DNA of 53,962 nt, counting the filler, from Jimgerdemannia flammicorona (taxonomy: Eukaryota): the NCBI GenBank assembly GCA_003990765.1. It is 2 parts of 2 records of this genome, joined end to end, with 100 filler letters (N's around TTAATTAATTAA, not from the genome) between each part and the next. Parts side by side here need not be neighbours in the genome. Positions count along the whole stretch, not along the records: positions 27,032 to 53,962 come from RBNJ01000677.1; 1 more part is not named here. One strand, 5' to 3'. The notes beneath the pieces were generated by a model, which was not told where the DNA came from, ran no database searches, and saw only the letters and a program-made list of their open reading frames with translations. Shown in pieces: positions 1 to 53,962 of the stretch. Numbering within the stretch: position 1 is the stretch's first letter; each line of letters opens with the position of its first letter. The position numbers were made by a program, and so were the translations under genes.

Positions 1-29
1 TAAAAAAAAAAAAAAAAAAGAAAAAAATA

Positions 30-211
30 GATACATAGTTAGTTGACTAGTTAGTCAACTAAGCAGTATCTGCATCCACGAGTTTGCTAGCAGTTCGAAG
101 CTCTGCGACTTTCTCTTCTTTCATATTCTATACATTATTCTCTTAGCCCTCCAACTTGTATAAATATCCCCATGTTTGAGTGAACAAACCTCAGTTAGTT
201 AGTGCTTTACA
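30..211 (+). mobile_element. Truncated 3' part of an LTR, related to the Gypsy LTRs at 28988/37812
   Basis: TATAAATATCCCC..GAGTGAACAAACCTCAG matches TATAAATTACCCC..GAGTGAATAAACCTCAG in the Gypsy LTR (~29228-29267); ends in ..TTTACA; perfect 11-bp inverted repeat TTAGTTGACTA/TAGTCAACTAA at 39-62. Confidence 0.4.
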
Positions 212-600
212 ATGTAAAGAGTTCAAGAGTAAGAACTTAGTAATATACTTGCTGCCTCGAAGAGACCTTCTGAATAGATCACTTCATCCCTGAAATATCT
301 ATTCAAACTCCCAAGCTTCTATATCTTAGATAACCTTATATTGCTCCACCATTGTCCTCAATACGAAGACCGCTGTGATTAACCATGCAAAGAGTAAGAG
401 CAAAGAAATGAATCAAAGTTCGAAACGTGAACCACCACCACTGAATGATGCGGAATACCTATCAAACACAATCCAGTAATTTGTTGAAGCTAGCTGCCTT
501 TAAACGTGGGAGGTGACTGAGTTACTAGTCATGCGGGGGAGAATTTCAGTAACGGAAAGTAATGTGTTTGAAGTCATAGCATTTATTGATGGGGAGAGTA

Positions 601-701
601 CTATGCAACACAATTGAAATAGCCATAAACAAACCTATTTTATAATAGATATATGAGATAACATCGGTTTTGTTTATGGCTATTTCAATTGAGTTGCATA
701 G
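601..701. mobile_element. MITE-like element, ~35-bp terminal inverted repeats, TA on both flanks
   Basis: CTATGCAACACAATTGAAATAGCCATAAACAAACC (601-635) vs GGTTTTGTTTATGGCTATTTCAATTGAGTTGCATAG (666-701): 1 mismatch plus 1 indel; TA at 599-600 and 702-703. Confidence 0.7.
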
Positions 702-920
702 TATAGCGCCACCGATTTCACACGTTGTGCACGTAAGCTCTTTTCAAAAACACAAACCTCACGATTTGATGTATACCATTATACCATTGTCGCGTTGTTG
801 ATCAGAAGTAGTGATCTTCCTCGATCGTTTATACAGAATCATTGTTAAATGCTCGACATCCTGTGCACATTGAAAAGTAGGCACTTTGTTTCGAGCCCTT
901 CTCTTGAAAGAATCCTTTAT

Positions 921-2891
921 TCAAGAATGCGGAACCTCTTCCGCTTCCTGCACAACCGATATTATCCTCGGCAAATTTGGCACCTGCACATACCCTTTTG
1001 CGGCCTCCACACTCGCACCTGCACCCACATTCGTTGCTCCGTCCTCGTTCGCGTAATTAATTGTAAGCCGCCATCGATTGACGTCATATACCCCCGCCTG
1101 CTGGAAACATGCATGCACAGTAATATGGTTCGTGGCGTCGGGGACCAGCGTACCGTTACGTAGCGTGGCACCGGACCAATGGAAGGGGAAAACGTTGGTT
1201 GTGGATTTATAGTGTGGACTGCCATTACAAAATAGAATAAACGGAATTGTTAATCTTCTTGAGACTGACAGAAGGTCGTAATCACCAACGCAGAAAATAA
1301 ATATCACAATTACCCTCTCGTTGCTCCTGTCTGCAACGATGTGTTGCCATTATTCCACGCAAGCATCTCCAACGAAAAGTTCACGGTTTTGTTCCAAGCG
1401 CAGTTTTTAATGGAAATTAAAACAGGCACTATGCATAGCCTGCATATACGAAAGATGTCAGTGCACACCCTCCAACGTCTCGCCATCAGGTAATCACCAA
1501 ATAAATAATTGCGCGATACCTACCCAGATTTCGTGAAATCGAACGCATGCACATCCGCGCACCGCACCATTACCTTTACGGGGCTTTCATCTTTGAAATA
1601 TTTATTCTTCGTCAAACTATTTACCAGCACTGCACGCTCCTTCGTAGTGGCCTCGTACATGGCGCGAGTGGGAGCGGCGGTAGCCTCCAGCAATGCTCGA
1701 GAACCTTGGAAAGGGTTCTGTTGCACGGCCAAATTGATACCGATGATATAATGATGGCCGTGTCGTTGCATGTTTGGGATCCGCCAATAAAGTGCCAGGT
1801 CAATGTCGTTCGCGCCGTAGAGGGTGAAATAATTGCGCGGACGTTTGGCGAGAAGAGTGCTGGGGAATTGCATTGTCAGCGAAGCAGAACGCCATTGCAT
1901 ACGCGAAGTGAGGGCGAAATTATCGAGAGGAGTCGACTGAGCGGGAATAATATCGTCCGTCTGAGGGAAGCAAAGCATAGAGCCTAAGTCTGGATTACAA
2001 CATTCGAAATGGACGAAAGAAAGGGCTAGAAAATAAAATCCTCAACACTTTGTTCCAGGTTATGCGAAGATGTATAGTGTGCTTAATTGCGAGCAAGCGT
2101 ATCGTTTTCAGAGTCTCACTTACAAATGAAAGATTTGTCAATTGTAATTTGATTTTTGGCGGTGGTGGCATCTTGCTCTGATCACCTCTCAGCAATCGCT
2201 CCAACGACGTGGAAGTCCATTGTTCTGGCGTCAACGTGGCCTGCTTGTCGAAACTCGCATCTTGTTCGCCGACCTGCGAAGCTTCGGGTATTTTCCGTAT
2301 CCGGTAATAGGTGAATGTAGTCTGACGTGGCGGAATGGTGGATTTCGAGGCCTGGTCTTCACTGCTTTCGTGAAAATGTGTAATCACGACCGACATGTGT
2401 GAATTATCTTGCTATAGGCACAATGTACGAGCTCGGCACAACGGGAGATTTACAAACTTGGGGTCCGCATTGAGGGTGACGGGGCTCGCTACCCAAGAGG
2501 GACTGGCGGCCGAGAGTTGTGACAATTCAAATTCGGCAACAGTTTGCAAATTTTCAGTCTGGTTTTTAAACAGGATATAGGTGTAAGAGCAAAAAAATAG
2601 AGCTGGTATCTCCATTATTGAAGCCTCATTTTGTGGTTAATGCAATAAACAAACCTCAATCCCGAGAATGAATTCGTTCAATCCCTTCGTACTTGGTCGC
2701 GTGAACGCGTTAATCTTCAATGATGGTAGTACTTGGGTGGTTTTCGAACACCGCAAAGTCCGATAACTTATTGCGTTGTTATCTTCCTAATAGTATGGAT
2801 AAGACAAGGGTCAAGAATAAGGCCAAGAATAAGGTTGGTAGAACGACACTGCGTATTTTTTTTACTTGCAGTGATTTGCTTTGGACGGATA

Positions 2892-2939
<48 letters not shown>

Positions 2940-5900
2940 ATCATCCGACAGGAATCTCACTCACCTCAGACTGGTAGGTGAAAAGGAACCGGAACACATG
3001 TTTCCCTATCCGGTCACCACGAACCCAAACCGGCAAGCGCATCGTCGTGCCTGGTGCAAGAACGTGCTGCTTCATCGTCGGCAAGTCTTCGGTATGATGT
3101 GGCAGCACGGGCACCACACTTGGATTGAATAGTTCATTATCGAGTTCATATTCGTCCGCATGGCATGAGTCGGATGGTTTAGCCATTCCTTCTAAAATGA
3201 AAATCAAGTAGATCGATAATTAGACCCATCTCCTATAAATATCTATTTCAAACTAGGTCTCTCATCCTCACCATATATCGGCTTGCCCAACGCCTCCTCC
3301 TTCCCAATTACAAAGAAACTCGGATGACTCATTTTGGCACGAAGATCGGTCAACCCACGCTCTCCCTTATTGTTGATCTCGAGCACGGCCTGGACAACTT
3401 CGCCTGAGAACAGTACTTCCGGGAATGAGTTGAAGGTTACATCGAGAAGGGGCATAGGGGATGTGACATGCAAGTCGAGAGACCGATCTGGCGCATATAC
3501 GCGGTTAAACCGATTTTCGGCCTTGTCGTTGAGCCGTTTACCGTGCTTGTGGAAAGGATGGAAAGTGTGTACAAGGGCGTTGAGCGTGTAATGGAGGCCA
3601 CGGATGCGGATGGAACCTTCTTGCCGAGGAATCAACCGTAGTGTAATCTATGCGGAATTTCAATCACATTAGGAATGTTGAACCCATAGAATTCGTCGCA
3701 ATAAAAATAAATGATTAAAAATCGCACAAACAAACCGTTTTCTGCTGAAGCGGCTCGAGGATGATCTCGCCGACCTTCTCCAAATCGAGTGCACCGAAAG
3801 AAAGAAATAAAGTGTCCTGTATATCCCTCAATACAGCCTCCAAACGCGTGCCCAGAGGCATTCGAATTTCTCTATCATTTTCAGGAAGCTCTTGCTCTTC
3901 AGGCTCCGTTGAAATACGATGATGACAGCCGAGCATCACCTCGTTCAATGTTATGGGCACTTGCATGGGATTGTGCACGTCAATGTGAACAAGGACAGGC
4001 TCTATTTCGTCACCATGGTGACCCAGAACAAAGAGCATTCATAAGCCTTAATAGCACTCGCACAATTATCATTCACTAAGAGGCCACATGCTGCTTTGAA
4101 AAGGTAGGTTAAACTTACCACCAATTGCGCATAACACTCTCCCATCATCCTGCTTTAAAGTTTGCAGGGCACGTCTCCTATTGCCAGCATACAGGCCGGC
4201 CTCAATATCTTCTTCGAGCAGTTCTTTTTCGAGCGCCAGCCAGGCCTCTTCGTTGTCGTTGGTTGCGTGCGCATTCGATAGCACTACGCGAACTGTTGCA
4301 TCATTCACCGCAGGGATTGGCAGTCCTGCCAAACTGTCAATCAGTGGGTCCTTGCCCTGTTTTGCGGCGTATTGCTGCAAAATATGTGATGCTGTTGGTC
4401 ATACTGTCTGCGATCGCCGGTTGATTCAACACCAACAAACGGCAGGTTTTTATTTGAACAGGAGCTGTCGCGTAGGCAGACACAACGCACCTTATAAATA
4501 TATAAGAATTCTCTGATATATGCAGCTTGTTGTGCGGCTGATTGCCGACTAGACCGAAGAAGCTTGAGGAAGTACTGAACAGCAGCATCCAATTCGCCAA
4601 GATGGTACGACTGTCTACCGAGGGCGAAGTGAATGTGATCTTCGACGAGTGACCAGTGGTGGTCTTCAAAGACACGAGAGGCGACCGAATAACAACGATA
4701 GGCATGCTCGCGCTAATCTCCACATTAGATGAATGGACAAATGATATGATCAATACTTCCATGAATGATGAGGAGAGGGCGAAATATAAATTGGATGCCT
4801 CCGAGCATGTACCTGTCCGCATTTCGTAAACCGATGGCCAGCCATGACCAAGTGGAAAGCGTACTTGCGCACCATGGACTTGGGTGCCCGGAGGAAACAG
4901 TGAGCCGCTTGTTCTAGGAACAAGGCGCTCCTAAGGTCTGAATCCTAGTTCCCCAAGAAAATGAAATAAAATATCAGACTTTTCTTTTCTCTACATAAGT
5001 TTTCAAACTTCAGGTATAAAATAGGGCAAGGCTCTCTCCCCCCCCCCCAAAAAAAAAAAAAAAAAAACCCACTTCTCCAGTCATTCTAACCAACGCCGTT
5101 GGACCCTCCTTGTACATTTTCCTGTGCCTCAACATCTCATAATACATGATCGTCGCCCTCGTCGCGTAGAATGGCGACTTGCACCGATTCAGATAATTCG
5201 ACACCGAAAGTTCAAAGCTATGGTCTACGTCCGTCTTACTTGTTAACGCGCTCGAGGACATAAGTTGACATAGTCCGAGCATTTCCTGCGTGCCGGCAAG
5301 ATACTTGTACGCCTTGTCGTTGTAATAGTCACGTTTGACAACATCGTAGATGGAATGTGCGAAGCGGTAGTCACGTAGCATAAAGGCGTAGTCAGCGAGC
5401 TTACGCATTTGGGCCTCAGGAGCGTTGTGGGGATAACTGTGATTCATGAATGTAATATTAGATTCTCTGCGGGACAAACGAAACTATTACAAAACCGTGG
5501 GTGCCATTGACATGAAAAGCAGTTATATTTCAATTAAGAAGCGAATGCCAAGATGAAGCGACCATACATGCTGATCGTTGTGACCCCCGCAGGGCTATTA
5601 AGGCCCCACGCTTGGACATTCTGCAACGACTGCGGGCTGGGAGACTTGTTTCCTGACCCGAAAAACCGGCGACTTGCGCCGAAGAGCCGTCCTGTCAATC
5701 CGCGACGCGCCGAGGCTACTTGTTCGTTCCAAAGCTGTATATTCCTCTCCATGAAAGGGATGACGCTATGTACCACCATCTCCTTTACAAACGTTCGCAG
5801 CCCCTCCACATCCTCATCGTTCAAATACTGCCCATATCGAACCACAGGAGCTGGCAATCCGCTCACAAGCCCAAGGCCCAAGTTATGTGCGCTAGCGTTG

Positions 5901-7800
5901 CCCGGGACCCCCGGTCCCGGCGCCGTTCCCTGTTCGATGAATCCATCCTTGGGATCATGCAATGCAAGAAAACCGTCTGCAGTCGTGGGTGTTTGCAACG
6001 GCGTTTGAAAAGGCGTCTCAGATGTTGCAAGAATAGTAGAGATCGAGGAATAGGATGTAGAGACTAGGGTGAGAGAGGAGGCGGAGGCAGAGCGTGAATG
6101 TGTAGGACTGGGGAAAGCGGCCGAGGTTGGGGTAGAAGAAGTCATAATCGGTACAGGCGGAATCAGAAATGGTGTAGTGCTTGCGTTGATATTGGATGAA
6201 AGAGATGTGGAAGAGGAGGATCGCGGTGAACGCGGTTCCGCGTATGAAAGGAGTCGAGATTGGATATGGTGAGATTCCGTCATCTGTGCCGCCCAGATAT
6301 CGCGAATTCGCGGGTTATCGATGGTATCGTTTTCTGGTGACGTCCCCGCTTGAGGTGTAGACGGAATGGAAAAGGGGTCATCATTTTCTTGCGTTTTTTT
6401 CTCCGGGTCCGACGTACGGATGAGATTTGCAGGAAGCATGACGGAATTGAGCTTGAGAAGATGGCAATGAAGACCAAATGTCTTTTTCATTTTGTCAAAG
6501 AGTGTTTCTGAACTGAGGATAGAGAAGAGAGTCAGATTGCTTGATGGTATGCCCAGAAAATGCCCGTCTGTGATCATTAAAACAAAAATATAGCCACGAC
6601 GAAGGACTATACACTTTGGTGGCCTGCAATCCATCTGTCTGAACAAGATTTCCTGAAAAATCGGCCAAAAACAATACTCACTGTGCTATACTTGTCCGGT
6701 GTGCATCATGAATCAACACATAATATTTCAGTACATTCGGATCCATGAACCCTTTGTCGAAAATGGGTGCTGGCGACGCGGGATCGTAAGGCCGTAGCAA
6801 TGTGTTTATCGGATCTGGATTCGCAGAGGAGACGGCGATTATGATGGCCACGGGATGGTCAAAGGTCTCGTGTTCGGATGCACCAGCGAAGGTGAACAGG
6901 AGACGGCGAAATTCAGAATACCAAGGGGTAAGATCGTCCAGATTGGCTGGGTTGGACAGTACAAAGAATTTCAAAGGTGGAAGAATCCGCAAGGAGACCA
7001 GGCAAGAATCAGTATTCGCTTTGGCCTTTGATCATACCTCCAGAAATATGGCGTCAGTGTATAACCCTTCTAACAATTAAACCTGCGTAACTAAGATCAA
7101 GCGTCGTGCGCAAACTAACAGTACGTACTTTCCAAATATCTTTGACTGACATCCTGTTTCGTTCTGATACAATCGAGCGACTCGGTGGCAAGGTCAGGGG
7201 ATTGAGCCTTGACATAATCCGATATGATGCGGAACGCAGCGCGATGATCGGGCTCCTCGAGCTGAGTCAGATCAGCGAACCTTACGCTGAAATTATCGAT
7301 GGAAATCGGCAAGTTTTGCGAGTCGCGTGCGGAGACTGTGGAAGTAGAGAAGAAAAACTCAAGGTTGGACGGAGGAATCTAAGGCGCAAAAATCTTTTAA
7401 GACGCCCAGGTAATACAGGATGTATAGTTACGCAAATGCGCAAAACAGATAAAGGGCTTTTGGACTTCGTTGAAGTTCGGTCCACATATCAACCCATTTT
7501 GAATTCCCAAGTGGGACGACCAAAAACAGAAATAAACTGACCTTTTCCCTCAATTAGTTCGCCAAAGGGTTTGATTAATTCAACGAAAGTAGGCAAGTTG
7601 TTCGTCTGGCACAGTTCGTTCGCGTCCGACGACGCAATAACTGCGATGCGTGGACCTAGCGCGCGGGCGACGAAGTCACGCGGGGCTATGTGCGTTAGCG
7701 AGGGAGCAGGCGAGGGGGACATACGAGGGATTGGTGATCCAGTGGGCTGAGGGGACGAAACGGACGGAAGCGGTTTTAGGTGTTGAGGTTTTTCGTCCAT
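921..7800 (-). CDS. TRS85: TRAPP III-specific subunit Trs85/TRAPPC8 (multi-exon)
   Basis: ATG at 7800 (MDEKPQHL..); exons carry TPWY..SEHETFDHPVA, VIPFMERNIQLWNEQVASARRGLTGRLF, PEAQMRKLADYAFMLRDY, DLRSALFLEQAAHCF..RKYAFHLVMAGHRF, C-terminal PFHWSGAT..GVYDVNRW; GT-AG introns; stop at 921-923. Confidence 0.93.
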
Positions 7801-7862
7801 GATGCTCACGCTTCACCAAGCCTCTGTTGCGCTGCAGAAGTTCGAATGTTACCTGCATCTGG

Positions 7863-7870
7863 TGACGTCA
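7863..7870. promoter_or_regulatory. CRE/ATF-like palindrome TGACGTCA upstream of TRS85
   Basis: Exact TGACGTCA ~60 bp upstream of the TRS85 ATG in a 158-bp intergenic gap; function not shown. Confidence 0.3.
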
Positions 7871-7958
7871 TGTGCCAAATGGCCGGGTGACTGTTCTGCG
7901 CGTGCTGGTAGGTAATGTACAATTGCTTTATTACGCATGAGTATATATATATTGAGGC

Positions 7959-8991
7959 CTATACAGGTAATCTCCGCACCCTTCTTCTTTCCCGGCCTCC
8001 CAATCTCTGTCCCTCTGTTAAACCCCGTGCTGCCCCCCTTATCCCTTGCGCCATCCCGTCGTCCTCCGCGTCTAGAAAATTCCGTAACGACGCCCTCAGT
8101 CGAATGTCCACCGCCAAATCCTCCCGGTATCCCAGCCCAACCAATTCCCCTTGCCGATCTTCCTCTTCCGCCCCTGTTAACGCCGCTCCACGCTCCAGGT
8201 CGTCCAGATCCGCCGATGTGGGCCGCCGTCGTCGACGGTTCGGGCGCGGACGTCGTGTAGGACGTTCGCTATCGGATGAGGAAGTTGAAGATGTTGGGTC
8301 ATCCGATGGTGAAACAGACGCAGGCGGAGAGGAGGCGGAGTATGTGGAGAAAATGAGGACGATCTGAAACACCCATATGAGAACATCCAGGAGAATAAGG
8401 TGGATACGTGATGGAGGATGGACTGTGTTTGCATGGGAGGAAGAAAATGTAACGGTTTGGAATTCTGGCCAATAAACTCGAACTTCACTTTTATTCCAAA
8501 GGTTAACAGTCGAACAGACGATGGGTGCTTGCATAATGACAGGGTTGCAGAAGATGAAAAGGCGATGATAATAACATACGCTGCCCGACGAAATCAATTA
8601 TTATTCCACGATTCCCCAATGCTCCAAAACAGTGCCGCAACGACGTAAACACCAAGCCAAAGGTGACGACGTATACCGCCGTTCGTAGCGTGCGTGAGAC
8701 AGCTTTGGGCGAGAGGAACTGCTTCGGGAGAGGCGGTTTTGTTTACGAAGGAGTGATGAAGAGAACACGTAAGTGTTAGGCGGAAGCCAAGGAATGTCCC
8801 AGATCTCGGCCAGGACGAATTACTGTTTACGCGGATGACGCCCTACCCTCTCCTCTCCTTACCAGTTGCACCACGACTCTAAACATCAGGGTGAATGCGC
8901 TTGCATCGAGAAGGTATGTGTACACAAAGTAGCAGTACAATAAGAGGTCGACGGAGCGTGAGATGTCTTTTTTCCCGTAATGTGCCGCCAT
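7959..8991 (-). CDS. DUF1746-family membrane protein (Dsc4/Vld1-like, Dsc E3 ligase complex), 3 exons
   Basis: Spliced model MAAHYGKKDISRSVDLLLYCYFVYTYLLDASAFTLMFRVVVQL|QFLSPKAV..LRHCFGALGNRGIIIDFVGQ|LHPPSRIHLILLDVLIWVFQ..; QFLxPK, GxIIDFxGQ and LxxLDxxIxxxQ match the DUF1746 pattern; GT-AG introns; stop 7959-7961. Confidence 0.8.
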
Positions 8992-9163
8992 TTGTGGACG
9001 AGCTTCGGAAATCCGTAAGTGTCTTAAATTCAGGCGAACGACCTCGCGTACAGAGGGATAGGTTCGACAACAGAAGACCGTTAATTTTCTATATTTGTGA
9101 GTTAAAGACAAGAACACTAGCGTTGAATGGATCACTTTGCCTCAAAAGATGACATCATCACTA

Positions 9164-9173
9164 GTCACGTGAT
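9164..9173 (-). promoter_or_regulatory. bHLH E-box ATCACGTGAC upstream of the DUF1746 gene
   Basis: Palindromic TCACGTGA core ~170 bp upstream of the ATG at 8991. Confidence 0.25.
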
Positions 9174-10022
9174 ATTGCCCTTGTCAAACAAAATAACCTC
9201 AAGGTTGTTCTTGTGCGTCGCCGATAGTTGAAATAATAAAGAGAACCAGTGAAAAGTTATTGTTATCTTTTCAGAGCACTTCACTATAGAAACTTGTTGA
9301 GTTTACTGATTTACCAACTATAGCAATATTTTGTATTGAGCCTTAACAGCTTATATAATATTTACATTACTGGCACACGCAATAATCTGTCTTCTCTTAT
9401 CACACTTGTCACGCTAGATTATCTTCTCACGAAATTCACTTCTCAAATAGAAACTCCAAAGGCTAATATAACTGTCATCCTTTAATATTATTAAGTTTCT
9501 AACAAGATTTAATATATGATGGCACAATGAATGACTTCTCAACTTCCCATTTCTATTTGTTTGTTTGTTTTCCTTTTATTATCCTCAGAAAAACCTTATT
9601 CCAGTTGTGAAGAAGAAAAAAAAACACTTGGCATCAATTATGTACAAAGAAACATCTGGAGCGCAAGATCAGTATCATCTTTCATGTGGACAATATGGAA
9701 TATTTCGGGGCGGAAATGTGCGTCGATGGGGAGACCCAAAATTTGAACCCAATATTCAAAAAACGAGACGGAACAATTAGGCGAGGAGGACAATCAGACG
9801 TGAATAATATGGTCACACATGTACTATGACACAAATCACGGATATTATTACGTGTTTTAAATGTGCAAATATTGCATTATATGTAATACAGAGAAACGCT
9901 TCAGAAAGCCTCGCGATTCCTCATCGCAGATGACTGCAGAAAATATCATGCATACTATTAACTGGTCGGAGAAGTAAAAAGTATTACCCTTACGAACGAT
10001 TCCGGTGGAGTTATTTTCTTTC

Positions 10023-10075
<53 letters not shown>

Positions 10076-10814
10076 AGAAAGAAAGAAAGAACGGGGTATG
10101 CGATACTTTGGGGAAAATGTTATCTTTTTATATGATGCCCAGATAACTTTTCTTGACCGCAGAAACCGGAATTAAAGAACAAGCTTATCATCGTAAGGTT
10201 GATAAGTTGGGTTGATTGCATTTTGTATGGAAGCTATTTTTCCTCAGGTGTATTCCCGCACATCAGTTGGTGTCTTCATCGATTGAGATGATCCGGCTTG
10301 CATTGGGTGTATTTTTCAATGTGATCGCCCTCAGATGTGTTTCTGCTGGTCAGTTTATATCTCATACAAGATGTGAAAATTCAAAATTGTCTTTTTTTTT
10401 TTTTTGGCCAGAATACTGTATGTATTTCTAACTCTAAATTGCTTTACTATTACAGTAGGCAGAACAACGGCTTCTATCTGCAGACCAAGCTTTTATTAAC
10501 TAAAATAATAATATATAAGTATATTTAAATTGAAACTGTTTTTATTTTCTAACAAAATGAGATTAGTTTTGATTTAAATATTTTATAACTATACTTTTAA
10601 AGTTAATTACTCTTCATAAGATTAGATTGTTCAACATATTCATATATCTCTAACATAATGTCATGAGTTATACATATATAATTTCAAACTCTCTATAAGA
10701 TATGTGATAATCTCCCAATACCAGATGTTTCATACTCATTCGCCATCCGTATATCGAATTTTTTTTTTAAAAAAAAAACAAAAAAAAAAAAAAAAAAAAA
10801 GATAGTTTCTCTGC

Positions 10815-11236
10815 TCAAAGGAAGGGCCGCGGCATGTAAAGATCGTAATACCGAGCAATGTTGTATAACTGGCGCTCTGGCTTGACGAAAAGGGTCTGCG
10901 TTAAACAGGAAAATTAATATACCTTATTGAGGATTGAGGATTGTACAGGAAGTGACGAACTCTTGTTGTACTAACCTCACACTCTGGTTTATAGCAATCC
11001 ATTGCCTGACATTCACCGCAATAAAATCCTTCTCCATCGTGGCAGCCGACTCGTGGGCATCTTGCTACTGTCATCATGTCCAGATCCCGTTCGCAGTGCT
11101 TGCATGTAAGTTGCCCGAGCCCGACTACCCGAAAACCATAGAACGTTGACCGACGTGGTTTAACGCGAATCTTGAGGTCACCTTTCAGTTGCTTCAGACT
11201 GATGATACCAGTCGTTTGAATAGTCTGGGTTGCCAT
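10815..11236 (-). CDS. Small Cys-rich hypothetical protein, ~113 aa, 2 exons, putative zinc binder
   Basis: ATG 11236; intron 10975-10896 (GTTAGT..TTAACGCAG) gives in-frame exon 2 TLFVKPERQLYNIARYYDLYMPRPFL*; 8 Cys as CKHC..CPRVGC..CGEC..CYKPEC; TATAATAAA-like box ~11291-11300. Confidence 0.65.
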
Positions 11237-11868
11237 CTTGTGTGGGTGTATTATTTTGAATGGAGAAGTGACCTGCGATGCTGGAGCCTATTTATTATAA
11301 CTGAATTGGCGCAGCGACAGCTTAACTTATGATAATGAGTTCAACTTATGGGGTCCCATGACATTTCAATATTTTTGGCATATCACGACATCTTTGTCAT
11401 CACTTGACCATTCTTGGAGCTTGGCGTTCTTGATGAAAACGATTCGTGTGTAACAAAAGCGAAATTCATATGCTTTTCCTTCTTTCACAACTCCTGGACG
11501 TGAGCATGAGACGCCAACGAACGATCCCGTTCCCAAGTGGCGTATCGTTCAAAATTTTGATAACCAGTTCGATGAACGATTTGATATTGTGCGTAATCAC
11601 TTGACTCATCGCAAGATGATATCATATGCATATGTGTGCTACCCTCCGGCAAACGGTGGTTTCACATCCTTCCTCCCGCAACCTTTACAACAATCGAGTT
11701 GAGAGAACGAAGCAACTACAATATTATACGAAACGGACAACTGGAAAGAGTAGTAAATTATATATATACAGACAATTGGTGAAATCGGTTGGATCATGTG
11801 TGATGATGGCACAAAACGAGGAAGAAAAAGTGGTGGGGAGAATCGGAAGTCCTATGACCGATAATTTT

Positions 11869-14800
11869 TCAGGCAAATGGTGATACTTGTGTATCCCCTC
11901 CCCGTGGTCGTTTTCGTGAAGGTCCCGATCGGCTAGCAGAATCGCTTGCATTTACATTCTCTTTGCCCTTTACCGACGTTGGCTCTGGTTTTTTGTTGGC
12001 GATACGCTTGAGAAGGATAGAGATATAGACGCAGTGGATAACTTAAACAATATATCGATTGGAGTTTCGCCAAAATAAGGCCAATTTCAATTACATACCT
12101 CCACCACAGATGTGCCGTCCCTGAACCGCGTCCTGAACAATACATTTGCGTTGTTAAACATGCCTTCTTTGAGTGAGACCACGATGAATTGCGACCCTTT
12201 GAAGCGTGTACGCAACAGGGTACCAATGTTTTGCGTGTGCGACAAGTCCAGAGCCGCATCGACCTCATCCAAGATGTACATAGGCGCCGGTTTAAATTGC
12301 AGCAAGGATAATATCAAAGACAGCGCAATCAAAGACCTGCGAATGTTAAGCATAGTTCAGAGAGGTTGAGGAATCGGTTGTGGTGTACAAAGCACATACA
12401 TCCTTTCTAATCATGAGAAGTCTATACCTTTGCCCTCCGCTTAATTCGGTCAGACTTGCCTTCCACACACCACCCAAGCACACCTTCACCTCCAAACCGT
12501 CTGAGATTGTCTGCCCTTCCGGAGGCTGCAATCTCGCAGTGTTGCCCGGCAAGAGCAATCCGAAGATGGCACCGAAGTCTCTATTTGGAGTAAATCTGTC
12601 AGCGTAAAGAGCGCACAGTCAGATCGTTGATAATGCATTGGCACTTACACATCAACTTTGCTCCATGTCTTCTCCAAAGCTTCCTTCTTGTAATTGTCTA
12701 GTGACGTAATCGTGGCTTCGATCTTGTGCTTGTCCTTTTGCACTGTCAGTAGCATCTGCTTCAACCCAGCCTCCTTTTTTTCAACACTGGAGGACACAGA
12801 AGTCGACGTTGACGATTAGAATAAATAATGGCATGGGGCATGACGCCATTGAACACATGAATATCGACACTAACTTATCGATCATATTCATGACTTTGAC
12901 ATTAATTTTCTTGCGCATACTCTCATGCTTCTCGCTCAGCTGCCGCAAGGCCTTCTTGGCATCATTGACATCGATGCTGTTGAAATCATAAGCTGTATTT
13001 GATTGTCCAAAATACCTGTGCAGGAAAGTGTAAACATATCCAAAGTATTGTCATATAAACAAGGCCGGCCGCCTCAAATGAACACGTGTGGCAGATATTC
13101 TTATTCACAACTCACTGCTTATTATCCGCAATCCATTCATATTTTTTCTCCATATCCGTTACAACCTGCTGTGCGGCCTGCTTATCCTTCTGGAACCGTT
13201 CCACATCGTGCGTTAATTTCTGAATTTCAAGATTCGCCTCTGCTGTCTCCGCCGTCTTCTGCTTCATCGCCGCTTCCAGATCCCTTATCTCCTCATCAAA
13301 GGCGCTCAATTTGTCGCGTTCCCTTTGTGATTCTAGCAACGCTTCGTCGTGACCTTTCTATAATGTTTCCCAAGAGACTACATTAGTCATCGCAACCATC
13401 ATTTTGGATCGAGTGTATCGTACTTATAACGCAGAACATACTTTGATCTTGCTTAGCTCCTCCTTCAACTTTTTCTCATCATTCTTGTACTGAGTGATAA
13501 TGACTTTCAAATTGGACACGTCCTTCTGATTCGCTCCAAGATCCGTCTCCAATTGTTCTGTACGATTCAATAATATAGCCGGTTGTGATTCCGACTCCAT
13601 TTGTGAACTTCAGAATAATAACCAAAAAAAAAAAAAAAAACCAAATTCGGTCTGGAAAGTTATCCTACCAATTTCAAGCTGCAAAATCTGAACCTCCCTC
13701 TGCATGTTCGTCACATTTTGCGCATTCTTGGTCAATTCGCTCTTAGATGCTGATACTTTTTTCTGTTGGGTTCAAACCGATTTTGAGAATATGTCAACAT
13801 TATTATATAAAAAAAAAAAAAAAAAAAAACAAAACGCAACATGAATCACAAATTACACACACCTTCAACTCCTTAAGCTTCGAATCTTTGTTATTTTTAA
13901 AATCGTTCATCTCCGACTCGATCCTCCTGCATGCTTCCAACGCTTCCTTCCGCTTTAATTGCGAAGCCACCACAATCTCCTCTCGTTCCTTCAGCTGCTG
14001 CTTGATCGAATCAACTTGTTGCAACAACTTCATTAAACGCAAAAGTATATATCAATAAACACACTCTTACAGTTCCACAGTAAACATCGGTAACAGATCT
14101 TAGAAACACCTCACCTGCTCATGCGTGCTCTTGTTCAATTGCTCCTCCAACAACGACACCCTATGTCCCGCCAACTCCAAATCCTGTGTTAACTTATTGT
14201 AATCGTTTATAACCTTCTGCGATGACCTGAGCTCATTCTCGAGTTTCACCAACGCCTTGCGCCGTGCTTCGAGCTGGGCGCGGATCTCTTTCAGTTGCCC
14301 AAGCTTGATAAGAATACCTGCTGATTGGGACTTGGACCCGCCCGAGAGGGTCCCGTTCGGGTCGTAGACGTCGCCGTCGAAAGTCACAGATTTCATGCGC
14401 ACTGTCTTGTCGAACGTGACTTTTTTGGCAGAGTCGGCATCCTTGCAGATAAGCGTGTTACCAAAAATGTATTCCATTGCAGTTTGGATCTCGTGGTCAT
14501 AGCCGATAAGGGTTAAGGCAAGGTCGACTTTGCCGGGAGCCACACCTTTGGCGGTGGCGATTTTCTGTGCGAGTGATAAAAAGCTGTAAACACGATTTCT
14601 TGAAGAATACTACAAGATCGATGAAGTTGCCTACATACCTCTGCCGAAGCTTTGAAAGCTACGATTTTGTTCAAGGGTATAATTGTCACCCGCTTCCTGA
14701 GTTTACCGTTTTCAAGCAGCTGTGAACCAACTGTATCATTATCGACTACAACCTATACCAATAAGGAACACATCCGGCGACTTAATAAAAATATATACAC

Positions 14801-17568
14801 AATACATAGTGGAAATGCCGGAAATACAACCATAAATTACTTACGTTATATAACCGCCCACCCGCGCAAACCTCTAACGCCATTGCCGCGTCCACATTGT
14901 TTTTGCCAAGGGTGATGAGCTCGGCCACGAGACCCTTGACGGTCGAGCGATCGAAATTAGGCGTCGGGTTGGAATATTGGAACTCAAGGCCGGAGAGCTG
15001 ACCCGAGAGTGTATCGCTTTTCTGAGGATAGAGTGGTATTCAACAAATCGATGAATGAACGAACCATTCCGGCCGCAACGCCTAGGAAATGACTGACAAT
15101 ATTACAAATGCTCGATTCAACTTGATAAAAGCTCCCGCAATCAACCAACCTCTGTCAACTCCGCCACGACATCCTGTTCTGCCGACTTCCGTCCTAGCAA
15201 TTCGGCCTCGCGGTTCGGTTCCCAATCCATTTTTGATAACCGTATCTACCAATCGCATGAGACTGACGTGGTAAGGAACCGACTCCGAATATAAAATATT
15301 GCTCAAAGCACAACGGATTAGCACCAAGGCTCACCTCCAAATCCTGTTTCTCCTTTTTTGCCTTCCCGAGATCCTTCAGCAAGCCGCTATTTTCCCTCTC
15401 GGTTTTGTTGGCCTGATCTTGCTTTTCCTTACACTCCTTTTTCAAATGGGAAATTTTCAGTTTGGCCTGTTCTTCCTCCGTCGAAGCCTGACTCGCTGTG
15501 TTTTTTGCCTCTATTATCAAAGAAATCAACCACCCAATGGTAAACAAGGAGACAACGATTCCGTGTGATCTAGAATTACTCCCATGATACCCTGAGCGTA
15601 GAAAGAGGGAACCTCCCCCTTTTTACTTAGAGCCACAATCAAGAAGGATAGCATACCTTGCAGTTGTTCCATGTACCCATTTTCGTGACCTTCCTCTGCT
15701 GACACACCCGTAACGAGAGTCTGCAACAACTCTTCGTTTTTGCGGGCCTGTTCTGCCATAACATCATAAGTCTTCTTCAGCGCGTCAAACTTAGCTTGTA
15801 ATTTGGCATACAGAGATTGTTTTTCATTGAGGGTCTGTTCGGTCTGCGGTAAAGATAAAGAATGTCGATTAATGGCGAGGTGAAGAATATGGACAAAACC
15901 GACTAAACATTTTAAATACATGAGATATGTTTATATTACTTCGGCCTTATTCGCCAAGAGACCCTCCAGATTCTTCTCTTCTTCAGTAATCGATGCAATC
16001 TTCAAGTCGCATTGCGTTCGCACTCGCACGAGTTGCTTGGAAAACTCCTTCACAGCATTTTCCAATTCTTGGAATTTGCCTCCGTTGGCGAACTCCTAAG
16101 AAACACAAAACGCCTCACATTGATTAGTTGGCATCAAGAAGATTTATCACTATTTTCACGTTCCGCGGTAATATTACCACGACAGTTCAGAAAATCATGT
16201 AAACTCACCTTCTGCTTCTTAATAGTATACTTTCGAATCTCGCCATCAATGTGCGCCACCTCATCCTTGAGCTTCTCGACATCCTTTTTCAACTGACTAA
16301 TCTTCTCCTTTTTGGCCTCAAAGTCGGCGCCTGATCGACTAAGCTTATCCTATGTTATAGGAATCAAACATGTCAAGTTTTATCCCAAAATGCCACGCAT
16401 GCCACGCACTAGTATGGAAATCGGCAGAAGCATGGTGAATTAAACACAAAAGCCACGCTTACCTCGCTTTTTTTGAAATCGTGCGCGATAACAAGACGGT
16501 TCAGTCGTTCCATCTCCGACTCGGTCTTTTGGAAATCGAGGAAGGTGCGTTTCTCAGCGCGGAGCTGGTCAAGTTTGGGGACAATCTCTTGACTTAATAT
16601 CTGGATGAAGGATCAAACAGAACCGTCAGAATGCTGCGACATCAATGAAACTATTCAAAAATCCAGAACCTTGACCACTGTTTCGCCCATTGCCCAAACG
16701 AGATACCCAGCACATTTTATCTAACCTCACCGTCATGATCTCCTCGACCTTCTTCTCTTTCTTCGTCATGGTGGCAAACGCCTTGTTCTTCCTGTCCTCG
16801 AACATCTTGGTCCCTGCCGCCTCCTCAATCATACCCAAAATCTCAGGTGGTTTCATGTTGAGTACTTTGGTGATTCGGCCTTGCATGATCAGGAAATGAG
16901 GGTTATTGATATTGAGCTGCACAGATTGGAACATGTTTTGCACGGCCTGCTGTTGAGCGTTATGGCCGTTTACAATGTATTTGTTACGGCCACCAAGAAG
17001 AACCTGTACGTCGATGAACGGAGTGAAGGGTACGCATGTTATGCGACATAATACGAGTTACTTATTATCTTTGTACCAAAACGTAGTGATACCGAAGCTC
17101 ACCAGTCGTGTCACGGTAAGCTGCTTGTACTGCTCAAATCCGACGGGACTTTTATCGCGGTCTTCGTTGTTGAAAACAATCGTCACAGAGGCCTTGGTCA
17201 CACCGGCCTGGCCACGCTTGTAGATCAGGTCCTGTAGATTGCTGGCGCGGACCTACGCGTTTCGAGTGACGATAGGACAACAGATGTTTGTCGGGAGGGT
17301 ATAGAACACAATAGCCCGCCAATGGGGTTAAATGCAAACAGAATTATAAGTACAATCGGTGACAGCCATGAATAAACGAATAATAAAAAAAAAATGGCAC
17401 CTGCGATAAATTGCTAATCCCCAACACGAAACAGATAGCGTCCAAAACGTTCGATTTGCCGGATCCGTTCAAGCCCGTGATAGCATTGAACTCGGGGTCC
17501 CATCCCTGGATGTGGGTGCGCGCGGCATAAGACTTGAAACCCTCGATGATCAACTCTTCCACATACAT
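11869..17568 (-). CDS. SMC2: Condensin subunit SMC2 (multi-exon)
   Basis: [14 protein letters not shown]; Walker [59 protein letters not shown]; hinge [19 protein letters not shown]; signature LTELSGGQR; Walker [26 protein letters not shown]; last exon ..KENVN..RKRPR..SPFA*. Confidence 0.97.
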
Positions 17569-17706
17569 GTCGGGTAAAGGTAAACATGGAAGGGTGAACG
17601 CGCTACTGAAACCAGAAACGCGGTTGATGGCCCAGATGACGTCATCGTGATCTGAATTTGAATTGACGACGACGCGCACAATCGCCATCTTGCCTCTTTG
17701 TTCACC
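17569..17706. promoter_or_regulatory. Putative 138-bp bidirectional promoter between SMC2 and the OB-fold gene
   Basis: Divergent ATGs at 17568 and 17707; contains GTAAACA (17580-17586), three ACGCG cores and palindrome GATGACGTCATC (17635-17646). Confidence 0.6.
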
Positions 17707-18748
17707 ATGCTCCTGCCCTCTGTTACCGTTGTCCATGCGAACACGAAGGCAATCATGTAAGCTTGCTTTTTAGCGATCCTCTAGGACGAGATCGCTCCTT
17801 GAAACATGCTTACCGTTTGCCCCCACCAGCGTATATAGTTGCGGCTCCTGCGAAAGTAAACTCTTAAACTTCGTCACGGCTACGAATACTGGCGGAACGA
17901 CACGTGAATTTTTTTGTCCTAAATGCCGCAAACCTATGAAGTACGCTCAAGCAAGCTTTCGGATGCAAATGACCGTTGCTGACGGTACGGTCCCCACAAG
18001 GTTGCACGCGTTGATAGCATTTGATCCCGTGATTGAAACATTGGTGGGGTGTTCGGCTGAAGAGTTCGATAAGGTAAAGAGATCTATAACGTTGGGATCG
18101 GTGTCTTGGTAGGCGTGTTACAAGATCCGTTGCTCACGCGCCAATATCATTTGTGGCCTGTTCTATAGCATCTTCTCCTGCATCCTGATCTCCTTTACAT
18201 CACCCTGGACCACATAATGGGCTTGCGGTGCGACGTCGTCCTTCGCGATACGCCGCGCGTGAAAAAGGTCGCCACTCAAATTCCGTCTAAGTGATTTGTT
18301 TATCGTGTGAAACCACCGACTAACGTCATACCTTACATGCAGCATGCCTTCCTGGAGCCCGAAACAATTGTGGACTCACTTATCCCGCGCGAAGACTGGC
18401 TGCCTGTCACGCATCCGGTCATGATGGCGCAGTACTGGGCAGAGGCGGGAGAGAGGTGGGCGGTTGTAGAGGAACCGTTTCAAGTGCGTAGCATGATTCC
18501 TCCTTCCCTCCTTTTTTTTTTTTTTTTTGTATCGGAAGATTCGGGATGACGGGAATGGTTGAGGAGATTTTTTATTTGTGCACCATTTATTTGAAGCCCT
18601 TTAGATTGACAATTTCCTCGGTGATCCGGCCTTCCGTCACCAAAAACGGCGGCGAAAGCGCAAGCGTATAGAATCCGTCGAGGATCACAACCGTGGGGAG
18701 TTAATGGAAGTAGAGTATGGGATGGTGGTCGAAGAAGTCGTTCCATGA
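17707..18748 (+). CDS. Zinc-ribbon OB-fold protein, RPA70 C-terminal domain / DDIAS-like, ~225 aa, 5 exons
   Basis: Exons 17707-17756, 17830-18073, 18169-18267, 18343-18483, 18605-18748 splice in frame with [70 protein letters not shown]..; basic tail KRRRKRKR. Confidence 0.72.
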
Positions 18749-19002
18749 TATAAGATGACCGGCGTATTGTTTCAACGGTTGGTATTAGCTGTTCAGTACG
18801 GCAACTGGATGGACCGTGTCACTGGCGCTCGTAGAATACCGTATTAAGCTCTATTTCTAGGTATGGTAACCTGAAAAGAGACTTGATGTTTTCGTTTCAT
18901 GCAGCTCGCATATACAAATCAAAAAAAAAAAAAAAAAAAAAAAACCATATCTATCTACAGATAGATCCTACAATCAACAATAATACCCTTTCCCAAACAT
19001 TT

Positions 19003-19886
19003 TTAAACTTTGAAGTCAGAGAACACCCGCGTCTCCCTGAACATCACCGCCAGCTTGTCATCCTCATCGAATTCAAGCCCTTCCTTTACCAACTTTGCCT
19101 TCTTATTGCAAATATTGTTGCCCGAGCCCCATTGCCTGTTCGATCACAGGTAAAGAGGGATATCGCATCAGCGACAAAAATCCATTTAAATTCTGAGAGA
19201 AAAATGTGGTTATCACCACGGCGGACCCTCACTCACCCGTCAAATCCACCAATGAAAAAATTGGATGCCACAACCCGGTGGCATGGGATCGGGAGCGGTG
19301 CGAAAGGGTTGTTTCGCAGCGCTTGGCCAACAGCACGTGGGGATGCATTGAGCGCGTCGCTCATGATTTTGTAAGTAGAGACACAGCCTGCGAATTGGGA
19401 GATGGTTCAGAGGCGAGGATGAATTCAAACGCTCGCTTTATTCGAAATCTGGAGTTGTGTGTGGTGAAGGGGGCATACCTTTTGGTATCTGAGAGTGACA
19501 AGCATGGGAATCGGTTACATATGTCGTATGGTATAATGATTCATGTACATTTATCAGAACTCAAACTACATCAAACGATACCTGAGCACACAGATCGTAC
19601 ACTCGAAACTGGAAGGGCGTGACTTGCTTGTTTGTCTTTGTGCTGACGTACTTGATGCGTTCCTCCGATGTTGCCGGGTAAAGTCGCACAACTTGATAGA
19701 AAGTCGACGTGTCAGCGTGAGGAAACTCGAAGGCGTCACGACACGGTCCGAACAACACGATCAGAACAACACACCTTCAACGTTATCGTCAATGACGTAA
19801 ACGTCTGTGGATACGCTGTCTACCCTTCGATATGGTTTAACGCGTGTTTGGCGTCGTTGAGTTGATTTCTGTGAAAGTTTAGTCAT
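19003..19886 (-). CDS. MGMT: O6-methylguanine-DNA methyltransferase (alkyltransferase), ~171 aa, 5 exons
   Basis: Exons 19886-19775, 19691-19582, 19488-19479, 19387-19237, 19135-19003 give VTPFQFRVYDLCAQIPKGCVSTYKIMSDALNASPRAVGQALRNNPFAPLPIPCHRVVAS..IGGFDGQW..KKAKLVKEG; HTH RAVG and catalytic PCHRV motifs. Confidence 0.92.
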
Positions 19887-20271
19887 GATTGCGGACGGGA
19901 AAGTGTGAAGAGGGAGGGAGGACAGAGGAAGGAGGGACTGTGGCACTGCTGCGGCACATATATGGGAAATTAAATTTGATGGTGCAGATAAAATTACACA
20001 TGTAGTTCCATACAAGCAGTAAACTGATAGTTCAGATGGCAATTTCCAGTGGATGGATTTATAAGTCAATGCAGATAAGAGTTAGTAAAGTACAGGTTCC
20101 ATTAGCTGGCCAATTGCGTGGTATGGGGCCGTGACACGGAGGTGGCCAAAAGAAGTGTTTTCACAGCGACAAGCCCCACATCACTTGCAGGCGCACACAC
20201 ACACGCTTTATTTTTTGGACCGTTTACCACCATCCTGTAAGACAAGGTGTCTCTTCTGCTAGCTGCGGTTT

Positions 20272-21001
20272 ATGTCACAGACCCCATTCACTCCCCCACA
20301 GACCGCTGACCCGCTTGCTGCAGAAGCGTCCTCCTCGCCCTCTTCCCGCTCCCCGAGAATCTCTGACGATCAAGAATATCATCAATCCTCCGACTCTCAG
20401 CTCGTCTCCGCCACCCACCAACCCACCACCACCTCACCCAACCTTCGTCGCAGAACCTCCGTAAAAGCCCGTTGGTTCCCACGTCTTCACACGAACGATA
20501 GCCACTTGTCTTCGGACTCCACTACCAGCACAGATTCTTCCTCAAAGAACCACCGCATCCCCTCCCCTACACGAGTCAAGACCGAACAAGTTCATCAGTA
20601 CTACAGCGACAGGCCCATCGAGTTCCACCAACAGGTAGTACTACAACCATCCCCCGTGTCATCCCCAATCATGTCTCAACAACAACGTGGGACTACTGCT
20701 TCCGCCAGCCCTTCTACCCAGTTCCCCCCGCGCCAGTCCACCCAGTACGAAATGGCTCCTACGAGGCTTGCGCAAAGCAACGGTATGCACCCACCATCCT
20801 CTCCTGCTGATTTGCCAAAATCAACCAGTACCTCCAATTCCCTGGCCGCTCGCGTCGCGTCTCACCCCGTCTCAGTCGTGGACCTGCTGCCACCCCTAGA
20901 TTTTGCTAATATGGCTCCCTTCAACCTTTTCCAAGAACCTATCGCACCTCCGCATGGCGATGGCACCATAAATTCTTCCCAGGTTGACCTCACCGCCCCG
21001 C

Positions 21002-21056
<55 letters not shown>

Positions 21057-22173
21057 TACCACCGCGGTCACCGAGAGCGTGCTGAGTTCCAGTCCAAGCG
21101 CTGATCCGCAAGAGACAATCAAGAAGCTCGAGGAAAAGATCCGTAAGCTCCAGGCGGACCTTGAGCAAGCCAAGAACTACTGGCACAAGGACTATCGCGA
21201 ACGTCTGACCTACAACAATGCGCAGCACGAAAAGAAATATGCTGAGCTCAACGGCATTCACCAACAAGCTATCGACACCAACTCGGCACTTTACCAGCAA
21301 ACCGAAGATTTGCACCAAAAGCTTACTATCACGACCCAAAAGCTCCAGCAACGCGAGGCAGATTACGCCAAGATTGAATCCAACTTCCTGGAGTACATGA
21401 AAATCATTCGCCCCACCGACGATGATCTTTCTACCATACGCGACAAGTTCAAGACACTCAAATACAACATCAATCGCCTTCTCATGTCCCTTAACAAGAA
21501 AGCCGACCGCCAGGCCGCCACCGACCTCCTCGCTGCCTCCTGGGACAACCTCCAGGATTCTGTCCGTTCCCTTGGCACGCCATTAGATCATTTCTACATC
21601 AACATGCTTATGGAGAAACTTATCATGGATACCCTTGTCAAATACGTTTTCAATGTCACTCTTTACGTCGGCCTTCCCGTCAATAGTGCCTACGCCGACG
21701 TGAAGCAGTGGATGGATGCTAGGAATCCGCAGTGGTCCCTCCGCCTCCGCCAGCAGCTCTGCTCGCTTGTCGCCAACCCCAAGGACGCGGAGATTCAAGA
21801 ATCCGTCCAGACCGAGAAGGCCCGCATTGTCAGCCTCATCTATGGCCATCTGGTCACCGCGTATCCGTTCATCCGCGAAAAGGATAAGGCCGACGCGGCA
21901 GCCATCGTAGGGGGTAAGGAGAAAGGCTACTACGCCAAGGTAGAAGAGATCGTGGACAAGGCTGTGTACCTGAGCCTCGCGATCCGAGGGCAAGACGTCG
22001 AGATCATGACAATTCATGTGCGTGAAGGAGACGAGCAATTCGATCCGGACAGGATGACGCTCGAGCAGAAGAGCAAGCCAGGCGGGGTCGTGAGATTCTG
22101 TATCTGTCCGCCGTTCCAGGGAGGGGATGGCGAGCATGGGTTCTTGGAAAAGGGGAAGGTGTTTTGTGGTTGA
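20272..22173 (+). CDS. Intronless 633-aa hypothetical protein: disordered N-terminus, coiled coil, conserved-looking C-terminal domain
   Basis: Uninterrupted ORF with C-ending codon bias; heptad region IKKLEEKIRKLQADLEQAK..; IRPTDDDLSTI; C-terminal EGDEQFDPDRM..VRFCICPPF..LEKGKV. Confidence 0.85.
21004..21054 (+). repeat. Perfect (GCC)17 coding microsatellite (poly-Ala)
   Basis: 17 uninterrupted GCC codons inside the 633-aa ORF. Confidence 0.95.
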
Positions 22174-22924
22174 GTAGGAAGGTAGCGATGACGTAATTAA
22201 CCATATGGCGGTGGCGGTGGCGGTGGCGATACCATGGCGATAATGGCGTAACTGAGTTTTTCGGGATGGGGTGTATTTTATGAGAAACAGCGACGATGGA
22301 CACGTTCTGTAGGTTTCTTTCTTCCCTTCTATTGGATTATCTTTTCGCTCTTTCTTGTACCTCACCGATGGTATTAGAGCACACCTTTGTTTTTTCCTTC
22401 AATATCAATATTTTCGGTTATTATATCTCAGTCACCCAATATAGCCCTCCTTTATTCGAGCTGTCCTGACTGTGTTCCTAAGTTGTGCTAGGGCGAAGAT
22501 CAAGTCAGGTGGTTGATCGGTTGGAATTGTGGATTTTATGTTGAGATGTGGTTGACGACAGGTTGTACAGTTCTGATCGTTATATTATATATTATTTATT
22601 GCCTCTCTTCGCATCGCGCAAGAGTTTTGACATCAGTGGTGGTGAGCGGCAGCGAGTGGTAGTGAGCGGCAGGTAGCTGATTTTATAACAATGCGCTCAG
22701 GAGATCTGCTTGATGGAGGCGTACAGCTATCCGTGAAATCAACAGTCAACCTATGGCCCCAATCGATTTTTGTCACGACTGCATCGAGGTTACTAGAAGA
22801 GAGTAAGCGTTGTCTGAAGAGACTGTAACTTCAAATGACAAAGGGCCTCTCATCAATTTGTCCCCACCACCATGGCATTCCGTTGCTATAACTCTAAGCA
22901 GTATATAGATATATCAGAAATGAA

Positions 22925-23375
22925 TGTCAAGGTCTGTTTTAAAGGAAGATCTGTATTATATTAGATAATAGAGCTCAGAGAAAGAAAGAAATCTATATGA
23001 AAGAGAAATTTATAAAGAGATAAATCTATGTAAAAAGAGATATATAGAGAGAAATCTATATAACTAAAATACTAAAATTAATTATAATATATATATTATA
23101 ATAGTGACCCCAGAATGATGACATCAGTACAGGAGACAGCCTTTCCTTATAAGTCACCAGATCAGAGCACAAGAAGATCATAGGTATATAAGATGAGCAA
23201 TGATGACCAACTGTAAGTTATTGTGACCACAGCACAAGCATCCTAAAGAATATAAAAGAAAGATCAAGGAACCGCAGTAGTGGGACTCCTTTTGCTTGAA
23301 CTATTCAGAGCAAGCTAAGCCACATGGACATCTTTTCATAATAAGCAACATATTTTCAAGTTTTCCCATCATCTA
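22925..23375 (+). mobile_element. Probable degenerate LTR fragment marking the start of the TE block
   Basis: Starts TGTCAAGG; short imperfect AGAGAAATCTATAT repeats; TATAAAAG ~23251; CpG-depleted; no partner LTR found. Confidence 0.3.
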
Positions 23376-26300
23376 TTCTAGTGTACAGGGTGCAGCAGGA
23401 GTCTAGTTACAGCATACAACAAGTCTCATCTGTTTCGGTGGAGTTTTTGTCAGATGGCAACCCAGGGTTCTTTAAGCTCTGAGTATTTGGAGAGAAGGAG
23501 GCCTGGTCTGAGTCTCCCTAAGAGTTTTGTGGTGATGGTTGGAGCTGGTGGAGGTGTAGGGGCTGGTGTAGGAGCTAGAGGAGCAGGTGGTCTGGAGAGG
23601 CAGACTAGCATTGAGAGTTGGCACATGGTGATGGGGGGCAGGAGAGCAGCTACTAGGCCCTTAGGGGTAGGGCAGGGGGGATATAGTGTTGACAGGAGTA
23701 GGGGGTCAGGTGACTGGCCAGGTGACTGGTCAGGTGACTGGTCAGGTGTCTGCCAGGGGCCAGGGGTCCGGAAGTGGTGTGGCTGAGACTGGTATTCCTG
23801 GGGCTGGGTCAGTGGCTGGAGTGACTACTGGAGTATCAGAGAATAAGAAGAAGGCGACGATGGCAGCAGGTTCTGGTGAACTGGTGGTGCGTCTCTTCTT
23901 CCACAAGTCAGTGTCAATGTGGGCCATTTCTGCGAATTTTCTGAGGCTGGGGATGTCTGCTAGAGAGGTTTTGCGGCTAGTGGGGGAGGAGATTGCAGGG
24001 GCAGAGTTATTGAAGTTCATCCCATTAGTAGAGGTGGTTGAGATAGGATTTGTTGAGGAGGAGGAGATAGTGAAGGCCCTGGAGAAAGGGCTGGTCATCA
24101 AGAGTATCAAGGTTGGCATAGTGAGGTACCTGAGGTGGGACCCATGGGCAGTATGTCTGGTGGTTGAAGGGCTGCTAACATTGGGGAGACAGGAGACCAA
24201 AGGAATGGTGGCAGAGGCGCTGGGGGTATTTGGCAAGATGGTTGACTTCAGATTCATGTTCTGGGAGGGGACCAAGCTGAGGAATGGCAATTGTAAGGTG
24301 ATGGTGAGACTGGAGGGCAAGGAGGCCACAGGGCAAGGGAGGGACTGGCCAGAAGTGATTCGTGTTAGAGGGCAGGAGTGTAAAGTGTGGAGAAGGAAGG
24401 GTTCTGAACAGAAAGAGGAGGAATTGCTAGTCACCCTTGAAGAGAGAGAGGCTGTGAAGGAATTGCAGAAGAGGAGATGAGAGGAGTTCGCCAAGGACTG
24501 GATTTGGATCCCGACAGATGGGAGGAGGAAGAGGTGGCAAAGGGCAAACTGAGAGTACCTGCAGATGGTCCTCTAGAGCTCAGAAAAGGAGGAAAAGGAA
24601 AGAGCAGAGTTGGCCAAAAATCAGATAAAAGAGATGGAGATGGCTGAGGTGTTCTTTTCACAACTAGGGGGAGTAGAGAACTCTACTTATACATCAGTAA
24701 AGGGAAGTAGACTGATAAGAAGGAGGTGAACATGGGGGGCTTTGAGGAGGTTATCAAGGTGGTACCAGAGACCCAGTTGGAGGATGTTCACATGGCTGGA
24801 GTGGCAAATGTTCATTGGGAATGCCCAGAAGCAGGCAAAGTAGTTTGGCTGGAGAAAGGCACTGAGGAGGATGACCTAGTGGATGTGGCTTCTGATGTGT
24901 CAGCAGATAGAGAGATGCTGCAAGAGCTGAGCAGGACCCCAAGGCCAGTCACTCCTGGGCCCATGGTAATGATGGCAGATGACTGGTATCAGGCAGTGCT
25001 CAAGGAACTTGCGGAGAAGGATATCAAGGAAGTGGATGTATTTAATGGATCGCAGGAGACCTGGAAAGGGTTTCTCAATGTAGCGTTACAGGAGCTGAAG
25101 TTGGTGACAGTGATAGTGGCAGCACTTCTGGATGATGAAGGTTATGAGATTGATGAGGACTATATGGCTGATATCAAGAAGGTGGCATCAGAGTGAGTGG
25201 ATGCCTTCTGCAGTAGTGTGAATGGAGCCCGCATCTGGAGGGCTATCTATGAGGAATGGAAGGCAATAATCTATGGTAGGGCCGAAAAGGTGGTGGCAGC
25301 TCCAGCTGAGCTTTAAACATTTATATTCATGATGATGAACAGTCTACGTATATTATCACTATGTAAATGTCAATAATTTACATGATGGAGTGAAGTGAAG
25401 GCATTTGTTTCGGTGGTTGAAGAACAGAAAGTATGATGTGGTATTTCTGCAGGACATTTGAGCCTATAGGGAGCAAGATTATGAGGAGTGGAGTAAGGAA
25501 TGGTATGGTAGTACAGGGTGGAATGAGCAGGTGGATATCTTGGTTGGCTTGGGGAGAGGAGAGCTGAAGGAGATTGAGATATATGGTGATCGATTGATCT
25601 GAGGGAGATTGAAAGGAGGAGCTGGCAATGGATTGGTAGTTGGCTCTATGTATATACCAGCAGTTGGCAGGGAGCGAAACCAATGGGTGGAAGGTTGGCT
25701 GGATTGGGGAGGCCGAGATGAGATTAGGCTGGACATTCTGGGAGGGGACTTCAATATGGTACATAATAGGACATTAGATAGGCCAGATGGTGGAGTCAGT
25801 GTGGCAGTATCCACTGGGCTCTCATGATGGCTTCGAGCTGAGAAGGAAATGAGATTGGTTGATGGAGTATGACAATGTCAAGGTGAGAAGCTAGGGCCAT
25901 TTACTAGGTAACATCCGATCAGTGAGAATTTGGTTGGGACAAGAATTGACTGGATCCTAGTAGCAGAATACTGGGGTAATATTTTGGATTTATCAGAGGT
26001 ATGGTGGTGTCCCTGGTCAGATCACTGGGGTGTGGAGGTGTGTGGGAGATTCCAGGCAGCCAGTGGCGGCAGAGGCAGATGGCAACTTAATGTGGTACTA
26101 CTCAAGAGACAGATGGAGCAGGAAAAGTTTGTTAAAATTGCAAGACAGGAAGTGGCATGGTGGAAGAACAGTGGCCAGTCAATAGCATAGTGGTGGGGGA
26201 AATTTAAACATCTAGTAGGTGCATACTGGCATGACATAGGAGAGGTAGCTGGAAGGGAGCAGAAGGATAGAGAAAGGAGAGTGGAGCAGGGGCTTTGCTG

Positions 26301-26634
26301 GCAGCTAAAACTTCTGGAAAAAGAAAACACCTCAGGGGAGCAATGCTCTCTATTGATTAAGGAGGTGGCAGAGTTGCAGTCAGATTTGAAGGCAGCAGAA
26401 GATAGGGTGGTGGATGGGTTGCTGGCAAGATTATGAGCAAAGCAGCTAGAAGAAGAGGAGTGACCCACCAAATACTTATTCAGAATCTTGAAGGCTAGGA
26501 GAGTGCGGCACAGCTGGGCTTCGATGTTGCAAGAGGATGGAACAGAGGTGACAGATATCACAGATATGCTTGGAGAGATCTCTGGTTGATGGTGCTCCCT
26601 ATGGCAGGATGATGGAGGGCTAGTAGAGAGAGAG
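23376..26634 (+). mobile_element. Degenerate non-LTR retrotransposon (LINE, L1/Tx1-like): ORF1 plus APE endonuclease, cut off before RT
   Basis: ORF1 remnants 23454-25315; ORF2 from ~25329 with RILSL..KYDVVFLQ, SMYIP, ILGGDFN, TRIDWILV, PWSDH, then RGRWQLNVVLL and E*PTKYLFR; many CGA->TGA stops; 12-bp tandem CAGGTGACTGGY at ~23708-23755. Confidence 0.85.
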
Positions 26635-26931
26635 TGTAAGCGCACAACCTCTAAGCCACCGAAATTATACGTCACCCTCTGAACAAGCCACTGAAATCAC
26701 ACGCAACCTCCGAACAAATCTAGAAATCACCTGCTTGATCATGAAGCTGAGTCAAACCGAAGTCACAGCGCACAAAGCTGAGTCAATATGAAGTCACGGA
26801 ACACAAGATCTACACAAACAGAACCTTACCAATCAGGACCAAATGCATATATACTGAGCACCGAGACGCGTCAAGTCAGAGAACCAAAACAAACAACAAC
26901 CACAACTTCCAAACACACAAACATGACCACT
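26635..26931. mobile_element. LTR-like insertion interrupting the LINE, running into the gap
   Basis: Abrupt switch from G-rich LINE sequence to C/A-rich sequence beginning TGTAAG; internal repeat AAGCTGAGTCAA..GAAGTCAC x2; CpGs retained. Confidence 0.5.
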
Positions 26932-27031
26932 NNNNNNNNNNNNNNNNNNNNNNNNNNNNNNNNNNNNNNNNNNNNTTAATTAATTAANNNNNNNNNNNNN
27001 NNNNNNNNNNNNNNNNNNNNNNNNNNNNNNN
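26932..27031. other. Assembly gap with artificial six-frame-stop linker
   Basis: 44 N + TTAATTAATTAA + 44 N, exactly 100 bp. Confidence 0.95.
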
Positions 27032-27276
27032 TTCTTGATATCATTAGAAAGGCCTTATTAAGGGCTTTCAAATGACACCAAGATCATCAAATTTGGATGA
27101 TTATTCATCAAGTTATTGATGTAAACATTTAATTGTCTAATTTGGAAATCAAAACAATGGTTGATTCGAATCCGATTCGAATCCAATTCGAATCCAATTC
27201 GAATCCATCCGGATGGGATTCGAATCCGATTCGAATCCATCCGAATCCCATCCGGATTGACTCGTTCGGAGCACTA
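27032..27276. mobile_element. One end of a hAT-type non-autonomous DNA transposon
   Basis: Ends in CGTTCGGAGCACTA (reverse complement TAGTGCTCCGAACG); subterminal array of GATTCGAATCC/AATTCGAATCC units at ~27163-27245; terminus shared with the MITE at 27958. Confidence 0.7.
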
Positions 27277-27825
27277 ACTATTATAATAACTCTGAATACT
27301 ATATAGCAGATAACTCTTATATATATACTTAAGTCTTCAAGACTTAGTAAAAGCTATATTTATAGTTATAAATTATATTAGAAATAATAATACTATAATA
27401 CTAATATATATATATAATGTCTAATTATATACTACTTATTATATTGGTAAAATTAAACAAATTCTTAAAGATCAACTAAATATAATTTATCAAAATGAGT
27501 GAGAATTCAAATATCTTCTATATTTGAATCCACTATTAGATAGTTTTTATAGATTATACATATAGATACTATTTAAGATCAAATAGTTAAAGTAAGCTTT
27601 ATAAAAGAAATTTATTCAGAAATAACTCTTGATAGCTAGCCTATTCTAATAGTTCTAAATTTACTATAAAAGGTAATATATATTCAATAATATTAAATAG
27701 CCAGATATCTATAGAACTATATAATAGAAAATATTACAGAGATTTTCTAAGTGTGATTGAGGGAGAGGTGCTTTTGTATTATTAGTATATTATAGATGAT
27801 TAGGTAATAAATTAGAAGTCTATGA

Positions 27826-27863
<38 letters not shown>

Positions 27864-27957
27864 AAGTTAGAATTGAGGTACTTAAAATTACTAGAATAAT
27901 TTTATCAACTCTTAGTAATTAAAATATATTATAATCTAAGACTGCAAAACAGTAAAG

Positions 27958-28326
27958 TAGTGCTCTCAATAAAATGAATTAAAGGTTCAATTTGATTTAA
28001 TAAAGGCTAATTTAATTCAAAATTTAATTTGAACTCTATTTTTAGAAATATAATAACTTAACAAATATATGTCCAAATTTAACAATTCTTAGCTTATTAA
28101 AATCCCCTATATAAGATAAATCTAATAAGCTAATAATTGTTAAATTTGGATATATTTTAGTCAAGTTATTATATTTTTAAGAATAGAAGTTAACTCAGAC
28201 CCTTGAATCAATTCGAATTAAATTAATTTGAAATTTATTTGAATTAAAAAATTCCCAATATGATTCAATTTGAATGAGTCTCAATTTAATTCAATTTAAA
28301 TTGATTTGATTTATTTAGGAGTACTA
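27958..28326. mobile_element. hAT-type MITE (369 bp) with 8-bp TSD
   Basis: Termini TAGTGCTC..GAGTACTA; flanks CAGTAAAG (27950-27957) and TAGTAAAG (28327-28334); long internal inverted repeat ~28030-28100 / 28115-28192. Confidence 0.8.
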
Positions 28327-28987
28327 TAGTAAAGTATATAATAGTAATCTAATAAAGAAACCTATCAAGAAGTTTTCTAAAATAACTATATATATATTTA
28401 ATAAATATAATAAAGAAAATCTGAAAAGAAAATTATTATCTAGGTAAAATGTTTACTATTTTAAATAATAAGAAGAGAGATATCTGCTTAATTATAGAGA
28501 AGAAGAATACTACTTATATAAATATATAAATAAAATTAAGTAAAAGACTCAACTAAGCAATACTATTAAAAATAAGAATAGATAAATATATAATTAAAGA
28601 TACTGATAAAGAGTAAAAATAGAAAAACATCTATTTTATATAAATATATAAAAAGAATATTGGAAATGAACTATATATGACACTAATTAAAAGATCTAAA
28701 AAGACTTAATTAAAAAAATTTATAGAAGATAACTAGGAGTAGTAAAATCAGATTAAAGAAGATTGATAAGAATATGAAGCTCAATTAGTAGTTAAAGATA
28801 TTATTAAAATGTAACTTTTCTAGTAAAGAAATAAAGAAGAAAAAGTTATTTAAGAGTAAGATTCTTAAATATATATAATATCTTTAAGAATCTCAGTCAA
28901 TAGAAAGTTAATATATATAATCTTTAGACAGTTAATAGCAATTTCTATCTTTAGATAGTAAATAAAAGTTAGACTATATAAAACTAC

Positions 28988-30288
28988 TATGATAAACCAA
29001 AACATACCACCCAGATTATAACTTAGCCAGATGATATGAACACATAGCATAGTAACTGACAACTATTGCTATGGAAAGCTATGTAAATAGCCAGACTACC
29101 AGATAAGGTATACCTGTGCAAGATCTGCACACCTGTGCAAGACCTGCACACCTGTGCAAGATCTGCACACTTGCCATAGATAGCAATCTATAATTAGCAA
29201 TGTAGTAACCAGATAGTAATAATAACTATATAAATTACCCCAGAGACAAGAGTGAATAAACCTCAGTCTGAAAGTCCAAATTCAAAGCAAAAGACAAGTC
29301 TACCTATTACACTTCGAGGGATATGCCTGCCAAAAGCCACTTGATCCAGGAAGGATTGCAATACTTAGGAGAAACACCTGCTCTATAGCCACTGCTAGGA
29401 GATTGTGAGCATTGGTTCCCCTTTCCACTCCAGTCCACTTTCCGATACAAAGAATGAGTCCATTTTTGGTTTGCTTGCCAGATAAGCCTGAAGAATTCGA
29501 GTTTGCTGCCAAGTTCAAGGAAGAACTTTACTGCCATCTTCAAGAAGAAGCCCGCTGATTCAAGAAGAGTCTGTGCCATCTGAGCTATTTCCCAGAGAGC
29601 TGCCAATTCAGAAAAATCCACATCATCCACCATTTTCAAGTTATCTGCATTCTCAGTTGAAGCCCGCCAATTCAGGAAGAATCTGCACCACCTGAGTTAT
29701 TATTTCCAGAAGAGCCCGATTTGCACCATCTGAGTCTCCATGACATCCGAGTTGTTTGTTCCCAGCGAGCCCAAGTTATCAAGTCATCCACTGCCAGTAC
29801 AATTCTAAGTGACATTCAAGAACCCCGCTGATTTAGGAAAATCTGCACCAAATTGAGTTATCCACCAGATTACCAGATCGCACCGCATAAGGAATCCACT
29901 GCACTACACAAGAGATCGTCACCCAGAAATCACATACTTTTGGAGACTGTCGCACTATACAGAGATCGCCCATCACTCAAGAAGGAGAACTGCTAAATTT
30001 CTAGACCATCACATACAGAGATCATTGCACTACACATGAAATTCTATCAATTCCCAGTTGACCCAAGAAGGAAAAGACATACAAATCACCACTACACCCA
30101 GAGAACCATCCAAATAAGGAAACTGCTCACAGATATCCAGTTTTGACTATTATACCATTAAACACCAACAAGGACCTCAGGAATCTTAGAACATTTTGTT
30201 GCTTTTTGACAAAGTAACTGGGGGTTCAAGCCAAACTATACCAACCCCCAATCTTGTAATTTGCCTCTATTGAGCCAGGCACATTACA
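28988..30288 (+). repeat. 5' LTR of the Gypsy element
   Basis: Aligns with 37812-39149; ends ..GCACATTACA; internal 19-bp tandem ACCTGTGCAAGAYCTGCAC x3 and ~58-bp repeats. Confidence 0.88.
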
Positions 30289-30290
30289 TT

Positions 30291-30308
30291 TGGGGGCTCA
30301 ACTGAGAA
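30291..30308 (+). promoter_or_regulatory. Primer binding site, tRNA-Pro type
   Basis: TGGGGGCTCAACTGAGAA just after the LTR resembles the canonical tRNA-Pro PBS TGGGGGCTCGTCCGGGA, mostly via transitions. Confidence 0.65.
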
Positions 30309-33300
30309 GATCTCAAAATCAAAGTGACTTTTCAGCTCACAAAAACCCACAGTCAAACTGGATATATTTGATACAACACTAATCTCTGCTACTACAGGAG
30401 AACTAGTTATCACCTGCATCTGGACAAGAAGAGAAGTAATCACATCAAGACTTGCCAACTACCCAGTATCAGAAGGATCCCAACCAGAGCCAGAAGGCAG
30501 TACAGCCTGAAATCCCCAACCAGATCAACTAGACAATATATGTGGCCCTGTTGGAGATTTTGAAGAACTTGCATAAGAACTAGAAGATCTTATTACACAA
30601 GCCTGAGATCTTACAGCCAGACACCCCATACCAGTCCCATCAATATCACCAATAGAACTCTTACCACAAGCCCTTGCAGAGTTGGAAGTAGCTCTTACAA
30701 GAATATCTAGGCTCATTCCACTTCATCTAAGGTCCAGAACACCATCCTCAGAATACCCAAGTACCTCCATCTCCAGAGATAGCTCAGAAAGTAAATCAGA
30801 ATCAGAACCTAAACCAGAACCAGAATCAGAAGAAAGTAATGATGAAATGGCCATCTCATTGCCAACCTTGCAGAATATCCAGAGGAAGATCCCAGAGAAT
30901 TTCTTGATGGAATTGAAGGAATTGCAGCCCTGAGAAATCTCTCAGATGAAAGAAAAATTGCCATCTACAAGGCTCAGCTCAGAGAACCAGTCAGAGGAAT
31001 TTTCCACTGAACAGCAGATGACTCAGATTCAGAACTAGTAAGACAGATATAAGCAGCAATGTCTTATGAGCTAGAATATGTGGCCATGGTCCACTGGCTC
31101 ATTGAAAAGTATGCAGGAAATGAAACCCACTATAAAGCTCAAGAATACATTATGGGGATGAAGATGAATCTTGGAGAATTGCCCAGAGCCTTCTTCACAA
31201 GAATCCAGAAGAGAATACATACTGCTGGGTTCAATGCCACCAACCAGGACATCATAGGTCCAATGACCTTCATGAATGGAATTCCTCTGAACATTGCCCA
31301 GCATGTCTGCACCCTAGGCATCAGAAGGTCTGAAGAGCAAGTAGATGCAGCCCAAGGATTCTTTGATGTCAGGCAAGGAACTATCTGGAGTAATCATGAC
31401 AAGAAAGAAGATAAAGAAGACATCCTGGTCAAAGCCCTACAAGGACTCCTTCAAGGAAAGATTCAAAGAAAGAAGGCCAGCCAAAGAAGGAAAAAAGGAC
31501 AGAAGCGAAATACAAGACCTCAGCTCCAAGTTGGACTGATTGGTTGGGCAGATTGAAAAACTCACCAAATATGAAAATCAGAGCTACCAAGACAACAGAG
31601 GATACCTGCCACAGAGGAGTCAGGGTTATCTACCAAGAGATAATAGGAGCTACCAGCAAGAGGAAAGAAGGTACACTGTCTGAGACAGACACTATGCTAC
31701 CAAATGTGACAATAAAAGAAGTGACCGAAGAGACTCAGAAACACCAAATCAAAGAAATGACACTCAGTACAAGAAGACTGAAGTCCATCCTGTTGAAGAT
31801 TTCGAGAAAGTAAGCAACAGTGAAGACTACAGTGACCTAGACTTGTACTCTACCAAGGTTACTGCTCGGAAAACAGTCTATCCAGTAGAGAAAAGGAAGA
31901 GACCTGTAGGAAGACCATCCAGGAATATCAGCAGAAAAATCACCCAAGAGGAAGATGAAGAACATGAAGAGGAACAAGTAGAAACACCTCCCTGGACTCC
32001 TTCACCTTTTGTTCCTGAGACAAATGAGCTACCACCAGAGGATGAGGCAATGAAATAAGAAGAATGGGAACCTGCTGCTTCAAAGCCCAAGAAGAAGTAC
32101 ATCCCAAAGACCATATTTAGAGGCATCTACAATGAAGCCTGGCAGAAGATTCAAGAGGTCAAGATGGAAGTCCCTCTCCTGCAGTTCCTGCAACTGATAC
32201 CAGCTGGAGTCCAAAACAAATTGCTGAGAACTACCAGGTCCAGTACTGGTTGAGTCCCAATCCCACAGCAAGAACCAGCTCCCATCTCTGTCCAAGCAGC
32301 TGAAAGATATGTCATCATCTACCTATATGGAGACATTGGAGGATAAAAGGCAAAAATCCTCATAAACAAAGGAGCAGCTGTCTGTGTCATTGCCAAATGG
32401 TTCCTAGACACCCTCCAATGGCCCATTGATGGACCATCCAACCTCAGCATCATAGTAGCAGATAGAGCCCGAAATCAATCCCTTGGAGAAGTATGAAACA
32501 TCACCATTTCCCTTGGACACATTCAGTTCTCTATCTCAAAAGCTGTTGTCACTGAAGCTGTCACCTATGACATAATTTTTAGCATCAACTAAATAAAGGA
32601 AATGAATGCAGTTGTTAATATCAGCCAACAAGTACTCAAGTTTGACTACTGAGGCAAGAAGTACAGAGTTAAGGTGATCAGCTACAAACAATCAATTAAG
32701 AAGAAGGTTACTATTCAGGAAGAATATGCCAGCAGCAAAGAGTCTACCACAGAGGAGGAAGAAGAATCTGAAGACAGAAATGATCCCAGACTCAATCCCT
32801 GAATTAACCTAGTGGATGACAGACCAGAAGACAATGTATGGGCCAAGAACACTGTCCCCATTACCATTGGAGCCATTGCAGGAGAGATCAAAGGATGCCC
32901 CACTTGCCTCAAGAGACACAAGTGTCCTGAGCACTCCTCCAAGATCATTGGGATAAGAAATTCGCCCAACACAGCCTGCCCTGAGTGCAGAAGGAAGAAG
33001 AAGAAATACAGACATATTCCAGAAATACCTGCAGCTGAAGCTGCAGAAGTATAAGCAATTTGGGGCCAAGAATCATCCAAGGAAGAAGAAGTTCCTCACC
33101 AAGAAGTCCCTGATGAAGAAGTTTTTGAACAAGAAGCACCTGAAGAAGAAGAGGTCCCCAAACTCATTCTCTGAAATGACTCTCACTGAACACCATCTGA
33201 AGACAATAACTCTTGGAATATAGATGAAGGACCCAGCACAATCTCCATTATTCCTAAGAAAGAAACCTACCAAAAAAGAGCTTTTTAGCTAGAAAGATAT

Positions 33301-33984
33301 CTATATCAAATTGTCTTCTATTCTCTCAGAGACTACTGCTATCAGTGCCATCTACTAGACCAGCAAGAAAGACAGAGACCCCAAAGACCAGAACCCTCAA
33401 CTACAGTTATACAGTCAACTATCTTTCAAGAAGATACTACAAAATTATAAAGCTGATATAGAGGACAAGGCTTCTTCACCCAAACAGAGATATACTCCTT
33501 ATCTACCCTTCCTCCAACTTATGATCAAGATGGATACCAATTCCTAAGACAAAAGAAGATCAACAACCAGGAATATCATTTTCAAGTAATGGGGTATTGT
33601 AACCATGGAAGACATTTAGACTGCTAAGATTGTAGACATCAGAAGATTTACTTCAGTCATGATGTTGCAATCCATATCTTGAAGAGAGGAGACAACAGAA
33701 ACTAGATCCAAAAAAGCCAGACCAGGAAGCCAGGAAGAAGAACCCTCAAGATCTATAATTTGGGAGAAGATATCCTAGCTCTCATCAGACATGCAACCCA
33801 ACAAGAATGAGTAGAAGATGCCACCAACTTCATGGAAACCCTAGACCCAACAGAAAGAGGAGGAATTAACTACCTCTGAGATCCCTCCACTGGAGCCAGA
33901 TGGCCACACCTCAACCTCAGAGCTTAGAGGCTCTTTGCTAGTGAAGCTTCAGCCTTAGATCAGCCCGAACTCAGCAAGGATATT

Positions 33985-34392
33985 GTCAAGTATTCCCTAC
34001 TGCATCCCAAGGCCAAACTCTCAACCAAAGCTCACCCAGAGGATATAGGATATGATCTTCATAGTTTGGAGGATGAATTCATCAAGCCCAGAAAAACATT
34101 CATAGTCAGAACAGAACTAGCCATGCAGCCACCCCAAGGAGCTTATATCCAACTAACCTCAAGGTCTGGACTTATCAGATAAGGAATAACTGTAGAAGGA
34201 GGAACCATTGACCCAGGATATACAGGCGAAATCAAGGTTATTCTACACAATAGTATCACAGAATGGCACTGAATCATTAGAGGACAGAAGATTGTCCAAG
34301 CAGTCTTCATGAAGGTCAAGACCTCACAACTATTAGAAGTCTCTGAACTGACTGAAGAAACAAGATAAGGCAAAGGATTTGAAAGTTCAGAC
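33985..34392 (+). pseudogene. dUTPase domain within Gypsy pol (3 in-frame stops)
   Basis: All five trimeric dUTPase motifs visible: IGYDL, TSRSGL, GGTIDPGYTGEI, GQKIVQ, R*GKGFESS; same frame as the upstream protease. Confidence 0.92.
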
Positions 34393-37300
34393 AAGGAGAA
34401 AGTACACCTCCATCAAGTCAACTAACTTTAGAGGAATTCTCCCCAGCAAGTATACTGCCAACCAGTCAAACTATACAAGAATCTCATCCTGGAGTCTGGA
34501 GAACAAACCACCTTTGAAAACTTTGCACCACCTGACCCCAGAAATCTCTTCTTTGAACCCAATAAAGATATCCCACACCTGGACATAGAAGGACACACCT
34601 TCTCAAACAAGATGAACCCAGTGCACTCCTGAGCAATCAACCAAAGTTGGGAAACCATCATTATGCCAATAGGATCTATTATAGGACACCTGGTGCCTTT
34701 TCTCTACCAAACTCATAGGAAAGTTGATGAACTAAACCTATCAGGAAACAGTAAAAGGTCTCAGAAGAAAGGAAAGGCCCCTCTACGACCTAGGAGACAG
34801 TGAAGCCTTCCACCAATATTAGAGGAGAATTGACACTCCAGCAACAGCAATAACTAGTAGAACTTCTCAACAAATATCAAGATGTCTTCACTACTGATTA
34901 TGGCAACCTGCCATACAACCCATCATATTACCACAGTATAAAAACAGAAAATATAAAACCCATCTGGCAGAAACCCTATAGAATATCCCATTACTTAAAA
35001 ACATTCAAAAAGGAGCACATTCATGAACTATAGAGTCATCCAACCCTCTACCAGCCCCTAGACCAGCCCTATACTTATCATACAAAGAAAGGAAGATAGA
35101 GGCTCTGTGTAGATTACAGGAAACTCAATTCAGTCACTGAAAAAGATGCCTATCCTTTGCCCAGAATTGATGACCTTTTGGATCAGTTACAAGATACCAG
35201 ATACTTCAGCAGTATGGACCTTTTCACAGGATTCCATGAGATCTCCATAGACCCCAAAGACATTCAAAAGACAGCCTTTCTTGCTCTAGGAAAACTGTTT
35301 GAATATCTCCAAATACCTTTTGGACTTTATAATGCATCTCCCACCTTTCAGAGGATGATGAATTCAGTCTATGCCCCCTTAATCCACTACTGCCTGATTG
35401 TATACATGGATGATTCCAACATCTATTCAGCAAATTTCGAAGAACACCTGCACTACCTAGAAGAATTCTTCAAGCTCACCTGTGAGAACCATCTGAGACT
35501 AAATGCAAAGAAATGCTACTTTGGGAAACAGAAACTTGAATTTCTTGGATTCATAGTTTTGAAAGAAGAAACTCATGCAGACCCCAAGAAAACCAAGAAG
35601 ATCAACAATTGGCCAGTACCCAAGACTCTGAAGGAAATATTATCATTCCTGATGCTAGTATCCTACTATAGAAAGTTTATCAAGGACTTTGCCCAAATTG
35701 CTACTCCAATCCGAGTCCTTCTCAAGAAAGAAGTACCATCCAAATAGACAGAATCACAAGAGAAAGCCTTCAAAGAACTCAAGAACTGCAGGACTACAGC
35801 ACCAATCCTTGTACACCCCAATCTACAGAAGCCATTCATCTTGTATACAGATGCTTTCAAAGATGGCCTTGGAGCAGTACTAGTCCAAGAAGAACCTGAT
35901 CAACAATATCATATGATAGCTTATGCAAGCAGAGCTACCAATCAGCAGCAGATGAATTACGGCAGCACCAAATTGAAGTGCCTTGCAGTCATATGGGTGG
36001 TCACTCTGTTCAAGCATTACCTCATCAGAAAAAGGTTCACCCTGATTACAGATCATGCAGCCCTCAAATGGCTATTCAACTGTAAGGAACCTACCAGTAT
36101 TCTGGCCTGCTGGATCCTTATCCTTCAAGATTACAAAATCACCATCATTCACAAAGCAGGGAAAGCCCATAACAATGTTGATGTACTTTCCTGCCAGTCC
36201 CAATGAACCAGAAGAAGGGTGTTCCAAGGAACTATACCCTAAAGGAAGCTCCTCAGACCATCAAGGCACAAGAAGATCTCATCCAAAAAGAACATCAGAT
36301 AGCCCACCAAGGACAGGCAAATATAGAAGAGAAGCTGTGAACAACACACCAACATTGGCCCAACCTCAGAACACAAGTCTGGGACATACTCAAGAAATGT
36401 GACACCTGCCAGAAGTACCAAGGAAGGAAGAATTACCAAGCACCACTGCAACCAATTGTACCACCAGATGATATCTTTCAGAGATGGAGAGTAGATATAA
36501 TTGGACCCCTATCAGTCACACTAAGAAGGAAAAAATACATCCTTATATTTGTAAAACATCTGACAAAGTGGCCCAAGGCTTTCCCAATGGAGATCACAGA
36601 TGTCTTAACCATTGTAGGCCTCCTTCATGGACTCACACTCAGATATGGACCCCCAGACGAACTTATCTCTGACTGAGGCACAGAATTCATCAACAATATA
36701 ATTACAAGTTATGCCTGAATTCACAAGATCCACCTCAAATGGACTACATCATACTACCCTCAGACCAATGGTATGACAGAAAGAATGAACCAGACCATCA
36801 AGAAAGAAATTGCCTAAGTCAATTCTACCAACTGGGACCTCTGCTTACCTGAGATCCTATGGGAAATTCGGAACACCCCTGCTACCTCCACCAAACAAAA
36901 GCCATTTGAAATGATGTTTACCAAGAGGACCAGAACTACTGACCATAAGAACCTTGGAGATCTCCTCAAAAAGGCAGAACAGTTATGTAATTAGACCCAA
37001 GTCCAGATTGTCAAAGCCCAGGAAAGACAAAAGAAGTACTATGACCAGAAACAGAAGGACTAGAAAATCAATATTGGAGATCAAGTATTGGTTTGGAGAA
37101 GCATGATTGAAACAACTTTGTCACCAAATTGGAACTCAAATAGGAAGGATCTTATCTTGTACACAACATCAGAGGAACCAGCATCTATTTAAGAAGCATA
37201 GATAGACAAATCCTGAGGACACCAGTATATATCAATTGCCTTAAGATATACCTTTCCCCACATCATGAATCAAAGAGTTGACAACTGCCTCCAGACCCTT

Positions 37301-37811
37301 GTCCTCAGCTCATTTTAATCACTGCTAGCTCCCCTACCCCAATTTTGAGAAATCAATAGGACTACCCTCCAGAAATTTCAGATTCATCAAGAGAATCTTG
37401 TCCTGGCCAGATAATTGCTACAGGTCCACCAACTTCAGGCCCACTATGCAATTGGAGAACAATTGCAGAACCTCCCAGCCCCAGAACAAACATACATCAG
37501 AAGCACTACAGGACTATCAAGAAGGGATATTACTGCTGCAGACAGGCTCTATACTATTTATAAATGTAACCCTACAGCCTTATTATAAACACAATTCTCC
37601 TAGTGAGATGTATGAAGAATGAACCTGACCACCTAACTAAGCATTATTAATGCTGTCAAAATCCTATTCCCAGAAGAAGAAGAAGAACCCTTAGAATGGA
37701 GTAATCATGGTACAGATAATGAAGTTGATGGAATAGGTATTGATGCAAAAGATGCTTACCTACACTGAGATAATGACTGAAGAACAGTCTGGGACAGACT
37801 ATCCTTCAGTA

Positions 37812-39149
37812 GGAGAAACCAAAACGTGCAATCTGAATTATAACTTAGCCAGATAACATGAACACATAGCATAGTAACTAGCAACCATTGCAGTGGAAAA
37901 CTATATAAATAGCCAGACTACTAGATATGGTATATCTGTGCAAAACCTGCACACCTGTATAAGACTTATACATCTGTGCAAGACCTGTACACCCATGCAA
38001 GACTTACATACTTGCTATAGATAGCAATCTATAATTAGCAACATAGTAACCAGATAGCAACCACAACTGTATAAAATACCCCAGAGACAAGAGTGAATAA
38101 ACCTCAGTCTGAATTAAATCTAAAGCAAAAGTCAAGTCTGCCTACCACACTTTAAGAGGAACTCTATAGCCACTGCTAGGAGATTGTGAGCTTTGCCTTT
38201 TCCCACTTCAGTCCACTTTCCAATACAAAGAATAAGTCTGTTTTTGATTTACTTGCTAGATAAGCCTGAAGAATTGCCAGCCAAAGTTCAAGGAAGAACT
38301 TTGCCACCATTTGAGTAATCCATCACTTAAGGAATAAGCCACCATTTCCAAGTTATCTGTATTCCCAGAAAAGCCTAAGAGAAAGCCACCTTGCATAAGC
38401 CAGTTTCTGATGCAACTTTGTAGTAAATCTGTTCATGCAAATAAAGCCAGTCTTTGACAAAATGTTGCCAAGAGACCCTTTCTCAAAAGCTGCCCATTAT
38501 ATTTCTGAGTTGAAGCTACCAATTCAGAAAGAATCTATGCCATCTGAGTTATTTTCCAGAAGCCCACCGATTTAAGAAGAATCCATGCCACCTGAATAGT
38601 ATTCTCAGAGAACCTGCTGATTCAGGAAGAATCTACAACATCTGAGTTATTAGTTTGTTCCCAGTGAGTCTGAGTTATTGAGTTATCTGCCACTAGTATT
38701 ATTCTCAGTAAGCTACCATTTTAGAGAAGCTGCAGCCAAATCAAGTTATTTGCCAAATAGCATACTTTTGGAGATTGTCATACTACACAAGATCATCATG
38801 CAGAAATCACATAAAGAAACCACCAAATTGCCAGACCATCATATATAAGGAACCCATTGTGCTACATAAGATCATCACCCAGAAATTGCATAAGGAACCC
38901 ACCATGCCACACAGAGATTGTCATGCTATACACGAAATTCTACCAATTCCCAGTTGACCCAAGTACATCCAGAGAACAGTCCTGATTAGGAAACTGCTAT
39001 ATAATTGACCGCTATATCCAGAACTTGACTATTATACCACTAAACACTAAGAACATTTTGTTGCTTTTAATAAAGTAACTGAGGACTCAAGCCAAACTAC
39101 ATCAACCCCCAATCTTGTAATTTGCCTCTATTGAGCTGGGCACATTACA
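37812..39149 (+). repeat. 3' LTR of the Gypsy element
   Basis: Homologous to 28988-30288 from AAACCAAAAC to GCACATTACA; many transitions and some indels. Confidence 0.88.
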
Positions 39150-39685
39150 ATAGATATAATGTGTAATATTGTTAAATACTTTAATAAACCTCTTATAATA
39201 AGTAATAAGTCTCATATAGACTTGAGCTTCAGTAACTGTGGTGGGTCTTAGATAGGGAGTCACTGCTTAAATCTTAATAGAGTTTGTGTGGGTTTCAGTC
39301 TAATTGAAACTATGTCCAAGGTAGAAAATTTCAATTTCTACAAACTTATACTTCTTAGACTTGATGAATATATTATACTCTCTCAATATCTATAAGATTT
39401 AGTAAATATAGTTTACATATTCTTTAACTGTCTTGCTGAAGATAATTATATAATCTATATAGACTATCATATATTTTCCTATATTATCTCAAAAGATCTT
39501 ATTTATTATTCTCTGTAAACTTGCTAAGGTATTAGATATTTTAAATAGCATTTAAAGCTAGACATAGATTCCATCTGAGATAATGAAAGCTGACTTTTAC
39601 TAGCTTCTTTGGTGAGACTAATTTGATAGAATTCTGAGTATAAATATAAGATAGTGTAATATTATACTTCATCTTCTAGTATTCC
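39150..39685 (-). pseudogene. RT core of a second, older Gypsy (continuation of 49911-53700)
   Basis: Minus strand reads YYTILYLYSEFYQI..SAF..MLFKISNTLASLQRIINKIF..IVYIDYIIIFSKT..KSKKYKF..YLGH..TYYKRFIK, a decayed Gypsy RT. Confidence 0.75.
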
Positions 39686-42600
39686 AGTTGGAAAAAGCAT
39701 TTTTATTGAGTTTGCATAGGATATATATTTCATGTATTACTGATGGATAACATAAAACTCATGAAATCACAAATTATGTATTGATATATTAAGTTGCTAT
39801 CCCAACGCTTCCACTCAATGAGATATGTATATATAAAAAAGAACATAAAATGTACTCAAAAAAAATAAAAATAAAAATAGAATACAAATTAGAATAGAGG
39901 TAAACTAGAGCAAACTAAATATGACCAACAGGGTGCTATCTAGATAACTGCAGAAGGTCAAAATATCTCTGCTTTTAAGTATAAAATTAGGTAAAGAATA
40001 TAGTAGAATACCAGTAATACAGAAATTTTGCTGGTCAAAAAGTGTTTTGAAATATCTGAAATATTTACAGAAATATAATACAATATTATCCATACAATCC
40101 ACTTATAGACAAGAGATGTAACCAATATATATGTGGATGTAGGTGTAGTATGAGAGGCTTTTAACAGCCTGAAAAGTATTCTATAATCAACTAGAAAGAT
40201 CCATTCCTTTAGTGCACTGCTCAAACTTTAGCTTTGGAAGGGCTTTAGTAAGTGAATCAGCAGTCATATACTCTATGAGAATGTATTCCAGATATATAGT
40301 ACTGTTTTCTATGCATTCATAAATGAAATAATACTATATAGTAATATGTTTTGTTCTGCTGTAATATATTGGATTCTTGGCAAGCATTATCATTGATTGA
40401 TTATCTTGCTTGATTAGCATAGAGTTCTATTTCTAAGTGAAGCTGCGCTCTTTTAATAGCTCATAAAACCAAATGGTTTCCTTTATTACCAATGATAATA
40501 CCTAGTACTCTGCCTATATTGAGAATATTGCCATAGAACTCTGCTTGCATGTTTGCTATAAAATAATAGATCTTTTATTACTAATATAGTAGAGATACCC
40601 AGTTGTAGATTAATGCTCATCTAAGTCTCTACCCCAATTAGTATCATAAGCACCAGATAGCCAGATGCCATTACTCTTATTATTGCTCCTGCTTAATCTA
40701 ATATTACTATTCAATATAAGTATATAGTATACTGATATCTTTAAGTATCAGAAATCCTCTTAATAGTGCTCTAGTGTGAATTATCATAGTAGGAGAAGTA
40801 TTGCACCACCTTGTTAATAGTATAGGATATATTGGGTCTTATTCCTAATATGAGATACATGAGAGAACTGACCACTTATTAATAGGGGATATTATTGGTG
40901 CTGTTCTTATTGTCATCATTCTCAGATATAGTGTTTGGCTTTCTTAACTTTATAGAAGTGTCTATAGGAGTACTGATGTGCTTGCAATTACTTATATTGA
41001 TGTATTCAAGAATGGCTTTGGTATATGTCACTTGCAAGAGATATATAGTGCATATATTCCTATTATATGTAATTGATATCCCCAAAAGGAAGAATGTATC
41101 ACCCATATTAGTCATCTTGAATTCTTGGTATTAAGTCTCCTTTACTCCATTAAGCTTATTCTTGCTGACTATAATGACAATATCATTAATCCATATACTG
41201 ATAAATACTATGTCATTATCATAATACTGGACATATATATAATTGTCTGCTTTACAATGCTTGAATCCATTATTAAGGAGATGTTTATTGATCATTTTAT
41301 TCTATAAGCATACTGCTTACTTAATGACATATAATCCTTTGTGTAGTTTGCATATGAGCTTGCTGTTCTGATTGTTGTAAAGTTCATATCCTTATAGTTA
41401 ATGAATATATAGTTCAGTATTTACATCATCATTCAGAAAGGCTGTCTTAATATATATCTATTTAGTGAATTTCTAAGTCATATAGTGCACCAATCACAAG
41501 AAGTATTCTAAAAAAAGTAAGTTTAAATACTGGTAAGAAGATTTCATCATAATCTATACTATAATCTTACAAGTAACTCTTAGCAATAAAATGAGCTTAA
41601 TACTACTCTATGTCATCATTAGTATTGCACTTTATCCTATATACCCATCTTGATCTAATTACTTTACAGTTTGGTGAAAGAGATATTAGATCCCATATAC
41701 TATTCTTGATAAGTAAATTATATTTCTCATCTATTACTTGTTTCCTTTTCTTGCCATCAGGATTGATTATGACTTTATTATATATCTTAGCTCACTGGAA
41801 GATGTCACAATATATGTGTATTTGTATACTTCGTATAGCTCATATGGTCTTTATATTGCTGTCAAGAGTCTGTTGGTATATCTCAATAATTGTCTAGTTC
41901 TAAATAAGTTTCACAGAAAATGTTGGAGCACTTTTGCATTTATTTACCCTTTATAGAGGATTCCTCGTTATTGGAGGATTCACCATCATCATCTTTGATC
42001 TCCATTATTCTTGGCTCAGGTATTTCTGGCTCAGGTATATATAGTGATTGATAATAATTTTGATTAACTACTAGAGAGATGGATGATAATTGTACTGATT
42101 GCTACATTTATACTGGCTGGAATATAAATGTAGGGGTTTCAACTAGTACTTCCATATAGGGTTCCAAGCTATTTTCTTTTTCTCTGAAGAATATATCATG
42201 CAAGATGACTATATACTGCTTGTGTAGATTCTATAGCTAGTATACCTTGCTAGAATACCCAAGAAACATGTGCTTGCTTGTCTTGGGTTCGAATTTGTCC
42301 TGGATAGGATTGCTTTTATTAAGGATATATATGTCAGATCCAAATATACATAGATGGGATATATCCAGCTTTATTCCAATCTATAATTCTTTAGGAGTGA
42401 GATTATCATCCTTATACTTGTTGTTGTTGCCAGCTTTCTTGCTTAGTGATTGAGATATGCATCTATTGCAGATATATACTACTGTGTTGATGGCTTCAGC
42501 CCAATAGAAATATCCTAATCCAGTAGTATTAATTATCATATACACCATTTCTATGACCATATAGTTAAATCTCTCAGCTACACCATTCTGCTAAGATGTA

Positions 42601-43229
42601 TAGGGAGCTGTCATTTGATGAGTTATATCATATTTTATCAGGAACTGCTTGAACATATAATGGACATATTTGTATCTATTATCTAATCATATAGTACATA
42701 TTCTATGTCCAGTTTTGTTCTTGGTGATTACTTTGAATTCTTTGAATTTATCCAAGGCTTGACTCTTTGCAAATAGAAGATATATATATGTATACTTTAC
42801 ACATATAATCATTAATGAATATGAGAAAATATCTCTTGCCAGAATATGATGCATAAGGTCTAGGATCCTAGATATGCGCTTTAATCATTCTTTGAATGGT
42901 CACTGAGATGTTTTGTTTATCACACAATCTTTACAGAAACTATTATACAGATGTACTACCAGTAATCCTCTGACAGATTCCCTCCTTATCATCCATTCAA
43001 GGCTCATCTTGCCAATATGTCCTAAGCATTAATGCCACATGTTGGATATATCAGGTATGGTTGTTATATATGCAGAGGCTTTTATGCTTCTTGAATTGAT
43101 TATGTAAAGATTGCTACATTTTGAGGCTATCATTAATCTCTTGTATCATGCGAATTATATACTATTATGTCTTTTGAATATATATATATCACTTTGTTGT
43201 TATGGGTCATCATTTTGCCTATAGAGAAG

Positions 43230-46200
43230 TATTGAAATATGTAGGTTACAACTCGATATATGGTGGCACAGCCTTCCTTGACTACGTCATCATGTAAACG
43301 TCACTAATTGTGACACATAAAAGCATGTAAGAATTAGCAATAAACAGTTTGCTTCTCTCTCCAAAGTCTATATTCCACCACAGGTTATGAGCCCTGCTTA
43401 GCGGCTATAATACACCCTCTAACACACTATGCTATACATGAATACAAGCAGTGCTGCAGCACGCCAAGCCCCAGCGGTAACACAGGCTCGGATACTGGCA
43501 TGGATATGGCAGCCCCCATTACGATGATGACGACAACAACGATGGTGGCGCCTACAACTATAAACACGGTTTAAAGGATGATTCCTGTCTTTGATGGTAT
43601 GGATTACACCATATGGGCGTATCATATGAAGAATCTTCTTGAAGAATGCAGTTTGGGGGACTATTGAAAGCCACAGGTACAGATTACGGGATACGACGCT
43701 ATTAACAATCATAAGGTGCTAAGGGAGATTATGTTTACCCTTTCGAATGCGCAAATGAAGCTCGTAATCAATGCTATGATGGCGAATGAAGCCTGGGACA
43801 TCTTGCGGAATCACCACCAACAAGCATCCGCTTCGAACAGATTCCACTTGAAGGCGCAATTATTCAATCTTCGAATGAAGTCAACGGAGAACATCCAGGA
43901 ATATGCCAACCGAGTTGGCAAGCTGCGAATCAAGTGAATTCCCTTACAACTATGCCAGGGGACACCATTAGGGATGAAGACAAGGTCCTGACCCTTACAC
44001 GAGGCATACAACATTTTCGTTGCAGCTATGAGAGAGTCCAGCAAATTATCGGATTACAAGCACATCATCATGAGCCTATTAAACGAGGAAACAAGGCTGA
44101 ATGCCAAGGAAGACAATGATGGCAAGGAAAAAGCCTTTTACAGCAGAGCACATAGACGAGGCAATGGCAAAGGCAAGTCGAATAAAGGCCGAGACAAGAG
44201 CCAGCAATACGACAGTCAGAAATTCACTGGGAAATGCTTCTATTGCGATAAGCTCAGACATTGTGAAAAGGACTGCAACCGCAAGAAAAAGGAGAAAGGC
44301 AGACAACAGCAGGCAAATACAGTGGACACCAATAATGACAGCGGCGGCAATGGGGGAGGTCTATTCTTTGCAGAAGCAGTAACCTACCCATATGCAGAAG
44401 CGGGAGATAATTTAAAAAACAATGCCAGTTGCAAATGCGGCGGCAATTCGACATCTACAAATCCTGATAAAGGAAACACTCTTCAGACAGCGAAAAATGG
44501 TGACGTCAACGTCGGCGCCAGTGCAAATGTAAGCTATACGCTGAACAGCACTTATGCATGCAGCGAAGAGGTCTGGCTCATGGATTCGGGCATAATACAG
44601 CATATGATGGCTCACCAGGAGTGGTTGTCTATGTACAAGGAGTTTGAGCATCCCATACCTATCAAGCTAGGTGACAATAACGTCATTTATGCTTAAGGGA
44701 AAGGCAACATAGGCATACATCTACATGGAAACATTGATAAACCTTCAGGCACCTTCGTGGATGTACTATACGCTCTAGATATAGGCAAGAACCTCTTCTC
44801 AATAGGCCGGATGATGGCTCGCGGGGACAGAGGAGTAAATATATGCCCAAACGGTGTAACGGTAATCAATCTGAAGAACAATAAGGAGTTAATGTATGCA
44901 TCGAAAAAGGGGAATCTATATGCAATCAATGGCATGCCGAGTGGCACTACATCTGCATATTCTGCAACTACGACAGGAGAGGATTTCTGGCATATAATGC
45001 ATGAACGCTTAGGACATATCAGTAAAACAAGTCTCGAACAGATAGTAAGGAGCAAGTCTGTGTATAGTTTACCAGACTATATGCCACCAGATTTCTTTTG
45101 CAATGGATGCGCAGCAAACAAGGCTTCCTGGCAACCTTTTCAGGAACAAACGAAGCAAGCAACTGGCATTCTCGATTTGATTCATACAGATATTTGTGGC
45201 CCCATGCGAATGGTATCACACTCTGGGAAGAAGTATTTTATTACATTCATTGATGATTATATATGCAAAGTCCACGTATATCTCATTGCGGGGAAAAACG
45301 AGGCATTCAACAAATTCCAGGAATTCAAGGCAGCCATGGAGAATGAGATAGGACGTAGAATATGAACCCTAAACTCAGATAATGGCAAAGAATAAGTCAA
45401 CAAAGGTTTCAGACACTTCTTGAAGAAGAACAGTATATAGCACTCTACAACAGCCTCTTATGCACCTCAACAAAATGGCATGGCAGAACGATTCAATTGA
45501 ACAGTAGTGGAAATGGCTAGAACGATGATAAATATGGCCGGCTAACCGAAGTCCTTTTGGGTGGAAGTGGTGAATATGGCGGCATATATTCGAAATCATT
45601 GTTTCTCTCGAGCTCTAAGCAAGGATCCCAGCAAGCAATCCAGGAATGACAGCAATCTTACCCCTGAGGAATTATAGAATGGATCCAAGCCTGACATTTC
45701 ACACTTACGCATGTTTAGAAGCAAGGCATACATTCTGGACACAAGTTTGAACCTAAGGCAGATAAGCATATATTCCTTGGATACAATGGAGCGGGATACA
45801 GACTTTGGAATCCACAGAAACGACATATGATTATTTCACGCAATATACAGTTCAAGGAGACTAAGCAGGAAATTTATGTGGAAATTCCTATCTCGAATCC
45901 GACAGTGAATCTGACAGTGAATTCGATAGTACAGCCAGTGATATCTACGCCAACTGCAAAGGCTAGCAGAACAACATCTACACCCGGAATGACACTGTAG
46001 ACTACGCCAAAGACATCCTTGGGACCTATGCCAGTGAAAGTGCAACCCATTCAAATGGCAATGAAGTTGCAAGAACCAAGGATAATGGAAATTATGGATG
46101 AGGATGACAAAGAGGATACCTCTCCGAAGGGCAAACAAAAGCACAAATCCAGAGTTCTAGATACAGATTAGGAGGTTATTGGGACCTGCCTAAGACATCC

Positions 46201-48297
46201 CGTCATGGCAACAATAGTGGACATCACTTGAACTATGCTGATTCTTACGAATGCACATATATTGCAATGACCAGTGAACCAGAGAACTACGACGAAGCCA
46301 TTCACTCAAATGATAAGAAGGAGTGGAGAAGGGCTATGGACGAGGAGTACAGTTTACTCATCGAAAACAACACTTGGGATCTAGTAAGCCTTCTGGCAGA
46401 GCGACAAGCTGTAGGATCGAAGTGGGTCTACAAGATCAAGTGTAAGGCTAACAGTAATGTAGAATGATATAAGGCTCGATTTGTAGCAAAGGAGTACTCG
46501 CAAGGCTACGGCATAGACTATGATGAGACATTTTCCCCAGTATTTAAGTTGACTTCGCTTAGAATACTTCTTGCGATTGGAGCCAAGTACGACTATGAAA
46601 TACACCAAATGGACATAAAGACAGCATTCTTGAATGGTGATGTAGATACGGAGTTATACGTATGACAACTACAAGGATACGAACTATACGACAATGACGG
46701 AAACGAACTTGTATGTAAATTATACAAAGGGCTCTATGGAATTAAGCAAGCGGCAAGGTTGTGGAATTGAAAGATCGATGGATATCTTCTAGACAACGGA
46801 TTCAAGCATTGTGAAGCCGATTCATGTATATATACCCAACATACATCCTCAGGAACGGTATACCTGGGAATTTGGGTTGACGATATTATTTTAGTCAGAA
46901 CGGCAAGTGAAATCAATGATGTAAAGGCTACACTACACCAGGAATTCAAAATGACAGACTTAGGCGAAGCATCCTATCTCTTTGGAATATCGATTACACA
47001 TAACAGGCGCAAGTGTGCTATACACCTAACGCAAGCCACATACATTCGAAATATTCTCAAGCGATTCAGGATGAGTGAATGCAAACCAGTCAGGATACCT
47101 ATAGAAACATTCGTGAAACTAAAGAAGTCTAACACTATGCCCGATGGAAATGACATCCCCTATCGACAAGCTGTGGGATCCCTCATATATCTTATACAAG
47201 GGACGAGACCTGATATCTCTTTTGCGGTAAACAAAGTGGCGCAGTATTCTTCATGCTATGACAATAGCCATTGGACAGCAATCAAGTGAATTTTCAGGTA
47301 CATCAAAGGAACTGCAGACTATACGCTCAGTTTGGGTGGTGATAATGGGCAAAGCGGGAGTACTATATGCCTATTTGGTTCTTGTGATGCCGATTGGGCC
47401 GGCGACTTAGATGACAGAAGGTCTATGACTGGATACATCTTTAAAGTAAACAACGGAGCCATTTCGTGGCAAACGCATAAGCAATCTTCAGTTGCAATAT
47501 CCTCTATGCAAGCAGAATATCAAGCGTTGTCAATGGCAACAAAGGAGGCTATCTGGCTTTGAGAACTGTTAAAGGAGCTGGGATACAAGCAATGACACTC
47601 TATGCTTCTCCAGCAAGATAACCAATCAATGATTGCTTTGGCAAAGAATCCTATACACAACACTAGAATGAAACACATCGATATACAGCATCATTTTATA
47701 TGGGAATGCGTGGAAAACGACACTATATACCTGGAATACACTCCAACGGAGTGTATGATAGCAGATTCATTAATGAAAGCCCTCCCAAAGACAAGATTTG
47801 ATCTATGTGTAAAGGGAATGGGAGTTATGGCAGCGAAAACTATACGCCAGCAATAAAAACAGCAACAATAGTGAGCTATATGGAAGTATTTCGGCGAATC
47901 AATTTCGAAATCTATTTCATATTCAATGCATTTCTTTTCCCTATCACTACATTGCAGATTTCTACCAACATTGCTCATCTACGAATGTTCACATCTCTAC
48001 TTTTCAACCTATTTTTTGAGCTTTAAGCAGGCAATTCAAATGTTTTTCGGTTTCTAGATAGTGGTCTGAATATTGCAGCGAGATTTGCAGTGGTTATAGC
48101 TTAGTATTGCAGTTTGGGAATTTGCATATCTCGTTGAGTGGGAGTATTGAAATATATAGGTTACAACTCGATATATAGTGGCGCAGCCTTCCTTGACTAC
48201 GTCATCATGTAAATGTCACTAATTGCGATGCATAAAAGCGCGTAAGAATTAGCAATAAACAGTTTGCTTCTCTCTCCAAAGTCCACATTCCACAACA
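43230..48297 (+). mobile_element. Younger complete Ty1/Copia retrotransposon (5068 bp), inactivated by nonsense mutations
   Basis: 153-bp LTRs 43230-43382 and 48145-48297; perfect 5-bp TSD AGAAG; zinc knuckle CFYCDKLRHCEKDC; PR WLMDSG; IN HERLGH..CNGC..LIHTDICGP; RT HQMDIKTAFLNG, WVDD; RH CDADWAGD..KHIDIQHHF; PPT GAGTGGGAG. Confidence 0.97.
43383..43397 (+). promoter_or_regulatory. Half-tRNA(iMet) primer binding site (Ty5/copia, hemivirus type)
   Basis: GGTTATGAGCCCTGC directly after the 5' LTR is complementary to the anticodon arm of initiator tRNA-Met (GCAGGGCTCATAACC). Confidence 0.85.
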
Positions 48298-50394
48298 AGA
48301 AGAGGCTCTTTTCTATCTTTGGAGCATATAGTATATCTACAAGAGTAGCAGTGGGCTTGATAATATTTCTATAGAGATATATACTGACATTTCTCTTTTT
48401 TTGAGTATAGATAACATTATTATCTCCCAACTTGATGAATATAAGATATTCAAATGGTTGATATATAGAGAACCATTCTCTGTATAGTTTTATATATTGT
48501 ATAGTTTCAGAATCCATATTAATCAGATATCATTATTATTAGCTATATTTGTTGCATATTTAGTAGATGTATAGTTGACAGCTTTTCTATCTACATTACT
48601 GGCAGTGTTTATGTCATCACTACTTTTTATCAGCCCAAAAGTATTTTACTGGCTGTCATTTTTAGATGATGAGTTGATAGATTTTATGGTCAAACTACTT
48701 ATAGATATTGATCTTGTATTGACAGAGCTAGCAGAACTAGTGCTGGTAGTAGGTTTGGTGGGATTTTTTGATCCAAAATTATCATCCTTGTCAGGCTTCA
48801 TAGATGTAGAGGGACTGGTAACTTGCACAAAAAATTGATTATTGCTTTCATCAGTTTTAATGGTATTTACATTGTCATATTTCTCTTGATAGTTTCTGCT
48901 ATCTCTATATTGCCAATGCTGGCTTTTTCTGCACTTATTTTCATTTTCCCAGCAATAGTATTAGTGTTTTCTATATCCATACTTGCTGCAGTATTCACAG
49001 TAGCCATTTTACTTGGTTGATTGGCTAGATTGGTTATTATATTGATTTTGAGTTTAGGGTCATTAGTCTTATTATTAATACCTCATTTGGCACTGCATCT
49101 ATAGAACTCATAGAATACCCTTTTGTCTTATCACTATCATTTCCTCAGTACATTCCCTCATTCATAAGGCTCATTATTATATTGGCATAGTCTGTGAGAG
49201 TACCACTCTTGTGCATAGCTGTGATGACAATATTATATATATCTGGAAGTCCCCTTGTGAGTGCTATAACCTTATCTTCATTACTAATACAATCTGTAGA
49301 TATGCTGAGAGAATTCACTTGATTCACCAGATTGTCAATATAACTAGCATATTCATAGATGCTCTCCTTGAGCTTCATTTGAAGATTAAATAGCTAAGAT
49401 TTCAGGTGGAATCTATTTGATGCAGATGCTTATATATAATGATTATATAGGGCTTTTCATGTCTCATTAGCCATATCTGTATGCATTATGAGCTTTATTT
49501 GTAAGTTTGACAATATAAATGCAATCTCATATAGTGCTCAGCAATTGTTTGTAGGTCATGGTCTTGAATATATACTTGTGGCTTTATATACTCTATTAAA
49601 CCACATTTGTTAAGGAGATTCATTATATAGAATATTCATATGGTATAATCTTTTCCATCAAAGATCGGAATTGACCTCTTGGCTATATTTATACTTATAA
49701 TAGAGACTGCTCCCATTACTAGGTTGATCATCTGCTATTTCTAATATATATTATATAGTATATATTTATGAGGGGTATATATTTATTTATTATTATTTTT
49801 TTGCTATATCCACTTAGTGCTAGTAGAGCTCATAACCTTTATTGGAAGAGGGGCATTTTTATTGAGTTTGTATAAAATGTGTATTTTATATATTACTGAT
49901 GAATGATATTATTCTAATAGTTCCTAGGATATTACTAATGAGAGGTAGTAATTTGTGATATTTCTTAGCAATCTCATTGAGCTTTCTATAGTTTGTATAG
50001 AGTATTGAGGCAAATTCTTTCAGCTTGCTTTCTTTTTTCAGAGCCAGTATAATTGCTGAGAACTATGGATTTATAGCCTTCTAAATAATGCTAGTTTCTT
50101 ATATCTGCTTGATCTCTTCTCTAAACAATTCATAATATATTATTGAAATTAGTTTTACCATTTGATAGATTGACTCCATATCTCCTATGTCTATATTATA
50201 ATAGCAGTATGGTATCTTTCCTTTAGTATTCTTAAAATCAGTGATAAGGATATTTTCAAATTTATACAATATCTACTTAGGTTCCTTCTTGAATGAGAAT
50301 TTATTTCTAATAGTATAGCTATGCTTATCTGTGATTTTCTCCTTTTTGTAGTCTAGTTTGGTAATTTTAGAACTAATAAAAGCTCCACTTTTCA

Positions 50395-50800
50395 TATATC
50401 TGAATCCTTTTCTTTCTCTTTCTATTTCCTTCAGCTTCTTTACTTCTATGATCTTAGATTATAGTACTGAAAGATTAGTATTTATATAAGTTAGTCCTTC
50501 TCTTAACTACAAATAGAATTGTAAAGTTGTGATTCCTGATAATGAGCAGGATTTCTCTAATATAACTAAAATTGATAACTTCTTCTTTAATCAAAATTTC
50601 ATTTTGGCTAGACTACTCTTTATTTTGAGTATTTTGTATGATTCTTGAGAATAATCATCTTTAGGTTAGTTGCAAGTAGAGTAGTTGTCTATAGTTCAAG
50701 AACTATCTCTTCAACTCTAGTAATATCTATTCTAGCTGCATTTTCTGACTTATATTCTAACAGGACTATATCAGGATAAATCCACTAAATCATAATCTTG
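50395..50800 (-). pseudogene. Degenerate dUTPase domain of the older Gypsy
   Basis: YPDIVLLEYKSENAARIDI, ATNLKMIILKNH, KSSLAK, EEVINFSYIREI, EVKKLKEIERERKGFRY read as G->A-decayed versions of motifs AGxD, RSS, GGVIDxGYxGEI, RGxxGFG. Confidence 0.7.
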
Positions 50801-51650
50801 ATTTCTTCTTCATCATCACTATCTTCTAGGAGGACTGATAATTCATCCTCCTAATTTTCCTTTTCTTACTACTTCTGTCTTCTTTTCATACTTACCTATA
50901 TATTATATATATATATATAGTATATCTGAATTCTATGAGGACAAACTTCTTATAGAGTATATTCTTTAGTAATCTTCTTATATCAATCTTCTTTGCTGAT
51001 CCCTTTGACCTTCTTTATCTTTTTTTAAGTAGTTATTATATAGACCTCTTATTGATCACAATCTTCTTTCTCTATCTAAAACTACTTCTTTGTTGATATT
51101 GATTAAAATTCACATCTTTTGTCCTCAGTAGACAAACTATATCTTCTGGACATTTATATTAATTATAGCCTTAGTCTTGTGAAGCCACTGATTGTTGATG
51201 AGAATATTATAGTTGGTGGTATTTGTAATAATCATATTTACTGAAATAGTTACTCCTCCAAACTTGATAGAGATATCTCAGATCTTTTCCAAAGAAGTAG
51301 CTCTTTATCTTAGAGTAAATATATTCTTTTTTCTTATAGCTGGTAGCTTAGATGAGTAGTCTTGGTTCCTTCATAATATGTAACCTCTGTTGTTTTATAA
51401 GTTGTTCCAATTTTTATATATGGTGAGGTTTTCAATTTGTCTACAAATGGTCCAACTTGGAGTTGAGGTTCTGAATTTCATTTCTCTCTTTCTTTCACTC
51501 CTTAACTGGTTTTTCTTCTTCTAGTTTTTCATATTCTCAAAAAAAATTCTTATGGGTTTTAACTAAGATATGTATCTTCCTTATCATCTTTCTTATTATA
51601 ATTGGTGATTCCTTATTCAATATAAAAAATATCTTAAGCTTATCTACCAT

Positions 51651-52905
51651 ATTTATTTATTTATTTTTTTAACAGACACTATATCCTGTAAATTTTTATT
51701 GAAAGAAAATCTAGACTATATAGGCCAAAACTCTCCCCCACCTTCTCTCAAGCATTATACCCCCAATAAACCTAGGCTAGCTATTGTCCAGCAGCTTAAC
51801 CATACTAGGCAATGCAGGTCATAGGTAGCCTATACCTCATTCTATATATTGTACTCTCCTTATTACTAGGGGGAAAGTGACTATATACTAATAACTAAAG
51901 GTACATGCCTAAAAACCAATTATATATACAAGACTATGTCTGAGCTGAATATAATAGTTCCTACTACTCTAAATGGAGTGATAGGAAAAGAAAAACCCTA
52001 CAAAAAATATAGAGTAATAAGTAAGACCTGGTTCTCTCTAATGAGATAAGTAGAGAACTTATATATAAGATAGGAGGAAATCTCCAATATTCTACTAATC
52101 AAGTCTACAGGTCTCAATTATGTTGCCACATCAGCTCTCAGTTCCAGTTAAGTGCAGCTAAGATATCTGACTCAGGTAGTCTTGGGCCCCCTAACAACTC
52201 TCAAGTAATACTACAGTATATTAAGAGTAGCCAAGAATGATACTTACTACCTAATCACTCTATACTTATCTGAAGATTCTATCAATATAATATCTGTACT
52301 AGTCCTGATAACCATCACTAGTCTGATATACTACTGGTCTACTATAATTACCCTTTCTTCTATCTGTGATAGTTATCTTCTCTTCCATTCTGATATTACT
52401 TAAAAAACAATCACCTATATCAGAACTATACTTATCAGAAAGCTTATCAAAGCTCAGAGGGCTCACTACAGATACTGAGAACCTGCTGGAATCTTTACTG
52501 GTACTTGATGCCCAAGGTTGGCCAACTCTCTATATAGCTTATAATATACTATAATAATATCTTATAGTAATAATAAAAGGAAAAAGATACTGTAACAAAA
52601 TAAATATACCTCAGACATAGTCAGAGATATCAGAAACTATGAAAAAGTAGAGAAAACATCAATCTGATACTGATAAAGGGGTAACTTATCACTATTGTCT
52701 CTCTTCCACTATTCTATAATAGGTACAGTAAACTAATCTAAGGTAGCAAGAGTATAAGTTATAGAAAGGGAACTTGGAAGATTGTCTATCAAACCTTGTG
52801 ACTGATAAGATAGTAGTAAAAGGAGCTATTAAACTATATCTACTTATTATTCAGCCCTTCTAATACCTAGAATATAGATATACTGTACAATATTTGGAAG
52901 AATTC
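51651..52905 (-). mobile_element. Poly(A)-tailed insertion (probable LINE 3' fragment) within gag of the older Gypsy
   Basis: T-rich tail at 51652-51670 with AATAAA on the minus strand at ~51695-51700; gag similarity stops at ~51650 and resumes at ~52907; no recognisable domain. Confidence 0.4.
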
Positions 52906-53734
52906 TGATAGGTAGTATTGAACTTAGCTCTAGTATTCTTTTCTAGATTCTGATAAAGAATTCTTTAGATAATTCTCTGAGATTCATTCTTATCTCTATA
53001 ATGGATTCTTAGGCCTTATAGGGGGTTTTATTTTCTACATATTTTTTGATAAATCAGTGGCTCATGGCTTCATATTCCTCTTTCCAAGATACTGTTGTCT
53101 GAATGACTCTTCTAAGTTCTACATATATATTATTTACTACTTAGTTGAAAGTTCCCTTGCCTGGTTCTCTGAGTTAGACTTTAAAGATAGCAATTTTTCT
53201 CTGAGTAGTGAGATTTTTTAAAGCTATAATTTCTTCAATTCTATTTTGAAATTCTCTTGGGTCTTCTTCTAAATATTCAGCTAAAATTAGTATTGAGGTA
53301 TTTATTTTATTATCATTGTCTTCTAGTTCTGATTTCAGTTCTAATTTACTTTCTGAGTTATTGCTAGAGGTTGAAATACTTAAGTATTCTGAAGATGGAG
53401 TTATTGGTCTTGAGTGAGGTGCAGTAGGTCTAGATATCCTTGAAGGGGCTATTTTTAGTCCTTCTGGTACTATAGTTACTAGGTCTGATAGTGGTTCAAT
53501 AGAAGGAGTCTAGTAGAGCTCTCAAGTAAAACCAGGCTTATATAATGAGGTTTTTTAATTCTTATATAAGCTAATTAAAGTTTTTAACAGAATTATCTAT
53601 GTTGTCTGATTGATCTGATTAGGTCAGGTCTCCTGGTAGTAAGTCTGCTAATACTGGTTAAGGATTCTATACTATATTGGTCTCTTTTTAGAATCTTTCT
53701 GATACTGAGTAATTGACAAGCCTTAAGTAATTAC

Positions 53735-53741
53735 TTTTTTT

Positions 53742-53823
<82 letters not shown>
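53735..53823. repeat. Long poly(T) tract
   Basis: ~88 T with one C; other long homopolymers at 2893-2938, 10024-10072 and both window ends. Confidence 0.9.
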
Positions 53824-53826
<3 letters not shown>

Positions 53827-53931
53827 GTCACTTTGTCTGTCCTTTATTTTCATTCTATTCTATAATTACTACGATCCCACCCCCTTTCCACCTTCTTTCT
53901 TTTGTCGTCGTTAATTATGTGCTGTTTTGTT

Positions 53932-53962
<31 letters not shown>

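Follow-up and report, generated by a model that had tools for sequence, protein, structure and literature searches.

In the mucoromycete DNA analysed here, transposons alone have been altered by a C-to-T (G-to-A) process that acted on both strands and after insertion, and a large non-CpG component of the changes follows a Dim2-type order of contexts. Action after insertion is indicated by differences between the LTRs of two elements, one copia and one gypsy. The window, i.e. the whole stretch of 53,962 nucleotides that was analysed, comes from a Jimgerdemannia-like host (Endogonales, Mucoromycota), hence a mucoromycete; its Trs85 exon shares 98% identity with a Jimgerdemannia protein. The Trs85 gene was used as a control for unique DNA.

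924..7800, minus strand: TRAPP Trs85/TRAPPC8 host gene, 13 exon blocks

The decay of CpG is real and restricted to repeats, the neighbouring unique DNA being unaffected. The CpG o/e is 1.07 over the 22.5 kb of genic DNA at positions 1-22500, 1.12 in the Trs85 exons, 0.94 in the 1,396 bp of Trs85 introns (TpA o/e 0.70) and 1.11 at 8600-10900, so that introns and intergenic DNA retain values of 0.94-1.11 with a GC content of 0.37-0.38. This compares with 0.70 in a young copia element and 0.00-0.06 in older transposons (0.06 in an older copia, 0.04 in a gypsy interior and 0.00 at 50000-53700), and the CA/TG o/e amounts to 1.18-1.25 in both copias and 1.20 in the gypsy. CpG o/e drops abruptly at about 23.0 kb. 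N runs (26932-26975 and 26988-27031) stand between the genes and most of the transposon block, but the CpG-poor domain starts ahead of this gap; its portion at 23.0-26.9 kb gave no Pfam match and one unnamed homologue. The repeat-specific decay proposed in the preliminary description is thus borne out, and unique intergenic DNA sharing the spectrum of the repeats, named there as the observation that would speak against it, was not seen in the window.

Positions 43230-48297 are occupied by a degenerate Ty1/copia retrotransposon that landed in an older copia; the block of transposons around it extends over at least 31 kb. Repeat search returned a single direct pair (43228-43382 / 48143-48297, 155 nt, 92% identical); 155 nt was rejected as the LTR length, the first 2 nt being a chance match of the flank and the polypurine tract, and the LTRs measure 153 bp. 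The features below lie on the plus strand, domains being Pfam matches and the short motifs being read from the sequence.

43225..43229, plus strand: left TSD AGAAG, a perfect 5-mer match to 48298-48302
43230..43382, plus strand: 5' LTR, 153 bp, TATTG...CCACA (repeat pair)
43383..43400, plus strand: PBS-like stretch GGTTATGAGCCC..., directly 3' of the 5' LTR
43575..45722, plus strand: gag / protease-like barrel / integrase frame with 10 in-frame stops (Pfam on X-read-through translation)
43704-44111, plus strand: Retrotran_gag_2
44574-44825, plus strand: Pol_BBD
44913-45122, plus strand: gag_pre-integrs
45177-45467, plus strand: rve
45734..45955, plus strand: integrase C-terminal SH3-like domain (PF25597) in a different frame, frames taken from tblastn
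46108..47856, plus strand: RT and RNase H frame with 6 internal stops (Pfam, homologue alignment)
46366-47106, plus strand: RVT_2
48136..48144, plus strand: polypurine tract GAGTGGGAG ahead of the 3' LTR
48145..48297, plus strand: 3' LTR, 153 bp (repeat pair)
48298..48302, plus strand: right TSD AGAAG

The LTR pair, the 5-bp TSD and an integrase upstream of the RT (RVT_2) are Ty1/copia features, as are the shortness of the LTRs, the PBS-like stretch, the polypurine tract and the gene order gag - protease - integrase - RT - RNase H. The element differs from the usual pattern in that its LTR begins with TA in both copies instead of TG. It is dead, with 16 stops and two frameshifts (near 45725, and between 45955 and 46108).

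Its LTRs differ at 12 of 153 positions, by 11 transitions and one transversion (C/A at 43379/48294). Seven transitions are of CpG type (43268, 43299, 43311, a CA/TG doublet at 43314-43315 and an AT/GC doublet at 43325-43326 within GCGCG) and four are CpA/TpG<->TpA changes (43241, 43262, 43369 and 43371), exactly the counts given earlier from manual alignment. For 7 of the 11 transitions it is the 5' LTR that has T or A, and of the 17 CpG-class sites bearing C/G, 7 are changed between the copies. The four transitions outside CpG all belong to the YpA class (P = 0.028 when every site is allowed to mutate, 0.043 with C/G sites only), although two of these sites lie 2 bp apart and are perhaps not independent. 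The divergence of the pair is K = 0.078 over all sites vs 0.043 without CpG-class sites, in keeping with the previous warning that LTR dating would overestimate age, and the lower value is itself still raised at CpA and CpC.

The stops of the young copia (11 TGA, 3 TAA and 2 TAG) had been attributed mostly to CGA->TGA or CAA->TAA changes. The former part stands for four TGA codons at columns where homologues mostly carry R (45498, 46465, 47287 and 47560; R is aligned in 16/21, 19/21 and 16/21 homologues at the last three), whereas the latter does not, as none of the three TAA stops falls at a Q column (majority residues I/E, Y and L). In the RT/RNase H frame, all stops are TGA (46465, 46663, 46768, 47287, 47560 and 47593).

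The older copia, which is interrupted by the young one, a Ty3/gypsy element with a second, independent LTR pair, and an AT-rich relic were analysed as well.

39697..43229, minus strand: older copia, 3' part, AT-rich, GC about 0.30 (tblastn with 120 copia homologues)
40192-41788, minus strand: older copia RT-RNase H (tblastn; Pfam RVT_2)
41969-43139, minus strand: older copia integrase (tblastn)
48298..49904, minus strand: older copia, 5' part (alignment to the young copia)
39697-39748 and 49853-49904, minus strand: older copia LTR remnants (52-nt repeat)
28990..39149, plus strand: Ty3/gypsy element
end at about 30288, plus strand: gypsy left LTR, followed by PBS-like TGGGGGCTCAAC
34869-37121, plus strand: gypsy RT, RNase H and integrase
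about 37810-39149, plus strand: gypsy right LTR
50000..53700, minus strand: AT-rich relic akin to the gypsy gag region, with 0 CpG in 3.7 kb

A gag-like stretch of the older copia (49308-49671) shares 66% identity with the young gag (43581-43944), and the relic matches the gypsy at 52905-53454 (to 30686-31247) and at 51380-51520 (to 31466-31605). The older copia carries 28 in-alignment stops (14 TAG, 11 TAA and 3 TGA), so that the stop spectrum moves from TGA (11/16) in the young element to TAA/TAG (25/28) in the old one.

Because the nearest Pol homologue of the young copia is only 55% identical and a search of the indexed sequences showed no look-alike stretch, changes were polarised by conserved amino-acid columns, using codon columns with at least 80% agreement among at least 20 homologues (120 copia homologues). 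Over 234 columns of the older copia, C-to-T changes affect 11/13 CpG, 36/80 CpA, 12/50 CpC and 2/41 CpT sites, the last class being partly undercounted through ambiguous L>F changes (two here, three in the young copia). By comparison, T>C occurs at 0/66 and A>G at 2/95 sites (2/161 together), and C>T/G>A accounts for 61 of the 75 unambiguous single-step changes, the others being the 2 A>G and 12 transversions. The CpA changes divide evenly between C>T and G>A (18 each), and they exceed both CpT (Fisher p = 2.5e-6, or 3.9e-5 with the ambiguous L>F put in CpT) and the reverse transitions (Fisher p = 3e-18). CpA also exceeds CpC in classes where the amino acid fixes the neighbouring base (15/33 vs 6/33, p = 0.03). 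Fixed-neighbour CpT was rejected as a negative control, since conservative L/F, R/K and S/N exchanges intrude into it (13/29 in the young copia at a 60% threshold).

The same polarisation over 255 columns of the young copia gives 11/28 CpG, 6/75 CpA, 2/68 CpC and 0/44 CpT, with 0/93 T>C, 2/125 A>G and 11 transversions. Taken alone, this element gives a weak CpA signal: CpA vs CpC and CpT together (6/75 vs 2/112) reaches p = 0.06, or 0.35 when L>F is counted as CpT, and its fixed-neighbour classes stand at 2/40 CpA, 2/43 CpC and 3/14 CpT.

Naive RIPCAL-like counting, which yields 6 CA and 5 CG on the copia LTRs, reads the neighbouring base off the mutated copy and was rejected as biased, CA/TG doublets from an ancestral CpG becoming two CpA events. 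An asymmetry test restricted to sites with identical flanks was used instead, comparing GC-richer copies with AT-rich relics in four pooled pairs whose alignments, between different families, reach only 66-70% identity. It returned 29:0 for YpG, 125:22 for YpA (p = 1e-18), 35:15 for YpC (p = 0.007) and 51:54 for YpT (p = 0.85), with a top/bottom strand split of 36/31. In the gypsy LTR pair, an identity of 73.7% was discarded because a tandem-repeat core that differs in copy number distorts the alignment; the 309 reliably aligned positions are 85.8% identical and contain 40 transitions and 4 transversions, with 8/9 YpG, 18/49 YpA, 7/24 YpC and 3/39 YpT (YpA vs YpT, p = 0.002). The non-CpG component suggested by the preliminary description therefore holds through the older copia, the asymmetry between copies and relics and the gypsy LTR pair, the young copia alone being insufficient. 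A trinucleotide or CHG-like preference was sought and not found (CAG 15/30, CAA 31/64, CAT 31/67). Clustered, strand-coordinated mutations, which had also been put forward as a check, were not found in nine permutation runs tests (three pairs by three context sets, P = 0.06-0.95), although such a signal could have been wiped out by many rounds of mutation.

Relative per-site rates amount to 1 for CpG, 0.17-0.32 for CpA, 0.06-0.15 for CpC and 0-0.03 for CpT. In the young copia, about 40% of the CpG sites but few of the remaining cytosines are gone; in the old copia, the loss reaches about 95% for CpG and about 45% for CpA cytosines. In excerpts of PMC8016269, Dim2-dependent 5mC in Zymoseptoria tritici transposons is given as about 43-61% at CG, 10-22% at CA and 3-8% at CC with almost no CT, i.e. 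ratios of 1 : 0.23-0.36 : 0.07-0.13 : 0. The order CG > CA > CC >> CT, the action on both strands and the restriction to transposons, genes being spared, are common to both systems. They differ in that CpG is the fastest class here, in a mucoromycete, whereas in that ascomycete the C>T mutations promoted by Dim2 occur at CA rather than CG, according to the same excerpts.

The reading we favour, and consider reasonably probable, is methylation-coupled deamination by a DIM-2/DNMT1-class enzyme, for which we infer the enzyme, a 5mC intermediate and a chronic course. Such an enzyme would methylate cytosines in transposon chromatin, at CG first, then CA and then CC while avoiding CT, and 5-methylcytosine would deaminate to T, spontaneously or promoted by the enzyme. 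Changes appear to have built up in a clock-like manner and not in an acute burst, the load being graded by element age. A CpG maintenance activity or a different repair would have to be added, because CpG leads here and the mutations linked to Dim2 in Z. tritici fall at CA. Excerpts of PMC9963178 report DIM-2-like homologues in Endogonales and confine RID to Pezizomycotina; three J. flammicorona proteins that combine BAH and C5-methyltransferase domains appear in part 234 of its Dataset S1, and all three are reciprocal best hits of N. crassa DIM-2. Excerpts of the review PMC13297926 summarise how methylation drives CpG>TpG decay in the transposons of 5mC-bearing fungi.

Such decay is familiar from Basidiomycota and other fungi carrying 5mC, and the CpG depletion limited to transposons and the TpG/CpA excess are shared with it. 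The large additional CpA/CpC component is not, and therefore points beyond a CpG-only maintenance methylase. It also contradicts, inside the window, the idea of ordinary neutral decay in which nothing beyond the universal CpG effect operates and the LTR pair shows its CpA signal by chance. That idea could draw on the LTR pair alone (P of 0.03-0.04, with the two neighbouring sites), on the young fixed-neighbour classes without CpA excess and on the genetic code, by which four of the five ways of reaching a stop codon through a transition fall in CpG/CpA context. It is highly improbable given CpA against CpT and reverse transitions in the old copia, YpA against YpT in both the asymmetry test and the gypsy LTRs, and the CpG and GC contents kept in introns and intergenic DNA. 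Cytidine deaminases yield C-to-T/G-to-A hypermutation of retroelements, and this product would be expected if an APOBEC-like enzyme edited retrotransposon cDNA during reverse transcription. This is scarcely conceivable here, as the changes are strand-symmetric at old copia CpA and in the top/bottom split, and the main target is CpG. Moreover, edits made before integration are copied into both LTRs and thus cannot create the LTR-LTR differences seen in copia and gypsy.

A true RIP-like defence, i.e. an enzymatic C-to-T mutagenesis triggered by homology or duplication, possibly premeiotic and maybe run by a DIM-2-like enzyme, appears unlikely. A RID-independent RIP pathway running through DIM-2 exists in Neurospora, and several traits are shared with Neurospora/Pezizomycotina RIP: C>T/G>A only and with extreme directionality in the old copia, repeats only, genes spared, and CpA favoured over CpC (and here over CpT). 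The oldest relics are borderline with respect to the classical index thresholds, with TpA/ApT and (CpA+TpG)/(ApC+GpT) of 1.16 / 1.00 at 50000-53700 and 1.13 / 0.80 at 27300-29000. Both copias fail them (0.74 / 1.48 young, 0.91 / 1.51 old); the indices are blunted and fail to register the process, the CpA/TpG pool being replenished by the decay of CpG. The gypsy LTRs perhaps carry slightly more mutations than the gypsy interior (non-CpG 28/224 vs 7/116, p = 0.09). The 153-bp copia LTRs are mutated at the rate of the copia interior (non-CpG 4/92 vs 8/187, p = 1; CpG 7/34 vs 11/28, p = 0.16). Neurospora RIP prefers CpA >> CpT > CpG > CpC; here, this CpA dominance gives way to CpG > CpA > CpC >> CpT, with CpG struck first and CpT spared. 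Strand-coordinated runs were not found, accumulation looks slow and age-graded with the young copia still at a CpG o/e of 0.70, and a single set of relative rates accounts for the loads of two elements despite their difference in age. RID, reported absent outside Pezizomycotina in excerpts of PMC9963178, is unexpected in the Endogonales lineage, and excerpts of a kingdom-wide screen (PMC12543289) place RIP-like signatures in Ascomycota only. Its S1 Table, in the portion concerning this species, gives about 73% repeats in 231 Mb, unlike the leftovers of efficient RIP. The preliminary description had left a methylation-coupled and a RIP-like process acting on repeats in a mucoromycete side by side; the data support such a process, methylation-coupled deamination being preferred over true RIP. 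A more far-reaching version, in which Endogonales possess a repeat-directed mutagenic defence by DIM-2-like methyltransferases, an ancestral RID-independent RIP predating Dikarya whose enzyme drives C-to-T at CG/CA/CC of recognised repeats, is more doubtful still.

In practice, LTR-divergence dating is inflated in this genome and standard RIP indices overlook the process. Early-diverging fungi are described in excerpts of the review PMC13297926 as dominated by 6mA rather than 5mC. If true genome-wide, the pattern would mean that methylation-linked repeat mutagenesis predates the Dikarya split; it would give a testable function to the DIM-2-like genes of Endogonales and Glomeromycota, and it would bear on how transposons are coped with in a genome of 231-240 Mb made up of 73-77% repeats.

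Judged by the order of its predicted domains, the young copia (43230-48297) is a Ty1/copia element. A repeat search of 42000-49500 returned a sole direct repeat pair (43228-43382 and 48143-48297, 155 nt, 92% identical), and inspection of its ends placed the true LTRs at 153 bp (43230-43382 and 48145-48297), the two additional bases being called because the polypurine tract GAGTGGGAG and the left flank share an AG end. The element is surrounded by a perfect 5-bp target site duplication AGAAG (43225-43229 and 48298-48302). Two frameshifts and 16 in-frame stops mark it as dead. Both LTRs start with TATTG (43230-43234, 48145-48149) instead of the usual TGTTG, and the 3' LTR ends with CAACA; the TATTG start either belongs to the native terminus of the family or arose by parallel TpG>TpA changes in the two LTRs. 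The closest Pol homologue among 4,768 matches is only 55% identical, and therefore no same-family copy was available for comparison. The young copia is nested in an older, AT-rich copia (GC ~0.30) of opposite orientation (39697-43229 and 48298-49904), as deduced from minus-strand tblastn matches at 40192-41788 and 41969-43139 (obtained with the 120 copia homologues listed), a gag-like stretch 66% identical to the young-copia gag (49308-49671) and a 52-nt direct repeat (39697-39748 and 49853-49904).

Features of the window
924-7800: Trs85/TRAPPC8 gene, 13 blocks, left genic part
within the left 22.5 kb: SMC-hinge gene
~28990-39149: Ty3/gypsy element, left of the old copia (RVT_1, RT_RNaseH)
39122-39614, minus strand: short, heavily decayed gypsy-like RT fragment, flanked by the gypsy 3' LTR and the old copia, 21/40 conserved codons changed
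43704-44111: Retrotran_gag_2, young copia (Pfam, X-read-through translation)
44574-44825: Pol_BBD, young copia (Pfam, X-read-through translation)
44913-45122: gag_pre-integrs, young copia (Pfam, X-read-through translation)
45177-45467: rve, young copia (Pfam, X-read-through translation)
45740-45868: SH3-like tail of the integrase, frame-shifted, young copia (Pfam)
46366-47106: RVT_2, then an RNase H-like part, young copia (Pfam)
48136-48144: polypurine tract before the 3' LTR of the young copia
right of the old copia: AT-rich relic related to the gypsy gag region

The left 22.5 kb are genic. A Jimgerdemannia protein matches the large Trs85/TRAPPC8 exon at 98% identity, with Umbelopsis in second place at 36%, which confirms a mucoromycete host (Endogonales). 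A (CCG)x20 microsatellite (20993-21054) lies inside a 636-codon open frame (20263-22173, GC 0.55) for which a Pfam search gave no significant match. Long homopolymer-like A/T runs (2893-2938, 10024-10091, 10769-10800, 53736-53826, 53925-53962) occur in genic and transposon parts and dominate the self-BLAST output of the window.

CpG decay is real, post-insertional and restricted to repeats. The transposons display CpG observed/expected (o/e) ratios of 0.00-0.70, whereas genic, intron and intergenic DNA stands at 0.94-1.12, in line with the repeat specificity initially proposed.

CpG o/e by region
1-22500, genic domain: 1.07
Trs85 exons: 1.12
Trs85 introns (1,396 bp): 0.94
8600-10900, intergenic: 1.11
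young copia: 0.70
old copia: 0.06 (8 CpG in 5,233 bp)
gypsy interior: 0.04
relic 50000-53700: 0.00

In 500-bp windows, the ratio drops from ~0.8-1.3 to 0.04-0.37 at ~23.0 kb, and the young copia forms a CpG island with 9-21 CpG per 500 bp against 0-2 in its surroundings. The CpG-depleted domain starts with the block 23000-26900, which directly adjoins the genes and has a CpG o/e of 0.20 yet a GC content of 0.475, with a G-over-C skew of +0.25 to +0.46; its ORFs (e.g. 23671-24480 and 26022-26696) match no Pfam family and have a single unnamed homologue, at 53% identity. This domain thus begins left of the two 44-N runs (26932-26975 and 26988-27031), which have the genes on one side and most of the transposon block on the other; with these runs taken as scaffold gaps, the linkage of both sides would depend on scaffolding. 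At 27163-27257, eight tandem copies of the 11-nt unit GATTCGAATCC retain their CpGs (o/e 1.6) in otherwise almost CpG-free DNA of GC 0.19-0.26.

The LTR counts of the preliminary description proved exact: the two copies of the young copia differ at 12 of 153 sites by 11 transitions and one C/A transversion. Seven transitions are of CpG type (43268, 43299, 43311, a CA/TG doublet at 43314-43315 and an AT/GC doublet at 43325-43326 within GCGCG) and four are CpA/TpG<->TpA changes (43241, 43262, 43369, 43371). Assuming a C>T direction, the 5' LTR carries seven derived alleles and the 3' LTR four. Among C/G-bearing CpG-class sites, 7/17 differ, and at conserved codons of the interior 11/28 CpG are mutated versus 8/187 non-CpG cytosines (p = 1e-6).

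A non-CpG component cannot be demonstrated from the young copia alone. Its four non-CpG LTR transitions all fall in the YpA class (YpN being C or T before base N; P = 0.028-0.043), two of them 2 bp apart. At conserved codons, CpA is mutated at 6/75, CpC at 2/68 and CpT at 0/44 (CpA vs CpC+CpT, p = 0.06, or 0.35 with three ambiguous L>F booked as CpT); with the neighbour fixed by the amino acid, the counts are 2/40, 2/43 and 3/14. The CpA component claimed earlier is borne out by three independent routes, namely the old copia, an asymmetry test and the gypsy LTR pair, all within one window.

For the old copia, the spectrum was polarised at 234 conserved columns, leaving out 13 multi-step and 4 ambiguous codons, against homologues only 35-55% identical. 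CpA exceeds CpT (p = 2.5e-6, or 3.9e-5 with L>F added, this ambiguity slightly lowering CpT counts) and the reverse transitions (p = 3e-18); with neighbours fixed (Q, H, W, M and C codons), CpA stands at 15/33 vs CpC 6/33 (p = 0.03). The asymmetry test, which requires no outgroup, considers identical-flank sites in four alignments (66-70% identical) of a GC-richer copy with an AT-rich relic, and both strands behave alike.

Polarised spectrum of the old copia (mutated/opportunities) and asymmetry (richer C / relic T : reverse)
Old copia, CpG: 11/13
Old copia, CpA: 36/80 (C>T 18, G>A 18)
Old copia, CpC: 12/50
Old copia, CpT: 2/41
Old copia, T>C: 0/66
Old copia, A>G: 2/95
Old copia, transversions: 12
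Asymmetry, YpG: 29:0
Asymmetry, YpA: 125:22 (p = 1e-18)
Asymmetry, YpC: 35:15 (p = 0.007)
Asymmetry, YpT: 51:54 (p = 0.85)

The gypsy LTR pair is genuine, since start and end are common to both copies and a PBS-like TGGGGGCTCAAC directly follows the left one. Both LTRs (28990-30288 and 37810-39149) contain an internal tandem array of ~40-60 nt units ending ...TCTGCACCATCTGAGTTAT-like. Because the copy number of this array is unequal, the naive whole-LTR identity of 73.7% is misleading and the comparison was restricted to 309 reliably aligned positions, in which 40 transitions and 4 transversions were counted. YpG differs at 8/9, YpA at 18/49, YpC at 7/24 and YpT at 3/39 (YpA vs YpT, p = 0.002). 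The gypsy-like RT fragment follows the same trend with few sites (CpA 5/8, CpC 3/7, CpT 1/6, reverse 0/27). The gypsy interior (30300-37800) holds 14 CpG in 7.5 kb, with only 2 CpG opportunities in 134 conserved codon columns, and its RT-RNase H frame contains only one stop despite near-absent CpG.

Stop codons in pol had been described as mostly of CGA>TGA or CAA>TAA type. In the RT-RNase H frame of the young copia, all six internal stops are TGA, and those at 46465, 47287 and 47560 align with R in 16, 19 and 16 of 21 homologues (taken from 120 listed, as those of highest identity plus three named ones), which upholds the first route; the second found no counterpart, as 0/3 TAA stops of the whole element stand at Q columns. 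Of the five ways in which a transition can create a stop codon, four fall in CpG or CpA context, so that the genetic code itself favours this pattern, which consequently tells little. The old copia shows 14 TAG, 11 TAA and only 3 TGA. After conversion of mutated fractions into rates by -ln(1-p), the young copia gives CG:CA:CC:CT ratios of 1 : 0.17 : 0.06 : 0. The corresponding values for the old copia, whose CpG estimate is near saturation, are 1 : 0.32 : 0.15 : 0.03. We infer that one set of relative rates acting over different times suffices for both, and it also explains the passage from TGA to TAA/TAG stops.

These spectra support the overall idea of a methylation-coupled or RIP-like process on repeats and are probably best read as a DIM-2/DNMT1-class system acting on transposon chromatin through methylation-coupled deamination. 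RIP in the true sense, triggered by homology, appears unlikely. The clustered strand-coordinated mutations proposed as a check were not found, nine permutation tests for C>T or G>A runs giving P = 0.06-0.95, and no trinucleotide or CHG-like preference was detected (CAG 15/30, CAA 31/64, CAT 31/67). The cis-duplicated 153-bp copia LTRs are no more mutated than the interior (non-CpG 4/92 vs 8/187; CpG 7/34 vs 11/28), whereas the 1.3-kb gypsy LTRs leave slight room for an effect of homology (28/224 vs 7/116 in the interior, p = 0.09). Neither copia passes the classical RIP indices, and the most decayed relics reach no more than borderline values; this is expected, because CpG decay continually yields CpA/TpG.

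Badet and Croll describe RIP-like signatures as unique to Ascomycota (PMC12543289); J. flammicorona is listed in their S1 Table (231 Mb, 73% repeats), and their k-mer screen took only scaffolds >50 kb. According to Navarro-Mendoza et al. (PMC9963178), RID is exclusive to Pezizomycotina and DIM-2-like homologues are present in Endogonales and Glomeromycota, their Dataset S1 including three proteins of J. flammicorona that combine BAH and C5-methyltransferase domains and have N. crassa DIM-2 as reciprocal best hit. In literature on RIP or methylation-linked mutation in Endogonales/Jimgerdemannia, we found no account of such a pattern. As reported by Moeller et al. for Z. tritici transposons, Dim2-dependent 5mC reaches ~43-61% at CG, ~10-22% at CA, ~3-8% at CC and is almost nil at CT (PMC8016269); the mutation spectrum of the window follows the same order, with approximately similar ratios. 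Z. tritici Dim2 is described as promoting C>T at CA during mitosis (PMC8016269), whereas CG is the fastest-mutating class here. The gypsy family seems to be CpG-free by descent, unlike the copia family, which was CpG-rich at insertion, and these two families may differ greatly in their history under host methylation.
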